A DNA stretch of 64,000 bases from Desulfobacterales bacterium (GCA_037481615.1 JBBFLI010000023.1); one strand, 5' to 3'. Shown: positions 1-64,000, counted from the first letter of the stretch. Notes: generated from the sequence alone by a model not told the origin. Numbers and translations: made by a program.

Positions 1-2336
1 CCGAAGCAGCGCAGGTCCATGTAGAAGACGGCGCAGTCGAGCCCGCCGTGGGCGTGCTCCTTGGCGATCATCGCGTCCTTGATCGCGTACATGCAGCACA
101 CCGAGGAACAGTAGCCGTTGCCCGCGCGGTTGATGTCGCGCGAGCCGACGCACTGCAGCCAGGCGATCCGCTTCGGCTCGCGGCCGTCGAAGGGCCGCAG
201 CAGCCGTCCCTGGGTCGGGCCGGAGGCGGAGAGGATGCGCTCGAACTCGAGGCTGGTGAGCACGTTCGGCGAGCGGCCGTAGAGCAGGACGTCGGCGAAG
301 GGGGCGGGGTCGAAGGGTCGGCTTCCGGGGGCGAGGATGACCGCGCCCACGGAGAGTCTCCGCTCCCGCGGCCGTTCCTCGTGGCGCACGGCCTGCGCGA
401 GGCAGGCGGCGACGCACTGCCGGCACTCGCAGCAGTAGCCGCAGTTGAGGCATCGTCCGGCCTCGGCGCGGCCCTCCTCCTCGGTCAAGCCGAGTTCCAC
501 CTCCCGGAAATTGCCGCGGCGATCCGCGGGGGGGAGCTCCCGCATGCGCGCCCTCGCCCGCGGCGGCTCCCCGGGCGGGATCGGCCGGTGGCGCGCCTCC
601 CCCGGCTCGACGGGCCCGCGGCCCTGGGCGAGGTCGGCCCCGTCCAGGAAGCGCACGATCGAGACGGCGGCCTCCTTGCCCGCGGCCACGGCACCGATCG
701 CCACCCAGGGGCCGGTCACGAGGTCGCCGCCGGCGAAGACGCCGGGGATCCCGGTGGCGAAGGTGACGGGGTCGGCCTCGAGCGTCCCCCAGCGGGAGAC
801 GGCGAGGCCCGCCGCGCGCTCGAGGGCCGCGAGATCCGGCCGCTGGCCGATGGCGGCGATCAGCTGGTCGCATTCGATCTCGAACTCGCTGCCCGGCACG
901 GGGACGGGGCGCCTGCGGCCCGAGGAGTCCGGCTCCGTCAGGCGCATGCGGATGCAGCGCAGGCCGCGCACACGGCCCTCCTCGAGCAGGATCTCCTGCG
1001 GGGCGGCGAGGTAGACGATGCGGGCCCCCTCCTCCTCCGCGGCGCGGATCTCCTCCTCCCAGGCGGGCATCTCGGCCCGCGTGCGGCGGTAGAGGATCGT
1101 CACCTGCTCGGCCGCGAGCCGCAGCGCCGAGCGGGCGACGTCGATGGCGACGTTCCCCCCGCCCACGATGACCACATGGCGGCCGACCGCGGCGCGGCCC
1201 GTGAGGTTCACCTCGCGCAGGAAGTCGACCCCCTGGCGCACCCCCCGGCCGCGCTCGCCGGGGATGCCGAGCTCGATGCCGCGATGCGCGCCGAGAGCGA
1301 GGTAGACGGCGCGGAAGCCCTGCGCGAAGAGATCCTCGAGGCCGAAATCCCGGCCGAGCGCGACCCCGGTGCGGATCTCCACCCCCAGGCGCGTGACGAC
1401 CTCGATTTCGCGGTCGAGCACCTCGCGCGGCAGACGGTGGGGCGGGATGCCGGCCCGCAGCATGCCGCCGGGCTCGGGGAGGGCCTCGAAGATCACCGAG
1501 CCGATGCCGCGGCGGGCGAGATGGTAGGCGCAGGAGAGTCCGGCCGGCCCGGAGCCCACGATCGCCACCCGTTCGGGGCGGGGGGGATCGCAGGGGACGG
1601 GGATCTCCCGCGGGTCGGCCCGGTCGGCGGCCAGGCGCTTGAGGTCGCGGATGGCGACGGGCTCGTCCTTCTCGGCGCGGCGGCAGGCGTTTTCGCAGCC
1701 GTGGGGGCAGATGCGGCCGAGCACGCCGGGGAGGGGGAGGTCCTCGAGGATGATGGCGAGCGATTCGCGGTATTTCCCCTCCTTGACCATCTGGACATAG
1801 CCCTGGACGTTCAGGCCCGCCGGGCAGGCCGTGCGGCAGGGGGCGGGGTCGGCCTTCTCGATGGCGAAGGCGCCGGGGATCGCCTGGGCGTAGAGCTTGT
1901 AGGCCGCGCGGCGCTTCGAGAGCCCCTCGTCGTACTCGTTGGGGAGCGAAACCGGGCAGACGCGGGCGCACTCCCCGCAGCTCGTGCACTTCACCGGGTC
2001 GATGTAGCGCGGCCCCTCGCGCACCACGGCGGTGAAGGCTCCGGGTGCGCCCTCGAGGGAGAGGACCTCGGCGTTCGTGAGGATCTCGATGTTTCGATGC
2101 CGGCCGACCTCGACCAGTTTGGGCGAGACGATTCACATCGCGCAGTCGTTGGTCGGGAAGGTCTTGTCCAGGCGGGACATCAGCCCGCCGATCGCCGAGG
2201 ATCGCTCCGCGAGGTAGACGCGGAAGCCGGACTGGGCGAGGTCGAGCGCGGCCTGCATGCCGGCGATCCCGCCGCCCACCACGAGGACCGCCCCCGTCGG
2301 GTCGGAGGAGGTGCCGCTCGTCGGATCGAGTGCCAT
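1..2336 (-). CDS. hdrA: HdrL-type heterodisulfide reductase A-like flavoprotein with inserted GltD-like NAD(P)H module; probable selenoprotein (UGA 2133-2135); 3' end runs off the window
   Basis: ATG 2336 gives MALDP..VLVVGGGIAGMQAALDLA..LDKTFPTNDCAM-UGA-IVSPKLVEVGRH. The segments I translated downstream continue in frame: ferredoxin CTSCGECARVCP, GltD-like PCRTACP/GRICPHGCENAC, GSGPAG, GGGNVAIDVAR..ILYRR, CLNCGYCCECRQC, and HdrA WLQCVGSRD..YCSSVCCMYAIK. Most of this frame is absent from the ORF track. Confidence 0.9.
2100..2117 (-). promoter_or_regulatory. Bacterial SECIS-like hairpin of hdrL-1
   Basis: Begins 15 nt after the UGA: CUGGUCG-AGGU-CGGCCGG, a 7-bp stem with two G-U pairs and G among the first two loop positions. 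Identical to the hairpin at 5518-5535. Confidence 0.75.
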
Positions 2337-2392
2337 GGGTTCCCCCCTTTGCCGTTTCCGTTCTGCCGCCGCCGTCCCGGCGGCGGCAGGCT

Positions 2393-3265
2393 TCAGAGTG
2401 CCTCCACGATCTCCGGCAGCTTGTCCTCCCAGCCGAGGGTGGCGACCGCCACCGCCCGGTAGCCGCGGGCGCGCAACGCGCGGATCCCCTCGACGGCGAT
2501 CTGGACGCATTCGCGCACCTTGTCGGGCGCCTTCTGGAGGCGCTCGATCGTCTCGGGGGGAATGCGGATGTGGGGCACGTTGCGCTCGATGTAGCGCGCC
2601 ATGCCGAGGGATTTGAGCAGCAGGATCGTCGGCACGAGCCTCTCCCGGCCCTGACCGAGCCGGCGCACGACCGGCTCGAGGAATTCGGGGTCGAAGATCG
2701 GCGGGGTGATGAAAAAGCGGGCCCCGGCCTGCAAGCGCCGGGCGATGTCCTCGGCCTCGAGTTCCGCCGAGCGCCCGGGGGAGCCGGCCTGGGTGGTCGC
2801 CCCCGTGAAGAAGCGGGGGGCCCCCTCCAGGTCGACCCCGGCCAGGTCGCGGCCGCGCTCGAGCCCGCCGATCGCCTCGAGGAGCTCGATCGCACTCAGA
2901 TCGTAGACCGCCCGGGCGCGGTGGTGGTCGCCGAGGCTGGGGTCCTCCCCGCTCACGACGACGAGGTTTTCGACGCCGCAGGCGAAGGCGGCGAGGAGGT
3001 CGCCCTGGAGGGCGAGGCGGTTGCGGTCCCGGCAGCAGACCTGCATCACGGGCTCCATGCCCTCCCGCCGCAGCAGGAAGGCCGCCCCCAGGGCGCTCAT
3101 GCGCATCACCGCCTGATGCATCTCCGGCACGATGAAGGCGTCGACGCGCTCCTTCACCCGGCGCGCATGGTCGAGCATCGGCGCCACGTGAACGCCCTTG
3201 GGCGGCTCGAGTTCCGCCAGGAGGACGAATTCCCCCGCCGCAAGCTTCTCTCTGAGCGACATCAC
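2393..3265 (-). CDS. Methylenetetrahydrofolate reductase (MetF)-like protein, divergent paralog
   Basis: LAELEPPKG, VDAF, EPVMQVCCRDRNRLALQGDLL, GARFFITPPIFD, ATLGWE. Alignable by eye with the MetF at 10985-11914. Confidence 0.85.
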   Translation of the reverse strand: MMSLREKLAAGEFVLLAELEPPKGVHVAPMLDHARRVKERVDAFIVPEMHQAVMRMSALGAAFLLRREGMEPVMQVCCRDRNRLALQGDLLAAFACGVENLVVVSGEDPSLGDHHRARAVYDLSAIELLEAIGGLERGRDLAGVDLEGAPRFFTGATTQAGSPGRSAELEAEDIARRLQAGARFFITPPIFDPEFLEPVVRRLGQGRERLVPTILLLKSLGMARYIERNVPHIRIPPETIERLQKAPDKVRECVQIAVEGIRALRARGYRAVAVATLGWEDKLPEIVEAL

Positions 3266-3318
3266 CGCGATCCTCCTTCCGCTGCGCCCCGAGACCGCCT
3301 CCGAATACCCGGGGGTTT

Positions 3319-3335
3319 GGCAAACTCCATGCCCC
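3319..3335 (-). promoter_or_regulatory. Sigma54 (-24/-12) promoter for the metF-like/hdrL-1 operon
   Basis: Minus strand GG-CATGGAGTTT-GC (GG-N10-GC with TTGC), about 55 nt upstream of the start at 3265. A divergent sigma54 activator is adjacent, and an imperfect IHF-like site (TTTCAACGGTTTT, minus strand) lies at about 3421-3433. Confidence 0.65.
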
Positions 3336-3604
3336 GGCGGCGAAAAGCGGCTGGCATTTCGTTATTCCATGAAAAACTGGATGGTTGTACGACGGCGCGC
3401 CCTCTGCGCGGACGACCGGGAAAACCGTTGAAATCCGTCACGAACCCTGCCAAAATGGAAGAGCGGCTGCGGTTATCAAACCATGTCGGTGGGTTGTGCA
3501 GGTGTTCCGCCCCGGCACGGGGGCCTGCCATTGCGGCAGGGAGAGGAAAGCGACCCGGGCCTTCCCGGGCGATTCCCGCCGAGGGCGGTAGAGGATGGGA
3601 GTCC

Positions 3605-4972
3605 ATGAGCGGACCGCGCATCCTGGTCGTCGACGACGACCGGGACTATCTCGAATTGATGGAGCGCCGCCTGCGGGCGGCCGGCTATGAGTCTCTCGAG
3701 CTCTACGACGACCCGCTGCCGGCCCGGGAGCGTTTCACCGCCGGCCCGGAGGTGGATCTCGCCCTGATCGACGTCGGGCTTCCGGGGATGGACGGCCGGG
3801 AGCTTCTCGAGTGGATCAAGAATCACAGCGCGGCGACCGAGTGCCTCCTGGTGACGGCGATGAACGACGCGCGGACCGCGATCGCCTGCCTGCGCCTCGG
3901 CGCCTACGACTATCTCGTCAAGCCGGTCTCCGAGGAGGACCTCGTCTTCGCCGTGCGCCGTGCCCTCGAGCGCAAGCGGCTGCTCGACGTGCTGTCGATC
4001 GAGCGCAGCCGTCGCCCCCCCGCCTTCGAGCATCCCGAGGCCTTCGCGGGGATCCTCACCGCCTCCGCGGCCTTGCGCAAGGTGCTCAAGGAGGCCGAGC
4101 TCCACGCCGCGAGCGACATGCCGATCCTGATCACGGGGGAGAGCGGCACGGGAAAGGAGCTTCTCGCGCGCGCGATCCACCGCGCCAGCCCGCGCCGCGA
4201 CCGGCCGTTTCTGCCGGTCAACATGGCCGCGCTCTCGGCCGAGCTCTTCGAGTCGGAGTTTTTCGGCCATGTCCGGGGAGCCTTCACCGGAGCGGAAAAA
4301 GACCGGCCGGGCCACCTGCGTTCCTGCGCGGGCGGGACCCTTTTTCTCGACGAGATCGGAAACCTCTCGCCCGCCTTGCAGGGGAAGCTCCTGCGCGTGT
4401 TGCAGGACGGGGAATTCACCCCCGTCGGGAGCTCGCTCCCCCAGCGGGCCGACGTGCGCTTCATCGCCGCCACCAACGAAGATCTCGAAGCGCTGATCGC
4501 CGGCCGGCGCTTCCGGCTCGATCTCTATTACCGCATCCGCGGCAGCTGGCTGCATCTGCCGCCGCTGCGCGAGCGTCGCGAAGACATCCCGCTCCTGGTC
4601 GCGCACTTTCTCGCGGAGCTCGGGGTCCCGCCCCCGGAGCGCGAGCCAGGCCCGGGGGTGATCGAGGCGCTTTCCGCCCACGATTTCCCGGGAAACGTGC
4701 GCGAACTGCGCTCCATCCTGCAGGCGGCGGTCAACCTCGCCCGCGGCGGGCGGATCGCCCTCGAGCACCTGCCGCCCGGCCTGCGCGCGAAAAGGATCCC
4801 GACGGCCTGCTTCCTCCGTGACGGGACCCCGCTCAGGCTCGCCGACGTCGAAAAACACCACATCCTCACCGTCTACGAGCGGCTCGACCGCAACAAGGTG
4901 CGCACCGCCCGGGCGCTCGACATCGGCCTGAACACGCTGCGGCGCAAGCTGCGGGCTTACGGAGAGAGCTGA
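3605..4972 (+). CDS. Sigma54-dependent response regulator (NtrC family: REC-AAA+-Fis HTH)
   Basis: ILVVDDD and LIDVGLPGMDG receiver motifs; GESGTGKE, GAFTGA, LFLDEIG, FPGNVREL; C-terminal NKVRTARALDIGLNTLRRKL. No cognate histidine kinase in the window. Confidence 0.95.
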   Translation: MSGPRILVVDDDRDYLELMERRLRAAGYESLELYDDPLPARERFTAGPEVDLALIDVGLPGMDGRELLEWIKNHSAATECLLVTAMNDARTAIACLRLGAYDYLVKPVSEEDLVFAVRRALERKRLLDVLSIERSRRPPAFEHPEAFAGILTASAALRKVLKEAELHAASDMPILITGESGTGKELLARAIHRASPRRDRPFLPVNMAALSAELFESEFFGHVRGAFTGAEKDRPGHLRSCAGGTLFLDEIGNLSPALQGKLLRVLQDGEFTPVGSSLPQRADVRFIAATNEDLEALIAGRRFRLDLYYRIRGSWLHLPPLRERREDIPLLVAHFLAELGVPPPEREPGPGVIEALSAHDFPGNVRELRSILQAAVNLARGGRIALEHLPPGLRAKRIPTACFLRDGTPLRLADVEKHHILTVYERLDRNKVRTARALDIGLNTLRRKLRAYGES

Positions 4973-5013
4973 AAACTCGATCCAACCCCTTGAATTTTAT
5001 ACACCGATTTCTC

Positions 5014-5042
5014 TTGACAGCCCCCGGCGGAACGAGCATAAT
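5014..5042 (+). promoter_or_regulatory. Sigma70-type promoter of the hdrL-mvhD-metVF operon
   Basis: TTGACA(5014-5019)-N17-CATAAT(5037-5042), with AT-rich sequence upstream. Confidence 0.75.
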
Positions 5043-5313
5043 CGCATCCTTCATGGGCTTGCCACGCGGTGGCAGCCGTTCTATTCCACGCGGCAGGAAG
5101 AAAACGGGATTGGTCAAGCTCCCCCCCGCCGTACACCCGATCGGGCGCTTTCACCCCGAGCTCTCCGTTTCCCCGGCCCGCTTCCGTCCTGCCCGGAAAA
5201 GGCGCCTCGCGGAGGCCGCCCCCGCCGTCGCGGCGGGGCCCGCTCTCTTGTGCCGCCGCCTGCGGCGGCTGGACCGTCCTCAAGCGCACGAAACCTGAAG
5301 GAGACCTCGACGG

Positions 5314-8300
5314 ATGGAAACCAACCGGAGCGTTCCCAGCGGATCGGTTCTCGTGGTCGGCGCCGGCATCGCCGGCATGCAGGCCGCTCTCGATCTCGCC
5401 AACGCGGACTACAAGGTCTACCTGGTCGACCGCCAGACGGCGGTCGGCGGGCTGATGGCCCAGCTGGACAAGACCTTCCCCACCAACGACTGCGCGATGT
5501 GAGTGATCTCGCCCAAACTGGTCGAGGTCGGCCGGCACACGAACATCGAGCTCGTCACGAATGCGGAACTCGTCGATCTGAAGGGCGAACCGGGCCGCTT
5601 CACGGCCGTGGTGCGCAAGCAGCCCCGCTTTGTGGATTTGGCGAAGTGTACGGCGTGCGGGGAGTGTGCGAAGGTTTGTCCGATCGAGGTGCGGAACGAC
5701 TACGACGAGGGGCTTTCGGCCCGCAAGGCGGCCTACAAGCTCTATCCGCAGGGGATGCCGGGGGCCTATGCGATCGAGAAGCGCGGCACGGCCCCCTGCA
5801 AGGCGACCTGCCCGGCGCACGTGAGTGTGCAGGGCTACATCGCGCTGGTGAACCAGGGGCGTTACCGGGAGGGGCTGGAGCTCTTCCGCGAGGAGCACCC
5901 GTTTCCGGGGGTGTGCGGCCGGGTGTGTCATCACCCGTGCGAGGGGGAGTGCACGCGGGGTGCGGTGGACGAGGCGCTGGCGATCCGGGAGCTGCACCGG
6001 TTTTTGTTCGACTGGGAGCGGGCGGCGGGGGAGCTGGCGGTGCCGCAGGCGGAGGAGACGCGGCCGGAGAAGGTGGCGGTGATCGGCTCGGGGCCGGCGG
6101 GGTTGTCGGCGGCGTATTTTCTGGCGCGGCGGGGATACCGGGTGACGGTGTTCGAGAAGCTTCCGGTGGCGGGGGGGATGATGGCCGTGGGGATTCCCGC
6201 CTACCGGCTGCCGCGGGAGGTGTTGGAGCGGGAGATCGAGCTGATCCGGCGCCTGGGGGTGGAGATCCGCACCGGGGTGGCGCTGGGGCGGGAGGTGAGC
6301 TTCGAGAGCCTGAAGGCCGAGGGATACGGCGCGGTGTTCGTGGCCGTGGGGCTGCACGGGGGCCGGCGGCTGGGAGTGGAGAACGAGGATGCGGCGGGGG
6401 TGCTGCAGGGGGTGGATTTCCTGCGGCGGGTGTCGCTGGGGGAGAAGGTCGAGATCGGCCGCGAGGTGCTGGTCGTGGGCGGCGGCAACGTGGCGGTGGA
6501 TGTGGCGCTCACGGCGAAGCGGCTGGGGGCGCAGTCGGTGACGATGGTGTGCCTCGAGCGGCGGGAGGAGATGCCGGCCTGGGCGCACGAGATCCAAGAG
6601 GCGCTCGAGAGCGACATCCGCATCGTGAACAGCTTCGGGCCGAAGGCGTTTTTCATCGATGCTTCGCGGCGGGTGTCGGGGATCGAGTTCAAGTCGTGCA
6701 CGGCGGTCTTCGACGAGAGCGGGCGGTTCAACCCGAGCTTCGACGAGTCTTCCTGCCAGGCGATGTTCGCCGACACGGTGATTTTGGCGATCGGCCAGAC
6801 GCTGGAGCGGGGGGACTTGGCGGAGGCGGGGGTGCCGTTGCGGGGCCCGGGGCTGGAGGCGGACCCGGTGACGCTGCAGACGCCGCTCGGCTGGGTGTTT
6901 GCGGGGGGCGATGCGCTCTACGGGCCGAAGTCGGTGGTGGAGGCGGTGGCCTGCGGCAAGGAGGCGGCCGAGAGCATCCACCGCTATCTGAACGGGCAGG
7001 ATCTGCGTGCGGGGCGGCCGCGGCGCTGGGAGATGGTGCGGCCGGAGGGGGTCGAGGAGCCGCGACGGCGGCGGGTGCCGGTGCGCTGCTTGGAGCCTGC
7101 GGCGCGGGAGTGCAATTTTCTCGAGGTTTCCTACGGCTACGACGAGACCGAGGCCCGTGCCGAGGCGTCGCGCTGCCTGCGCTGCGGCGTCTGCTCGGAG
7201 TGCTACCGGTGCGTCAAGGCCTGCCTCGCCCAGGCCGTCGACCACGGCCAGCGGGAGGAGACGCTCGAAATCCCGGTCGGGGCGGTGATCCTGGCGCCGG
7301 GCTGCGAGCCCTTCGACCCCGCGCGCCTCGAGAACATCTACCGCTACCGCACCAGCCCCAACGTCCTCACCAGCCTCGAGTTCGAGCGCATCCTCTCGGC
7401 CACGGGCCCCACCCAGGGGCACCTTCAGCGGCTCTCCGACGGCCGCGAGCCGAAGCGCATCGCCTGGCTGCAGTGCATCGGCTCCCGCGACAACAACCAG
7501 TGCGGCAACTCCTACTGCTCCTCGGTCTGCTGCATGTACGCGATGAAGGATGCGATGATCGCCAAGGAGCACGCGCACGGGGAGCTCGAGTGCACGATCT
7601 TCAACATGGACATCCGCAGCTTCGGCAAGGACTACGAGAAGTATTACAACCGCGCGATCCGCGAGGGCATCCGCTTCGTGCGCTCGCGCGTGCACTCGGT
7701 CGACGTCCTGCCGGAGACGGGGAACCTGTCGCTGCGTTACGTGGACGAGGCGGGGGAGATCAAGGTCGAGGAATACGATCTCGTCGTGCTCTCGGTCGGC
7801 CTGCAGGTGCCGCGGGCGACCGAGGAGCTGGCCGCGAGGATCGGCGTGCGGCTGCTCCCCTCGCGGTTCGCCGCGACCGACCCGTTTGCGCCGGTGTCGA
7901 CCTCGCGGCCGGGGGTTTACGTCTGCGGCGCCTTCCAGGGGCCCAAGGACATCCCCGGATCGGTCACCGAGGCGAGCGCGGCGGCCGCCGCGGCGGCGGC
8001 GGATCTCGCCGCCGCCCGCGGCCGCGACATCGTGCGCCTCGAGCTGCCCGAGGAGATCGACGTCTCGGGGCAGGAGCCGCGGATCGGGGTCTTCGTCTGC
8101 AACTGCGGGATCAACATCGGCGGTGTCGTCGACGTCCCCGCCGTGCGCGCCTACGCGGAGAAGCTCCCCTACGTCGCCTTCGCCGACGAGAACCTCTTCA
8201 CCTGCAGCCAGGACACCCAGGAGAAGATCAAGGAGAAGATCCGCGAGCACGGCCTGAACCGTGTCGTGGTCGCCTCCTGCAGCCCCAAGACCCACGCGCC

Positions 8301-9753
8301 CATGTTCATGGAGACGCTCGAGGCCTGCGGCCTGAACCGCTACCTCTTCGAGATGGCGAACATCCGCAACCAGGACTCCTGGGTCCACGCCGACGACTGC
8401 GAGGCGGCGACGCGCAAGGCGAAAGAGCTGGTGCGCATGTCGGTCGCGCGCGCGGCCGCGCTGCGGCGGCTGGAGAGCAAGACCGTCCCCATCCACAAGC
8501 AGGCCCTCGTCGTGGGCGGCGGTGTGGCGGGGATGAACGCGGCGCTCGCGCTCGCCGAGCAGGGGTTCCCGGCGGTGATCGTGGAGAAGGAGCCCCAACT
8601 CGGCGGCTTCGCGCGCCGGCTCCACCACACGATCGAGGGGGCGGACATCGCGGCCTATCTCCGCGAGCTGGTCGGACGCGTCCGCGACAACCCGCGCATC
8701 CGCGTCGTCACCTCCGCGCGCATCACCGGCTTCGAGGGCTTCAAGGGCAATTTTCAGACGACCGTCGTCGCCGGGCCGGAAGGGGCGGCGGAGAAGATCC
8801 CCCACGGGGCGCTGATCCTCGCCACCGGAGCCCTCGAGTACCGCCCCTCGGAGTACGGCTACGGCGCAGACCCGCGCGTTTCGACCCAGGTCGAGTTCGG
8901 CGATCTCCTCGCCCGCGGAGAGGAGACCTCGGGCCTGCAGACCGTGGTCATGATCCAGTGCGTGGGCTCGCGCAACGAGAAGAACGAAAACTGCTCGCGG
9001 GTCTGCTGCCAGAGCGCGGTCAAGAACGCGCTCGCCCTGAAGGAGACCTCGCCCGACAGCCAGGTCTACATCCTCTACCGCGACATGCGCACTTACGGCC
9101 TGCTCGAGGACCACTACACCGAGGCCCGCCGCCGCGGGGTGATTTTCATCCGCTTCGAGCCCGAGGCCGCCCCGCAGGTCGACTTCGGCCCGGAGGCCGT
9201 CCGGGTGCGGGTGCGCGATCCCATCCTGCAGCGGGACCTCGAGATCGCCGCCGACCGGCTGGTGCTGAGCGCCGGGGTCGTCGCCGCGGACACCTCCGAG
9301 CTGAGCGCGCTCATGAAGGTGAACCGCAACCCCGAGGGCTTCTTTATCGAGGCGCACGTGAAGCTGCGGCCGGTGGACATGCCGAGCGAGGGGGTCTACG
9401 TCTGCGGCACGGCCCACGGGCCGAAGCTCATCTCGGAGGCGATCGCCCAGGCGAAGGCGGCGGCGGCGCGTGCGGCGACGCTGCTCTGCCGCGATGCGAT
9501 CCGCCTTTCGGCCATCACGGCCAAGGTCGACCCCGAGCACTGCGTCAAGTGCCTGACCTGCGTGCGCTCCTGCCCCTTCGGCGTGCCGCAGTTCAACGAG
9601 CAGAGCCGTGTGGTCGAGATCAACGAGGCTCTCTGCCGCGGCTGCGGCGTCTGCACGGCGGTCTGCCCGCGGCAGACGATCCGCCTGAGCTACTACGAGG
9701 ACGAGCAGATCGTCTGCAAGATCGAGGCGCTCTTGAGCGAGGAGGTGGCCTGA
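5314..9753 (+). CDS. hdrA: HdrL-type flavoprotein (tandem HdrA domains, inserted ferredoxin and GltD-like NAD(H) module); probable selenoprotein (UGA 5500-5502)
   Basis: ORFs 5314..5502 and 5503..9753 are in one frame, joined by LDKTFPTNDCAM-UGA-VISPKLVEVG where HdrA normally has CxxC. Motifs: CTACGECAKVCP, PCKATCP, GRVCHHPCEGEC, GSGPAG, GGGNVAVD, QCIGSRD..YCSSVCC, IGVFVCNCG, a second VVGGGVAG, and C-terminal CVKCLTCVRSCP/CRGCGVCTAVCP. SD-like aaggag upstream. Confidence 0.93.
5518..5535 (+). promoter_or_regulatory. Bacterial SECIS-like hairpin of hdrL-2
   Basis: CUGGUCG-AGGU-CGGCCGG begins 15 nt after the UGA. It lies within a 31-nt stretch identical to the hdrL-1 paralog. Confidence 0.75.
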
Positions 9754-10196
9754 TGGTCGAGTTCGAACCCACGATCATCGCCTTCTGCTGCGAATACTGA
9801 GGTTACTCGGCCGCGGACCTGGCAGGTTCCATGCGACTGAGCTACCCGGCGAACGTGAAGATCATCCTCGTCCCCTGCACGGGCAAGGTGGACGTGATGC
9901 ACCTGCTGCAGGCGATCCAGCGGGGCGCCGACGGGGTCTACTGCGTCGGCTGCCTCGAGGGCGCCTGCCACTACAACCAGGGCAACCTCCGCTGCCGCGA
10001 GCGGGTCGAGCGCGTGCGCGAGATCCTGCAGGAAATCGGCCTTGAGCCGGACCGGGTGCGGATGTACAACCTCTCCTCGGGGGAGGCGCCCACCTTCGTC
10101 GCCTACGCGCGGGAGATGACCGAGCTGATCCGCCGGCTCGGGCCGAACCCGCTCAAGCACTCGAAACCCTCGATCCGGATCGAGCAAGCCGCCTGA
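9753..10196 (+). CDS. mvhD: MvhD/FlpD-family [2Fe-2S] subunit; probable selenoprotein (UGA 9798-9800)
   Basis: The ATG overlaps the hdrL stop (TGATG). Translation: MVEFEPTIIAFCCEY-UGA-GYSAADLAGSMRLSYP..VPCTGKVD..GADGV..GCLEGACHY. The ORF track starts it too late (9831). Confidence 0.92.
9815..9830 (+). promoter_or_regulatory. SECIS-like hairpin of mvhD
   Basis: GGACCU-GGC-AGGUUCC, a short stem with a possible bulged U and a G-starting loop, 14 nt after the UGA. Confidence 0.55.
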
Positions 10197-10254
10197 GGCC
10201 CGGGGGCCGGGGCGGCCCGCCCCTCTTTGCGGGCGGCCGCGGGAGGAGAAAGCG

Positions 10255-10932
10255 ATGATCGTTGCCAAGCGCAAACCGTTCGAGGAGATTCTGCAGATGA
10301 TCGACGGCCACCGCAAGGTGCTCGTCGCCGGCTGCGGGACCTGTGTCGCCGTCTGCCTGGCGGGCGGCGAGAAGGAGGTCGCGGTGCTCGTCGCCGAGAT
10401 CGACATGGCGCGGCGGCTCAAGAACCGGCCGATCGAACTCGGTCAGACGACGCTCGAGCGCCAATGCGACCGGGAGTATCTCGCCCAGCTCGACGGCCGG
10501 GCGGAGTCCTACGAGGCGATCGTCTCGCTCGCCTGCGGGGTGGGGATCCAGTTCCTCGCCGAGCGCTTCCCGAAGATCCCCGTCTATCCGGGGGTGGACA
10601 CCTGCGGGCTGGCGGTCAACCAGGACGTCGGCTGGTACGAGGAGCGCTGCCGCTCCTGCGGCCGCTGCGTGCTCGACCGCACGGGGGGCATCTGCCCGGT
10701 GACGCTCTGCGCCAAGGGGCTCTACAACGGTCCCTGCGGCGGGACCAACCGCGGCTCCTGCGAGATCGACCCCGAGCAGCCCTGCGCCTGGTATGCGATC
10801 TACGAGCGGCTCAAGGGGCAGGGCAGGCTCGATCGCATCCGCGCCATCACGCCGGCCCAGGAGTGGAGGGACACCGTGCCGCGGACCCTCATCCAGCCGG
10901 GCTACCGCAAACCGGAAAAGGCCAAGTCCTGA
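10255..10932 (+). CDS. metV: MetV (MTHFR C-terminal-domain Fe-S/Zn subunit)
   Basis: GCGTCVAVCLAGG, ERQCD, LACGVG, ERCRSCGRC, GICPVTLCAKGLYNGPCGG..CE..PCAW; directly upstream of metF. Confidence 0.9.
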   Translation: MIVAKRKPFEEILQMIDGHRKVLVAGCGTCVAVCLAGGEKEVAVLVAEIDMARRLKNRPIELGQTTLERQCDREYLAQLDGRAESYEAIVSLACGVGIQFLAERFPKIPVYPGVDTCGLAVNQDVGWYEERCRSCGRCVLDRTGGICPVTLCAKGLYNGPCGGTNRGSCEIDPEQPCAWYAIYERLKGQGRLDRIRAITPAQEWRDTVPRTLIQPGYRKPEKAKS

Positions 10933-10984
10933 GCCGCCGCCGTCGGCTCGCACCGATACCGCCTTCGACCGAGGGGTGAGACCC

Positions 10985-11914
10985 ATGATGAAATCGGGCA
11001 GCAACCTGGAGAAGATCCTGCGTGCGGGGCATTTCGCGTTCACCGGCGAGCTCGGGCCGCCCCGCGGCGCGCACGCCGAGGAGGTGCGCAAGAAAGCCGC
11101 CCACCTCAAGGGCCGGGTGGACGCGGTGAACATCACCGACAACCAGACGGCGGTCGTGCGCATGGCGAGCTGGGCGGCTTCGCTCATCCTGATCCAGGAA
11201 GGCCTCGAGCCCAACTACCAGATGGTCTGCCGCGACCGGAACCGGCTTGCCATGCAGGCCGACATTCTCGGCGCGGCGGCCCTGGGCATCCGCAACATGC
11301 TCTGCCTCTCGGGCGACCACTGCCTCTTCGGCGATCACCCGACCGCCAAAGGGGTCTTCGATCTCGACTCCATCCAGCTCATCCGCATGGTGAAGCAGCT
11401 GCGCGACGAGGGCAAGTTCCAGAGCGGCGCCGATGTGGACGGCCGGCCGGCGATCTTCATCGGGGCGGCGGCGAACCCCTTCGCCGATCCCTTCGAGTGG
11501 CGCATCCAGCGGCTGGCGAAGAAGGTCGAGGCCGGGGTCGACTTCATCCAGACGCAGTGCATCTACAACATGGCCAAGTTCCGCGAGTTCATCCGGCTGG
11601 CGAACGAGGAGGGCCTCACCGAAAAGGTCTTCATCCTGGCCGGCATCACGCCGATGAAGAGCCTCGGCATGGCCAAGTACATGAAGACCAAGGTGCCCGG
11701 GATGGACGTCCCCGACGGGATCATCACCCGGCTCCAGGGGGTCCCCCGCGACAAGCAGGCCGAGGAGGGGATCAAGATCGCCCTCGAGCAGATCGCCGAG
11801 CTGAAAGAGATGAAGGGCGTGCACGGCGTGCACCTGATGGCGATCGAGTGGGAGCACCGTGTGCCCGAGATCGCCGAGCGGGCCGGGATGCTGCCGCGTC
11901 CCGTGGTGAACTGA
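10985..11914 (+). CDS. metF: 5,10-methylenetetrahydrofolate reductase MetF
   Basis: FTGELGPPRG, VDAVNITDNQ, QMVCRDRNRLAMQ, LCLSGDH, KKVEAGVDFIQTQ, GVHLMAIEWE. Confidence 0.93.
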   Translation: MMKSGSNLEKILRAGHFAFTGELGPPRGAHAEEVRKKAAHLKGRVDAVNITDNQTAVVRMASWAASLILIQEGLEPNYQMVCRDRNRLAMQADILGAAALGIRNMLCLSGDHCLFGDHPTAKGVFDLDSIQLIRMVKQLRDEGKFQSGADVDGRPAIFIGAAANPFADPFEWRIQRLAKKVEAGVDFIQTQCIYNMAKFREFIRLANEEGLTEKVFILAGITPMKSLGMAKYMKTKVPGMDVPDGIITRLQGVPRDKQAEEGIKIALEQIAELKEMKGVHGVHLMAIEWEHRVPEIAERAGMLPRPVVN

Positions 11915-11919
11915 ACGCC

Positions 11920-11951
11920 AGCCCCCGGCGGCTTCCGCCGCCGGCTTTTTT
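11920..11951 (+). terminator. Rho-independent terminator after metF
   Basis: CGGCGG-CTT-CCGCCG hairpin with flanking AGCC/GGCT pairing, followed by TTTTTT. Confidence 0.7.
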
Positions 11952-11958
11952 GCCCGCG

Positions 11959-11978
11959 TTATGAATCTCCATTCATAA
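11959..11978. promoter_or_regulatory. Palindromic operator-like site upstream of tetR
   Basis: Perfect inverted repeat TTATGAAT-CTCC-ATTCATAA; shares the ATGAAT half-site with 12068-12094. Confidence 0.55.
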
Positions 11979-12042
11979 TTTTGTTTCCGCTTGCAAAGCC
12001 GCCCACCAGAACGAGATACCACCGGGATAGTTTGTTTTTTTG

Positions 12043-12094
12043 TTGACAGCCCGACTCGTTCCGGTTAATGAATGAACGCTCATTCATGAATGAG
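12043..12094 (+). promoter_or_regulatory. Promoter with overlapping FadR(TetR)-type operator
   Basis: TTGACA at 12043-12048. ATGAATGA-ACGC-TCATTCAT (12068-12087) resembles the Bacillus FadR/YsiA box. An overlapping perfect palindrome CTCATTCATGAATGAG spans 12079-12094. Confidence 0.75.
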
Positions 12095-12102
12095 ACGCAA
12101 CC

Positions 12103-12753
12103 ATGACCACGCCCGATCCCGAAGACCGCAGCGCCAAGATCCAGCGCATTCTGGAGGCCGCGGTGCGCGTCTTCGCCCGTCAGGGTTTCCACCAGTCGAC
12201 GGTGGCCCAGGTGGCGCGTGAGGCCGGGGTCGCCGACGGGACGATCTACAACTATTTCCGGAACAAGGACGATATCTTGATCCAGTTCTTCGCCGTGCGC
12301 GCCGGCCAGGTCTTCGCCCGCTTCCGCAGCGAGGTGGCGCGGGCGGCGAACGGCCTCGAAAAGCTGCGGCTGCTCATCCGGGCGCATCTGGCCGAGTTCC
12401 AGCGCGACCCGGACATGGCCGTGGTCTACGAGACCGAGACCCACCAGAGCAGCCGTCTCGCCGAGGAGCAGATCCGCGCCATGGCGAAGACCTACCAGGA
12501 CATTCTCGCCGAGATCATCGAGCAGGGGCAGGAGGAGGGCCTTTTCCGCCGCGATCTCTATGCCGGTCTCGTCAAGCGTCTGATCCTGGGCGCGGTGCAG
12601 GAGACGATCAGCTCCTGGCTGCGCTCGGGCCGACCTTACGATCTGGTCTCCATGGCGGATCCGCTGGTCGATCTCTTCCTCCACGGGATCGCCCAGAGCC
12701 CCCCCGCCGCGGAGAACCGTGCGTCCCGAACACCGCAAACCGAGGAGGGCTGA
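12103..12753 (+). CDS. TetR/AcrR-family regulator, FadR(YsiA)-like
   Basis: ILEAAVRVFARQGFHQSTVAQVAREAGVADGTIYNYFRNKDDIL; first gene of a fatty-acid oxidation operon. Confidence 0.92.
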   Translation: MTTPDPEDRSAKIQRILEAAVRVFARQGFHQSTVAQVAREAGVADGTIYNYFRNKDDILIQFFAVRAGQVFARFRSEVARAANGLEKLRLLIRAHLAEFQRDPDMAVVYETETHQSSRLAEEQIRAMAKTYQDILAEIIEQGQEEGLFRRDLYAGLVKRLILGAVQETISSWLRSGRPYDLVSMADPLVDLFLHGIAQSPPAAENRASRTPQTEEG

Positions 12754-12756
12754 GGC

Positions 12757-14574
12757 ATGGCGCAATGGATCGCCGACCGCCGGGATGTCGATTTCGTGCT
12801 CCACGAGCAGCTGCGCGTGGCGGAGCTTGCAGCGCATGAGCGGTTCGCCGACTTCAACCGCAAGACGGTGGACCTCGTCGTGGCCGAGGTGCGCAACCTC
12901 GCCCTCAAGGAGATCCTGCCCACGCAGAAGGACGGCGACCGGATCGGGGCGCGCTTCGACGCCGGCCGCGTGACCGTGCCGGAGTCCTTTCACAAGGCCT
13001 GGCGCGCGCTGCGGGAGGGCGACTGGATCGCCATGACCGAGGACCCCGAGTGGGGCGGCCAGGGCATGCCGCACACGCTCGCCATGGCCGCGACCGACTA
13101 CCTGAACGGGGCGAACTTCGCCTTCATGATGTACGCGGGGCTGACCCACGGCGCGGGCAAGCTGATCGAGCGTTTCGGGACCCCGGAGCAGAAGCGGATG
13201 TTTCTCAAGAACATGTTCACCGGCCGCTGGACGGGGACGATGCTCCTCACCGAGCCCGAGGCGGGCTCCGATGTCGGAGCCCTCACCACCTCGGCCGTGC
13301 GGCGGCCGGACGGGACCTACGCCCTGACCGGCAACAAGATCTTCATCTCCTCGGGCGAGCACGATCTCGCCGAGAACATCATCCACCCCGTGCTCGCGCG
13401 CATCGAGGGGGCCCCTCCCGGAACGGCGGGGATCTCGCTGTTCCTCGTCCCCAAGATCTGGGTCCACCCCGACGGGAGCCTGGGCGAGCCGAACGACATC
13501 GTCTGCACCGGGATCGAGGAAAAGATGGGGATCCACGGCAACGCGACCTGCGCCATGGCCCTGGGCAGCCGCGGGGCCTGCCGCGGGCTGCTTCTCGGCG
13601 AGGAGAACAAGGGCATGCGCACGATGTTCCTCATGATGAACGAGGCGCGCCTGCTGGTCGGCTCCCAGGGGCTCGCCTGCGCGAGCGCGGCCTATCTCTA
13701 CGCCGTGAACTACGCCCGCGAGCGCATCCAGGGCCGCCACCTGCTGAAGGCCATGGACAAGGCCGCCCCCCCGGTGCCGATCATCCAGCACCCCGACGTG
13801 CGCCGCATGCTGATCACGATGAAAGCCTATGTCGAGGGCATGAGGAGTCTGCTCTACTACATCGGGCGCCTCGAGGACCTGAAGACGCTCGCCCCCGATG
13901 AGGAGCGCCGCCAGGGGTACCAGGGGATGATCGATTTTCTCATCCCCATCGCCAAGGCCTACGTGACCGAGCGCGCCTGCGAGGTCTGCAACCTCGGGAT
14001 CCAGGTCTACGGCGGCTACGGTTACATCCGCGAGTACCCCATGGAGCAGCTCCTGCGCGACTGCCGCATCACGCCGATCTACGAGGGGACCAACGGCATC
14101 CAGGCGATGGACCTGCTCGGCCGCAAGCTCGGACTGAACGGCGGAAAACCGATGATGGATCTCCTGGCCGAGATCCAGAAGACGCTCGCGTTCGCCCGCC
14201 GCCAGCCGCGCACGGCCCCGCTCGCCGCGCCCCTCGAACAGGCGCTCGGGAAACTGGGCGAGGTGGCGATGCACCTCGGGGCGGCGGCGCTCTCGGAGAA
14301 GGTCCTGGTCGCCTTCGCCTACGCGCACCCCTTCCTCACGGTCTGCGGCGACGTGCTCACGGCCTGGATGCTCCTGTGGCGCGCCGCGCTCGCCGCGGAG
14401 AAGCTCGCCCAGGGCGCGCGCGACAAGGAGGCGCTCTTCTACGAGGGGCAGATCCAGAGCGCCCGCTGGTTCCTGGCCAACGAAATCCCGGTCAGCCTCG
14501 GCCGCATGCAGGCGATCCTCGCTGCGGACCCGGCGGCCGTGGAGACGGCCGAGGAGTCCTTCGGCGGCAAATGA
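12757..14574 (+). CDS. Acyl-CoA dehydrogenase (long, ~600 aa type)
   Basis: GTMLLTEPEAGSDVG, GNKIFISSGEHD, EEKMGIHGNATC, GIQVYGGYGY, IYEGTNGIQAMDL. Confidence 0.95.
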   Translation: MAQWIADRRDVDFVLHEQLRVAELAAHERFADFNRKTVDLVVAEVRNLALKEILPTQKDGDRIGARFDAGRVTVPESFHKAWRALREGDWIAMTEDPEWGGQGMPHTLAMAATDYLNGANFAFMMYAGLTHGAGKLIERFGTPEQKRMFLKNMFTGRWTGTMLLTEPEAGSDVGALTTSAVRRPDGTYALTGNKIFISSGEHDLAENIIHPVLARIEGAPPGTAGISLFLVPKIWVHPDGSLGEPNDIVCTGIEEKMGIHGNATCAMALGSRGACRGLLLGEENKGMRTMFLMMNEARLLVGSQGLACASAAYLYAVNYARERIQGRHLLKAMDKAAPPVPIIQHPDVRRMLITMKAYVEGMRSLLYYIGRLEDLKTLAPDEERRQGYQGMIDFLIPIAKAYVTERACEVCNLGIQVYGGYGYIREYPMEQLLRDCRITPIYEGTNGIQAMDLLGRKLGLNGGKPMMDLLAEIQKTLAFARRQPRTAPLAAPLEQALGKLGEVAMHLGAAALSEKVLVAFAYAHPFLTVCGDVLTAWMLLWRAALAAEKLAQGARDKEALFYEGQIQSARWFLANEIPVSLGRMQAILAADPAAVETAEESFGGK

Positions 14575-14733
14575 ATCCCCCCGCGGGCGGCCGTTGTCCG
14601 TCCGCGGCGACCGTGGTATAGGAGCACCTCGACCCGCGGGCGGACGCCGGTCGGCTTCCCCAGCCGGAAGCCCGGCGCCGGCCGCCCGCGGCAATCCCGG
14701 CCCGGGGCCGGCCGGCCCCGGCAAAGGAGACGC

Positions 14734-16845
14734 ATGGAACCGGCCCTCGTCCCCCCCGCCGCCGCAACGCTCTCGGGCATTCCCGCCCGCCTGATCTTCC
14801 TCCTGGTTCCCCTCCTCGGCATCGGCCTCTTCGCCCGGATCATCCGGCGCCGGCTCGAACCCCTGCGGCGGGCGGCCCCCGACGACCGCTTCAACCGCTG
14901 GGGGGAGCGTCTCGCGGCCGTCTTCCGCCTCTGGCTCGCCCAGGCGCGCCAGCCGCGCTATTTCCTGGCGGGCGTGCTCCACATCGTCGTCTTCTTCGGC
15001 TTTCTCATCCTCGCGGCGCGCTCGCTCGAGCTCGTCGTGCTCGGCTTCGTCGAGGGCTTCGTGCTGCCCGGTTTCGGGGGGGCCTTCGGCGCGGCCTACC
15101 GCGCCCTGAAGGACATCGCCGCCACGGCCGTCCTCGTCGCCGTGGTGATCCTCGCCGTGCGCCGCCTCGTCTTCCGGCCCGCCCGCTATGCCGTGCCCGC
15201 GCGATACGGCAAGGACCACACCCCCGAGGCGATCCTCGTCCTCGGGCTGATCGCCACCCTGCTGGTCAGCGAGGGGATCTTCGAGGCGAGCCTCCTCGCC
15301 GCCGAGCGGCAGCTCGGCCGGGAGACACACGCTCTGCTGCCCTTGACCCTCCCCTGGGCCTTCGCGCGGCTCCTTTCCTCCGCCCCGCGCGAGGCGCTGC
15401 AGGCGCTCCACCTCGCCGCCTACGCCGTCCACGACTTCGCCTTCTTCTTCTTCCTGTGCTTTCTCCCCTTCGGCAAGCACTTCCACGTCGTCACCTCGCT
15501 CTTCAACGTCTTCTTCATGCGGCTCGACCCCGGCACGGTGAAACCCGTGCGGCACGGGGTGGGCGACGAGGAACTCGACCGGCTCGAATCCTTCGGCGTC
15601 AAGCGCTTCGAGGACTTCACCTGGAAGCACATGCTCGATTTCTACTCCTGCGCCGACTGCGGGCGCTGCTCGGACCGCTGCCCCGCGAACCGCGTCGGGC
15701 GCCCCCTCTCGCCGCGCTTCATCTCGATCAAGGCGCGCGATCTCTGCTTCCGGCGCTATCCCGTGCGCGGCCCGATCGCCGCGGCGACCGAGCCGTTGAT
15801 CGGGGGGATCTACGCCGAGGACGAGATCTGGTCCTGCACGACCTGCGGGGCCTGCGAGGAGGAGTGCCCGCTCGGCATCGAGTACATCGACAAGATGGTC
15901 GACCTGCGGCGCGGCATGGTGGACGACGGGCTCGTGCCGCAGTCGCTGCAGAAGCCGCTCGCGGCGCTCGAAAAGCGCGGCAACCCCTGGGGGAAGATGG
16001 AGAAGAAGCGCGGCGACTGGACCCTCGGGGTGGGCGAGGGCTGCCGCGTCAAGCTCTTCGAGAAGGGCGAGGAGGCCGAGGCGCTCTACTTCGTCGACAG
16101 CATCACCTCCTACGACGACCGCATGCAGAAGATCGCCCAGGCCGCCGCCCGGGTCTTCTGCGCGGCGGGCGTCGACTTCGGCATCCTCGGCAAGGACGAG
16201 AAGGACTCCGGCCACGAGGTGCGCCGCTTCGGCGAGGAGATGCTCTTCCAGAGCCTGAAGGAGCACAACACCGAGGCCATCCGGGCGACGGGCGCGCGCT
16301 GGATCGTGACGACCGACCCCCACGCCTACAACGCGCTGCGCAAGGATTACGCGGGGCTGCCGCCCGTGCGCCACGCGAGCGAAGTGATCCTCGAGGCGCT
16401 GCGCGCCGGACGGCTTGCGCTCGCCCCCGCCGGCGACGGGGTGCGCACCTGCGTCTACCACGACCCCTGCTACCTCGGGCGCCACAACCGCCTCTACGAA
16501 CCCCCGCGGCAGGTGATCGACCTTCTGCCCGGGCTGCGCCGGGTCGAGATGGAAGGCGACTGCCGCGACCGCTCCTTCTGCTGCGGCGGCGGGGGCCTGA
16601 TGCTCTTCTACGAGCCCGAGGAGGAGATGCGCATGGGGGTCGTGCGCGTGAAGATGGCCAAGGCGGCCGGCGCCGAGCTGATCGTCGCCGCCTGCCCCTT
16701 CTGCCTCGTGAATCTGGAGGATGCGATCAAGGTGGCCGGCCTGGAGGGAGAACTCGAGGCGGTCGATCTCTGCGAACTCGTCGACCGGTGCCTCGCGCGC
16801 GCGGGCGGGCGAAGCACGGCGAACGGACAGGGAGGCACGGCATGA
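14734..16845 (+). CDS. Membrane Fe-S oxidoreductase, HdrF/FadF/EMO type (ETF:menaquinone oxidoreductase-like)
   Basis: Hydrophobic N-terminus with His residues; CADCGRCSDRCP and CTTCGACEEECP; CCG domain YHDPC/CCGGGG/ACPFC; stop overlaps the etfB start (ATGA). Confidence 0.9.
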   Translation: MEPALVPPAAATLSGIPARLIFLLVPLLGIGLFARIIRRRLEPLRRAAPDDRFNRWGERLAAVFRLWLAQARQPRYFLAGVLHIVVFFGFLILAARSLELVVLGFVEGFVLPGFGGAFGAAYRALKDIAATAVLVAVVILAVRRLVFRPARYAVPARYGKDHTPEAILVLGLIATLLVSEGIFEASLLAAERQLGRETHALLPLTLPWAFARLLSSAPREALQALHLAAYAVHDFAFFFFLCFLPFGKHFHVVTSLFNVFFMRLDPGTVKPVRHGVGDEELDRLESFGVKRFEDFTWKHMLDFYSCADCGRCSDRCPANRVGRPLSPRFISIKARDLCFRRYPVRGPIAAATEPLIGGIYAEDEIWSCTTCGACEEECPLGIEYIDKMVDLRRGMVDDGLVPQSLQKPLAALEKRGNPWGKMEKKRGDWTLGVGEGCRVKLFEKGEEAEALYFVDSITSYDDRMQKIAQAAARVFCAAGVDFGILGKDEKDSGHEVRRFGEEMLFQSLKEHNTEAIRATGARWIVTTDPHAYNALRKDYAGLPPVRHASEVILEALRAGRLALAPAGDGVRTCVYHDPCYLGRHNRLYEPPRQVIDLLPGLRRVEMEGDCRDRSFCCGGGGLMLFYEPEEEMRMGVVRVKMAKAAGAELIVAACPFCLVNLEDAIKVAGLEGELEAVDLCELVDRCLARAGGRSTANGQGGTA

Positions 16846-17633
16846 ACATTCTGGTATGCGTCAAGCGGGTCCCGGACACGGCCGAAAACGAGATCGAAGT
16901 CCGACCCGACGGGACCGACATCCGGCGGGAGGATCTCGTCTACTCGGTGAACGAGTGGGACAACTACGCGGTCGAGGAGGCGATCCAGATCGCCGAGCGG
17001 ACCGGGGGCACGGTGACGGTGGCGACCGTCGGCTCCGCCGACGACGAGGAGGTCGTGCGGCGCGAGATGGCGATGGGCGCTCAGCAGGGGCTGATGCTGA
17101 CCGACCCCGCCTTCGAGGGCTCCGACGGCCGGGGGATCGCCGAGATCCTCCGGGCCGCCGTCGCGCGCGGAAGCTACGATCTGGTCCTCTGCGGCGCTCA
17201 GGCCGACGACGGCGCCGGCCAGGTGGGCGGCATGCTCGCCGCGCTGCTCGATTGGCCCTACGCCTCGCTGGTCAACCGGATCGAGGTCCTCGAGGGGAAA
17301 AAGCTCCGCATCGGCCGGGAGATCGAGGGCGGAAACCAGGAGCTGAGCGAGATCGAGCTGCCCTGCGTGCTCTCGATCCAGACGGGGATCAACGAGCCGC
17401 GCTACGTCGGCATCCGCGGCATCCGCAAGGTGGCCTCGGTCGAGATCCCCGTGCTCGGCGCCGCCGATCTCGGGATCGACTCCGCGCGGGTCGGCCGCGC
17501 CGCCTGCCGGGTGCGCAAACTCGACTACTTCGTGCCCCCTGCCGGCGCGGGGGCCGAGATCCTGCAGGGCAGCCCCGAGGAAATCGCCGCCCGGCTGGTC
17601 GATCTGCTGAAAGCCAAAGGAGGGCTCAAGTGA
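16842..17633 (+). CDS. etfB: Electron transfer flavoprotein beta subunit
   Basis: MNILVCVKRVPDT, NEWDNYAVEEA, DLVLCGAQADDG, INEPRY. Confidence 0.95.
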   Translation: MNILVCVKRVPDTAENEIEVRPDGTDIRREDLVYSVNEWDNYAVEEAIQIAERTGGTVTVATVGSADDEEVVRREMAMGAQQGLMLTDPAFEGSDGRGIAEILRAAVARGSYDLVLCGAQADDGAGQVGGMLAALLDWPYASLVNRIEVLEGKKLRIGREIEGGNQELSEIELPCVLSIQTGINEPRYVGIRGIRKVASVEIPVLGAADLGIDSARVGRAACRVRKLDYFVPPAGAGAEILQGSPEEIAARLVDLLKAKGGLK

Positions 17634-18607
17634 TGGCAGCGCAGGTCTTCGCCTTCATCCCCCATGCGAATTCCCGCATCGACGACGCCGCCCCCGAGCT
17701 GGCCGCCGCGGCGGCTCGGCTCTTCCCCGGCGCCGCCGTCACCGCGCTCGTCGCCGGCGACGGGGCCGGCCTCGAGGGGGTGTGCGCCGAGGCGGGCCGC
17801 TTTTTCGCCGAAGTCTGGAAGTTCGCCCACCCGGATCTCGCCTACCCGAACGCCGAGATCCTGCGGCCGCTGCTCGCGCGCGTGCTGCCGCGCGGGGCGG
17901 TCGTCCTGTTCCCCCACAACACGCTCGCCATGGATCTCGCCCCGGGGCTTTCGGTCAAGCTCGACGCCGCCTATCTGCCGGACATCGTCGCCCTCGAAGG
18001 GATCGAGGGGACGCTGCTGCGCGGGGTCCGCCAGGAGTTCAACGGCCAGGTGAGCACGCACGTCGCCTGCGATCTCGCGGGCGGCGCGGTGATCACGCTG
18101 CGCTCCGGCTGCTTTCCCGCGGCCGGTGAGCTCCCCGCGGCGGGCCGGGTGGTCGACCGCTCCGCCGACGTGACGGGGACCGCCGCGCGGCGGCGTTTCC
18201 TCGAGGTGGTCGCCGCCGAGGTGGGCGATGTCGACATCACCAAGGAGGATGTGCTCGTTTCGGTCGGGCGCGGCATCGGCGACAAGGAGAACCTGCCCGT
18301 GGCCGAGGAGCTCGCCGAGGCCCTGGGCGCAGTGGTCTCCTGTTCGCGGCCGGTCGTGGACGCCAAATGGCTCGACAAGAGCCGCCAGGTGGGCACCTCG
18401 GGCAAGACCGTGAAGCCGAAGGTCTATCTCGCCCTCGGGATCAGCGGCTCCTTCCAGCACATGGGCGGCATCAAGGGCAACCCCTTCATCGTCGCCGTGA
18501 ACAAGAACCCCAAGGCCCCCATCTTCCAGGTGGCCCAGGTCGGGGTGGTGGCCGACCTGCTCGAGTTCGCCCCGGTCCTGGCCGAGGCGGTGCGGAAAGC
18601 GAGGTGA
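17633..18607 (+). CDS. etfA: Electron transfer flavoprotein alpha subunit
   Basis: VSVGRGIG, CSRPVVD, QVGTSGKTVKPKVYLALGISGSFQHMGG, AVNKNPKAPIF; TGATG coupling to etfB. Confidence 0.95.
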   Translation: MAAQVFAFIPHANSRIDDAAPELAAAAARLFPGAAVTALVAGDGAGLEGVCAEAGRFFAEVWKFAHPDLAYPNAEILRPLLARVLPRGAVVLFPHNTLAMDLAPGLSVKLDAAYLPDIVALEGIEGTLLRGVRQEFNGQVSTHVACDLAGGAVITLRSGCFPAAGELPAAGRVVDRSADVTGTAARRRFLEVVAAEVGDVDITKEDVLVSVGRGIGDKENLPVAEELAEALGAVVSCSRPVVDAKWLDKSRQVGTSGKTVKPKVYLALGISGSFQHMGGIKGNPFIVAVNKNPKAPIFQVAQVGVVADLLEFAPVLAEAVRKAR

Positions 18608-18610
18608 ACG

Positions 18611-18988
18611 GTGAAGGAGATCGTCGCCGCCGCCGGAGCGCCCCAGGCGATCGGGCCGTATTCCCAGGCGGTGCGCCTGGGAAACCTCCTCTTCGTCTCG
18701 GGGCAGCTCGCCCTCGACCCCGCAACCGGGGAGCCGGTCGCGGGGGGAGTCGAGGAGCAGACGCGGCGGGTCATGGAGAACCTGAAGGCCGTGGTCGAGG
18801 CGGCGGGTTTCCGGCTGGCCGACGCCCTCCAGGCGACCTGTTTCCTGAGCGACCTCGAGGACTTCGCCGCCTTCAACCGCGTCTATGCCTCCTACTTCGG
18901 GGCCGACCCCCCCGCACGGGTCACCGTCCAGGCCGCGCGTCTGCCGCGGGGCCTGCGGGTCGAGGTCGCCCTGATCTGCGGCCGGTAA
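18611..18988 (+). CDS. ridA: RidA-family enamine/imine deaminase
   Basis: APQAIGPYSQA, FVSGQL, FNRVYASYF..PPAR..V..LP..VE. Confidence 0.92.
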   Translation: MKEIVAAAGAPQAIGPYSQAVRLGNLLFVSGQLALDPATGEPVAGGVEEQTRRVMENLKAVVEAAGFRLADALQATCFLSDLEDFAAFNRVYASYFGADPPARVTVQAARLPRGLRVEVALICGR

Positions 18989-19028
18989 AAGGGAGGGCGG
19001 CCGCCGCCCGCGGCCGCCCGCCTCTCCC

Positions 19029-19943
19029 ATGCGCATCGTCACCCGAGCCGACTTCGACGGCGTCGTCTGCGCCGCGCTCCTCGGCGACGCCCTCGATCGG
19101 ACCGAAACGATCGCCTGGCTCGAGCCCGAGGAACTCTCGGCCGATCCGCCGCGCGTGCAGCCGGGCGACGTCATCGCCAACCTTCCCTGGCACCCGGCCG
19201 GCAGCCTGTGGTTCGACCACCACGCCACCAACCGCATCGAGCCCCCTCCGCCGGGCCTCTTCCGCCTGAGCCCCTCGGCGGCGCGCAACGTCTACGACCA
19301 TTTCGCCGGCCGCTTTACCCGGGATTACGCGGAGCTCGTCTTCTGGGCCGACCGGATCGATGCGGCCGATCTCTCCTGCGAGGAGATCCTCGACCCCGGC
19401 AGCTGTTTCCCGCTGCTTCTTTCCCTCACCCTCGCCCCCGAGCGGGGGAGGCGGGAGGCTTACTGGAATCACCTCGTGCGGCTGCTCCGCGAGGGGGGCC
19501 TTTCCCGGGCGGCGGCCGACCCGCTCGTCGGGGAGGCCTGCCGCGAGGTGCTCGCGGCGCATCGCGAATACGAGAGGCAACTTCGCGCCTGCACGCGGCG
19601 GGTGGGCCGGGTGGCGGTGAGCGATTTCCGGGAGAGCGGCCCGCCGGTGGCCGGAAACCGCTTTCTCGTCTATTGCCTCTACCCGGAAACGGTCGTCAGC
19701 CTGCGCATGCGCTGGGCCGATGAGGGGCGATCGCTCGTCTCCCTGCACGTCGGCCACAGCATCGTCCACCGCGGCTGTACCGTTCACGCCGGGCGGCTGC
19801 TGGCGCGCTTCGGCGGGGGGGGGCACCGCGCGGCGGCCTCGGTCAGGATTCCCGCGGCACGGGCCGAGGAGGTGATCGCCGCCGTGCTCGCGGCGCTGGT
19901 GCGGGAGGCCGAGGCCGGGGATTCCCCGGCCTCGGGGGGCTGA
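19029..19943 (+). CDS. DHH-family phosphoesterase (nanoRNase/exopolyphosphatase-like)
   Basis: RADFDGVVCAALL, WFDHH, PSAAR, GGGGHRAAAS. Confidence 0.85.
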   Translation: MRIVTRADFDGVVCAALLGDALDRTETIAWLEPEELSADPPRVQPGDVIANLPWHPAGSLWFDHHATNRIEPPPPGLFRLSPSAARNVYDHFAGRFTRDYAELVFWADRIDAADLSCEEILDPGSCFPLLLSLTLAPERGRREAYWNHLVRLLREGGLSRAAADPLVGEACREVLAAHREYERQLRACTRRVGRVAVSDFRESGPPVAGNRFLVYCLYPETVVSLRMRWADEGRSLVSLHVGHSIVHRGCTVHAGRLLARFGGGGHRAAASVRIPAARAEEVIAAVLAALVREAEAGDSPASGG

Positions 19944-19988
19944 AGCGCATCGGGGATTCTCCGGCCCCCGCGCGCCGGTCGCGGCTCT

Positions 19989-20543
19989 TCAGTAGACGAG
20001 CCCGGAGGAGGCTTCGGGATAGGGCGGCGGCGGGGGCGGGCCCGCCGCGCCCGGGCGGTAAGGCGGGGGCGGCGGCAGGCGGCTTGCCCGCGGCGCGGGC
20101 CGCTCGGCGGCCGCCGGGACCCGGTTGCCCTTCGCGTACATGCACTGCTGGTAGGCCTGGTCGTAGCGGCGTTGGACCTCCCAGCCGGCGGCGAAGGCCC
20201 GGTCGTGGGCCATCGCCGAGCCGGCGAGCAGGCCGGCGCCCGCGCCGATTGCGGCTCCGGTCGCGGCGTTCCCCGAGGCGGCCCCGATCAGAGCACCCGC
20301 GGCCGCGCCCAGAGCCCCTCCGGCCACGGCGCCGGCGGCGAGATTCTCGTTCACCGTCTCGTTCGCCCGCCAGCCGGAACGGTTTTCCGCCCACTGCCGG
20401 CAGACGGCGTCGTCGTTCTGGAAGGCCTCGAAGCTCTTGCCGCTCCCCGGCATTACGAGAACGCTCGGCCCGGGCGGGAGGGTCGCGCATCCCACCGCCC
20501 ACCAGGCCGCAAACGCCGCCAGGACCCCGTTGCGCACGCTCAT
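19989..20543 (-). CDS. Glycine-zipper lipoprotein
   Basis: Lipobox-like AVGC; GKSFEAFQNDDAVCRQWA; Gly-zipper repeats; QRRYDQAYQQCMYAKGN; Pro-rich tail. Confidence 0.85.
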   Translation of the reverse strand: MSVRNGVLAAFAAWWAVGCATLPPGPSVLVMPGSGKSFEAFQNDDAVCRQWAENRSGWRANETVNENLAAGAVAGGALGAAAGALIGAASGNAATGAAIGAGAGLLAGSAMAHDRAFAAGWEVQRRYDQAYQQCMYAKGNRVPAAAERPAPRASRLPPPPPYRPGAAGPPPPPPYPEASSGLVY

Positions 20544-20559
20544 CGGTCACTCCGCAGGT

Positions 20560-20907
20560 TCACCAGCCGGGGGGAACCGTGTCCGGGACGACCCGCATCC
20601 AGCCCCCCGGGCAGGAGCGGACATAGGGGTAAAAGCCCCGCGGGTTTTCACAGTAGAACCAGTAGTCCTCGTCGCTCCGGCCGCGCTCGACGTACCCCGT
20701 GGGCGGGGAAGCGTAGAACCGGGGCGGCGGGGCGACCCACACCGGCGGCGGGGCGACCCACACCGGCGGCGGCGCCCACACCGCGGCCGGGCCGAACCAG
20801 AAGCCCAGGTGGACATAGGTGCGGGTGCGGTGACCCGCGTGCCCGACCCACGGCAGAGCGAGCAGCAGCAGAAGCAGGGCGGCAAAGAAGACCAGCGGTC
20901 GTTTCAT
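20560..20907 (-). CDS. Small secreted proline/aromatic-rich hypothetical protein
   Basis: SD ggagg, then MKRPLVFFAALLLLLL signal; repeated PPPVWVA; C-terminal YWFYCENPRGFYPYVRSCPGGWMRV. Confidence 0.75.
   Translation of the reverse strand: MKRPLVFFAALLLLLLALPWVGHAGHRTRTYVHLGFWFGPAAVWAPPPVWVAPPPVWVAPPPRFYASPPTGYVERGRSDEDYWFYCENPRGFYPYVRSCPGGWMRVVPDTVPPGW
20723..20782. repeat. Intragenic 21-bp tandem repeat (2 exact copies plus 1 shortened copy)
   Basis: ggcggcggggcgacccacacc at 20723-20743 and 20744-20764, then an 18-bp variant; encodes VWVAPPP units on the minus strand. Confidence 0.85.
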
Positions 20908-20992
20908 CGGTTCCTCCGCCTGATCCCGGCGATCGAGTCCCTCGACTCTACCCCGGTTAGACGAAGGAGCCGCGCCCGGGTTTACCCCGGCT

Positions 20993-22315
20993 TCAGACCG
21001 GCTGGAAGGCCGAGGCGGGGAAGAAACAGACCGGGCACTCCGCGGGCGGCTCTTCACCGGTGTGCACGTGGCCGCAGATGCGGCAGCGCCAGGCCCGGCG
21101 CGCCGCCGGTGCGCCGGCGGCCTCCTCCCGCCCCTCGAGGGCGAGCCCCTCGAGAGGGGGCATGACCGGCCGGTAGGCCTCGAGCACGTGCCCGGCGAGG
21201 ATGTGGCGTTGGATTTCGCTCGTTCCCTCGTAGATGCGAAAGAGGCGGCAGTCGCGCAGGATCTTCTCCACCGGGAAGAGTGTCGTGTACCCGTAGCCGC
21301 CGAAGATCTGCAGCGCCTCGTCGGCGACCTGGAAGGCGGCCTCGCTCGCGTAGAGCTTCGCGATCGAGGCCGCGATCGTCGGGTCGCCCCCCCGGTCGGC
21401 CTCCCAGGCCGCCCTCCAGACGAGGAGCCTCGCCGTTTCCACCTTCTGGAACATGTCGGCGAGCTTGTGCTGGATCGCCTGGAAGCGGGCGATGGGCGTC
21501 CCGAAGGCCTGGCGCCGCCGGGCGTAGTCGGCGGCGAACTCCATCGCCGAGCGCGCCGCGCCCACGGCGAAGGCGCCGATCGCCGGCCGCGTGCGGGCGA
21601 AGGTCTTCATCGCCAGCGCGAAGCCTTGGCCGGGCGGGGCGAGCACGTTTTCGGCCGGGACCCGAACCTCTCGGAAGTGCACCCCCGCCGTGTTCGAGCC
21701 CCGCTGGCCGAGCTTGGGGATGGGCCGGCCGACGCGCACCCCGGGTTGCGTGCGCTCGACGAGGAAGGCGCAGATCCCCTCGTGGCGGCTCTTGGGGTCG
21801 ACGGTCGCGAAGATCGAGAAGTAGTCGGCGATCCCGCCGTTGGTCACCCAGAACTTGGTGCCGTTCAGCACCCAGCCGTCCCCGTCGCGGCGGGCCAGGC
21901 AGCGGATGCCGGCGACATCGGAGCCGAGCGTCGGCTCCGAGGTGGCGAAGGCGATCAGCTTGAAGCCGGAAAGGAGCTCCGCGAAGACGCGGCGCTTGAG
22001 GGGCTCGTTCGCGCACAGCCGCAGCGGCTCCATACCGAGGGAGTTGTCGAAGATCGAGGTCGCCAGCCCCGCGCAGGCGGCGGCGAGTTCCTCGGTGATG
22101 AGGACGTTTTCGAGCAGCCCCAGGCCCTGCCCGCCGTATTCGCGGGGGATGTCGGCATTCATCAGGCCGGCCTCGCGCGCCCGGCGCAGCAGCCCGAGGG
22201 GGGTTTCCCCGAGGCGGTCGTATTTCCAGGCGACGGGCAGGATTTCCTGCAGCGCGAATTCGCGGGCTCTGCGGCGCAGTTCTTCCTGGGCGGGGCTCAG
22301 ACGGAAATCGAGCAT
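20993..22315 (-). CDS. Acyl-CoA dehydrogenase with C-terminal rubredoxin-like domain
   Basis: AFATSEPTLGSD, NGTKFWVTNG, KLGQRGS, LQIFGGYGY, IYEGTSEIQR; tail WRCRICGHVH..PPAECPVC..F. Confidence 0.92.
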   Translation of the reverse strand: MLDFRLSPAQEELRRRAREFALQEILPVAWKYDRLGETPLGLLRRAREAGLMNADIPREYGGQGLGLLENVLITEELAAACAGLATSIFDNSLGMEPLRLCANEPLKRRVFAELLSGFKLIAFATSEPTLGSDVAGIRCLARRDGDGWVLNGTKFWVTNGGIADYFSIFATVDPKSRHEGICAFLVERTQPGVRVGRPIPKLGQRGSNTAGVHFREVRVPAENVLAPPGQGFALAMKTFARTRPAIGAFAVGAARSAMEFAADYARRRQAFGTPIARFQAIQHKLADMFQKVETARLLVWRAAWEADRGGDPTIAASIAKLYASEAAFQVADEALQIFGGYGYTTLFPVEKILRDCRLFRIYEGTSEIQRHILAGHVLEAYRPVMPPLEGLALEGREEAAGAPAARRAWRCRICGHVHTGEEPPAECPVCFFPASAFQPV

Positions 22316-22465
22316 GGCGGCCTCCGGGAAAAGGGGATGGCGCCTTTATATCGGAGCGGGTCCCCGGCGGCAAGCCGGCCGGAGGGCGTTGGACAGAGGG
22401 GGGGTCCCGTGCTATCCCCCCTTGGCCCGCCATGAACCGCAAGACAGCCGGGGGGGCCCGCACGG

Positions 22466-23335
22466 ATGATCACGATCAAGCTCCTGCTCACCGCCCTCTT
22501 CTGGGGGGGGACCTTCGTCGCCGGCAGGATCCTCGCCGCCGAGGTCGGACCCTTCAGCGGCGCTTTCCTCCGCTTTCTCGTCGCCGGCTCCTCGCTCGCC
22601 CTGGTCCTCGGCCTGCGCGAGGGGCTCCGGCCGCCCGGCGGACCGAAGGCCCTGCGCCAGGTGCTCCTCCTGGGCCTGACGGGCGTCTTTCTCTACAACG
22701 TCTTCTTCCTCCTCGGGCTCAAGCGGATCGAGGCCGGACGCGCCGCGGTGCTCATCGCCAACAACCCGATCGGCATCGCCCTCGGCGCGGCCCTCTTCTT
22801 CGGCGAGCGCCTGAACGCCGGCAAGATCGCCGGGATCCTGATCTCGGTGCTGGGGGCCGTGACCGTGATCACCCGGGGGGATCTCCTCGCCGGCCTGCGC
22901 GGCGGCTTCGGGGCGGGCGAGGCGAGCATTCTGCTGTGTGTGGCCTCCTGGGTCGCCTATTCGCTTCTGGGCAAGCAGGCGATGGGGACGCTTTCGCCCC
23001 TGGCGGCCGTCACCTGGAGTTCGATCGCGGGGGCGCTCGCCCTTCTGCCCTTCGCCGTGGCCGAGGGGGTGCACGCCGCGGCCGGTTATTCCCCGGCCGC
23101 CTGGGGCTGCATCGTCTACCTCGGCCTCTGCGGAACCACGATCGGCTTTCTCTGGTACTACGAGGGCATCCTGCGGATCGGGCCGGTGCGCGCCGGTCTC
23201 TTCATCAACTTCGTCCCGGTGTTCGCCGTTCTGCTGGCCGCCGTTTTTCTCGCCGAGCCGATCACCCCCTCGCTGCTCGCCGGGGCGGTCCTGGTCACGG
23301 CCGGGGTCCTGCTCACCACCCACGCCTCGCGCTGA
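22466..23335 (+). CDS. DMT/EamA-family transporter
   Basis: FWGGTFVAG, two EamA repeats, FINFVPVFAVLLA..LAE. Confidence 0.92.
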   Translation: MITIKLLLTALFWGGTFVAGRILAAEVGPFSGAFLRFLVAGSSLALVLGLREGLRPPGGPKALRQVLLLGLTGVFLYNVFFLLGLKRIEAGRAAVLIANNPIGIALGAALFFGERLNAGKIAGILISVLGAVTVITRGDLLAGLRGGFGAGEASILLCVASWVAYSLLGKQAMGTLSPLAAVTWSSIAGALALLPFAVAEGVHAAAGYSPAAWGCIVYLGLCGTTIGFLWYYEGILRIGPVRAGLFINFVPVFAVLLAAVFLAEPITPSLLAGAVLVTAGVLLTTHASR

Positions 23336-23417
23336 GTCAACCCGCAAGGGTTGCGTCCCCGCGAAAGCGAATTTACTATGGACCCTGATCCCCTCGGATC
23401 GAAGGGAGGACCATGCG

Positions 23418-23798
23418 ATGTCGTTGCAGGACTATTTCGAGGAGACCAAGGGAACCGGCGTGCTTGCCACCGCCGACGGCACGGGCCGGGTCGACGCCGC
23501 GATCTACGCCCGGCCGCATGTGATGCCCGACGGCACCCTCGCCTTCATCATGCGCGACCGGCTCACCCACCACAACCTGCAGTCCAACCCCTACGCGACC
23601 TTTCTCTTCATCGAGCGCACCACCGGCTACCAGGGAAAGCGGCTCTTCCTCAAAAAAGTCCGCGAAGAGCAGAACCCCGAGCTGATCCGGCAGATCAAGC
23701 GCCGCACCTACGCCGACGAGGACGGCGAGCCGAAATTCCTGGTCTACTTCGCGGTCGAAAAGGAGCTGCCCCTGATCGGCGGGGGGGACCGCCCGTGA
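23418..23798 (+). CDS. Pyridoxamine 5'-phosphate oxidase-like (split-barrel flavin-binding) protein
   Basis: SD ggagga; GVLATADGTGRVDAAIYARPH, THHNLQSNPYA, YQGKRL. Confidence 0.85.
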   Translation: MSLQDYFEETKGTGVLATADGTGRVDAAIYARPHVMPDGTLAFIMRDRLTHHNLQSNPYATFLFIERTTGYQGKRLFLKKVREEQNPELIRQIKRRTYADEDGEPKFLVYFAVEKELPLIGGGDRP

Positions 23799-24274
23799 GC
23801 CGCCCCGCGGCCTCCCCGGCCGGGGGTGATCCCGCCGAGGCCCGCGAGGTTCTCCGGCGGCTGCTCGCCGCGGAGCGCTTCGCCGTCCTCGCCACCGAAC
23901 GGGAGGGCCAGCCCTATGCGAATCTCGTGGCCTTCGCCCCGGGGGAGAGCCTCGCGACCCTCTTCTTCCTCACCCCGCGCTCGACCCGCAAGTACGAGAA
24001 CCTGAAGAGCAACCCGCGCGTGGCGCTTCTCGTCGCCGACAGCCGGAACCGCGCCGCGGACCTCGCCGTCGCCTCGGCCGCGACCGGGATCGGCGAGGCC
24101 CGGGAGCTTGCGGGGGAGGGCCGCTCCGAGGCGGTCGCGCGGTTCCTCGCCCGGCACCCCGCGCTCGAAGACTTCGCGCAGGCGCCCACCTGCGCCGTCT
24201 TCGCCGTCGGCATCCGGCGGTACATCCTCGTGCGCCGCTTCCAGGAAGTCACGGAAATCGCCATCGAGCCATGA
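23795..24274 (+). CDS. PNPOx-like split-barrel protein
   Basis: GTGA overlap; FAVLATEREGQPYANLVAF, TRKYENLKSNPRVALL. Confidence 0.85.
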   Translation: MSRPAASPAGGDPAEAREVLRRLLAAERFAVLATEREGQPYANLVAFAPGESLATLFFLTPRSTRKYENLKSNPRVALLVADSRNRAADLAVASAATGIGEARELAGEGRSEAVARFLARHPALEDFAQAPTCAVFAVGIRRYILVRRFQEVTEIAIEP

Positions 24275-26484
24275 GGGGGCTTCTTGCGCCGCAGGCGATC
24301 GGGCCGCAGGATCGGCCCCGGGTGGGGGGCAAGGCGCTTCGCCTGGCGGGGCTCAGGCGCGCCGGTTTCCGCGTGCCCGATTTCCTCTGCCTTCCGGCCG
24401 AGGCCTACCGCCGGTTTTGCGCCTTCCGCGGGCTCTCCGAACGCATCGGCCTCGAGCTGGCGCGCAAGGACTTCGCCGAGATGCGCTGGGAGGAGCTCTG
24501 GGATTGCGCGACACGGATCCGCAGCCTCTTCCTGCGCCACCCTTTCCCCCCGGAACTCGAGGCCGGGCTCCGCGAGGGGCTCGCGCGCCGTTTCGGCGAC
24601 GGGCCGGTCGCGGTGCGTTCCTCGGCGCTCGAGGAGGATACGGCGGGGGCCTCCTTCGCCGGCCTGCACGCCTCCTTCGTGCAAGTCTCCGGTGTCGACG
24701 CGACGCTCGAGCGGATCCGGCTCGTCTGGGCTTCCCTCTGGTCGGACGCCGCGCTCCTCTACCGCCGCGAACTCGGCCTCGACCCGGAAAGGAGCGCCAT
24801 GGCCGTCATCGTCCAGGAGATGGCGGTCGGCGAGGTCTCGGGGGTCTGCTTCTCCCGGAACCCCGCCGCCCCCGGCCAGGCGGTAGTCGAGGCGGCCTGG
24901 GGCCTGAACGAGGCCGTGGTCGACGGGTCGGTCGCCCCCGACCGCTGGCTCGTCGACCGCACGCCGCCGCGGATCCTGGAACATCAGCCCCCGCCGCAGC
25001 GCCGCCGGCGCCTGGTGGCCGCCCCGGAAGGGGCGCGCTTCGAGGATCTTCCCGCGGCGCTGGCGGGCACCCCGCCGCTCTCCCCGACGGAGGTGCTCGC
25101 GGTGGTGGAGCTCGCGCGGCGGGCCGAGGAGCATTTCGGCGAACCCCAGGACATCGAGTGGACCCGCCGCGGGCGGGAGCTTTTGCTCCTGCAGTCGCGG
25201 CCGACCACGGCACGCCGCGGCGGCGAGGGGGAGGATGCCCGCTCGTGGTACCTGGGGCTGCGCCGCAGCTTCGAGAACCTGAAGCGGCTGCGGGCGGAGA
25301 TCGAGGGGCGGAGGATCCCGGAGGCCGAACGCACCGCGGCCGAGCTCGCCGCCGTCGACCTTGCGCGGCTGTCGGATGCGGAACTCGTCGCCGAGATCGA
25401 GCGGCGGCGGGCGATCCGTCGCCGCTGGCAGGAGATCTACGACGCCGAGTTCATCCCCTTCGCCCACGGGATGCGCCTCTTCGGCGAGGTCTACAACGAG
25501 CGGCTCAAACCCGGGGACCCTTACGAATTCACATCCCTGCTGCGAAAGGGGGGGCTGCTGAGTCTCGAGCGGAACCGGGCGCTGGCCCGGCTGGCCGCGG
25601 CGGTGCGCGAGCGCCCGGAACTCGCCTGCTGCCTCGACGCCGGCGACTGCGCCGAAGCCGCAGCCGACTTCCAGCGGGAACTCGAGGCCTTTCTGCGGCG
25701 CTTCGGCGATTTCACCTGCGAGCTGGGCGGCCGGGCGCTCTGCGCGGGCGCGCTCCAGCCGCTTGCCCGCCTTCTGCGCGAGATGGCCCGGCGGCCGGCG
25801 GCGGCGCCCCGCCCCGAGGCGGCCGACGCCTCCCGCCTCGAGGAGGCGTTCCTCGCCTCTTTTCCGCCGGAGCGGCGCGGGGAGGCGGCCGAACTCCTCG
25901 ATCTCGCCCGGGCGAGCTGGCGCCTGCGCGACGACGACAACCTGCATGTGGGGCGGATCGAGGCCCGCCTGCGGGAGGCCGAGGCCGAAGGCCGGCGCCG
26001 GCTCGCCGCGGGGGCCGGGGAAGCGGCGGCCCTCGAGCGGGTGCTCGCGGCGGCGGCGGCGCCCGCGCCCCCGGCCGAGGCCGGCGAAGAGGAGGGAGAC
26101 CCTTCCATCCGGCCGCGCCAGCTCCGGGGGCAGCCCGCCGGGCCGGGCTTCGCCCGCGGCCCGGCGCGGGTGATCCGCTCCCCCGACGACCTCGAGCGCT
26201 TCACCGCAGGCGAGGTGCTCGTCTGCGACGCCGTCGACCCGCGGATGACGCACGTCGTCCCGCTTGCCGCCGCGATCGTCGAGCGCCGGGGGGGGATGCT
26301 GATCCACGGGGCGATCATCGCCCGCGAGTACGGCATCCCCTGCGTCACCGGGGTCCCCGAGGCGGTGCGCCGGATCCGCACGGGGGACGCGCTCGCTGTC
26401 GACGGCTATCTCGGCATCGTGACCGTGGGCGGAGGGGAGCTCTGCGGGGGCGATCCGCCCGGCGGGGGTTGCAGCTCGGCGTAG
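24271..26484 (+). CDS. PEP-synthase/dikinase-family phosphotransferase (ATP-grasp N-terminus, phospho-His domain at C-terminus; rifampin-phosphotransferase-like order)
   Basis: VGGKA, VAVRSSALEED..SFAG, MAVIVQEM, PQDIEW..LLQSRP; C-terminal GGMLIHGAIIAREYGIPCV; ATGA overlap with the upstream gene. Confidence 0.88.
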   Translation: MRGLLAPQAIGPQDRPRVGGKALRLAGLRRAGFRVPDFLCLPAEAYRRFCAFRGLSERIGLELARKDFAEMRWEELWDCATRIRSLFLRHPFPPELEAGLREGLARRFGDGPVAVRSSALEEDTAGASFAGLHASFVQVSGVDATLERIRLVWASLWSDAALLYRRELGLDPERSAMAVIVQEMAVGEVSGVCFSRNPAAPGQAVVEAAWGLNEAVVDGSVAPDRWLVDRTPPRILEHQPPPQRRRRLVAAPEGARFEDLPAALAGTPPLSPTEVLAVVELARRAEEHFGEPQDIEWTRRGRELLLLQSRPTTARRGGEGEDARSWYLGLRRSFENLKRLRAEIEGRRIPEAERTAAELAAVDLARLSDAELVAEIERRRAIRRRWQEIYDAEFIPFAHGMRLFGEVYNERLKPGDPYEFTSLLRKGGLLSLERNRALARLAAAVRERPELACCLDAGDCAEAAADFQRELEAFLRRFGDFTCELGGRALCAGALQPLARLLREMARRPAAAPRPEAADASRLEEAFLASFPPERRGEAAELLDLARASWRLRDDDNLHVGRIEARLREAEAEGRRRLAAGAGEAAALERVLAAAAAPAPPAEAGEEEGDPSIRPRQLRGQPAGPGFARGPARVIRSPDDLERFTAGEVLVCDAVDPRMTHVVPLAAAIVERRGGMLIHGAIIAREYGIPCVTGVPEAVRRIRTGDALAVDGYLGIVTVGGGELCGGDPPGGGCSSA

Positions 26485-26894
26485 TGCGCCTCGTGCACCC
26501 CCTTGAGCAGCAGAAGCCGCTGCGGGCGGACGGCGAGGACCGCCGTCTCGGGGGAGGCGAGGAGGGAGGCGAGGTGGGGATGGGCGGCGGCGAGCAGCCG
26601 GCAGGCCGCCGCGCGCTGCTCCGCCTCCTCGATCACGCGGCATTCCCCCTCGATCGTGAGGGCGAGCGCCTCCTCGCGGGGGCGGGTCTCGCGGGTGTCG
26701 ATCAGCAGACTCACGGCGGGGTTGGCGAGAAGGTTGCGGTACTTTCGCGTCGCGCGCAGGGTGGCGAGGTAGAGCTCGCTGCCTTCCGGGTCCGGCGCGT
26801 AGGCCATGAGCGAGCAGTACGGCCGGTCGCCCTCGACGGTCGCGAGCACGCAGAGGTCGCGTTCCCGGATCAGCCGGGTCATCTCCGCGAGCAT
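26406..26894 (-). CDS. PNPOx-like split-barrel protein
   Basis: CVLATVEGDRPYCSLMAY, TRKYRNLLANPAVSLLIDTR; SD aggaagggg. Confidence 0.85.
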   Translation of the reverse strand: MLAEMTRLIRERDLCVLATVEGDRPYCSLMAYAPDPEGSELYLATLRATRKYRNLLANPAVSLLIDTRETRPREEALALTIEGECRVIEEAEQRAAACRLLAAAHPHLASLLASPETAVLAVRPQRLLLLKGVHEAHYAELQPPPGGSPPQSSPPPTVTMPR

Positions 26895-27037
26895 GTCCCC
26901 TTCCTCCTGGCTCCCCGGGGGATTTCGGCGGGACGGCCCCCCGTCGATGTCCTTGCGACGGCGAATATGATATCAGAAAGGGCCGGGCGGCGGAATCCCC
27001 CCGCCGCCTGCGGCCAAGCCCGGCGGAGGAATACGCC

Positions 27038-27988
27038 ATGGACGAACGCATCCGCATCGGCATCAGCGCCTGTCTTCTCGGCCAGCCGGTCCGCTACGAC
27101 GGCAGCCACAAGCACGACCGCTACATCACCGGGACCCTCGGCGAGTACTTCGAGTTCGTCCCGGTCTGCCCCGAGGTCGAGGCGGGCTTCCCCATCCCGC
27201 GCGAGAGCCTGCGCCTGGTCGGCGACCCGGCAAACCCGCGCGTCGTGACCACCCGCAGCGGCGTCGACCACACGGAACGCATGAAACGCTGGGCCGAGCG
27301 CCGCGTGCGCGAGCTCGAGAGCGAAAACCTCTGCGGTTTCATCTTCAAGAGCGACTCCCCGAGCAGCGGGCTGCTGCGCGTCAAGGTCTACAACGAGAAG
27401 GGGATGCCCGAGAAGAAGGGGGTGGGCATCTTCGCCGCCGCCTTCACGCGCCACTTCCCCCTGCTGCCGGTCGAGGAGGAGGGCCGCCTGAACGACCCCA
27501 AGCTGCGCGAGATGTTCATCGAGCAGATCTTCACCCTGAAACGCTGGCGCGAAACGCTGGCCCTGCCGAAGCGCCTGTCGAACCTCGTCGATTTCCACAC
27601 CCGCCACAAGCTCCTCATCCTCTCCCACAGCCCCGCCGTCGCCCGCGCCATGGGCAAACTCGTCGCTGAAGGCAAGCGTCAGCCTCCCGCCGAGCTCTAC
27701 CGCGACTACGAAAAGCTCCTCATGGAGGCGCTGCGCACGCGGACGACGGTGCGCAAGAACCTGAACGTGCTGCAGCACATCCTCGGCTACTTCAAGCGCC
27801 AGCTCACGGCCGACGAGAAGCAGGAGCTGCTCGAGGTCTTCGACCGCTACCGCCGCGAGTACCTGCCGCTGATCGTCCCGGTGACGCTCCTCAACCATTA
27901 CGTGCGCAAGTACGACCAGCCCTACCTCCGGGACCAGGTCTACCTCAACCCGCACCCGATCGCCCTCAAACTGCGAAACCACGCCTGA
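27038..27988 (+). CDS. DUF523(TudS)-DUF1722 fusion, YbgA/RudS-like thiouridine desulfidase family
   Basis: IGISACLLGQPVRYDG, PVCPEVE, KSDSPSSG, PVEEEGRL, FHTRHKLLILSHS, NVLQHILGYFK, YLRDQVYLNPHP. Confidence 0.9.
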   Translation: MDERIRIGISACLLGQPVRYDGSHKHDRYITGTLGEYFEFVPVCPEVEAGFPIPRESLRLVGDPANPRVVTTRSGVDHTERMKRWAERRVRELESENLCGFIFKSDSPSSGLLRVKVYNEKGMPEKKGVGIFAAAFTRHFPLLPVEEEGRLNDPKLREMFIEQIFTLKRWRETLALPKRLSNLVDFHTRHKLLILSHSPAVARAMGKLVAEGKRQPPAELYRDYEKLLMEALRTRTTVRKNLNVLQHILGYFKRQLTADEKQELLEVFDRYRREYLPLIVPVTLLNHYVRKYDQPYLRDQVYLNPHPIALKLRNHA

Positions 27989-28007
27989 CGGGAGGAACCT
28001 CGCGCCC

Positions 28008-29096
28008 ATGGAAGACCTCTTCCTCGGACCCAAGCGCTATGTGCAGAAGCCCGGCGCCCTGGCCGAGGCGGCCGGGGCGATCCGCGCCTTCGGCCGCCGG
28101 CCGCTGCTGTTGGCCGACGAGACCGTGGAGAGGATCGTCGGCCCGGCGATCCGGGCCGCCGCCCCCCCGCTCGGCCTCGAGCCCCTCTTCCTGCGTTTCG
28201 GGGTGGAGTGCAGCCCGGCCGAGATCGAGCGCGTGGCCGCGGCCGCGGCCGCCGCCGGGGCGGACGTGATCGTGGGGACGGGCGGCGGGAAAGCCCTCGA
28301 CACGGCTCGCGCCGCGGCCGGCCGTCTCGGGCTGCCGCTCGTCACCCTGCCGACGAGCGCGGCCACCTGCGCCGCGACCTCCTCGCTCTCCGTCCTCTAC
28401 GAGGGGGGGATCCGCACCGGCCTGATCGACGGCAAGGCGGCCGAGCTCGTGCTCGTCGACTCCGCCGTCGTGGCCGCCGCCCCCCCGCGGCTGATCGCGG
28501 CCGGGATCGCCGACACGCTCGCCAAGTGGTCCGAAGGCAAGCCCACCTTCGATCGCGACCCCGCCCCCGCCCCCGCGCTGCAGGCGGCGATGGACCTCTC
28601 GACCCGTGCGCGCGAGATCCTCCTGCGGGAGGCGAGGCAGGCCTGCGCGGACGCCCGGGCGGGGAAAGCGACGGCCGCCGTCGAGCACGTGATCGAGTGC
28701 AACCTGCTGCTCGCCGGGATGATCGGCGGCGTGGGCGGCCGGACCTTCCGCGTCGCCCTCGCCCACGGGCTGCTCTACGGCCTCACGGTCCTGCCCGAGA
28801 TCCGTCGGCATCTCCACGGCGAGGTCGTGGGCTGGGGGCTCCTCGTCCAGGCCTGCCTCGAGGGAAAGCGCGAGGAGTTCCGCCTGCTCCGGCGGCTTTT
28901 CCTCGATCTCGGCCTTCCGACCACGATGGCCGACCTGGGCCTCCGCCCTGTCGACGACCCGGGCTTCCGCGAAGGGCTGCGGCGCACCTGCGAGCCGGGA
29001 GGGGCCGCCCACAACCTTGCGGTCCCGGTCGACGAGGAGCGGCTGCTCGCCGCCATCCTCGAGGCCGAGGCCGCGGGACGGGAGGCCGGCCCGTGA
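28008..29096 (+). CDS. Glycerol dehydrogenase-like metal-dependent alcohol dehydrogenase
   Basis: PKRYVQ, GGGKALD, LPTSAATCA, AGIADTLAKW, ALAHG, HLHGEVV. Confidence 0.85.
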   Translation: MEDLFLGPKRYVQKPGALAEAAGAIRAFGRRPLLLADETVERIVGPAIRAAAPPLGLEPLFLRFGVECSPAEIERVAAAAAAAGADVIVGTGGGKALDTARAAAGRLGLPLVTLPTSAATCAATSSLSVLYEGGIRTGLIDGKAAELVLVDSAVVAAAPPRLIAAGIADTLAKWSEGKPTFDRDPAPAPALQAAMDLSTRAREILLREARQACADARAGKATAAVEHVIECNLLLAGMIGGVGGRTFRVALAHGLLYGLTVLPEIRRHLHGEVVGWGLLVQACLEGKREEFRLLRRLFLDLGLPTTMADLGLRPVDDPGFREGLRRTCEPGGAAHNLAVPVDEERLLAAILEAEAAGREAGP

Positions 29097-30637
29097 AGGC
29101 CCCGGTGCTCGTCACCGGGGCGACCGGCTACGTGGGCGGGCGCCTCGTGCCGGCGCTCCTCGCCTGCGGCCATCGCGTGCGGGCGCTCGCGCGCTCGCTC
29201 GAAAAGCTCGCCCGGCGTCCCTGGTACGGCCGGCCCGGAATCGAGCCCGTGCGCGGGGATCTCCTCGATCGCGATTCGCTCACCGCGGCCCTCTCCGGCT
29301 GCGAGGCGGTCTTCTACCTCGTCCATTCGATGATCGCCCAGGGGAGCCGGTTCGCCGAGGCCGACCGCGCGGCCGCGCGCAACCTCGCCTCCGCCGCGGC
29401 CGCCGCCGGGGTGCGGCGGATCCTCTATCTCGGTGGGCTGGCCGCGGAGACGGGCGGCCCCTTGAGCCACCACCTCGCCTCGCGCCTCGAGGTCGCGCGC
29501 ATCCTTTCCGCCGGCAGCGTCCCCGTGACCGAGCTCCGCGCGCCGATGATCCTCGGCTCGGGCTCGGCCTCCTTCGAGATCCTGCGCTACCTCGTCGAGC
29601 GCCTGCCGGTGATGACGACCCCGCGCTGGGTCCGCTCGCAGAACCAGCCGATCGCCATCTCCAACGTCATCGGCTATCTCACCGGCTGCCTCGAGCGCGA
29701 GGGGACGGCGGGCGCCTCCTTCGACATCGGCGGCCCCGATCGGATCACCTACGAGGAACTCTTCCGCATCTACGCCGAGGAGGCGGGGTTGCGGCGGCGG
29801 CTCATCCTGCCCGTGCCGGTCCTCTCGCCGCGGCTCTCCGCGCTCTGGATCCACCTCGTCACCCCGGTCCCGCGGGCGATCGCGCTGCCGCTCGCGGAGG
29901 GGTTGACGAGCGATGCCGTGTGCCGCGAGACGCGCATCCGCGAAGTCGTCCCGCAGCGGCTGCTCTCCTGCCGCGAGGCGATCCGGCTCGCCCTCGAGCG
30001 GCTTCCCCAGGAGCTCTGGAACTCCTGCTGGGGGCCGGACGGCGGGCTGCTGCCCTTCGAGTGGCCCTACTGCGGGGATGCCGATTACGCCGGCGGGACG
30101 CGCCTGCAGATCGCCTACCGCCTGCGGGTCCGGGCGGAGGCGGAGGGCCTCTGGCGGGTCCTCTCGCGCCTGGGCGGGAAAGGGGGCTATTTCGCTTTCG
30201 GCCCCCTGTGGCGGTTGCGGGGGGCGATCGACCGCCAGCTCGGGGGCCGGGGGCTTGCGGATTCGGCGCCCGCGGGCGGGCCGGCCCCGGGGCTGCGCTT
30301 CGATTTCTGGCGCGTGCTCGCCGTCGAGCCCCCGCGCCGGCTGTGCCTGCTCTCCGAGATGAAGGCCCCGGGGGAGGCGCTCTTCGAGCTCGAAATCGAG
30401 GAGGGCGCGGGGGGATGCTGCGAGCTGCGCCTGATCTCGCGCTTTCTCCCCCGCGGCCTTGCGGGGCTGCTCTACTGCAGCCTGCTCGAGCCCGTCCACC
30501 GGGCGGTCTTCCGGGGGATGCTCCTGGCGATCGCCGCCGCGGCGGGGGGGGCCGTCTCCCCCCCCGAGCGCTTTTCCCCCCGCCCGCGACCCGTCTGTTT
30601 CCTCCCGGATCTTCCCGGGCTCGCCTCCTCCCCTTGA
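29093..30637 (+). CDS. YbjT-like atypical SDR with C-terminal DUF2867
   Basis: VLVTGATGYVGGRL, YLVHSM, HLASRLEV, GSGSASFEILRYLVERLP, LWRLRGAIDR, FDFWRV, EMKAPGEA. Confidence 0.88.
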   Translation: MKAPVLVTGATGYVGGRLVPALLACGHRVRALARSLEKLARRPWYGRPGIEPVRGDLLDRDSLTAALSGCEAVFYLVHSMIAQGSRFAEADRAAARNLASAAAAAGVRRILYLGGLAAETGGPLSHHLASRLEVARILSAGSVPVTELRAPMILGSGSASFEILRYLVERLPVMTTPRWVRSQNQPIAISNVIGYLTGCLEREGTAGASFDIGGPDRITYEELFRIYAEEAGLRRRLILPVPVLSPRLSALWIHLVTPVPRAIALPLAEGLTSDAVCRETRIREVVPQRLLSCREAIRLALERLPQELWNSCWGPDGGLLPFEWPYCGDADYAGGTRLQIAYRLRVRAEAEGLWRVLSRLGGKGGYFAFGPLWRLRGAIDRQLGGRGLADSAPAGGPAPGLRFDFWRVLAVEPPRRLCLLSEMKAPGEALFELEIEEGAGGCCELRLISRFLPRGLAGLLYCSLLEPVHRAVFRGMLLAIAAAAGGAVSPPERFSPRPRPVCFLPDLPGLASSP

Positions 30638-30661
30638 CAAGGCCTTTGCGGGGCTTAGTGT
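30634..30661 (+). promoter_or_regulatory. Possible sigma70 promoter of the 103-aa gene
   Basis: TTGACA-N16-TAGTGT. Confidence 0.45.
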
Positions 30662-30727
30662 TGGACACCCTCGTTTGAGGATCGTCGCTTCCAACCCGAT
30701 GACCCGGATTCCAAAAGGAGGTCTCCG

Positions 30728-31039
30728 ATGAACGTGATCGATTACTGCAAGGGAATGGAGATGGAACTCACCGCCTGGAAGGCGAAGATGTACGATCTCA
30801 CGCGCAAGGTGGAAAGCTTGGGCAGCAAGGAGCGCGAGAAGATCCTCCAGAACGTCCAGGATCTGAACATCCTCCTCGCCGACATGCAGGCCCGGATCGA
30901 GCAGCTGCGCAACGAGTGTCCGACGGAGTGGTCGCCCCAGAAGAAGGACATCGACAAGGGAACCGTCGACATGAGGAGCAAGTACGAGGAAACCTTGAAT
31001 TACATCGGCAAGTACGCGCCGGTCTCCATTCCCGGCTGA
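30728..31039 (+). CDS. Small coiled-coil hypothetical protein
   Basis: Strong SD aaggagg, normal codon usage, own candidate promoter and terminator; MELTAWKAKMYD..LRNECPTEWSP. Confidence 0.8.
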   Translation: MNVIDYCKGMEMELTAWKAKMYDLTRKVESLGSKEREKILQNVQDLNILLADMQARIEQLRNECPTEWSPQKKDIDKGTVDMRSKYEETLNYIGKYAPVSIPG

Positions 31040-31071
31040 TTCGATCCCCGCAAACGAAGCCTGTCTCCTCC

Positions 31072-31106
31072 GGCAACGCCCGCCCCGCGGGCGTTGCCTT
31101 TTTTTT
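31072..31106 (+). terminator. Rho-independent terminator
   Basis: GGCAACGCCCGC-CCC-GCGGGCGTTGCC, a 12-bp stem followed by 8 T. Confidence 0.9.
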
Positions 31107-31176
31107 GCCCTTCTGCCACAATCCGCGGGCAAGCCCGGAAGCCCGATCCGCCGATCTTCCCGGAGGAGGCCCCTTC

Positions 31177-32682
31177 ATGCGGAAATTTGCGCTCACGGCC
31201 CTGCTCCTGGCCGCGGTGTTCCCCGCGCGCCTCTCTTTCGCCGCGGCACCGGTCAGCCCGGCGACCGAGAGCTGCCTCGACTGCCACCGCCAGATCCACC
31301 CCGGGATCGTGGCCGACTGGGAAAAAAGCCGCCACGCCCGGGTCACGCCGGCCGAGGCGCTGGCGGCCCGGGGGTCGGCCCGCAGGCTCTCGGCAAGCGC
31401 GGTCCCCGCCGCGCTCGAAGGCCACGCCGTGGGCTGCGCCGAGTGCCACGGGCTGCGGCCCGGGGAGCACGCCGACACCTTCGAGCACAACGGCTTCGAC
31501 ATCCACCTGGTCGTCAGCCCGGGCGACTGCCGCACCTGCCACCCCGAGGAGGCCTCCCAGTACGCCGAGAACCTCATGTCCCGTGCCTACGGCAATCTCG
31601 CCGGAAACCCCGTTTTCGCCGACCTCGAACACACGATTTTGGGGCGCATCCGGACCGGCCGGAGCCAGGTCGTGATCGAGCCCGCCGCCGAGCCGACCCG
31701 GGCCGAGGGCTGCTACTCTTGCCACGGCACGAAGCTCAAGGTCGCCGGCAGGCAGTCCCGCGCCACCGAGCTCGCCGGCGAGCTTGAGTTTCCGGTGATC
31801 GAGGGCTGGCCGAACCAGGGCGTGGGCCGCGTGAACCTGGACGGGACCCTCGGTTCCTGCGCCGCCTGCCACACGCGGCACCTCTTTTCGGTGAAGACCG
31901 CCCGCAAGCCTCACACCTGCAAGGAGTGCCACATCGGGCCCGATGTCCCGGCCTTCAAGGTCTACGAGGCGAGCAAGCACGGGAACCTCTTCTCCACCCA
32001 CGCCGCGGAGTGGGACTTCGCACGCGTGCCCTGGACCGTGGGCCGGGATTTTACCGCCCCGACCTGCGCCGTCTGCCATGTAAGCGCACTCGTCACCCCG
32101 GAAGGCGAGACCGTGGCGCGGAGAACCCACCGCATGAACGACCGGCTCCCGTGGCGGATCTTCGGCCTGGTCTACGCCCACCCTCACCCCCTCTCCCCGG
32201 ACACGACGGTCATCCGCAACGCGGCCGGGATGCCGCTCCCGACCGACCTCTCCGGGAAACCGGCCGAGGGCTTCCTGATCGGCCGGGAGGAGATGGAGCG
32301 GCGCCGCGCGACGCTCCAGGCGGTCTGTCTCTCCTGCCACGGCAGCTCCTGGGTGAACGGCTTCTGGGCGCGCTTCGAACACACGATCGCCGAGACGAAC
32401 ACCAAAACCCGCGATGCGACGGCCGTCCTCGAAGAGATCTGGAAGGCGGGGCTCGCCGCCGGGCCCCCGCGCGGGGCAAGCCCCTTCGATGAGCCGATCG
32501 AGCGCCGTTGGGCCGATGTCTGGCTCATCTACGCGAACACGATCCGTTTCGCCTCGGCCATGGCCGGGGGGGGCGACTACGGGGTCTTCGCCGACGGCCG
32601 TCACCGCCTGAACCAGGCGATCGCCGCGCTCGACGAGTGGCGCCGCGAACGCCTGAAGGCCAAGACCCCGGCGAAACCGTGA
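31177..32682 (+). CDS. Octaheme cytochrome c, hydroxylamine oxidoreductase (HAO)-like
   Basis: Signal peptide; 8 CxxCH motifs (CLDCH, CAECH, CRTCH, CYSCH, CAACH, CKECH, CAVCH, CLSCH); WPNQGVGRVNLDG, CHTRHLFS, CHIGPD, YEASKHG, APTC. Confidence 0.9.
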   Translation: MRKFALTALLLAAVFPARLSFAAAPVSPATESCLDCHRQIHPGIVADWEKSRHARVTPAEALAARGSARRLSASAVPAALEGHAVGCAECHGLRPGEHADTFEHNGFDIHLVVSPGDCRTCHPEEASQYAENLMSRAYGNLAGNPVFADLEHTILGRIRTGRSQVVIEPAAEPTRAEGCYSCHGTKLKVAGRQSRATELAGELEFPVIEGWPNQGVGRVNLDGTLGSCAACHTRHLFSVKTARKPHTCKECHIGPDVPAFKVYEASKHGNLFSTHAAEWDFARVPWTVGRDFTAPTCAVCHVSALVTPEGETVARRTHRMNDRLPWRIFGLVYAHPHPLSPDTTVIRNAAGMPLPTDLSGKPAEGFLIGREEMERRRATLQAVCLSCHGSSWVNGFWARFEHTIAETNTKTRDATAVLEEIWKAGLAAGPPRGASPFDEPIERRWADVWLIYANTIRFASAMAGGGDYGVFADGRHRLNQAIAALDEWRRERLKAKTPAKP

Positions 32683-32707
32683 ACGGGGGAACCCCGCGGG
32701 TCGGCCC

Positions 32708-34087
32708 ATGACGCTCCCCGGCATCCCCGCCGGCCGCATCCAGCGGCTGAACGACCGGCCGCCCGGCCGCGGCCGCTTCGTCCTCTACTGGATGCAGCAA
32801 TCCCAGCGCGCGGAGGAAAACCCCGCGCTCGAGTTCGCGGCCGCCGAGGCGAACCGCCTCGCGCTGCCGCTCGTCGTCGCCTTCGGCCTGACCGACGACT
32901 ACCCGGAGGCGAACCTCCGGCATTACGCCTTCCTGCTCGAGGGGTTGAGCGAGACCGCCCGCAGCCTCGCGCGCCGCGGGATCGGTTTCGTGCTGCGCCG
33001 CGGCTCGCCGCCCGAGGTGGCGCTCGCCGTCGGCCGCGAGGCGGCCCTCCTCGTCTGCGATCGGGGCTATCTTCGCCACCAGCGCGCTTGGCGAAGGCAT
33101 GTAGCGCGCGAGGCCGCCTGCCCCGTCGTCCAGGTCGAGGGCGATGTCGTCGTCCCCGTGGAGGAGGCCTCCGGCAAGGCCGAGATCGGGGCGCGCACGC
33201 TGAGACCGCGGATCCGCAGGCTGCTCGACGCCCACCTCGAACTGCCGCCCGTCGTCGCCCTCGAGCAGCCGGCGCGGGGCCTGCGGCTCGAGGGGCTCGA
33301 GGCGCGCGACCCCGCGGCGCTGCTCGCCGCACTTTCCATCGACCGGCGGGTCCCCCCCGTGCCGCGCTTCTTCCGCGGGGGGACGGCCGAGGCGAAGCGC
33401 CGCTTCGCGCGTTTCGTCCGCGAGCGGCTGGCTCGGTACGCCGCGAACCGCAACCAGCCCCAGACCGACGACGTCTCCGCGATCAGCCCCTACCTCCACT
33501 TCGGTCAGGTTTCGCCCGTGTGGCTGGCTCTCGCCGTGCGCGAGGCCGACGTACCGGGAGCGGCTCGCGAGGCCTTTCTCGAGGAGCTGATCGTGCGCCG
33601 CGAGCTCGCCTGCAACTTCGTCTTCTACCGGGAGGACTACGACCGCTTCCGCGTGATCCCCGACTGGGCCTGGAAAAGCCTCCGGCTCCACCGCCGCGAC
33701 CCGCGGCCACACCGCTACACGGACGCCGAGCTCGAGAACGCCCGCACCCACGACCCCTACTGGAACGCCGCGATGCGCGAGATGGTCTGCACGGGCTTCC
33801 TGCACAACGCGATGCGCATGTACTGGGGAAAGAAAATCCTCGAGTGGTCGGAAGACCCCGAAGAGGGCTTCGTGCGGACGCTCGCCTTGAACAACCGCTG
33901 GTTCCTCGACGGTCGCGACCCCAACTCCTACGCCGGCGTGGCCTGGATCTACGGCATGCACGACCGCGCCTGGCCCGAGCGGCCGATCTACGGCAAGGTG
34001 CGCACGATGACCGCCTCCGGGCTCGAGCGCAAGTGCGACATCGCGGCCTACGTGCGCAAGGTGGAGCGGCGGTGCGCGGGCGGGTGA
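32708..34087 (+). CDS. phrB: Class II CPD DNA photolyase
   Basis: VLYWMQQSQRAEEN, SPYLHFGQVS, FLEELIVRREL, THDPYWNAA, MRMYWGKKILEW, DGRDPNSY, HDRAWPERPIYGKVR. Confidence 0.93.
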   Translation: MTLPGIPAGRIQRLNDRPPGRGRFVLYWMQQSQRAEENPALEFAAAEANRLALPLVVAFGLTDDYPEANLRHYAFLLEGLSETARSLARRGIGFVLRRGSPPEVALAVGREAALLVCDRGYLRHQRAWRRHVAREAACPVVQVEGDVVVPVEEASGKAEIGARTLRPRIRRLLDAHLELPPVVALEQPARGLRLEGLEARDPAALLAALSIDRRVPPVPRFFRGGTAEAKRRFARFVRERLARYAANRNQPQTDDVSAISPYLHFGQVSPVWLALAVREADVPGAAREAFLEELIVRRELACNFVFYREDYDRFRVIPDWAWKSLRLHRRDPRPHRYTDAELENARTHDPYWNAAMREMVCTGFLHNAMRMYWGKKILEWSEDPEEGFVRTLALNNRWFLDGRDPNSYAGVAWIYGMHDRAWPERPIYGKVRTMTASGLERKCDIAAYVRKVERRCAGG

Positions 34088-35661
34088 AGAACCCCCCGGG
34101 CGCGCGGGGCGAGCCGGCCCCCGCGACCCACGCGGTGCGCCTGGTTCTCGGCGACCAGCTGAACCCGGCCCACTCCTGGTTTTCGCGGCCCGACCCGGGG
34201 GTGCTCTATGTCCTGATGGAGGTGCGCCAGGAGACCGATTACGTCAAGCACCATGTCCAGAAGGTGGCCGCCTTCTTCGCCGCCATGCGCGCCTTCGCCC
34301 GGCACCTCGCCGCCCGCGGCCACCGCGTGGAGTACATCCCGCTCGACGACCCGCGGAACACACAGCGCATCCCCGAGAACCTGCGCCGCATCCTCGCCCG
34401 CGAGCGGGCCGGCCGCTTCGAGTACCTTCTGCCCGACGAGCTGCGCCTCGACCGCGAGCTCGCCCGATTCGCCGCCGCCCTCGACATCCCCGCCGCGGCG
34501 CACGACACCGAGCATTTCCTGACCGGGCGCGCGGAGCTCTCGCGGTTCTTCCGGGGCGGCCGGCGCTTTCTGCTCGAGTCGTTCTACCGCCACCTGCGCC
34601 GGCGCTTTGCGATCCTGCTTTCGCCCGACGGCCGACCCGCGGGCGGCGCCTGGAACTTCGACCGCGAAAACCGCCGGCCCTACGACGGCCGCGTTCCCGT
34701 GCCGGCGCCGCTCCTCTTCGAAAACGACGTGCGGCCGATTCTCGCCACGATCCGCGACTGCGGCGTCCGAACCTTCGGGGAGATCGACCCCGCCCGGCTC
34801 CCCTGGCCGGTCGACCGCGGCCAGGCGGAGCGGCTGCTCGCCCACTTCATCGAAAAGGGGCTCCCCCGTTTCGGCACCTACCAGGACGCGATGAGCCTCG
34901 AGCACTGGGCGCTGTTCCACAGCCGGCTCTCGTTTGCCCTCAACGTGAAGCTCCTCCACCCCCGGGAGGTGATCCGGGCGGCGGTCGACGCCCACGAGGC
35001 GGACCCGGCGCGGGTCGGGATCGCCCAGGTCGAGGGTTTCGTGCGCCAGATCCTCGGCTGGCGGGAGTACATGCGGGGGGTCTACTGGGCGCTCATGCCG
35101 GAGTTGGAGAAGATGAACGCCCTCGGCCACGACCGGCCGCTTCCCGCCTTCTACTGGACCGGCGAGACGGGGATGCGCTGTGTCGCCGCCGTCGTGCGCC
35201 AGTCCCTCGAGCGCGCCTGGGCGCACCACATCCAGCGGCTGATGGTCACCGGGAATTTCGCGTTGCTCGCCGGCGTGCACCCCGACGAGGTGGACGCCTG
35301 GTACCTCGGCATCTACATCGACGCCATCCAGTGGGTGGAACTGCCGAACACGCGCGCCATGAGCCAGTTCGCCGACGGCGGCCGGGTGGCGACCAAGCCC
35401 TACGTCTCCGCGGCGAACTACCTCCGCCGGATGAGCGACTACTGCGACGCCTGCCGCTACGACCCGGCGCGGCGCACGGGGGGCGAGGCCTGCCCCTTCA
35501 ACGCCCTCTACTGGGACTTTTTTTCCCGCCACCGCGGGAAGCTCGCCCGCAACCCGCGCCTTTCCCTCGTCTACCGCAGCCTGGACCGGATGGCGCCGGC
35601 CGAGAGGCGCGCGCTGCTCGCCCACGCGGCAAGCCTGCGCGAAAGACTCGAAGGGCTCTGA
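34084..35661 (+). CDS. FeS-BCP cryptochrome/(6-4) photolyase (Agrobacterium PhrB/CryB-like)
   Basis: LVLGDQL, HHVQK, WNFDRENR, FGTYQDAM, EGFVRQILGWREY, AHHIQRLMV; four candidate Fe-S cysteines (MRC, DYCDAC, ACPFN). Start uncertain (GTG 34084). Confidence 0.92.
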   Translation: MKNPPGARGEPAPATHAVRLVLGDQLNPAHSWFSRPDPGVLYVLMEVRQETDYVKHHVQKVAAFFAAMRAFARHLAARGHRVEYIPLDDPRNTQRIPENLRRILARERAGRFEYLLPDELRLDRELARFAAALDIPAAAHDTEHFLTGRAELSRFFRGGRRFLLESFYRHLRRRFAILLSPDGRPAGGAWNFDRENRRPYDGRVPVPAPLLFENDVRPILATIRDCGVRTFGEIDPARLPWPVDRGQAERLLAHFIEKGLPRFGTYQDAMSLEHWALFHSRLSFALNVKLLHPREVIRAAVDAHEADPARVGIAQVEGFVRQILGWREYMRGVYWALMPELEKMNALGHDRPLPAFYWTGETGMRCVAAVVRQSLERAWAHHIQRLMVTGNFALLAGVHPDEVDAWYLGIYIDAIQWVELPNTRAMSQFADGGRVATKPYVSAANYLRRMSDYCDACRYDPARRTGGEACPFNALYWDFFSRHRGKLARNPRLSLVYRSLDRMAPAERRALLAHAASLRERLEGL

Positions 35662-35728
35662 GCCCGCTCGGCGAAGGCCGAGCCCGGCAGGGGAAGAATG
35701 CGTCCGGGCGGGCTTTCCCGAAAGCGGG

Positions 35729-36265
35729 CTATCGGCGGAGGTTCCCGCGGGGGAGGACGGGAGCCCGGGCGGCACGCAGGATGAGGAAGCCGCGCCGGAG
35801 GGCGAACACGAGGAAGGCGGCGAAGAAGAGGGCCGCATCGATCGGGTTGCTTTTGAGCGCCATGCGGGTCACCTCGCCCCAGCCGGTCGAGCCCTGCGAG
35901 AAGAAGACCGCGAGCGGCCAGAACCAGGAGACCCCGGAGGAGGAGAGCGCCCCGTCGGCGGCGACGTGCGAGACCACGAAAAGAAAGGCCGCGCCGAAAC
36001 CGATCCGCGGCAGCCCCTTCCAGAGCGCGGCCGCACGGGCGTAGAGCAGGGCCGCAACGAGGGCGAAGAGCAGGCTGTGCGTCGGGCCGCGATGGAAGGC
36101 GCTCCCGTTCCAGGCCCACAGCAGGCCGAGGAAGACGTCGACGTCGGGGAGGTTCGCGAGCAGCGCGGCCGCCAGCGGGGTTTTCCAGTCTTCGAAGGCC
36201 GAGCGGTTCGTCACCCCCTCGTAGAGGGCGAGCCCGATCGCCGTGTGTCCCAGGGGCAGCGGCAT
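35729..36265 (-). CDS. YdjM-like membrane metal-dependent hydrolase
   Basis: PLGHTAIG, LANLPDVD, HRGPTHSL, SHVAAD, FWPL. Confidence 0.85.
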   Translation of the reverse strand: MPLPLGHTAIGLALYEGVTNRSAFEDWKTPLAAALLANLPDVDVFLGLLWAWNGSAFHRGPTHSLLFALVAALLYARAAALWKGLPRIGFGAAFLFVVSHVAADGALSSSGVSWFWPLAVFFSQGSTGWGEVTRMALKSNPIDAALFFAAFLVFALRRGFLILRAARAPVLPRGNLRR

Positions 36266-36346
36266 GTTCCGAGTGAACCTCCCTCCGCGGGGCGAAAACG
36301 CCCGCCCGCTTAGCCGGCGGGTATCCTGTGATTCCAGATTGCCGAT

Positions 36347-36362
36347 TGCAGAATGCATGCCA
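36347..36362 (-). promoter_or_regulatory. Sigma54 promoter candidate for the ydjM-like gene
   Basis: Minus strand TGGCATGCATTCTGCA (GG-N10-GC), about 80 nt upstream of the ATG, in an AT-richer intergenic region. Confidence 0.55.
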
Positions 36363-36484
36363 CCGGGCAAAAAGGGGGTGTTCCTTCGAATCCTTATTGA
36401 TTTCAGGTGATTGTCATGTAGCGGGGCGGTGCGGAAAACGCGTCTGCCCGTTCATTGGGGATTTCCACTCCACTTCCGGGGAAA

Positions 36485-36601
36485 TCATTTGCCCAGAGAG
36501 AAGAGCAGGCGCACCGCGCCCGCGAGGAGCAGCGCCGCGCACAGGCCTCCCGCCCAGAGGGCCGCAAACCAGGCCCATTGCCGCTTAGTAGCCGCTTTCA
36601 T
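36485..36601 (-). CDS. 38-aa single-helix membrane protein downstream of cydB (DUF2474-like cytochrome bd accessory)
   Basis: The ATG overlaps the cydB 3' end; MKAATKRQWAWFAALWAGGLCAALLLAGAVRLLFSLGK*. Too short for the ORF track. Confidence 0.7.
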   Translation of the reverse strand: MKAATKRQWAWFAALWAGGLCAALLLAGAVRLLFSLGK

Positions 36602-37604
36602 GGGAGGCCTTGCCCCGAAAGACGAAGTAGCAGTAGGCCGTGTAGGCGAGCACGATCGGAAGCAGGATCAAGGTCCCGACGAGGAGCAGCGACTGCGAGG
36701 GTCCGGCGGCTGCGGCCTGGCGGAAGCTCACCTCGTAGGGCACGGCGTAGGGATAGAGGCTGATCCCCAGCCCCAGGTAGGCGGTGAGAAAGACCCCGAT
36801 CGCGCAGAGGAAGGGCCGCACCTCGCGCTCCGATCCCAGGTCTTTCCAGATGAGCAGGATGAGAACGAGGCTCGCGGTGGGGATCGGGGCGAGATAGAAG
36901 AGGTTGGGCGGCGTCCACCACAGGGCGCGGATGTCGGGGTTGATGAACGGCATGCTCACGCTCACGATCGCCAGGAACACGGCCACCCAGCCGAGGCTGT
37001 AGGCCGCCGCCCGGCGGGCCCACTGCTGCGTCTGCTCGTCGGTCTTCATGACGAGCCAGGTCGCCCCCAGCAGGCCGTAGCCGAAGACGAGCGCCACCCC
37101 GGTCATCACGCTGTAGCCGTTCAACCAGTCGAAGGCGCCGCCGACGAAGCTCCGCCCCTCGACCGGCACCCCCTGGACCACGGCGCCGATGATCGTGCCC
37201 TGCATGAAGGCCGCGGTGAGGGAGCCGAAGTGGAAGGCCGTGTCCCAGAGGCCGCGTTTCCCCTCCGGCGCCTTGAAACGGAACTCGAAGGCGACCCCGC
37301 GGAAGATCAGCCCGAGCAGCATGGCGATCACCGGGACGTAGAGGGCGGGCATGAGGATCGCGTAGGCGAGCGGAAAGGCGGCGAAGAGGCCGCCGCCGCC
37401 CAGGATCAGCCAGGTCTCGTTTCCGTCCCAGAACGGGGCGATCGAGTTCATCATGCGGTTGCGACAGGTCTCCGAGGGGGCGAAGGGGAAGAGGATCCCC
37501 ACGCCCAGGTCGAAGCCGTCGAGGACGATATAGAGCAGGACCGCGACCAGGATCAGTCCGTACCACACGAGCGGCAGGTCGACCAAGTGCTCCAGGCTGA
37601 ACAT
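36585..37604 (-). CDS. cydB: Cytochrome bd ubiquinol oxidase subunit II (CioB type)
   Basis: YIVLDGFDLGVGIL, APFWDGNETWLILGG, FRGVAFEFR, YTAYCYFVFRGK. Confidence 0.95.
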   Translation of the reverse strand: MFSLEHLVDLPLVWYGLILVAVLLYIVLDGFDLGVGILFPFAPSETCRNRMMNSIAPFWDGNETWLILGGGGLFAAFPLAYAILMPALYVPVIAMLLGLIFRGVAFEFRFKAPEGKRGLWDTAFHFGSLTAAFMQGTIIGAVVQGVPVEGRSFVGGAFDWLNGYSVMTGVALVFGYGLLGATWLVMKTDEQTQQWARRAAAYSLGWVAVFLAIVSVSMPFINPDIRALWWTPPNLFYLAPIPTASLVLILLIWKDLGSEREVRPFLCAIGVFLTAYLGLGISLYPYAVPYEVSFRQAAAAGPSQSLLLVGTLILLPIVLAYTAYCYFVFRGKASHESGY

Positions 37605-37641
37605 GGCGTGCCCCTTTCCTTGCTCCCGGCGGGTTCCGGTT

Positions 37642-39024
37642 TCAGGCCATCTCGGTGACGAGCGGCGGTTTGGGAAGGCCGTGATCGCCGTAGGTCGGCT
37701 CCTCGAGCGCCTGCGGCCCCTTGCCGATCAACCGCAGGATGTAATAGCTGCCGGCGCCGAAGACGAAGGTGTAGACCCCGAGAAAGGCGATGAGCGAGAC
37801 GGCGATCGGGGCGGCCGTGACCGGCGAGGTGCTCTCCGCCGTGCGCAGCACCCCGTAGACGATCCAGGGCTGGCGACCCACCTCGGTCACGAACCAGCCG
37901 GCCAGCACGGCGAGGAATCCCGCGGGGGTGAGGGCCATGCACCAGAGCTGGAAGGCGCGCGAATCGAAGAGCCGGCGGCGGAAATGGAGCACCACCGCGG
38001 CCGCACCGGTGGCGATCATGAGCAGCCCGAGCCCCACCATGATGCGAAAGGGCCAGAAGACCCAGGCGACCGGGGGCCGCTCCTCGCGCGGCCAGGCCTT
38101 CAGGCCCTTCACCTCCCCGTTCCAGTCGTGGGTGAGGATGAGGCTCGAGAGCTTGGGGATCTCGAGGCTGTAGAGGGTCTGCTCGCGCGCCTCGTCGGGC
38201 CAGCCGAAGAGGACGAGCGGCGCCCCGCGCCGGGTTTCCCAGAGGCCCTCCATGGCGGAGACCTTGACCGGCTGGTGCTCGAGGGTGTTCAGGCCGTGGA
38301 GGTCGCCGAAGACGAGCTGCAGCGGGGCGACGAAGACGGCCATGATCATCGCCATGCCGAGCATCACCCGGGCGTGTTTCCCGTGGCGGCCGCGGTAGAG
38401 GTACCAGGCGCCGATGCCCGCGACGGTGAAGGCCGTCGTGAGATAGGCCGCGGTCACCATGTGCACGAAGCGGTAGGGGAAGGAGGGGTTGAAGATGACC
38501 GCCAGCCACGAGGTGGGATGCAGCAGCCCGTCCTCGCTCACACGGAAGCCCGTCGGCGTCTGCATCCAGCTGTTGGCCGAGAGGATCCAGAAGGCCGACA
38601 CCAGCGTGCCCGCGGCCACGATCACCGTCGAGGCGAAGTGCATCCCGCGGCTTACGCGGTTCCAGCCGAAGAGCATGATCCCGAGGAAGGAGGCCTCGAG
38701 GAAGAAGGCGGTCAGCACCTCGTAGCCGAGAAGGGGGCCGAGGACGTTTCCGCCGCGGTCGGCGAAGACCGACCAGTTGGTGCCGAACTGGAAGGAGAGA
38801 ACGACCCCGGAGACCACCCCCATGCCGAAGGTCACGGCGAAGATCTTGACCCACATGCGGTAGACTTCGGCGTAGACGGGGTTCCCGGTGCGCAGCCAGC
38901 GCCACTCGAGGACCGCCAGCCAGCTCGCCAGCCCGATCGTGAAGGCGGGGAAGACGATGTGAAAGGATACCGTGAAGGCGAACTGGATGCGGGCGAGGAG
39001 CAGGGCGTCGAAGGCCTCGAACAT
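37642..39024 (-). CDS. cydA: Cytochrome bd ubiquinol oxidase subunit I (short Q-loop, CioA type)
   Basis: LARIQFAFTVSFHIVFP, FQFGTNW, EVLTAFFLEA, NSWMQTP, GWFVTEVGRQPW. Confidence 0.95.
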   Translation of the reverse strand: MFEAFDALLLARIQFAFTVSFHIVFPAFTIGLASWLAVLEWRWLRTGNPVYAEVYRMWVKIFAVTFGMGVVSGVVLSFQFGTNWSVFADRGGNVLGPLLGYEVLTAFFLEASFLGIMLFGWNRVSRGMHFASTVIVAAGTLVSAFWILSANSWMQTPTGFRVSEDGLLHPTSWLAVIFNPSFPYRFVHMVTAAYLTTAFTVAGIGAWYLYRGRHGKHARVMLGMAMIMAVFVAPLQLVFGDLHGLNTLEHQPVKVSAMEGLWETRRGAPLVLFGWPDEAREQTLYSLEIPKLSSLILTHDWNGEVKGLKAWPREERPPVAWVFWPFRIMVGLGLLMIATGAAAVVLHFRRRLFDSRAFQLWCMALTPAGFLAVLAGWFVTEVGRQPWIVYGVLRTAESTSPVTAAPIAVSLIAFLGVYTFVFGAGSYYILRLIGKGPQALEEPTYGDHGLPKPPLVTEMA

Positions 39025-39134
39025 GGGTCACCTCGGGGAAGGAGACGTTTTGCGGGGGGGATGGCAACCGGTCCTCATGCGTGGTATGCAGCAATCCGCG
39101 GGAGGTGTCAAGCCGCCTGCCGGGGGAGGATGCC

Positions 39135-39323
39135 GTGAGCGAAACGTCCGGAAAGACTGTGTATGTCCGTGTCCGCGACGGGGCGGGAAACGAGTTCGTC
39201 TGCCCGATCGAGGCCCTGAAAGACATCCGCGAGGTCCCCGAGGAGATCCTCGACCGCTGCGTCGACGACGCGACCGTGGGCCGTTACGCGGGAAACCTCC
39301 GGATCGAGCCGGACGGGGCCTGA
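39135..39323 (+). CDS. Small hypothetical protein (62 aa, two Cys)
   Basis: SD ggagga plus GTG; YVRVRDGAGNEFVCPIEALKD..RCVDDATVGRYAGN; typical codon usage. Confidence 0.7.
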   Translation: MSETSGKTVYVRVRDGAGNEFVCPIEALKDIREVPEEILDRCVDDATVGRYAGNLRIEPDGA

Positions 39324-39354
39324 TTCCGCCCCGCGGGGGGCGGCGGGGGGCGCC

Positions 39355-40056
39355 TCACAGGAAGGTCCTGAGGGCCCCCATCCCGCCGTCCACGCGCAGG
39401 ATCTGCCCCGTGATCCAGCCCGCGGCCTCGGAGAGGAGAAAGACGGCGGCCTCGGCCACCTCGGCCGCGGAACCGATCCGCCGGAGGGGGTGCCGCTCGG
39501 CGGCGGCCTTGCGGCGCGCCCCGTCCTTGAGCAGGGGGGCGGCGAGCGGCGTATCCGTGAGCGAGGGGGCGACGGCGTTGACGCGGATCCGCGGGGCGAG
39601 CTCGGCGGCGAGCGCCCGGGTCAGCCCCTCGACGGCGCCCTTCGCGCCGGCGATCGAGGCGTGGAAGGGCATGCCGGTCCCCACGGCGACCGTGCTGAAG
39701 AGCACGACCGCCGCCCCGGCGCCGGAGGCCTTGAGCCGCGGCAGGGCGGCGCCGAGGACGCGGACCGCCCCGAGGTAGTTCACCTCGAGATCCTCGAGGA
39801 ACTCCTCGCGCGTGAGCCGCGCGAAGGGTTTGAGCCGGATCGTGCCCGGGCAGTAGACGAGCCCGGCGAGCGCCTCGGGGAGGTGCTCCGGCGGCAGATC
39901 CTCCCGGGTGACATCGAGGGCGATGTGCTCGCTGCCCTCCGGGCCGGGCCGCCGGCCGGCGGCGAGCACGCGGGTTCCGGCGCGTTGCAGCCGGATCGCG
40001 ATCTCGCGGCCGATGCCGGAGCTCGCCCCCACCACGAGAACCGTTCGTCCGTTCAT
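39355..40056 (-). CDS. Short-chain dehydrogenase/reductase
   Basis: VVGASSGIG, YCPGTI, HASIAGAKGAVEGL, RVNAVAPSLT, ITGQILRVDGG. Confidence 0.92.
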   Translation of the reverse strand: MNGRTVLVVGASSGIGREIAIRLQRAGTRVLAAGRRPGPEGSEHIALDVTREDLPPEHLPEALAGLVYCPGTIRLKPFARLTREEFLEDLEVNYLGAVRVLGAALPRLKASGAGAAVVLFSTVAVGTGMPFHASIAGAKGAVEGLTRALAAELAPRIRVNAVAPSLTDTPLAAPLLKDGARRKAAAERHPLRRIGSAAEVAEAAVFLLSEAAGWITGQILRVDGGMGALRTFL

Positions 40057-40068
40057 CGATCTCCTCCT

Positions 40069-41046
40069 TCAGCAGCGGTCTTTCATGGGGTGGAGCCAGC
40101 AGTAGGCGACCGCCTCCTCGAGCACGGCCGGAACCCCCTCCCGGACGGTGGGGAAGAGGGGCTCGACGCCAAAGAGCGCCCGGAACGTCCCGGCGACCAC
40201 CGGCAGGTTGAGGTTCCAGGCCCGCACCGCCCCCGCGGAGTAAAGCCCCGGCCGGCGGTGCAGCAGACGCAGCCCGTCGAGGAGGAGCGCTGCGGCGAGC
40301 GCCGCCCGCCGCGGGATGCGGGTCACGCGCAGCCGCGGGTAGCTCGCCCGGACGACCTCGAAGAAGCGGTTCCAGGAGCAGGATTCCTCGTCGGCCACGA
40401 CGAAGGCCCCCTCGAGCCCGCCTTCGGCCGCGGCCACGAGCGCGCGCGCCGCGTCGCGCACGTGCAGGTGGCCGTAACGGTTTTCGCCCCGGCCCGGAAA
40501 GAGCATCCAGCCCCGCCGGGCCTCCTCGAAAAAGAGGCTCCGCGCCCCGTAGGTGTGGGGCAGCCGCAGCGAGACGAAGCGCATGCCGGAGGCGCGCGCG
40601 CCCCGGGCGAGAAGGGTCTCGGCCTCGAGCTTCGCCCGGCCGTAGCCCAGCACCGGGGCGGCGGGGGTCTGCTGGTCGATCGGCTGCCCGCGGTCCGGGT
40701 AGACGAGGAGGCTTCCGCCGTAGACGAGGGTTTTTACGCCGGCCGCCGCGGCGGCGGAGAGCAGGTTGCGCGAGCCCTCGACGATCGAGGGGCGAACGAT
40801 GCGGTAGGCGACGAAAGAGGCGACCGCCCCGAGGTGGATGACCGTGTCGACGCCTGCGACGGCCGCCGGCAGACTGTCCGGGGCGAGGAGATCGCCGTTC
40901 ACCGTCTCGCCCGCAAGCCCGCGGAGCACCAGCCCGCGCAGCGGCCGCCGCACGAGCATGCGGGGGGCGATGCCGCGCTCGTTCAACAGGCGCGCCACCT
41001 CGTGGCCGATGAACCCCGTCGCCCCGGTGAGGAGCACGCGGCGCAC
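40069..41046 (-). CDS. NAD-dependent epimerase/dehydratase family protein
   Basis: VLLTGATGFIG, VIHLGA, YGRAKLEAE, LRLPHTYG; GTG start inferred. Confidence 0.85.
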   Translation of the reverse strand: MRRVLLTGATGFIGHEVARLLNERGIAPRMLVRRPLRGLVLRGLAGETVNGDLLAPDSLPAAVAGVDTVIHLGAVASFVAYRIVRPSIVEGSRNLLSAAAAAGVKTLVYGGSLLVYPDRGQPIDQQTPAAPVLGYGRAKLEAETLLARGARASGMRFVSLRLPHTYGARSLFFEEARRGWMLFPGRGENRYGHLHVRDAARALVAAAEGGLEGAFVVADEESCSWNRFFEVVRASYPRLRVTRIPRRAALAAALLLDGLRLLHRRPGLYSAGAVRAWNLNLPVVAGTFRALFGVEPLFPTVREGVPAVLEEAVAYCWLHPMKDRC

Positions 41047-41057
41047 GGCGCCCCGCC

Positions 41058-41993
41058 TCAGACCCGCCCCCCGCTCCAGCGCAGCTTGGCCTTGAGCACG
41101 TCGAAGTAATGGCGGCCGGGAAGCAGGATGAGCGGCAGGGGGTGATCGCTTTTCCTCACCGTGAGGACGTCCTGGTCGGTCAGTTCCAGGCCGCGCTGGC
41201 CGTCGAGGGTGAGCACGATGTCCTGCGAGCCCTTGTCCAGGCGCAGCGTGATCTCGACCTCCTCGGGGACGATCAGCGGCCGGTTGGTCAGGGTGAAGGG
41301 GCAGATCGGGGTGAGGATCAGCCCCGGCACCTTGGGGTGGATGACGGGCCCCCCGGCGGCGAGCGAATAGGCGGTCGAGCCCGTGGGGGTGGCGACGATC
41401 AGGCCGTCGGCGCGGAAGGTGGTCAGGTAATGGCCGTTCACGTGGGTCACGATGTTCGCCAGCCTGGCCAGCGCCCCACGGTGGATCACGACGTCGTTCA
41501 GCACCGTGTCGCGCAGGATCGTCCTTCCCCGACGGGCGACCTCGGCGTCGAGGCGCATGCGGCGGGCGACGTGGAAATCGCCCGCGAGCACGCGTTCGGC
41601 CGCCTCGAAGAGGTTCTCCTCGAGAATCTCGGCGAGGAAGCCCAGCTCCCCGAACTTGATGCCGAGCAGCGGGATCTCCCGGTCCCCCACCCAACGCACC
41701 GCGCTGAGGAAGGTGCCGTCGCCGCCCAGCACGAAGACGCAGAAGAGGTTCCGCGGCGGCGGCCGCTTCGCGGCGGACTCCCGCTGCGCCGGGGCGGCCG
41801 GGCTCGTCGTGCGCACGACCCCGACCCCGCGGGCCCGCAGCCACGCGGCGAGCTCGTCGGCCTTGGCCGCGGCGCGCGGGTCGCGTTTGACGTAGAGGGC
41901 GATCTTGCGCGGCGTCCGGGAAGCCGTTTTCGGCATGCGATCGGTCCTTTGCGGGGTCTTCAACGCGGCCGTCCCGCGGCCCGGGGCTTTCAT
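41058..41993 (-). CDS. nadK: NAD kinase
   Basis: [44 protein letters not shown]. The start is either 41993 (ATGA overlap) or 41936. Confidence 0.93.
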
Positions 41994-43192
41994 AGCGGTT
42001 CGGCCCCCGGGCCGCAAGGGGGGGAAGGCCCGCCGGCATCGGACCGCCGCACGGCCACGAAGACGACCGCGCGGCTTTCGCCTTCCGCGGCGGCCCACTC
42101 GGCGAGGGCGATCTCTCCCGCCTCCCCCCCGGCGGGGGGGGCGGGCAGCCGGACCCCCAGCCAGTTGAGCCGCAGCCGGAGCGGCCGCACGGAGAAGGCT
42201 TTCTCCGGCGCGGCGAGCAGGCGGGCGAGGCGCTCGAGAAAGGCCTCGCCGCCTGCGGCCGCCGCGGAAAGCTCCTCGATCTCGTGATCGATCGCGCTGA
42301 GCGCCTCCGGCGGCCTTTCGTCCGCCGCCGCGCCGCAGGCGGTGCAGGCGATCTTCCACTGCACGGCCAGCGTTTTCCGGTGCTCCCGGAGCGCCTCGCG
42401 GCGTCGCCGGCGGGTGAGGGTCTCCTCCACGAGCCGGCCGACGATTTCAACGATCAGACGCCGTGCGATCGCCCGCCGCAGCGACTCCTCGTCGGGTGAG
42501 GGTTCGAGGAGTCGCACATCCTCGAACTCGACGAGCCTTTGGGCCGAGTCGCGGCAGAGCACATCCCCCTCGAGGGCGGGCACGAAGACGGTTCGCTCGC
42601 TGCGCCGGGCCGTGAGGAGCGCGAAGGCGGTTTCGGCCCCGGAGCGCGCGAAGAAGGCGCGGAGCGCCGGGTCGGCGGCGAGGAAACGGCGGATCGCCTC
42701 GGGGGCGACGAAGAACGCACGCAGCAGAGGGTCTTCCCCCCAGCGCCCGGCCGCGAGCTCGACCGGTCCGGGGATCCGCGCGAGCGCACCCCGGAGATGC
42801 GCGGCCGCCCGTTCCAGGACGGCCCCGAGCCCGCGGCGGCAGTCCTGCGGTGAACAGGCGAGCGGGGCGCTCGCCACGGCGATCGCCTCGAGAGCCTCTT
42901 CGGTCGCGGCGGCGAGCCGCCGCCGGCGCCGGGCGGCCCGGCGCCGGCGGGCCAGCGCGAGCCTCAGCCCGCGGAAAGCGCGGCCGACGGCCGCCCGCGG
43001 GCCTCCGGCGGAGGGGGGGGCGCCGGTTTGCGCCGAATTGACTTTGATTTCCGCGTCGGATAGAGGATCCAAGCGTCTCCGCCCGTCCGGAAGCCTTCGG
43101 GCGCCGGAGGCGCGAAGCGCCCGCCTTCTTGCGCCGGCGAACAGAGGCGCCCGGTCAAGCGAGATCGTAGCATGGGGACCCGGCCCTGCCAA
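41990..43192 (-). CDS. Hypothetical protein (start uncertain)
   Basis: A long ORF in the same direction as nadK and coupled to it. The globular-looking core is [26 protein letters not shown]; the N-terminal part looks non-coding. Confidence 0.55.
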
Positions 43193-43365
43193 CCGGGGGG
43201 CGCCGGGGCGGCCGGATTCGCCCCGGGGCCGCCCGCCGGGCAGTCTTCCGCCCCCCTTCCGGCCGCCGCGGAAGACTTGCGCCCGAGCCCGACGGCGCCT
43301 ATCCTGGTATTCGAAGATGTTCGGATTCCCGGCTTGCGGGCCGACCGGGGGGAAAGGAGCCGAAG

Positions 43366-43854
43366 ATGAAGGAGTCGATGCTCAACGACAAGCGGCTGCT
43401 CGCCGTGGACGACGAACCCGACGTGCTCGACTCTCTCGAGGAGATCGTCAAGGCCGAGGCGCCGCGTTGCACGGTTTGCAAGGCGCGTTCGTACGAGGAG
43501 GCGATGCGCTTTCTTGGGGAGGCGGACTTCGACCTCGTGGTCCTCGACATCATGGGGGTGCGCGGCTTCGAGCTGCTCGAGGAGGCTGTGCGGCGCGGGC
43601 TGCGCGTCGCCATGCTCACCGCGCACGCGCTCACCCCCGAGGCGCTCAAGCGCTCTTACGATCTGCGGGCGCGCGCTTTTCTGCCCAAGGAGAAGCTGGC
43701 CGACATCGTCCCCTTCCTCGAGGATGTCCTGAGCTGCGACTACGAGACCGGCTGGAAGCGCCTGATGCGCAAGCTGCACGGCTTCTTCAACGAGCGTTTC
43801 GTCTCCGACTGGGAAAAGAAGACGGGCCTCGACTGGAAGGAGTGGGCCAAGTGA
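43366..43854 (+). CDS. Single-domain response regulator with C-terminal extension
   Basis: LLAVDDEPD, VVLDIMG, MLTAHA, FLPKE; SD aaggag. Confidence 0.9.
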   Translation: MKESMLNDKRLLAVDDEPDVLDSLEEIVKAEAPRCTVCKARSYEEAMRFLGEADFDLVVLDIMGVRGFELLEEAVRRGLRVAMLTAHALTPEALKRSYDLRARAFLPKEKLADIVPFLEDVLSCDYETGWKRLMRKLHGFFNERFVSDWEKKTGLDWKEWAK

Positions 43855-43879
43855 TCCTTCCTGCCGGGGCCGGCCGGCT

Positions 43880-45181
43880 TCAGGGCATGAGCCAGTTCGG
43901 CAGGAAGGTGCAGATCGAGGGGAACAGAAAGAGGAGCACCCCGCAGAAGAGGATGCTCAAGAGGAAGGGGTAGACGCCGCGGTAGATCGTGCCGAAGGGG
44001 ACCTTGGTGATGTTCTTCACCACGAAGACGTTGATCGCCACGGGCGGGATCACGACGCCGATCATCACCGTGAGGGCGATGATCATCCCGAACCAGAGCG
44101 GGCTGAACCCGAGCTTCCCGATCACCGGGAAGAAGATGGGGGTGGCGAGCACCATGAAGGCGAGGTCGTCGATGAAGGAGCCGCCCAGGAGATAGATGAT
44201 CGAGATCATCACCATGATGGCGTAGCGGTTGTAGGGCAGCGAGACGACCCAGTCGGCGGTGATCATGGGGATCTTCGTCACCGCCAGAAAATGCCCCAGG
44301 ATGACCGAGCCGGCGATCAGCATGAGCACCATGCACGCCGTGCGCAGCGATTCGGCCACGGACTTCACGTATCCCCGGAAGTTCAGGTCCCCCTTCAGAA
44401 TGGACAGGACGAGGACCGCGAAGGTCCCGACACTTCCCGCCTCGGTGGGGGTGAAAAAGCCCTGCATCAGCCCCCCGATCACCAGGGCGAAGATGACGAG
44501 CACCCAGAGCACCTCGGGAAGGGTGGCCAGGCGCGTTTTCCAGCTCGACGCCCGCCCCCGGGGGCCCAGGGCCGGGTTGATCCGGCACCAGCCGTAGATG
44601 ATGCAGACGAAGAAGAAGGCCACCATCAGGCCCGGGATCAGCCCCGCGAGGAAGAGCTTGCCGATCGACTGCTCGGTGATGATGCCGAAGACGATGAGGG
44701 TGACGCTGGGGGGCATCAGGATGCCGAGGGTTCCCACCGTGGCCACGATCCCCGTGGAGAGCTTCTTGTCGTAGCCGTAGCTGTCCATTTCCGGGACGGC
44801 GATGCTCGCGAAGGTCGCGGCCGTCGCCGGCGAGGAGCCGCAGATCGCCTTGAAGGCCGTCGCCCCGGCCACGGTCGCCATGGCGAGCCCGCCCGGGATG
44901 TGCCCGACGAAGGCGTAGGCCGCGGCGTACATCCGCCGGGCGATGCCGGCGTTGAAGGCGATCTGGCCCATGAGGATGAAGAGCGGGATGACCGTGAAGC
45001 CGTAGGAGGACAGGACGTCGAAGACGTCCTTGGCGAGCAGGTTCAGCCCGGCCTTCCAGGAGACGATCGTGCTGAAGCCCACGAAACCGACGATCGCCAT
45101 GGCGAAGCCGAGCTCGATGCCGGTCAAAAAGAGCAGCAGCACGACGGCGAGGCCGGCGAGGCCGATCGAGACCTCACTCAT
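43880..45181 (-). CDS. dctM: TRAP transporter large permease
   Basis: IPLFILMG, GSSPATAATF, GTLGILMPPS, FTPTEAG, GVVIPPVAINVF. Confidence 0.93.
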   Translation of the reverse strand: MSEVSIGLAGLAVVLLLFLTGIELGFAMAIVGFVGFSTIVSWKAGLNLLAKDVFDVLSSYGFTVIPLFILMGQIAFNAGIARRMYAAAYAFVGHIPGGLAMATVAGATAFKAICGSSPATAATFASIAVPEMDSYGYDKKLSTGIVATVGTLGILMPPSVTLIVFGIITEQSIGKLFLAGLIPGLMVAFFFVCIIYGWCRINPALGPRGRASSWKTRLATLPEVLWVLVIFALVIGGLMQGFFTPTEAGSVGTFAVLVLSILKGDLNFRGYVKSVAESLRTACMVLMLIAGSVILGHFLAVTKIPMITADWVVSLPYNRYAIMVMISIIYLLGGSFIDDLAFMVLATPIFFPVIGKLGFSPLWFGMIIALTVMIGVVIPPVAINVFVVKNITKVPFGTIYRGVYPFLLSILFCGVLLFLFPSICTFLPNWLMP

Positions 45182-45656
45182 ATTGCCCCCGGAAGATCTT
45201 CGCGATGTCCGCGAGCAGCACCAGGCACTCCACGAAGCAGGCCGCGCCGACCCCGTAAGCCACGGGGTAGAAGGGCAGCTGCAGCGTGAGCGAGACTTCC
45301 CCCGAACGCTGCAGGTCCATCCCGAAGAGGAAGAGATTCCAGCCGATCACCGCGAACAGGGCGATGCCGAGCGCGCGCGTGGCGACGTGGACCGGCCGCC
45401 GCACCGCCGGCGGGAGCCTGCCGGTGAAGAAGTCGACGTAGATGTGCCCCCGCAGCCAGGAAGTGAGCGGCAGGGCGAAGCCGATGACCACGGCTCCCGA
45501 AAAGGCGACCAGCTCGTAGGTGCCGACGATCGGGCGCCGCAGCAGACGGAGCACGACGTCGAGCACCGTGAGGAGCATGATGAAGGTGATCGCGATCCCG
45601 GCGACGATGTTGAGCAGGCGGCTCAACCGCTCGACGAGGCGGAGGGTGCGTCCCAC
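45174..45656 (-). CDS. dctQ: TRAP transporter small permease
   Basis: Four hydrophobic segments; DVVLR..PIVGTYEL, GHIYVDF. Confidence 0.9.
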   Translation of the reverse strand: MGRTLRLVERLSRLLNIVAGIAITFIMLLTVLDVVLRLLRRPIVGTYELVAFSGAVVIGFALPLTSWLRGHIYVDFFTGRLPPAVRRPVHVATRALGIALFAVIGWNLFLFGMDLQRSGEVSLTLQLPFYPVAYGVGAACFVECLVLLADIAKIFRGQYE

Positions 45657-45693
45657 GCGTGCTCCTTGTCGCGAAAGAGGGGATGTCCAACGC

Positions 45694-45729
45694 CCGGGGG
45701 GAGGCCTTCGGCCCCGGCCTCCCCCCCGG
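45694..45729. other. Intergenic GC hairpin between dctP and dctQ (mRNA stabiliser or attenuator)
   Basis: ccggggggaggcc...ggcctcccccccgg inverted repeat. Confidence 0.55.
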
Positions 45730-45739
45730 CGGGGATCGG

Positions 45740-46765
45740 TTACGGCTGCTTTTTCACCTCGTCCAGGTAGAACCGCAGCGCTTCCTCGCCCGGCAGGTTC
45801 TTCGCCTTCATCCCGGCCACGTACTCATCGAGGATGGGGCGCACCGCCTGGGCCCATTTCGCGTCCTCCTCCTGGGAGAGGGCGATGATCTGGTTGCCGC
45901 GCGAGAGGGTGAACTGGCGGCCCTCCTTGTCGATCTCGTCCCAGAGCCGGCCCGTCTTCTCGATCCACTCGCGGTTGACCTCTTCGATCGTCTTCTGCAC
46001 CGACGGGGGCAGGGCGTTCCACTTGTCCTTGTTCATCACCACGAAGAAGCCCGTGCTGTAAGAGGAGCCGAAATTCTCGATCGTGTATTTCACCACCTCG
46101 CCCCACTTCCAGCCCTGGAGCGACTCCTGGGGGGCCATCGAGCCGTCGACGACCCCGCGGCTGAGCGCATCGTAGGTTTCGCCCATGGGCATGGCCACGG
46201 GAACGGCGCCGAGCGCGGAAACGATCTTCGCCGCCATGCCCGTGCAGCGGATTTTCATCCCCTTGAGGTCGGCGAGCGTGTTCACCGGCCTCTTGGTGTG
46301 CAGCAACCCCGGCCCGTGGCCGTGGAAATAGAGCACTTTCACCTCGTTGAACTCAGCGGGCTTGAATTTCTCGTAGTAGGCGTTGATCAGCCGGCTCGCC
46401 GTCAGCCCGGTCTTGATGCCGAGCGGCAGGTCGGTCACCTCGGTCAGCGGGAACTTCCCCCGCGTGTAGGCGAGCACCGAAAAACCGATGTCGGAGATGC
46501 CCTTCACGACGCCGTCGTAGCACTTGTCGGCGGGGGTGAGGGTTCCGCCGGGAAAGATCGTGATCTTGACCGCACCCTGGGTGCGTTTTTCGACCTCCTG
46601 GACCCACTCGTTCGCCAGCACGGTCATCTTGTGCGGGGCGGGAAAGAAGATGGAGTAGTTGAGCTTGACGGGGTCTGCCGCCTGTGCGGCGCGCGGCGGC
46701 GCGTACAGGAGCAGGGCGATTGCCAGAAAGAGGGGGACCCAAACGATCCGTTTTGCCGATTTCAT
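45740..46765 (-). CDS. dctP: TRAP substrate-binding protein
   Basis: Signal peptide; IFPGGTL, YTRGKFPL, DLKGMKIR, ETYDALSRGVVDG, VMNKDKWNALP. Confidence 0.93.
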   Translation of the reverse strand: MKSAKRIVWVPLFLAIALLLYAPPRAAQAADPVKLNYSIFFPAPHKMTVLANEWVQEVEKRTQGAVKITIFPGGTLTPADKCYDGVVKGISDIGFSVLAYTRGKFPLTEVTDLPLGIKTGLTASRLINAYYEKFKPAEFNEVKVLYFHGHGPGLLHTKRPVNTLADLKGMKIRCTGMAAKIVSALGAVPVAMPMGETYDALSRGVVDGSMAPQESLQGWKWGEVVKYTIENFGSSYSTGFFVVMNKDKWNALPPSVQKTIEEVNREWIEKTGRLWDEIDKEGRQFTLSRGNQIIALSQEEDAKWAQAVRPILDEYVAGMKAKNLPGEEALRFYLDEVKKQP

Positions 46766-47023
46766 GCGTTCCTCCCTTCGGCTGAGCGGGTTGAGGGAAA
46801 GCGATGGCGGTTGGCATCCACCGGGGGCTCGCGCAAAGAGGGCCGGCGCGGCCCTCCCGGCCGAGCCGGCGAATCCGATCCAGGGCCTGCGGGGCCTGGC
46901 GGCGGGAAGCCGCTCACGGCCCGCTTGCCCACCGGACGGGATCTTTCTCGTCGATCCACCACGGAACGCCGGGCAGAAACGGAAATGACGACGGCTTCCT
47001 TCTTAGAGCATTCGGGGCGTCGC

Positions 47024-47058
47024 TGTCAATTGCAATGTGATTGCAATATAGCTGCAAT
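47024..47058 (-). promoter_or_regulatory. -35 box of the dctP operon with three phased TGCAAT sites
   Basis: Minus-strand TTGACA at 47024-47029; ATTGCAAT 47029-47036, ATTGCAAT 47040-47047, GCTGCAAT 47051-47058 (11-bp period). Confidence 0.6.
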
Positions 47059-47208
47059 GGAGCTGCACGAAGGCGCCTTCGGCCGCCTCTTTCGCCAAGG
47101 GCGAGACCGCGGTTGCATCCCGCCGCCCGCCGGTGTTAGAGAGGTGGCCCCGCCCCGGCGAAACGGTCCGGGACGCCGCCGCCCGGCCTGGAGGAGGATT
47201 CCTTTCCG

Positions 47209-47958
47209 GTGTTGAACCCCCGCGAGTCGACCCCTCTCTATCTCGGCCTGCGCGAGCTTCTCCGCGGCAAGCTCGCCGCGGGGGAGTATCCCCCCGACCA
47301 GGCGATCCCCTCCGAGCGCGAGCTCTGCCGGGCCTACGGGGTGAGCCGCATCACGGTGCGCCAGGCGATTGCGGGGCTGATCCACGAGGGGCTCCTCTAC
47401 CGCCGTCCGGGCAAGGGGACTTACGCCGCCCCGCGCAAGGTGAGCCAGGGGCTCTCCCGCTTCGTCAGTTTCGCGCAGACGGTCGAACAGATCGGGCTTG
47501 CACCCGCCACGCGCATCCTCTTCGCCGGAAGCTCCCCCCCCGACCCGGAGGCGGCCGCGGTGCTCGGCCTCGACCCCGAAGAGCCCTGTGCCCGGCTCGA
47601 GCTGCTCGGCCTGGGGGACGGCAGACCTCTCGTGGTGTACGATTCGCTTTTCGCGCCGGGCGCGGGGGAGGCGATCCTGAGCGCGGCCGGCCGCCGCGAA
47701 CGCGCGGGGCGGCCTTTTTCGACCTACGAACTCTGGGAGGAAACGCCCGGCCTGCGGCCGGTGCGCGTGCGGCAGACGCTCGAGGCGCTTTGCGCCGCGG
47801 GGGGCGCGGCGAAGGCGCTCGCCGTCAAACCCGGCCAGGCGCTCCTCCGGGTGGTCTCGGTGTTCGAGGACCGCCGCGGCCGGCCGCTCGAGTTCCGGCG
47901 GGCCCTCTACCGCGGAGACCTCTACAAGTTCCACGTGGTGCGCGATCTCGCCGGGTAG
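47209..47958 (+). CDS. GntR-family regulator (HutC/UTRA type)
   Basis: IPSERELCRAYGVSRITVRQAI..GKGTY; UTRA-like C-terminus RPLEF..YRGDLY. Confidence 0.9.
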   Translation: MLNPRESTPLYLGLRELLRGKLAAGEYPPDQAIPSERELCRAYGVSRITVRQAIAGLIHEGLLYRRPGKGTYAAPRKVSQGLSRFVSFAQTVEQIGLAPATRILFAGSSPPDPEAAAVLGLDPEEPCARLELLGLGDGRPLVVYDSLFAPGAGEAILSAAGRRERAGRPFSTYELWEETPGLRPVRVRQTLEALCAAGGAAKALAVKPGQALLRVVSVFEDRRGRPLEFRRALYRGDLYKFHVVRDLAG

Positions 47959-48168
47959 GCCGGCCGCCGAGGCCGGCTCGACGGACGGCCGCGCTTCCCG
48001 GCCCGCCCCGCCTGCCGCCGCCGCGAAGGGACGCTCCCCGCGGCGGGTCTCCCCCCGCACGCGGGTGCCCTTCCGTCGGCCGCGCCGCAAACGGCCGGGG
48101 CGGATCCCGCCGCTTTCCCCGATCGGCCCGAGCGGCGGGAAACGGGCGCGACGGATTCGTTTTTCCGG

Positions 48169-48214
48169 TTGACAGCGCTTGGGCGCAACTGGTAATGACC
48201 GGATAAGACCAGTT
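48169..48214 (+). promoter_or_regulatory. Promoter with overlapping GntR-like operator(s) for the TAXI operon
   Basis: TTGACA at 48169-48174 and GGTAAT at 48191-48196. Inverted repeat AACTGGT-N14-ACCAGTT built from two tandem TGGTAATGACCG/CGGATAAGACCA sites. Confidence 0.65.
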
Positions 48215-48294
48215 TCGGGTTCCCGCAGCGCAGGCAACACCCCTTTCCGGCGACCGAGGGTCGCCGCCTTCCCGCCCCGGGAAAGGAGGAAGCC

Positions 48295-49326
48295 ATGCAC
48301 GCCCCCCGTCTCCGTCCGTGTGTCCGATTGCTTTCCGTTCTGGCCGCCCTGTCCCTCGTTCTGGCCGCCGATCCCCCCGCGGCCGAGGCGCAGGTCCGCA
48401 ACCTGAACATGGGCAGCACCTCGTCCACCTCGCCCGTCTACGCCTGGGCGGTCGCCACCGCCAACGTCATCAACAAGGCGAACGCGGGCCTGAACGTCAC
48501 CGTCGTCGAAAGCGGGGCGGCGCTCGACAACCTGCGCAAGCTCAAGGAGGGGGTTTTCGATTTCGCCCTCTCGATCGACATCCCCTCGGCCATGCAGATG
48601 TACCACGGGATCGACTCCTTCAAGGGCCAGCCCTGGAAGGACGTGCGCGTGCTCTTCATCCGCAACGTGACCGTGGACCGGGTCTACGTCCGCAAGGACG
48701 CGGGCGTGAAGACCTTCAAGGATCTGGGCGGCAAGAAGTTCTCGCCGGGAATCCCGGGCGCCTCCTCGACCGCCTACATGATGAAGTTCAACGAGGTCCT
48801 CAAGGCGAACATCGCCTTCGTCCCGGGAACACTCGCCGACTCGATCGCGGCGCTGCAGACGAACCGCATCGTGGGGCTGCAGAAGACGAGCCCCGTGCAG
48901 GCCATGGACTCCTCGCTGATCGAGGTGAACCTCACCACCCCCCTGACCGTGATCGGCTTCACCCCCGAGGACGTGGCCGCGATCACCAAGGCCTACCCCT
49001 ACATCCCCTTCATCGAAACCCCCCGGGGGACGATCGCTCAGCTGCCCGATGCCGGCCCGATGCACGAGCTCGCCCCCATCGTCGGCGCGATGGCGCCGAA
49101 GGATCTCCCGGAGGACGTCGCCTATCGCATCGTCAAGGCCTACGTCGCCGGCCTGCCGGAGGTCGCCGTCTCCTATCCGGCGGTCAAGGGCTGGGACCCG
49201 GTCGCCGACCTCTTCCGTTACGTGCCCGAGGGGGCCGAGGTGCCGGCGCACGCGGGTCTCGTGCGCTATGCGCGCGAGCGCGGCATCGAGGTGCCGAAAC
49301 GCTTCCTGCCCCCGGAAGTGAAGTAG
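48295..49326 (+). CDS. TAXI-family TRAP solute-binding protein
   Basis: Signal peptide; MGSTSSTS..Y, ESGAALDNL, DLGGKKFSPG.PG, PAHAGLVRY. Confidence 0.88.
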   Translation: MHAPRLRPCVRLLSVLAALSLVLAADPPAAEAQVRNLNMGSTSSTSPVYAWAVATANVINKANAGLNVTVVESGAALDNLRKLKEGVFDFALSIDIPSAMQMYHGIDSFKGQPWKDVRVLFIRNVTVDRVYVRKDAGVKTFKDLGGKKFSPGIPGASSTAYMMKFNEVLKANIAFVPGTLADSIAALQTNRIVGLQKTSPVQAMDSSLIEVNLTTPLTVIGFTPEDVAAITKAYPYIPFIETPRGTIAQLPDAGPMHELAPIVGAMAPKDLPEDVAYRIVKAYVAGLPEVAVSYPAVKGWDPVADLFRYVPEGAEVPAHAGLVRYARERGIEVPKRFLPPEVK

Positions 49327-49396
49327 GCCGGTCAGGATCCCCCCTTTTTCGCGCCCGCCCGAGGCGGCGGGCGCCGGCCGAGGAGGGGCCCGCCCC

Positions 49397-51283
49397 ATGC
49401 TGCCGGAGAAGGGCTTCACGACGCGGAACATCCTCTTTGTCGGCGGGCTCGGCTTCGCCCTCTTTCAGCTCATCCTGCCCGTCTTCGTGCACCTGATCGA
49501 CATCGAGCTGCGGGCCCTCCATGTCCTCTTCGGCATCTCGCTCGCCTTCTTCCAGTACCCCTTCCGCCCCGGCCGCGAGCGCAAGCGGCCGGGCTTCTTC
49601 ACCTGGCTCGCGGCGGCGGCCGTGGCGGCGGCGACGCTCAACATCTTTTTCAAGGCGATGGACATCTACGCCCAGCCCGGCACCGCCGGCACGGTGGACC
49701 TCGCCCTCGGCGCGGTGCTCTTCGTTCTCGTCCTGGAAGCCGGACGGCGCTCGATGGGGATCGCGGCCCCGATCCTGCTGCTCGCGCTCGTCGCCTACAT
49801 CTATTTCGCCCCCTATTTCCCCGGCATCTGGCAGATGCGCCGGCTTTCCTGGTCCTTTCTGATCGGCTCGGTCTACTACTCGCCGCTCGGGATCTTCGGC
49901 GGGGTGACCGGCATGTCGGCGACCTTCATCGCCATGTTCGTCCTCTTCGGGGCGCTGCTCTCGGTGACCGGCGGCGGGCGGACCTTCATCGATCTCGCGC
50001 TTGCGCTCACGGGACGCTTCACGGGCGGGCCGGCCAAGACCGCCGTCGTGGCGAGTTCCCTCTTCGGGAGCATCTCCGGCAGCGCCGTCGCCAACGTCAT
50101 GGTGACCGGGAACTACACCATCCCGCTCATGAAGAAGTACGGCTACGAGCCCGAGTTCGCGGCCTCGGTCGAGTCGATCGCCTCGACCGGCGGCGGGGTG
50201 ACCCCGCCGATCATGAGCATCACGGCCTTCATGATGGCCGAGTTCCTGGGCCTCTCCTACCTCAAGATCATCGGCTACGCCCTGATCCCCTGCATCCTCT
50301 ACTACACGGGGGTGATGGCCGGGGTACACTTCCGCACCGTGCGCCTGGGCCTGAAAGGGCTGCCGCGCGAGGAGATCCCGCCCTGGTCGGAGATCCTGCG
50401 CTTCAAGAAGCTCTCCGGTTTTCTCGTCCCCACGGTGGCGCTGCTCTTCCTGATCTTTTCGGGTTATCCCCTGGTCGAGGCGGGCTTCTGGGCCTCGGCC
50501 GCGGCCCTGGCCGTCTACGTCGTCAACCACGTGCGCGAGACGGGCGCCCGCGACCTCGCCGCCGGGGTCCTGCGCGCCCTCAGCGCGGGCGGCCTCGACA
50601 TCGTGCGTCTGGTCCCGATCCTCGTCTGCATGAGCGTCCTCGTGAACCTGATCGGCGTGACGGGGCTCGCCCCCAAGCTGAGTGCGGTGATCCTCGAGAT
50701 CGGCACCGAGAACCTCTACCTCTCGCTGCTGATCGCCTCGATTCTGCCGCTCGTTCTCGGAACCGCGCTGCCGGTGGTGCCGACCTACCTGCTTTCGATG
50801 TCGATTCTGACCCCCGCGCTCCTCAAGCTCGGCGTGGACGAGGTCGCCGCCCATCTCTTTTACATCTACTGGGGGGTTCTCGGGGCGATCACGCCGCCCA
50901 CCTGCGAGGCCGCGGTCGTCGCCGCCGGGATCGCCAAGGGGAACTGGGTGCGGACCGCAAACTACGCTATGAAACTGGGCGCCGTCGCCTTCTGCCTGCC
51001 CTACTTCATGGTCCTGCACCCCGCGCTCGTCGCCCGGGACACCCCGGAGCGGATCGCGATCGCCGCGGTCACCGGTTTTCTGGGCGCCGTCAGCATGGCC
51101 TACGGGCTCTTCGGGCGCGCCCCGTCGCGCTGGAACCCCCTGTTGCGGGTTGTCTTCTTCGCCGGCGGCATGCTGCTGCTCTTCCCGGGGATCGAGGCCT
51201 CGGCGGCCGGCCTCGGGGTGGTCGCCGCGGCTCTGGTCTTGAACCGCCTCCTCGGCGCCGTCCGCGGCGCACCCGCCGCCTGA
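49397..51283 (+). CDS. TAXI-TRAP fused permease (4TM/12TM)
   Basis: GGPAKTAVVASSLFGSISGSAVANV, ESIASTGGGVTPPIM, AHLFYIYWGVLGAITPP. Confidence 0.92.
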   Translation: MLPEKGFTTRNILFVGGLGFALFQLILPVFVHLIDIELRALHVLFGISLAFFQYPFRPGRERKRPGFFTWLAAAAVAAATLNIFFKAMDIYAQPGTAGTVDLALGAVLFVLVLEAGRRSMGIAAPILLLALVAYIYFAPYFPGIWQMRRLSWSFLIGSVYYSPLGIFGGVTGMSATFIAMFVLFGALLSVTGGGRTFIDLALALTGRFTGGPAKTAVVASSLFGSISGSAVANVMVTGNYTIPLMKKYGYEPEFAASVESIASTGGGVTPPIMSITAFMMAEFLGLSYLKIIGYALIPCILYYTGVMAGVHFRTVRLGLKGLPREEIPPWSEILRFKKLSGFLVPTVALLFLIFSGYPLVEAGFWASAAALAVYVVNHVRETGARDLAAGVLRALSAGGLDIVRLVPILVCMSVLVNLIGVTGLAPKLSAVILEIGTENLYLSLLIASILPLVLGTALPVVPTYLLSMSILTPALLKLGVDEVAAHLFYIYWGVLGAITPPTCEAAVVAAGIAKGNWVRTANYAMKLGAVAFCLPYFMVLHPALVARDTPERIAIAAVTGFLGAVSMAYGLFGRAPSRWNPLLRVVFFAGGMLLLFPGIEASAAGLGVVAAALVLNRLLGAVRGAPAA

Positions 51284-51299
51284 GCGGCCCGGCGGAGGG

Positions 51300-52709
51300 A
51301 TGGGAAAGGACACCGTCATGGCTCGAAAGAGGGAATCGCTGCGCATTCTCTGCCCGAACGGGCATCTGGGCTTCGCCCCGACCAAGGAGGAGAGCTTCTG
51401 GATCGGGGCCGAGACCCGCCCCGACTATTACTGCTGCGACTCGGGCTCCGACGACATCGGCCCCGTGCCCCTCGGCACGGACACGAGTGTCAGCCCCTAC
51501 GACTGGCAGATGCACGACCTCGAGCTGATGCTCCTCGCCGCGCGCCGCCAGGGGGTGCCGATGATGATCGGCTCCGCGGGCGACACCGGGACGAACAGCC
51601 GGGTCGAGCGCTACATCGAGATCATCCGCAAGCTCGCCCGCAAGCACCGGCTGAAACCCTTCAAGCTCGTCGCCTTCTACTCCGAGCTCGACAAGGCCGA
51701 TCTCCGGCGGCGGATGGAATCCGGGGTCGTGGTGGCCGGCCTCGACAACCGCCCCCCCCTCACCCTCGAGGAGCTCGCGGCGACCGAGCGCATCGTCGCC
51801 ATGGCCGGGGTCCACCCCTTCATGCAGGCGCTCGCCCGGGGGGGCGACGTCGTGATCGGCGGCCGCAGCAGCGACGCGGCGATCTTCGCCGCGGCCGCCC
51901 TGTACGAGGGTTTCCCGGAGGCGCACGCCTACTACCTCGGCAAGGTGCTCGAGTGCGCCTCTTTCTGCGCCGAACCCTACATGGCGAAGGAGACCGTGAT
52001 CGGCACGGTGACCGACCGGGATGTCACCGTGACCGCCATGCACCCGGCGCAGCGCTGCACGGTCGCCTCGGTCGCCGGGCACGCGATGTACGAACGCTCG
52101 AACGCCTTCTACGAGCATTTCGCCGGCGGCACCCTCGACATGACCGGCTGCCGCTACGAGCAGGTGGACGAAAAGAGCACGCGCGTCACGGGGCAGCGCT
52201 TCATCCCTTCCGCGGACGGCATCCGCGTCAAGCTCGAGGGCTCGGGCCGGGTGGGCGAGCGCTTCATCGGCATCGTCGGCATCCGCGACCCCTATTCCAT
52301 CCTCCACATCGACCAGGTGATCGGCTGGGCCCGCAGCCAGGTCGAGGAGCGCTTCGCGGGCCGGCCCTACGAACTCTACTACCACGTCTACGGCCGAAAC
52401 GGCGTTATGGGCGATCTCGAGCCCGTGCGCGAAATCCGCAGCCACGAGCTCTGCATCGTCGTCGAGGGGGTCGCCCCCACGGCGGAGATGGCCGAGGAGG
52501 TGACGCTCATCGGCTCGCGCCAGATCTTCTACGCCCGGCTGCCCGAGGTGAAGGGCACGGCGGGGACGGCCGCCTTCGTGATCGACGGGGTCCTGCCGGC
52601 GCCGCCCGCCTACCGCTGGACCCTGAACCACGTGCTGCCGGTCGACGATCCGCTGGAGCTGTTCCCGCTCCGCGAGATGGTCATCCGCGACGGGGAGGAG
52701 GGGGCATGA
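51300..52709 (+). CDS. AtuA-family (DUF1446-like) protein
   Basis: LRILCPNGHLGF, DSGSDDIGP, IGSAGDTG, VAMAGVHP, VIGGRSSD, GKVLECASFCAEP, SVAGHAMYE; alternative start 51318. Confidence 0.8.
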   Translation: MGKDTVMARKRESLRILCPNGHLGFAPTKEESFWIGAETRPDYYCCDSGSDDIGPVPLGTDTSVSPYDWQMHDLELMLLAARRQGVPMMIGSAGDTGTNSRVERYIEIIRKLARKHRLKPFKLVAFYSELDKADLRRRMESGVVVAGLDNRPPLTLEELAATERIVAMAGVHPFMQALARGGDVVIGGRSSDAAIFAAAALYEGFPEAHAYYLGKVLECASFCAEPYMAKETVIGTVTDRDVTVTAMHPAQRCTVASVAGHAMYERSNAFYEHFAGGTLDMTGCRYEQVDEKSTRVTGQRFIPSADGIRVKLEGSGRVGERFIGIVGIRDPYSILHIDQVIGWARSQVEERFAGRPYELYYHVYGRNGVMGDLEPVREIRSHELCIVVEGVAPTAEMAEEVTLIGSRQIFYARLPEVKGTAGTAAFVIDGVLPAPPAYRWTLNHVLPVDDPLELFPLREMVIRDGEEGA

Positions 52710-53032
52710 AGACGGCCAGGCTCGTCGATCTCGCCAAGACGATCCGCAGCAAGAACGCCGGGACCGACAAGATCACCTTCGACATCATCTTCCGCGAGCG
52801 GGAAAACTACGAGCGGGTGAAGAAAAGCGGTGTGCTCACCCGCCAGCGCGTGGCCGCCCTCTTCGGCATCCCCGAGGAGCGGATCAGCGACTTCCACGAC
52901 TTCGACCCCGCGCTGGCGATCAAGTTCACCCTCTACCGCAGCCGGCCGAGCGGAAGCCCCGGCGAGAGCGACATCTTCGGCTGCCAGCAGTACCCGCCGC
53001 TGCTCGATCTCGAGGTGCCCTGGGACGACTGA
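52706..53032 (+). CDS. DUF4387-family protein
   Basis: ATGA overlap; LAKTIRSKNAG..ITFDIIF, AIKFT, GESDIFGCQQYPPL. Confidence 0.85.
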   Translation: MKTARLVDLAKTIRSKNAGTDKITFDIIFRERENYERVKKSGVLTRQRVAALFGIPEERISDFHDFDPALAIKFTLYRSRPSGSPGESDIFGCQQYPPLLDLEVPWDD

Positions 53033-53034
53033 AA

Positions 53035-53050
53035 CCGGGGCTTCCCCCGG
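53035..53050. terminator. Short hairpin between the convergent DUF4387 and putA genes
   Basis: CCGGGG-CTTC-CCCCGG with only a short T run on the minus strand. Confidence 0.35.
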
Positions 53051-53054
53051 CCGC

Positions 53055-56000
53055 TCAGTCCTCGAAACGCGGCGCCTGGAAGCCCAGGTTTCCCCAGCGG
53101 TGGGTGTCGATCGAGAGGCTCTGCCCGCGGAGCACGTGGAGGAGTTCGAGGCGGCCCTCCATGAGGACGGGGGCGCGGGCCACATGGACGCCGTGTTCGG
53201 CCGCCGCGGCGAGCAGCCGCGGCGAGACCCGGCCGGGCGCGGCGGCCCGGATGCGGCACCGGTCGTCGAGAACGCCGATCAGCCCCTCCTCGTCCTCCTC
53301 GACCACCCGGGCGCCCGCGGCGAGGAGGCGCCCCTCCGGCCCGCGCAGGAAGCGCACGGCGGCGGTCTCCAGTCCCGGCGGCAGGCTGATGCGCACGCGG
53401 TTTCCCGCCGCGCGCGCCGCGGCCACGCGCGCAACGGTCTCGAAGAGCCCGTCTTCCGGGTGCACGCGCACGACGACCGTCCCCGCCGGGAGAAACCGGT
53501 GCCGGTTCTCCTGTCCCCGCAGGTGATAGGCGTCCTGCGGGGCGAACTCCCGCTCCATCGCGGCGAGAGCGCTTCGCAGGGCGAAGACCGCCCGGCGGAT
53601 CTCCCCGGCCTCCTCTGCCGCGAAACGGCCCCAGGCCAGCTGCTCCTCCCAGCGGCCGGCGAGCCGCCAGAGGGGCGAGGTCTCCCGGACCGGCTCGAGC
53701 GGCGGCGGCCCGGTCTCCGCGAAATCGAGGAACTGCAACGCGTAGTGGGGTCCCCCCGCCTGGAGGCCTGCGCCGAAGGACGACTTGCCCATCCCCCCGA
53801 AGGGCTGGCGCCCGACGATCGCCCCCGTCGTCGGCCGGTTGATGTAGAGGTTGCCGGCGCGGATGTGATCCCGCCAGTACGCCCACTCGCTCGGGTCGAG
53901 GCTCTCCAGGCCCGCGGTCAGCCCGTAGCCCGTCTGGTTGGCGAGCGCGACGGCCTCTTCGAGATCCCGCGCGCACATCACCGCAAGCACCGGCCCGAAG
54001 AATTCCGTGCGGTGCGCCACGCTCCCCGGCCGGACCCCCCAGCGGATGCCGGGGGTCCACAGCTGCACGTTGTCCCCGAGGCGGCGCGGGGCGGGATCCC
54101 AGAACTCGCCGGGTTCGAGACGGGTCAAGGCCTCCGCGAGGATCCCTTCGGGGGGCCTGACGAGCGGCCCCATGCGGCTCCGAAAATCCCAGGCGGAGCC
54201 GGTGCGGAAGGAGGTCGCCGCATCCGCGAGGCGGCGGCGGAAGGACTCGTCCTCGTAGACCTCGCGCTCGAGGAGGAGCAGCGAGGTCGCCGAGCACTTC
54301 TGGCCGGAATTGCCGAAGGCGGAGACGACGACATGGGCGATCGCCTGGTCGCGATCCGCCGTCGCGGTGACGATGGTCGCGTTCTTGCCGCCGGTCTCGG
54401 CGGAAAGGGAAAGGTCCGGACGCTCCCGCAGGATTTCGCGCGCGGTCTCGGTTCCCCCGGTCAGGATGACGGCGTCGACGCGCGGGTCGAGCACCAGGCG
54501 GCGGCCCGCCTCCGCCCCGGCGCAGGGCACGAAGGCGAGCGCGCTCGGCGGGACCCCCGCCCGGTAGAAGCAGCGGGCGAGCAGCCAGCCCACGGTCACG
54601 GAGAGCGAGGAGGGCTTGAAGACGACCGTGTTCCCGGCGGCGAGCGCGGCGGCGATCCCGCCGCAGGGGATGGAGACCGGGAAGTTCCAGGGGGAGAGCA
54701 CGGCGGTCACCCCCTTGCCCCGGGGGCGCAGGTGGGGGGCGGCAAACCAGCGCCGGAGCGTGAGGGGGTAGTAGCGGGCGAAGTCGACCGCCTCGGAGAC
54801 CTCGGGGTCGGTTTCGGTGAAGAGCTTGCCCGTGGTCGCGGCGGCGGCCCCCAGGAATTCGCCGCGGGCGGTCGCGATTTCCCGGGCGGCGGCGAAGAGA
54901 ATGCGCTCGCGCTCGGCAGGCGTCATCGTCCGCCAGCCGTCCGCATCCTCGCAGGCGGCCGTGATCGCCCGCTCGATCTCGGCCTCCCCGGCCGCCGCCG
55001 TGCGGCTGACCCCGATGCGGCGCGGGAGCGCGTTCGGGTCGATCTCCTCGCGCGCGCCCGCGCCGGGGGCGATCTCTTCGCCGGCGACGACGAGCGGGAC
55101 GGCAAGGGGAGGGGTTCCGGGGGAGCGGCGCCAGCGCTCGCGGATCGCCCGGGCCCAGGCGCGGTTGGCGGCGAGCGCCCAGTCGGTGAAGGGCTCGTTG
55201 CGGAAGGGGGCCTCCGCGGGGAAAACGGCCGTCCCGCCGGCCTCCTCGCCGCGGCGGTCCTGGAGGCGGTGGCTTGCGGGGGGGGTTCGCCCCATGCGGG
55301 CGAGCGAGTCCCGGAAAGCGGCTTCGAGGGACCGCCAGGTCCCGCCGCCCGGCTTGAGGCGGCCGGCGTGGCGCAAAAAGTGCTCCTTGCCCGTGTTTTC
55401 GTCGAGCCGGCGCACGAGGTAGGCGATCGCCGAGAGGAAGTGGCGGCGCTCCGCGGTCGGGGCGTAGGCGAGGACCTCGAAGCCCCGCGCGGCGATCGCG
55501 CGCCGCAGCGGGTTCGCCATGCCCTCGAGCATTTCGATCTGGACCCGGTCCTTCACCCCGCGGCGCTCGGCCAGCCGACAGGCGAAGGCGAGATCGAAGG
55601 GGTTGTGCGAGGCGATGCCGGGGCGGACGGCCCGGGTGCGCTGCGGGTCGAGCAGAAAGGCGACCATGCGCTTCCACTGGGCGTCGGTGTCGGCCTTCCG
55701 CTCGAAGGGGGCGAGGGGCCAGTTGCGGTGGGCGGCCTCGAGGCGCTCCATTTCGAGGTTGGCGCCTTTCACGATCCGGATCTTGATCGGGCTTCCCCCC
55801 GAGGCGACCCGCTGCTCGGCCCAGCGGCACAGCTCGTGCAGGATCGCCAGGGAGTCCGGGAGGTAGGCCTGGAGGGCGATGCCGGCGAAGACGTTTTGGA
55901 ATTCGGGGCGCTCGAGCGTGCGGCGGAAGGCGGCGGCGGTGAGGGCGAGGTCGCGGAAGCCCTCCATATCGAGGGTCACCGTCTTGGGGACCGTGCTCCC

Positions 56001-56681
56001 ATCGGGGCGCAGGAACCGGTTCCCGGCCGCTTCGCGGTAGAGCAGGCCCAGGCGCTCGGCGATGCGGGCCGCGTTCTCCTCGAAGGCGAGCGGCTCCATC
56101 CAGGGGACGAGGCTCGAGATCTTGACCGCGATCTGCTCGACGGCGGGGTTGCGGAGATCTTCGCGGTAGGCCGCGAGAAAGGCCCGGGCTTCGGCTTCGC
56201 CCAGGACCTCCTCGCCGATGCGGTTGAGGTTGACCCGCAGGCCCTCCCGGCGGCGGGCGGCGAGGTACGCCTCGAGCGGGGCCTTCTCGCCGGGGATGAT
56301 CACCGCGCGGCTCTCCCGGCGCAAAGCCGTGAAGACCGTGCGCACGGCCGCGGCCGGGAAGAGGGCCCCGAGACGCAGGAGCAGCCGCAGGGCCGCCCGC
56401 TCGGGGGGGGAAAAGAAGCGCGGGATGCCCTCGGAGGCGAGCAGGGCGGTCATGACGTCGAGGGCGCGCCGCGGGTCGCCGGGGCGGAAGCCGCGGTCGA
56501 TCCAGGCGACGAGCACGGCCTTGTCGTGCGCGGAGGCGGCAAGGCGGGCAAGGCGCAAACCCCGGCGCCGCTCGGCCGCGGTCGCCCGGGCGTTCGCCTC
56601 CTCCCACAACGAGCGCGCGAGGGCGACCGCCTCTTCGGCGGCGGCCGCGATGTCATCCCGGGGGTCGTCGAAGAGGGCCAT
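53055..56681 (-). CDS. putA: Bifunctional proline dehydrogenase / P5C (glutamate semialdehyde) dehydrogenase
   Basis: NLNRIGEEVLG, LDMEG, GIALQAYLPD, RIVKGANL, ASHN, AYLVRRLDEN; ALDH SPWNFP, AETGGKNA, AFGNSGQKCSA, EFFGPVL, QPFGG. No N-terminal RHH domain is evident. Confidence 0.95.
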   Translation of the reverse strand: MALFDDPRDDIAAAAEEAVALARSLWEEANARATAAERRRGLRLARLAASAHDKAVLVAWIDRGFRPGDPRRALDVMTALLASEGIPRFFSPPERAALRLLLRLGALFPAAAVRTVFTALRRESRAVIIPGEKAPLEAYLAARRREGLRVNLNRIGEEVLGEAEARAFLAAYREDLRNPAVEQIAVKISSLVPWMEPLAFEENAARIAERLGLLYREAAGNRFLRPDGSTVPKTVTLDMEGFRDLALTAAAFRRTLERPEFQNVFAGIALQAYLPDSLAILHELCRWAEQRVASGGSPIKIRIVKGANLEMERLEAAHRNWPLAPFERKADTDAQWKRMVAFLLDPQRTRAVRPGIASHNPFDLAFACRLAERRGVKDRVQIEMLEGMANPLRRAIAARGFEVLAYAPTAERRHFLSAIAYLVRRLDENTGKEHFLRHAGRLKPGGGTWRSLEAAFRDSLARMGRTPPASHRLQDRRGEEAGGTAVFPAEAPFRNEPFTDWALAANRAWARAIRERWRRSPGTPPLAVPLVVAGEEIAPGAGAREEIDPNALPRRIGVSRTAAAGEAEIERAITAACEDADGWRTMTPAERERILFAAAREIATARGEFLGAAAATTGKLFTETDPEVSEAVDFARYYPLTLRRWFAAPHLRPRGKGVTAVLSPWNFPVSIPCGGIAAALAAGNTVVFKPSSLSVTVGWLLARCFYRAGVPPSALAFVPCAGAEAGRRLVLDPRVDAVILTGGTETAREILRERPDLSLSAETGGKNATIVTATADRDQAIAHVVVSAFGNSGQKCSATSLLLLEREVYEDESFRRRLADAATSFRTGSAWDFRSRMGPLVRPPEGILAEALTRLEPGEFWDPAPRRLGDNVQLWTPGIRWGVRPGSVAHRTEFFGPVLAVMCARDLEEAVALANQTGYGLTAGLESLDPSEWAYWRDHIRAGNLYINRPTTGAIVGRQPFGGMGKSSFGAGLQAGGPHYALQFLDFAETGPPPLEPVRETSPLWRLAGRWEEQLAWGRFAAEEAGEIRRAVFALRSALAAMEREFAPQDAYHLRGQENRHRFLPAGTVVVRVHPEDGLFETVARVAAARAAGNRVRISLPPGLETAAVRFLRGPEGRLLAAGARVVEEDEEGLIGVLDDRCRIRAAAPGRVSPRLLAAAAEHGVHVARAPVLMEGRLELLHVLRGQSLSIDTHRWGNLGFQAPRFED

Positions 56682-56720
56682 TGCAGAAACCGGGAAGGTG
56701 CCGGAATCCGGTCCGCCGCG

Positions 56721-57434
<714 letters not shown>

Positions 57435-57453
57435 GGCCGCGCCTCCCTTCGCC

Positions 57454-58239
57454 TCAGGCCGCGCGGGCGGAGCCCGCCCCCCCGCGGCCGAGGTAGGCCT
57501 CGATCACCCGCGGGTCGGACTGCACCTCGGCCGGGGTCCCTTCGGCGATCTTCCGGCCGTAGTCGAGGACGGTCACGGTCTCGGAAATCCCCATCACGAC
57601 GCGCATCTGGTGCTCGATCAGCAGAATCGTGATCCCCAGCTCGTCGCGCAGGCGGCGGATGAAGTCCATCAGATCCTGCGACTCGCGGGGGTTCATGCCG
57701 GCCGCGGGCTCGTCGAGGCAGAGCACCTTCGGGCGCGTGGCGAGCGCGCGGGCGATCTCCAGGCGCCGCTGGTCGCCGTAGGGGAGGTTCTTGGCGATCA
57801 TGTCCCCCTTGCCCGCCAGGCCCACGAAGCGCAACAGGCGCGAGGCCTCCTCGTGGGCCTCGCGTTCCTCGCGGCGCACGGCCGGAGTGCCGAGGACGAT
57901 CCCCAGGAAGCCGGACCTCAGGTGGCCGTGCAGGCCGACGAGCACGTTCTCCATGGCCGTGAGGTTGGGGAACAGGCGGATGTTCTGGTAGGTGCGCGCG
58001 ATCCCGCGGCGGACGATCTGGTCGGGCAGAAGGCCGACCAGCGATTGATCCTCGAGCAGAATTTCGCCCGCCTCGGGGCGGTAGAAGCCGGTGACGCAGT
58101 TGAAGAGGGTCGTCTTGCCCGCGCCGTTGGGCCCGATGATGCTGTGGATGCTCCGGCCGCGGATTTCGAGATCCACGTTGTCGATCGCCACCAGCCCGCC
58201 GAATTGCTTGGTCAGTCCGCGGATTTTGAGGATCGGCAT
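57454..58239 (-). CDS. livG: LIV-type ABC transporter ATPase
   Basis: FGGLVA, GPNGAGKTT, LPYGDQRRLEIARAL, LDEPAAG, VIEAYLG. Confidence 0.95.
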   Translation of the reverse strand: MPILKIRGLTKQFGGLVAIDNVDLEIRGRSIHSIIGPNGAGKTTLFNCVTGFYRPEAGEILLEDQSLVGLLPDQIVRRGIARTYQNIRLFPNLTAMENVLVGLHGHLRSGFLGIVLGTPAVRREEREAHEEASRLLRFVGLAGKGDMIAKNLPYGDQRRLEIARALATRPKVLCLDEPAAGMNPRESQDLMDFIRRLRDELGITILLIEHQMRVVMGISETVTVLDYGRKIAEGTPAEVQSDPRVIEAYLGRGGAGSARAA

Positions 58240-58249
58240 GGGGGTCTCC

Positions 58250-59953
58250 TTACGGGCGGCCGGCGGCCGCCGCGGCGGGCGGCTCGGCCTGCGGTTCGAT
58301 CTCCCCCTCGCGCAGCTCGCGGCGCCGGGTCGCCTCGGGCCAGAGCCCCTCGGGCCGCAGCAGCATCATGGCGACGAGCGCCGCCCCGTAGACGAGCAGG
58401 CGGTATTCGGCGAATTCCCGCAGGAGTTCGGGGAGCCCGACGAGGGCGAAGGCGCCGACGATCACCCCGGGCATGCTGCCGATCCCGCCCACGATGATCA
58501 CGCAGAGGATGTTGATCGAGATCATGACGTTGAAGGAGTGGGGGTAGACCGAGCCGATCTTGGAGGCGAAGATCGCCCCGCTCAGCGCCGAGAAACCGGC
58601 GCCCGTGGCGAAGGCGAGGAGCTTGGCCGCCACGAGGTTGATCCCCATCGCCTGGGCCACATCCTCGTCCTCGCGGACCGCCATCCAGGCGCGGCCGATG
58701 CGCGAGTCGCGCAGCCGCCAGGAGATGAAGCCGACGAGAAAGCAACCGCCGAGGATGAGGTAGTAGATTTCCTGCGGCCCGGCGAACTCGAAGCCGCCGA
58801 CTTCGGCCTTGGGGATTTTGCCGATCCCCTGGGCCCCGCCCAGCCAGGGGCGCAGCGAATCCGAGAGAACCAGAATGCGGATGATCTCGCCGAAGCCGAG
58901 GGTCGCGATCGCCAGGTAATCGCCGCGCATTTTCAGGACCGGGATGCCGAGCAGGACCCCGGCGATCACCCCGAAGAGGACGGCGAAGGGGAGCGCCTGC
59001 CAGAAGCCGAGGGCGAAGAAGCCGAGCTCGGGCGAGGTGAGGATGGCGACCGTGTAGGAGCCGATCGCGAAGAAGGCGACGTAGCCGAGATCGAGCAGCC
59101 CCGCGAAGCCGACCACGATGTTGAGCCCGAGCCCGAGCAGCACGTAGAGCCCGACGATGGTCAAGACCTCGCTCAGAAACAGCCCGAGCGCCTGCGGCAG
59201 GATCGCGAGCACGAGGGCGAGGAGCGCCCACCCCCCGAGCCGCAGCCCCCGGCGGCCGGCCGGGGGGAGTTGGGCGATGCGGTCGCGCACGGCCTGCCCG
59301 TTCACGGCCCAGGCGGCCGTCGCCGCGGCGGCGGCGAGGAAGAGCAGCACCGCCCCGCCCGGGGATAGCCCCAGCCCCTCGAAGACCCAGTCGGCGACCT
59401 CCCCGAGCGGCCCCCAGGAGGAGAGCACGGGGTAGACCGTGTCCTGGAGCATCCCCAGACCGGCGACCAGGACGAGCCCGGCGGTGACCGCCCGGCGCGG
59501 GACCGGCCGCAGGAGCCGCAGCCCCGCGGCCGCCGCCCCCGTGAGCAGGCCCGCCCCCAGAAGAAGCGCAAGGCCCGAAAGCGGCTCCTCCTGCTGGAAG
59601 AGGAGCAGCTGGAAGACGGCGGGCGAGGCGTTGATCAGCACCTGCCGCAGGTTGACCGCCCGCGACAGCAGAACGAGCAAAACGAGCAGCGCCGCCGCGA
59701 CGACCCCGCAGACGACCCCGGCCGCGAGGGCGCGGCCGGCCCCGGCGACGCGCAGGCCGCGGTCGGCGGCGAGGTGGGCGATGAAGAGCCCCGTGAAGAG
59801 GAGCAGCCCCTCGCCCATCGAGAGCACGCCGCTCACGATCTCGCGCTGGCTGAAGGCCTCCACGATCCCGATCAGGGTGAGCAGAACGAGGCAGGCGCCC
59901 GCGACGAGCCCCAGCCGCAGTCCCGGGAGGCGTTCCGGCGTTTCGGGTTTCAT
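58250..59953 (-). CDS. livM: LIV-type ABC permease with long N-terminal membrane extension
   Basis: GLNIVVGFAGLLDLGYVAF, GDYLAIATLGFGEIIR, GRAWMAVREDE, RPEGL. Confidence 0.92.
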   Translation of the reverse strand: MKPETPERLPGLRLGLVAGACLVLLTLIGIVEAFSQREIVSGVLSMGEGLLLFTGLFIAHLAADRGLRVAGAGRALAAGVVCGVVAAALLVLLVLLSRAVNLRQVLINASPAVFQLLLFQQEEPLSGLALLLGAGLLTGAAAAGLRLLRPVPRRAVTAGLVLVAGLGMLQDTVYPVLSSWGPLGEVADWVFEGLGLSPGGAVLLFLAAAAATAAWAVNGQAVRDRIAQLPPAGRRGLRLGGWALLALVLAILPQALGLFLSEVLTIVGLYVLLGLGLNIVVGFAGLLDLGYVAFFAIGSYTVAILTSPELGFFALGFWQALPFAVLFGVIAGVLLGIPVLKMRGDYLAIATLGFGEIIRILVLSDSLRPWLGGAQGIGKIPKAEVGGFEFAGPQEIYYLILGGCFLVGFISWRLRDSRIGRAWMAVREDEDVAQAMGINLVAAKLLAFATGAGFSALSGAIFASKIGSVYPHSFNVMISINILCVIIVGGIGSMPGVIVGAFALVGLPELLREFAEYRLLVYGAALVAMMLLRPEGLWPEATRRRELREGEIEPQAEPPAAAAAGRP

Positions 59954-59971
59954 GGCGCGCCCTCCTTGGCC

Positions 59972-61033
59972 TCAGGCTTTCTTGACCGCCAGCCGCTCGC
60001 CCAGGATGCCGGTCGGGCGGAAGATCAGCACCAGGACCAGCATGGTGAAGGCGATCGCGTCCTTCAACTGGTAGGGGGCGGTGATCCCGAGGCCGTCGAG
60101 GAAGAGGCTGGGCCCGATCGACTCGACGAGCCCGAGGAAGATCCCGCCCAGCATGGCGCCCGGGATGTTGCCGATCCCCCCCAGCACCGCCGCGGTGAAG
60201 GCCTTCAGGCCGGGGATGAAGCCCATGAAGAAGTGGACCTGCTTGAACATGATCGCGTAGAGCACGCCCGCGGCCCCGGCCGCCGCCCCCCCGATCATGA
60301 AGGTCATGGAGATCATGCGGTCGACGTCGACCCCCATCAGGGCGGCGGCTTCCTTGTCCTCGGAGACCGAGCGCAGCGCGCGGCCGAGCCGGGTGCGCTG
60401 GGTGAACTGGTAGAGGGCGATCATGAGCAGGGCGGCGGCGAAGATCACGAGGAGCTGGAATTTCAGGATCCGCACCGGCCCGAGGTGCATCGGGCCCTCG
60501 AGGGCCTTGATCACGGGGTAGGCCTGGAAGCCGGAGCCGTAGAGGCCGCGGAAGACGTACTGCAGGAAGAAGGAGGCGCCGATCGCCGTGATCAGCGGCA
60601 CCAGCCGCGGGGCGTTGCGCAGCGGCCGGTAGGCGATCATCTCGAGGAGATAGGCGATCAGCGTCGAGACCGCCATCGAGACGAGAAAGACCATCGTCAT
60701 GCTGAGCACGGGGTGGGCTTCGAGGAGCCCGCTGCGGTGGAAGTAGGCCGCGACGTAGTAGGCCGTGTAGGGGCCGCTCATGAAGACCTCGCTGTGGGCG
60801 AAGTTGATCATGCGCAGCACCCCGTAGACCATGGTGTAACCCATGGCGATCAGGGCGTAGATGCTCCCCTGGGCGAGGCCGAAGATCGTGAAGTCGATCC
60901 AGTGGTCGAGGCTGTAGGCGCCCCGGACGAGGGTGGCGATGGAACCCCAGAGGATGAGCGCGATCAGGATCGCCCCGATCGTCCACATCACGATGTCGGT
61001 CGGCGTGAGCTTTCTGCGCGTCGGTCGGGCCAT
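59972..61033 (-). CDS. livH: LIV-type ABC permease
   Basis: GSIYALIAMGYTMVYGVLRMINFAH, GLKAFTAAVLGGIG, RPTGILG. Confidence 0.95.
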   Translation of the reverse strand: MARPTRRKLTPTDIVMWTIGAILIALILWGSIATLVRGAYSLDHWIDFTIFGLAQGSIYALIAMGYTMVYGVLRMINFAHSEVFMSGPYTAYYVAAYFHRSGLLEAHPVLSMTMVFLVSMAVSTLIAYLLEMIAYRPLRNAPRLVPLITAIGASFFLQYVFRGLYGSGFQAYPVIKALEGPMHLGPVRILKFQLLVIFAAALLMIALYQFTQRTRLGRALRSVSEDKEAAALMGVDVDRMISMTFMIGGAAAGAAGVLYAIMFKQVHFFMGFIPGLKAFTAAVLGGIGNIPGAMLGGIFLGLVESIGPSLFLDGLGITAPYQLKDAIAFTMLVLVLIFRPTGILGERLAVKKA

Positions 61034-61083
61034 CGCGTCGCCTTCCTTCGAAGAAGTTCGCCTGCGGTCCGGGCGGCGCCTGC

Positions 61084-61115
61084 AAAAGAGCCGGGCCCGA
61101 AGTCGGACCCGGCTC
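61084..61115 (-). terminator. Intrinsic terminator/attenuator hairpin between livK and livH
   Basis: Minus strand GAGCCGGGTCCG-ACTT-CGGGCCCGGCTC followed by TTTT. Confidence 0.7.
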
Positions 61116-61183
61116 CGGTCAAGCGGGAGGATTCCCCCGCGGGGCGGCGCCCCGCGGGGAGGAAAACGGTCCCCTCGTCGGAA

Positions 61184-62413
61184 TCAGTAGGGCTTCCAGA
61201 AGGGGGATTCCGGATTGACCAGCTTTTTGATGTTCTCCGCGGTCTGCTGGTAGACCGCGATCCGCGGGTCGGCGCAGTCCCCGTACTGGTCGCAGGTGAG
61301 GGTGCCCGTGAGCCCCTTCAGCCCCTTGGTCGCATAGAGCGCGTCGCGGAGCGCCTTGCGCGGGATGTAGAGCGTGTCCCCTTCCTTTACGGCCGCCTTC
61401 TCGATCGCGTGGAAGACCATGAGCGCCGCATCGTAACCGTGGGCGTGGAAGGGCGCGATCGGTTTTTCCCCGTACTTCTTCTGGTGCTTCTCGAGGAAGC
61501 CCTTGTAGCCGGCGGCGAAGGCCGAGAAATCCGGGCTCGAGTGGAACATGCCCACCGCGGCCTCGCCGGCCGCCTTGTAGAAATCGGGCGAGAAGGAGCC
61601 GTCGGCGCTCATGAGATAGGTCTTCTCGAGGCCGGCCACCTCCTTCACCTGGCGGGTGATGTGCCCGGCGGCGGCGATGAAGATCGGGTAGTAGATGAAC
61701 TGCGGTTTCTGGGTGGCGATCTTGGTCAGGACCGGCCGCATGTCGGTGTCGGTCGGGGCGACGGCCTCCTGGCTGGTGATCGTGCCGCCGAGTTTCTTGA
61801 ACTCTTCGGCGAAGACCGCCTGGAGCTGCTCGGCGTAGACGCTGCCGTCGTGGATCGTGGCCGCGGTCTTCACCCCGAGCTTCTTGATCGCGAACTGCGC
61901 CGCCACCGCGCCCTGCACCTTGTCGTTGTGGGCGGTGCGCAGGTAGCCGTCGAACTCCGGCCCGCGCTTGGGGTCGGTGAGGTAGGGGGCGGTGTTCGAG
62001 GGCGACACCGTGGGGATACCCGCCTTCCAGAGGATCGGCGCTCCGGGCCGGGCGGCGCTCGAGCAGTTCGAGCCGATCGCCGCGACGACCGTCGGGTCGG
62101 AGGCGATCTTGGTGGCCGCGGCCTGGCCGCCCTCGGCGTTGCACCCTTCATCCTGGCCGCTCAGCTTGATCGGGTGGCCGAGCAGCTTCCCCCCCTTGTC
62201 CTGGATGGCGATCTCCACCCCGCGCTTGGTGTCGGTGCCGAGCGAGGCGTCCGGCCCGGCGACGACCATCCAGTAAGCGATGTGGACGGGCTGCCCCTTC
62301 TTGACCGTGACGACGCCGATCGGGTCCTTGGGAGGGGCCGCCTGGGCGAGCCCCGCCAGCGTGAATCCGGCGAGCACCACCAACGCGACGACGAGAGCGA
62401 AACGACGGGTCAT
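61184..62413 (-). CDS. livK: LIV-type amino acid ABC substrate-binding protein
   Basis: Signal peptide; DEGCN, IGSNCSS, SPSNTAP, RTAHNDKVQG, GYDA, GLTG. Confidence 0.92.
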   Translation of the reverse strand: MTRRFALVVALVVLAGFTLAGLAQAAPPKDPIGVVTVKKGQPVHIAYWMVVAGPDASLGTDTKRGVEIAIQDKGGKLLGHPIKLSGQDEGCNAEGGQAAATKIASDPTVVAAIGSNCSSAARPGAPILWKAGIPTVSPSNTAPYLTDPKRGPEFDGYLRTAHNDKVQGAVAAQFAIKKLGVKTAATIHDGSVYAEQLQAVFAEEFKKLGGTITSQEAVAPTDTDMRPVLTKIATQKPQFIYYPIFIAAAGHITRQVKEVAGLEKTYLMSADGSFSPDFYKAAGEAAVGMFHSSPDFSAFAAGYKGFLEKHQKKYGEKPIAPFHAHGYDAALMVFHAIEKAAVKEGDTLYIPRKALRDALYATKGLKGLTGTLTCDQYGDCADPRIAVYQQTAENIKKLVNPESPFWKPY

Positions 62414-62519
62414 GGCTGCCTCCTTGGGTTGGAGTGTTGGGTGGATGTCTGCATGCCCTCTTTTCGGGGGACGGCCGGAGCCCTCCCCGCAAGCGACCTC
62501 TCTCGGGCGAATCCCCGTG

Positions 62520-62548
62520 AAACTACTAAACGCGCCTCAGTCTGTCAA
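62520..62548 (-). promoter_or_regulatory. Sigma70-type promoter of the liv-putA operon
   Basis: Minus strand TTGACA-N17-TAGTTT. Confidence 0.6.
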
Positions 62549-62576
62549 GGAGCCTCTAACCGATCGGGCTTCGTCA

Positions 62577-63554
62577 TCAGAGATCCAGCCAGGTGCCGAT
62601 CCCCCTCTCGCAGGCCCGACGGTAGATGAGCGGGGCGACGGCCATGTCGTCGATCGCCAGCCCCAGGTTCGCGGTCATCGTGCGTTCGGAGCGGCTTTCG
62701 CGGCCGGGCTTGCGCCCCGTGACGAGCTCCCCGAGATCGGCATGAATGGGCGGGATCCCTTGAAAGTAGCCCATCGACTGGTAGAGCCGGAGCTGGGGGA
62801 CGTCGTCGGTGCAGAACTTCGCCACCTCCGCGAGGGCCGCGCGGCTCCAGTAGGAGTCGTAGTCGACGAGCGAGGCGAACGCCCCCTCCTCGAGCCAGCC
62901 CGCCTGGATCGTGGCGTGCGGCGTCTTCACGATGGGGCCGGCGGTGACGACGATGTCGCAACCCCGCACCGCCTCGCGCGGGGTCTTGACCGGGACGACC
63001 TCGATCCCCAGTTGCGCGCCGATCTCCCGGGCGTAGCGCTCGGCCGCGGCGGGGTCGATATCGTAGGCGAGGATGCGGCGCAGCGGAAAGAGGACCCGCA
63101 GGGCCTCCGCGTGGCTGCGCGCCTGGACCCCGCAGCCGAGCACCCCCAGGACCGAGGAATCCGGCCGTGCGAGCCGGCGCGCGGCCACGGCGCTCGCCGC
63201 GCCCGTGCGCTTGGCCGTGATCCACACGCAGTCCATCACGGCGAGCGGAAGCCCCGTGTCGACGTCGTTGTAGATCAGAAGCCCCGTGATGTAGGGCAGC
63301 CCCCGCTTGGGGTTCTCCGGGAAGCCTCCCACCCACTTGATCCCCGCCGACCGGAGGTCGGGGATGTAGGCCGGCATGGCGTGGAGGAAGTTGTCGCCGC
63401 CGCCGGGATGGATGCCGGGCTTGGGGGGCATTTCGGTCCGGCCCTCGCCCTTGGCGCGGAAGGCGGTCTCGAGGGCCTCGATGATCTCCTCCATCGACAG
63501 GCCGACCCGCACCACGTCGGCCTGGGAGAGGTAGAGCAGGCGGTTTGCGGCCAT
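62577..63554 (-). CDS. Ornithine cyclodeaminase/mu-crystallin family protein
   Basis: EMPPK, HAMPA, GIKWVGGFPENP, ITAKRTGAASA, GCGVQARSH, GLAIDD. Confidence 0.92.
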   Translation of the reverse strand: MAANRLLYLSQADVVRVGLSMEEIIEALETAFRAKGEGRTEMPPKPGIHPGGGDNFLHAMPAYIPDLRSAGIKWVGGFPENPKRGLPYITGLLIYNDVDTGLPLAVMDCVWITAKRTGAASAVAARRLARPDSSVLGVLGCGVQARSHAEALRVLFPLRRILAYDIDPAAAERYAREIGAQLGIEVVPVKTPREAVRGCDIVVTAGPIVKTPHATIQAGWLEEGAFASLVDYDSYWSRAALAEVAKFCTDDVPQLRLYQSMGYFQGIPPIHADLGELVTGRKPGRESRSERTMTANLGLAIDDMAVAPLIYRRACERGIGTWLDL

Positions 63555-63598
63555 GGGGGCTCCTTTCCGGCTCGGGGTTGATCTTTGGGGAAGCATCC

Positions 63599-63627
63599 CT
63601 CATACGGGAGGGGCGTCGCGGTGTCAA
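63599..63627 (-). promoter_or_regulatory. Possible sigma70 promoter of the cyclodeaminase gene
   Basis: Minus strand TTGACA-N17-TATGAG. Confidence 0.4.
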
Positions 63628-63650
63628 GCCGGCCGCAGGGAGGCGCAGAG

Positions 63651-64000
63651 ATGGACGAGACGGGGCTGCTTTGCTTTCTCGAGGCGCGCGGGATCCCCTA
63701 CCGGCGCGTGACCCACCCGGCGGTCTTCACCGTGGCCGAGGCGGCGCGGCTTGTCCCGCCGCTCCCCGGGGCGAAGACGAAAAACCTCTTCCTGCGGGAC
63801 AAGCCGGGCAGACGCCACCTGCTGCTCACCGTGCCGGCGGAGAAGGCGGTGGACCTCGCGGCGCTCTCGCGGGCGCTCGGCCTGCCGCGGCTGGGGCTCG
63901 CTTCGGCCGAGCGGCTGGCATCCCTGCTGGGGATCGCCCCGGGGGCGGTGACCCCGCTCGCCGTGGTGAACGACCCCGAAGGCCGGGTGGAGCTGTTCCT
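63651..64000 (+). CDS. YbaK/ProX-family prolyl-tRNA editing protein (ProXp-ala-like), runs off the window
   Basis: SD ggagg; MDETGLLCFLEARGIPY..HPAVFTVAEA..KTKNLFLRDK..LGIAPGAVTPLAVVND. Not in the ORF track. Confidence 0.88.
   Translation, partial: MDETGLLCFLEARGIPYRRVTHPAVFTVAEAARLVPPLPGAKTKNLFLRDKPGRRHLLLTVPAEKAVDLAALSRALGLPRLGLASAERLASLLGIAPGAVTPLAVVNDPEGRVELF

Follow-up and report, generated by a model that had tools for sequence, protein, structure and literature searches.

At one edge of the analysed stretch of DNA (64,000 nucleotides from a Desulfobacterales bacterium, hereafter the window) lies a leftward metF-like–hdrL–mvhD–metV–metF operon, an NtrC-type activator gene and a rightward hdrL–mvhD–metV–metF operon. 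The window edge is 473 bases from the end of contig C23, and the left hdrL (hdrL-1) runs off both; the gene's remainder lies at the start of contig C42, and mvhD, metV and metF come after it. Because the left operon resumes on C42 in this order, we regard the locus as a true twin. The HdrL fragment on C42 shares 92% identity with HdrL-1 of genome G020, where the gene is contiguous, and 59% with HdrL-2. A sequence-only reading of the window had described twin HdrL–MetF modules around a sigma54 activator; translation and Pfam searches recovered all the parts it named, at corrected coordinates, and with C42 the locus has two paralogous HdrL–MvhD–MetV–MetF modules. The twin layout is complete in 7/7 same-genus loci fetched, so the linkage, whose absence from related genomes would have spoken against that reading, is kept. 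Other families and orders also have left-type operons, which include the MetF-like gene and, in many cases, the activator. The genome further encodes AcsB, Fhs and DsrAB. As a weak hint from RNA, contigs of one library map to genes of both operons.

In the right operon, hdrL-2 (5314..9753, plus strand) encodes a 1,479-aa protein that was assigned by Pfam and by matches to solved HdrA and NfnB/GltD-like chains. It comprises an HdrA flavin domain with an inserted ferredoxin domain, itself split by a FAD/NAD(P)H module of GltD/NfnB type (VCLERREEMPAW), then a second HdrA unit in which the ferredoxin insertion is missing, and a 2×[4Fe-4S] domain at the C-terminus. Matches to solved HdrA chains had E values of 1e-148 to 3.5e-182, and the insert aligned with NfnB/GltD-like chains over approximately 400–500 residues (E 2.2e-71 to 8.2e-110); Pfam Fer4_20 and Pyr_redox_2 fall inside the HdrA part of HdrL, which exceeds the NF009410 cut-off (536.7 versus 516 bits). 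The start of mvhD (9753..10196, plus; 147 aa by translation; PF02662, E 3.8e-36) overlaps the hdrL-2 stop (TGATG). It is followed by metV (10255..10932, plus; 225 aa; PF12225, E 1.8e-34), for which no relative of solved structure was found, by metF (10985..11914, plus; 309 aa; PF02219, E 1.1e-39) and by a terminator-like element, a GC-rich hairpin with a T-run detected by a terminator scan at 11925-11944.

The left operon opens with the metF-like gene (3262..2393, minus strand; 289 aa; PF02219, E 1.4e-20), which precedes hdrL-1 (1..2336, minus; ATG at 2336), of which translation and Pfam define the first 778 codons. The part of HdrL-1 in the window comprises the N-terminal flavin part of HdrA, a ferredoxin domain split by a GltD/NfnB-like module bearing the motif LYRRTRAEMPAW, and the beginning of the second HdrA unit. 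The metF-like product is a divergent paralogue of the methylene-tetrahydrofolate (THF) reductase (MTHFR) family that shares 35% and 33% identity with the two MetF proteins and scores below the cut-off of NF006396 (167.8 bits); its family is large, with a length that is almost always 289 aa. No MetV gene is paired with this gene, and PF02219 and PF12225 are otherwise neighbours in both operons, giving a MetF with an adjoining MetV twice. Genes adjoin or overlap in each operon; in the left copy the metF start codon sits on the metV stop codon. The left and right paralogues share the same domain order and are 57–60% identical in HdrL, MvhD and MetF and 49% in MetV.

Both HdrL and both MvhD genes carry an in-frame TGA: at U63 in HdrL-2 (5500-5502), at 2135..2133 in hdrL-1 and, for the right MvhD, at U16 (9798-9800), which the earlier reading had passed over. 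The codon at the MvhD site was TGA in 64/82 instances and Cys in 18/82, and a second codon census gave 60 TGA and 48 Cys of 108. We read these codons as selenocysteine (Sec) because of this Sec/Cys alternation and the presence of a tRNA-Sec gene (contig C38) and selB (367.5 bits against a cut-off of 242). Small hairpins downstream of the TGA codons were no more stable than shuffled sequence (z −0.36 to +0.47). With in-frame TGA, Cys in homologues and the Sec machinery in place, the proposal of twin HdrL selenoproteins stands, and MvhD is added to it.

Promoters and regulatory sites of the two operons

A sigma54-type −24/−12 promoter, GGGCATGGAGTTTGCC (3334..3319, minus), lies approximately 57 nt upstream of the metF-like ATG. 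It has three mismatches to the sigma54 consensus, and sites with two mismatches or fewer (13 versus 14 expected) are not above chance; the pattern GGCA[CT]-N5-TTGC is kept in 10/10 intergenic regions of an alignment that includes two from other families. Within 3448..3538 (no strand) there are three palindrome-like TKCC-N5-GGMA sites (3448-3460, 3505-3517 and 3526-3538). These 91 bases hold three of the six matches in the window, a count that is partly circular because the motif was derived from two of the three sites; the CCA...TGGCA of the first palindrome is invariant in 10/10 sequences. We consider the three sites probable binding sites (UAS) of the activator, as predicted from sequence. 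A sigma70-like element before the activator gene (TTGAAA-17-CAAAAT, 3428..3456, plus; 9/12 positions) overlaps the first palindrome.

The activator gene (3605..4972, plus) is transcribed away from the left operon and in the same direction as the right one. Its 455-aa product is an NtrC-type response regulator with receiver, sigma54-interaction AAA+ and Fis-type HTH domains (Pfam); its NCBIfam matches are ntrC/AtoC-like, under the equivalog cut-offs. The gene occupies the same position in 7/7 genus loci and also adjoins left-type operons in other families. All features of a sigma54 operon are present, namely the GG/GC promoter, an activator with a sigma54-interaction domain, putative upstream sites and rpoN in the genome, and we infer that the left operon depends on the activator.

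The right operon is preceded, approximately 270 nt upstream of the hdrL-2 start, by the sigma70-type promoter TTGACA-17-CATAAT (5014..5042, plus), which matches the consensus at 11/12 positions (two such sites in the window versus 0.1 expected) and whose hexamers are both invariant in 8/8 genus genomes. The earlier proposal of one module behind a sigma54 promoter and the other behind a sigma70 promoter is thus supported by conservation of both elements (10/10 and 8/8). Just past the −10 hexamer lies a perfect palindrome, TGCCACGCGGTGGCA (5060..5074, plus), the sole exact match in the window, largely kept within the genus; a search of this region returned no Rfam family match, and the palindrome may serve as an operator or form a hairpin in the leader.

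Dinucleotide motifs, flavin signature and proposed reaction

The pyridine-nucleotide motif reads YRR (NADPH-like) in HdrL-1 versus CLE (NADH-like) in HdrL-2. Motifs of the YRR type would be expected to go with NADPH and those of the CLE type with NADH, a rule that underlies the cofactor assignment, and NADPH-binding homologues of solved structure all have YRR[ST/G] at the CLE position of HdrL-2. Among the genus orthologues listed, CLE was found in 8/8 HdrL-2 and YRR in 7/7 HdrL-1 (one genome twice); HdrL-1 of the source genome, also YRR, stands outside these seven, its part in the window being too short. A CLE-type HdrL was followed by MetV in 24/25 rows with known context. The motif does not strictly follow operon type, because two left-type operons from other families (L030 and L043) read CLE. 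Judged by the motif, HdrL-1 is probably NADPH-linked and HdrL-2 NADH-linked. Of the NADPH/NADH pair proposed earlier, the motif difference expected for two cofactors was found, whereas specificity itself would follow from the motif rule.

Bifurcating HdrA carries a Glu and a Lys at the flavin, E356 and K409 of M. thermolithotrophicus HdrA (Appel 2021, quoted in PMC9430772). These residues align to E691 and K745 in the first HdrA unit of HdrL-2 and are invariant in 10/10 HdrL. In the second unit, a Gly stands at the column aligned to E356; K1237 is present in HdrL-2, but in only 8/10 aligned HdrL.

Our main reading, to which we assign a probability of about one half, is that both operons encode Hdr-type (Moorella-type, 'type IV') methylene-THF reductase isoenzymes of the Wood–Ljungdahl pathway of a sulfite/sulfate reducer, likely bifurcating or confurcating. 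MetF would bind CH2-/CH3-THF and provide a flavin, electrons would pass between it and the flavins of HdrL, the giant HdrA, through MetV (Fe-S) and MvhD ([2Fe-2S]), and the GltD/NfnB-like insert of HdrL would form the NAD(P)(H) site. In acetyl-CoA oxidation, CH3-THF and a low-potential carrier (ferredoxin) would yield two NAD(P)H, most likely by flavin-based confurcation; in CO2 fixation, the reaction would run in the reverse direction by flavin-based bifurcation. Confurcation has already been proposed for methyl-THF oxidation in acetate oxidisers (PMC6295475). The right copy (sigma70, CLE) would probably be a housekeeping, NADH-linked enzyme, and the left copy (sigma54, divergent NtrC-type regulator, YRR, extra MetF-like subunit) a signal-induced, probably NADPH-linked one. 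Gene content, domain build, Sec codons, the motif difference and the conservation of promoters and synteny are direct observations; from them we infer that the subunits form a complex, which cofactor each copy uses, that electrons bifurcate and what the third carrier is.

HdrB-type subunits and alternative readings

No CCG-domain (HdrB-type) gene was found in window positions 1-14500, in the seven same-genus loci or in C42:1-12000. The last continues the sequence left of the window, which the sequence-only reading had suggested inspecting for mvhD, metV and hdrBC, and mvhD, metV and metF were found there. The right operon therefore lacks hdrBC, as had been claimed, and so does the left. This had been seen as a departure from known systems; HdrL–MvhD–MetV(–MetF) runs, which make up 35 of the best 80 HdrL loci in public genomes, are frequent without adjacent hdrBC, and at least 7 of the 35 have no CCG gene within adequate flanks. 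HdrD-like genes are present on other contigs (C7, C13 and C2). The one on C7 has an in-frame TGA and encodes a protein that combines Fer4 with CCG and is 70–75% identical (73%) to an HdrD-like Sec protein in or beside the operons of sister families. Because of this protein and its C7 copy, local absence of hdrBC need not mean independence from HdrB-type subunits, and the description of the complex as self-contained cannot be concluded.

It is possible, though less likely than the main reading, that the complexes recruit the C7 HdrD-like selenoprotein (HdrC/HdrB-type, one Fer4 dicluster and one CCG domain) as a subunit in trans. Apart from its domains and TGA, this is favoured by the placement of its orthologues (65–75% identity), which lie between mvhD and metV at eight loci (L016, L024, L027, L034, L038, L040, L071 and L123), approximately 0.5 kb downstream of metF at six (L039, L042, L048, L049, L051 and L055) and upstream of the cluster at three (L025, L061 and L081), as well as by the HdrBC of the Moorella model enzyme (PMC9430772) and by dsrAB in the genome. 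Yet the gene is away from both operons here, among unrelated C7 neighbours, and in 7/7 same-genus loci; the 7/35 loci lacking a CCG gene also speak against it; and where the gene is embedded, the neighbouring HdrA has no GltD insert, so that it may be part of another combination of modules. If the subunit does join, a disulfide or trisulfide, for example DsrC, would act as third substrate instead of or besides ferredoxin, and methyl-THF oxidation would be tied directly to sulfite reduction. A more tentative and rather doubtful reading makes the HdrL–MvhD–MetVF of this genus a minimal, HdrB-independent bifurcating or confurcating MTHFR, with MetFV as the high-potential arm that HdrBC forms in methanogens, with NADH-specific housekeeping and NADPH-specific two-component/sigma54 enzymes, and with the widely conserved 289-aa MetF-like protein adding a second pterin/C1 site to the latter enzyme. 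If so, the natural CLE/YRR swap would mark a cofactor switch, and the operons would be the simplest system in which to solve the second acceptor of Hdr-type MTHFR.

Unlikely, in our view, is a plain NAD(P)H-dependent MTHFR, mainly reductive and anabolic, in which HdrL serves without bifurcation as a large NAD(P)H dehydrogenase input for MetVF, like RnfC2 of Acetobacterium woodii. A third MTHFR class does use an added NADH-oxidising subunit, non-bifurcating HdrA-containing enzymes exist (both PMC9430772) and the second HdrA unit is missing the inserted ferredoxin domain; but the Glu/Lys signature is invariant in the first unit, three flavin domains and approximately eight Fe-S clusters far exceed what a linear path needs, and methyl-THF oxidation with NAD(P)+ alone would be endergonic (−200 mV versus −320 mV; PMC6295475) in a host with AcsB, Fhs and DsrAB. 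That the twin is a redundant duplication whose motif and promoter differences have no physiological meaning is very improbable: the domain order and identities of the paralogues would suit it, but both copies, promoter types and motif types are retained in all seven genus loci and left-type operons occur in other families and orders, from which we conclude that the split is old and maintained.

Comparison with known systems

Under the main reading, the back-to-back pair would be a natural variant of Hdr-type MTHFR in which each set has its own promoter and probably its own electron cofactor. The HdrL insert aligns with NfnAB, Sporomusa-type Nfn and other GltD-family NADPH modules (PDB 4ylf, 5jca, 9n5u, 9bov, 8oh5), and HdrL-1 has their YRR; here, however, the module is embedded in HdrA, and HdrL-2 has CLE in place of YRR. 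The MetVF–RnfC2 enzyme of Acetobacterium woodii (type III; PMC9430772) likewise joins a MetVF core to a dedicated pyridine-nucleotide input subunit, but that subunit is an unrelated RnfC-like protein, with no HdrA flavin and no MvhD. ANME-1 HdrA9-11 (Chadwick 2022, PMC9012536) have an NfnB/GltD-like insertion of approximately 500 aa in the inserted ferredoxin domain of HdrA, and that paper discusses a connection with reducing equivalents from MetF; they are archaeal, and the relevant passages mention no MetVF operon or second HdrA unit.

HdrL of Desulfobacterium autotrophicum HRM2 (Strittmatter 2009, PMC2702500) joins HdrA to a glutamate-synthase-like part in one large protein that has an NADH-binding region; Sec occurs in some members, and mvhD follows each. 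The genes described here agree with this: a glutamate-synthase-like, NAD(P)H-binding module is part of the HdrA chain, and mvhD comes next. In HRM2, by contrast, HdrL1 is tied to dsrABC, and the main-text passages, figures and supplements aside, mention no metV or metF beside hdrL.

Closely similar in build is Moorella MetFV–HdrABC–MvhD (PMC9430772, PMC5861303, PMC6295475), which shares MetF, MetV, MvhD, the giant HdrA (1,487 versus 1,479 aa) and the gene order hdrA–mvhD–metV–metF. The M. thermoacetica HdrA has an extra TrxR-like domain split by a GltD domain and an HdrA unit that lacks the ferredoxin insertion (Kremp 2022, PMC9430772), and it oxidises NADH; in Sporomusa ovata, HdrA and MvhD were pulled down with MetVF (PMC9430772). 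The two HdrA flavin domains with a GltD module, previously presented as a departure from acetogens, are therefore no difference from the acetogen type. What does set the present locus apart from the Moorella enzyme is that there is no hdrC or hdrB in or beside either operon, that HdrL and MvhD are selenoproteins, that there are two paralogous sets with differing promoters and dinucleotide motifs, one of them with an extra MetF-like gene, and that the host is Dsr-containing and not an acetogen.

Gene content of the twin locus

The locus encodes a selenoprotein methylene-tetrahydrofolate reductase (MTHFR) of the Hdr type that locally lacks HdrBC, is duplicated with divergence in cofactor motif and regulation, and is accompanied by a conserved metF-like gene. 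The gene map is based on Pfam, NCBIfam and read-through translation; the window has 70% G+C, so spurious frames abound in six-frame ORF lists. On the minus strand, the metF-like gene (3262..2393; MTHFR family, 289 aa) is followed after 56 nt by the start of hdrL-1 (2336), a gene that continues beyond the window's edge. The plus strand carries the gene for the NtrC-type response regulator (3605..4972), hdrL-2 (5314..9753; 1479 aa), mvhD (9753..10196), metV (10255..10932) and metF (10985..11914), and a terminator scan placed a terminator-like hairpin 3′ of metF at 11925–11944.

The window starts 473 bases from the end of its contig, C23, and hdrL-1 is truncated by that contig end. When the full assembly was searched by tblastn, the remainder of the gene turned up at the beginning of contig C42, which encodes the C-terminal half of an HdrL followed by MvhD (with selenocysteine, Sec), MetV and MetF. 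The C23 and C42 halves are 90% and 92% identical, respectively, to the single contiguous HdrL-1 of the same-genus genome G020, and only 57–59% identical to HdrL-2. Because of this match we strongly infer that the two contigs carry one hdrL-1 gene, although no exact overlap was found between their ends and none of the matched public contigs listed spans the gap. Within bases 1–70 of C42, the first 55–70 are unlike hdrL and lower in G+C, with the hdrL-1 frame beginning right behind them, and are probably an assembly-end artefact. The sequence-only reading had pointed to the DNA left of the window for mvhD, metV or hdrBC; C42 holds the first two, together with a third metF, and no hdrBC.

A single in-frame TGA occurs in each HdrL gene, within the motif FPTNDCAM-U, and in each MvhD gene, within CC-x-Y-U-GY. 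In the fetched loci taken together, TGA occupies the HdrA site in 60 of 108 motif instances and a Cys codon in the other 48; at the MvhD site the split among 82 instances is 64 TGA to 18 Cys. The genome encodes tRNA-Sec, and selB scored above the cut-off; in a search for SECIS folding after the UGA codons, hairpins were no stabler than those of shuffled sequence. Metagenomes contain a large family of MetF-like proteins that hardly varies in length (289 aa for the majority of the best 120 matches), which automatic annotation names methylenetetrahydrofolate reductase and in which the motifs GDHH and CRDRNR are invariant. A predicted complex of MetF-like with the left-operon MetV obtained a score of 0.00 and a mark of 0.32, values that count neither for nor against an interaction.

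Downstream of the right operon are genes for a TetR (YsiA/FadR-type) regulator (12103–12753), an acyl-CoA dehydrogenase (12757–14574) and a 703-aa protein that begins with a hydrophobic stretch and has an Fe–S dicluster and two HdrB-type CCG domains (14734–16845), a composition that suggests a β-oxidation electron-transfer unit adjoining the MTHFR genes. In the same-genus loci extending that far, tetR and the acyl-CoA dehydrogenase gene come after metF. We considered the CCG/Fe–S membrane protein as a member of the MTHFR system and dropped it, as it groups with TetR and acyl-CoA dehydrogenase and has another architecture.

Control of the two operons

Counting of the σ54 consensus TGGCAC-N5-TTGCW with up to two mismatches gave 13 matches against 14 expected, none of them at the locus. 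Since this count was not significant, the case for a σ54 promoter of the left operon is one of conservation: GGCA[CT]-N5-TTGC occurs in 10/10 aligned metF-like/activator intergenic regions, two of them from other families, and the core CCA-N3-TGGCA, approximately 115 nt further upstream, is invariant in all ten. The motif TKCC-N5-GGMA has six matches in the 64-kb window, three of them inside 3448–3538, a clustering that is partly circular, as two of these three had gone into the definition of the motif. The genome also contains rpoN. The right operon is preceded by a σ70-type sequence, TTGACA-17-CATAAT, at 5014–5042, with both hexamers invariant in 8/8 genomes of the genus. Just 3′ of its −10 hexamer, at 5060–5074, lies the perfect palindrome TGCCACGCGGTGGCA, which is largely kept in the genus and has the same half-sites, TGCC and GGCA, as the putative sites of the activator, with a spacer of 7 nt rather than 5. 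Given these shared half-sites, the activator might also act on the right operon through TGCCACGCGGTGGCA. Rfam searches over 1–12500, with E values up to 1, found no riboswitch in the 270-nt hdrL-2 leader, the sole match being a chance microRNA.

The activator consists of receiver, AAA+ and HTH domains and nothing else, and must therefore be driven by a kinase. Farther along C42, past the left operon, lie a shikimate dehydrogenase gene and, at 5135–11217 of the fetched locus (L013), genes for three PAS-domain histidine kinases (one a hybrid with a receiver) and a second NtrC-type σ54 activator; these kinases are candidate partners of the orphan response regulator in the window.

In metatranscriptome library X20, contigs of at least 95% identity matched hdrL-1 (326–528 and 1659–1941) and metF-like (2937–3256) on the left, and hdrL-2 (8150–8295), mvhD (9960–10120) and metF (11627–11815) on the right; these are short pieces, possibly including DNA carry-over, and the parts that they leave uncovered are uninformative. 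Because RNA libraries can contain DNA, the matches hint only weakly at transcription of both operons. The entire stretch is covered by three DNA runs.

Spread of the linkage and a possible HdrB-type partner

A MetV search of 41 related genomes gave matches in 37 (22 of 24 in the same genus; 15 of 17 genera), and seven same-genus genomes had two oppositely oriented MetV copies separated by 13–14 kb of a single contig. All seven fetched same-genus regions showed the complete layout, with metF, metV, mvhD, hdrL-1 and metF-like leftward, and the activator gene, hdrL-2, mvhD, metV, metF, tetR and the acyl-CoA dehydrogenase gene rightward. The paired locus first seen in the window is confirmed, and extended by the C42 genes that complete the twin. 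The left-type unit metF-like–hdrL–mvhD–metV–metF also occurs in four loci from other families of the order (L016, L030, L039 and L043), in two of which the activator gene lies divergently upstream, and versions whose HdrA has no GltD insert were also seen in other-family loci.

A public pattern search, with one genome per species, listed more than 600 HdrL-like stretches, a lower bound. The best 80 came from Desulfobacterota, Chloroflexota, Acidobacteriota, Bacillota and further phyla: MvhD–MetV(–MetF) followed directly in 35, MvhD and then something else in 25, and no MvhD in 6, while 12 stopped at a contig end and 2 had no contiguous full-length match. The synteny proposed for HdrL, MvhD, MetV and MetF is therefore kept among relatives and, as it recurs in the same genus, in other families and in several phyla, the HdrL–MetVF linkage is real, old and far from unique to the host organism. 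HdrL is reportedly discussed by Pereira in 2011. Near-identical DNA (71–99% of sampled words) was present in five runs in public archives, drawn from three studies whose metagenomes are labelled sediment or hot-springs or carry no label, so the host organism or close strains recur in more than one data set.

Relatives of the two operons bear on the local absence of HdrBC. In eight loci (six from other families of the order and two public), right-type metV–metF is preceded by an hdrA without the GltD insert, mvhD and a 440-aa HdrD-like gene with a ferredoxin dicluster domain, one CCG domain and an in-frame TGA; the 440-aa gene also lies approximately 0.5 kb after metF in six left-type loci and upstream in three loci. 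No HdrD-like gene lies near the twin locus in the seven same-genus regions. The genome does encode an orphan HdrD-like selenoprotein of 442 aa on contig C7 (G000:C7:120872–122200, or L124:6849–8177; minus strand), with a Fer4 dicluster, one CCG domain and a TGA before 'GHELF', placed among unrelated genes (UPF0047, a putative Tad-like Flp pilus-assembly gene and a dihaem cytochrome c gene). Paralogues are found on C13, beside mvhD–hdrA, and on C2.

An HdrB-type partner may accordingly serve HdrL–MvhD–MetVF in trans: the C7 protein is 70–75% identical to those encoded in or beside sister-family metVF clusters, and a CCG gene is adjacent in 16 of the 35 public HdrL–MvhD–MetV loci from the best 80, although in 7 of the same 35 the flanks, at least 1.5 kb upstream and 2.5 kb downstream, are free of CCG genes. 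Alternatively, the genus may have replaced the HdrD-like module by the GltD-bearing HdrL-2. At least seven further HdrA-type genes are present in the genome (on C2, C13, C17, C14 and C9), several with CCG-domain neighbours; one of them, on C2 (G000:C2:121041–124864), is a third HdrL-like gene that has a GltD insert and precedes mvhD.

HdrL architecture and comparison with the acetogen enzyme

Compared with solved structures, HdrL-2 is matched twice by methanogen HdrA chains and once by NfnB/GltD-type chains. Its first HdrA flavin domain has an inserted ferredoxin domain that the GltD-like module interrupts; the second HdrA unit comprises an N-terminal cluster domain and a flavin domain, with no inserted ferredoxin domain. 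We found no relative of MetV in the PDB, so no structure of a MetFV–Hdr complex could be used. Within the insert, the second Rossmann fold carries VYRR[S/T/G]..EM[PT]A in five homologues of solved structure (those named are NADPH-linked enzymes), LYRRTRAEMPA (YRR-type) in HdrL-1 and VCLERREEMPA (CLE-type) in HdrL-2. An acidic residue ending the second strand goes with NAD preference and paired arginines with NADP preference. Among genus orthologues, CLE is present in 8/8 HdrL-2 and YRR in 7/7 HdrL-1, with one genome counted twice and the HdrL-1 of the window, too short, excluded.

The motif census covered 101 HdrL rows (loci L014–L123), of which 31 were not parsed by the motif expression and stayed unclassified. 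MetV follows CLE-type HdrL in 24 rows, does not in 1 and has undetermined context in 2; for YRR-type HdrL the figures are 24, 12 and 7. CLE-type HdrL thus almost always precede mvhD–metV (24/25 rows with known context), and YRR-type HdrL stand in many other contexts too. The metF-like gene lies upstream in 22 of the 101 rows (19 YRR, 2 CLE and 1 unparsed). The pairing of σ70 with σ54 control suggests that the choice of pyridine nucleotide coupled to the MTHFR step is adjusted by the cell.

Genes for AcsB/CdhC, formyl-THF synthetase and DsrA/DsrB are present in the genome, a set that fits a sulfite or sulfate reducer with the Wood–Ljungdahl pathway, used most plausibly for acetyl-CoA oxidation. 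Hdr-type MTHFR is the least understood step in Wood–Ljungdahl energetics, and among sulfate reducers that oxidize acetyl-CoA completely the same enzyme must solve the uphill oxidation of methyl-THF, and its way of doing this sets the energy yield. According to PMC6295475, methyl-THF oxidation (−200 mV) with NAD(P)+ (−320 mV) is uphill, and ferredoxin-driven confurcation at Hdr-type MTHFR has been proposed for acetate oxidizers. The partially purified Moorella complex described there neither used ferredoxin nor reduced methylene-THF with NADH, so the third partner is unsettled even in the model enzyme; PMC9430772 and PMC6295475 treat the second electron partner as unsettled since 2014. The twin locus and its many relatives provide naturally occurring forms with no HdrBC encoded alongside, some with Sec and some with Cys, and with either nucleotide motif; together they make up a defined candidate set for purification or heterologous expression. 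In the literature text searched, we found no account of hdrL–mvhD–metV–metF without hdrBC, of the twin layout or of the MetF-like partner.

The closest known system is that of acetogens. As described by Kremp et al. (PMC9430772), the HdrA of Moorella thermoacetica (162.8 kDa, 1487 aa) has the same build as HdrL-2, with three FAD sites, one NAD(P)H site and eight clusters, and oxidizes NADH; MetV, MetF, MvhD and HdrA of S. ovata pull each other down. For bifurcating HdrA flavins the paper cites a Glu/Lys signature, which falls on E691/K745 of HdrL-2 in the alignment and is invariant in 10/10 HdrL; in the second HdrA unit the Lys is kept and the Glu column is Gly. The sequence-only reading had taken the GltD module of HdrL-2 as a departure from the acetogen enzyme, a view that the M. 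thermoacetica protein, having exactly that build, overturns. That reading holds in part: the locus is a duplicated, locally HdrBC-less selenoprotein MTHFR with diverged motif and regulation, a variant within the Hdr type rather than a new kind of system. What truly sets the locus apart from the Moorella-type enzyme is local: hdrCB is missing here.
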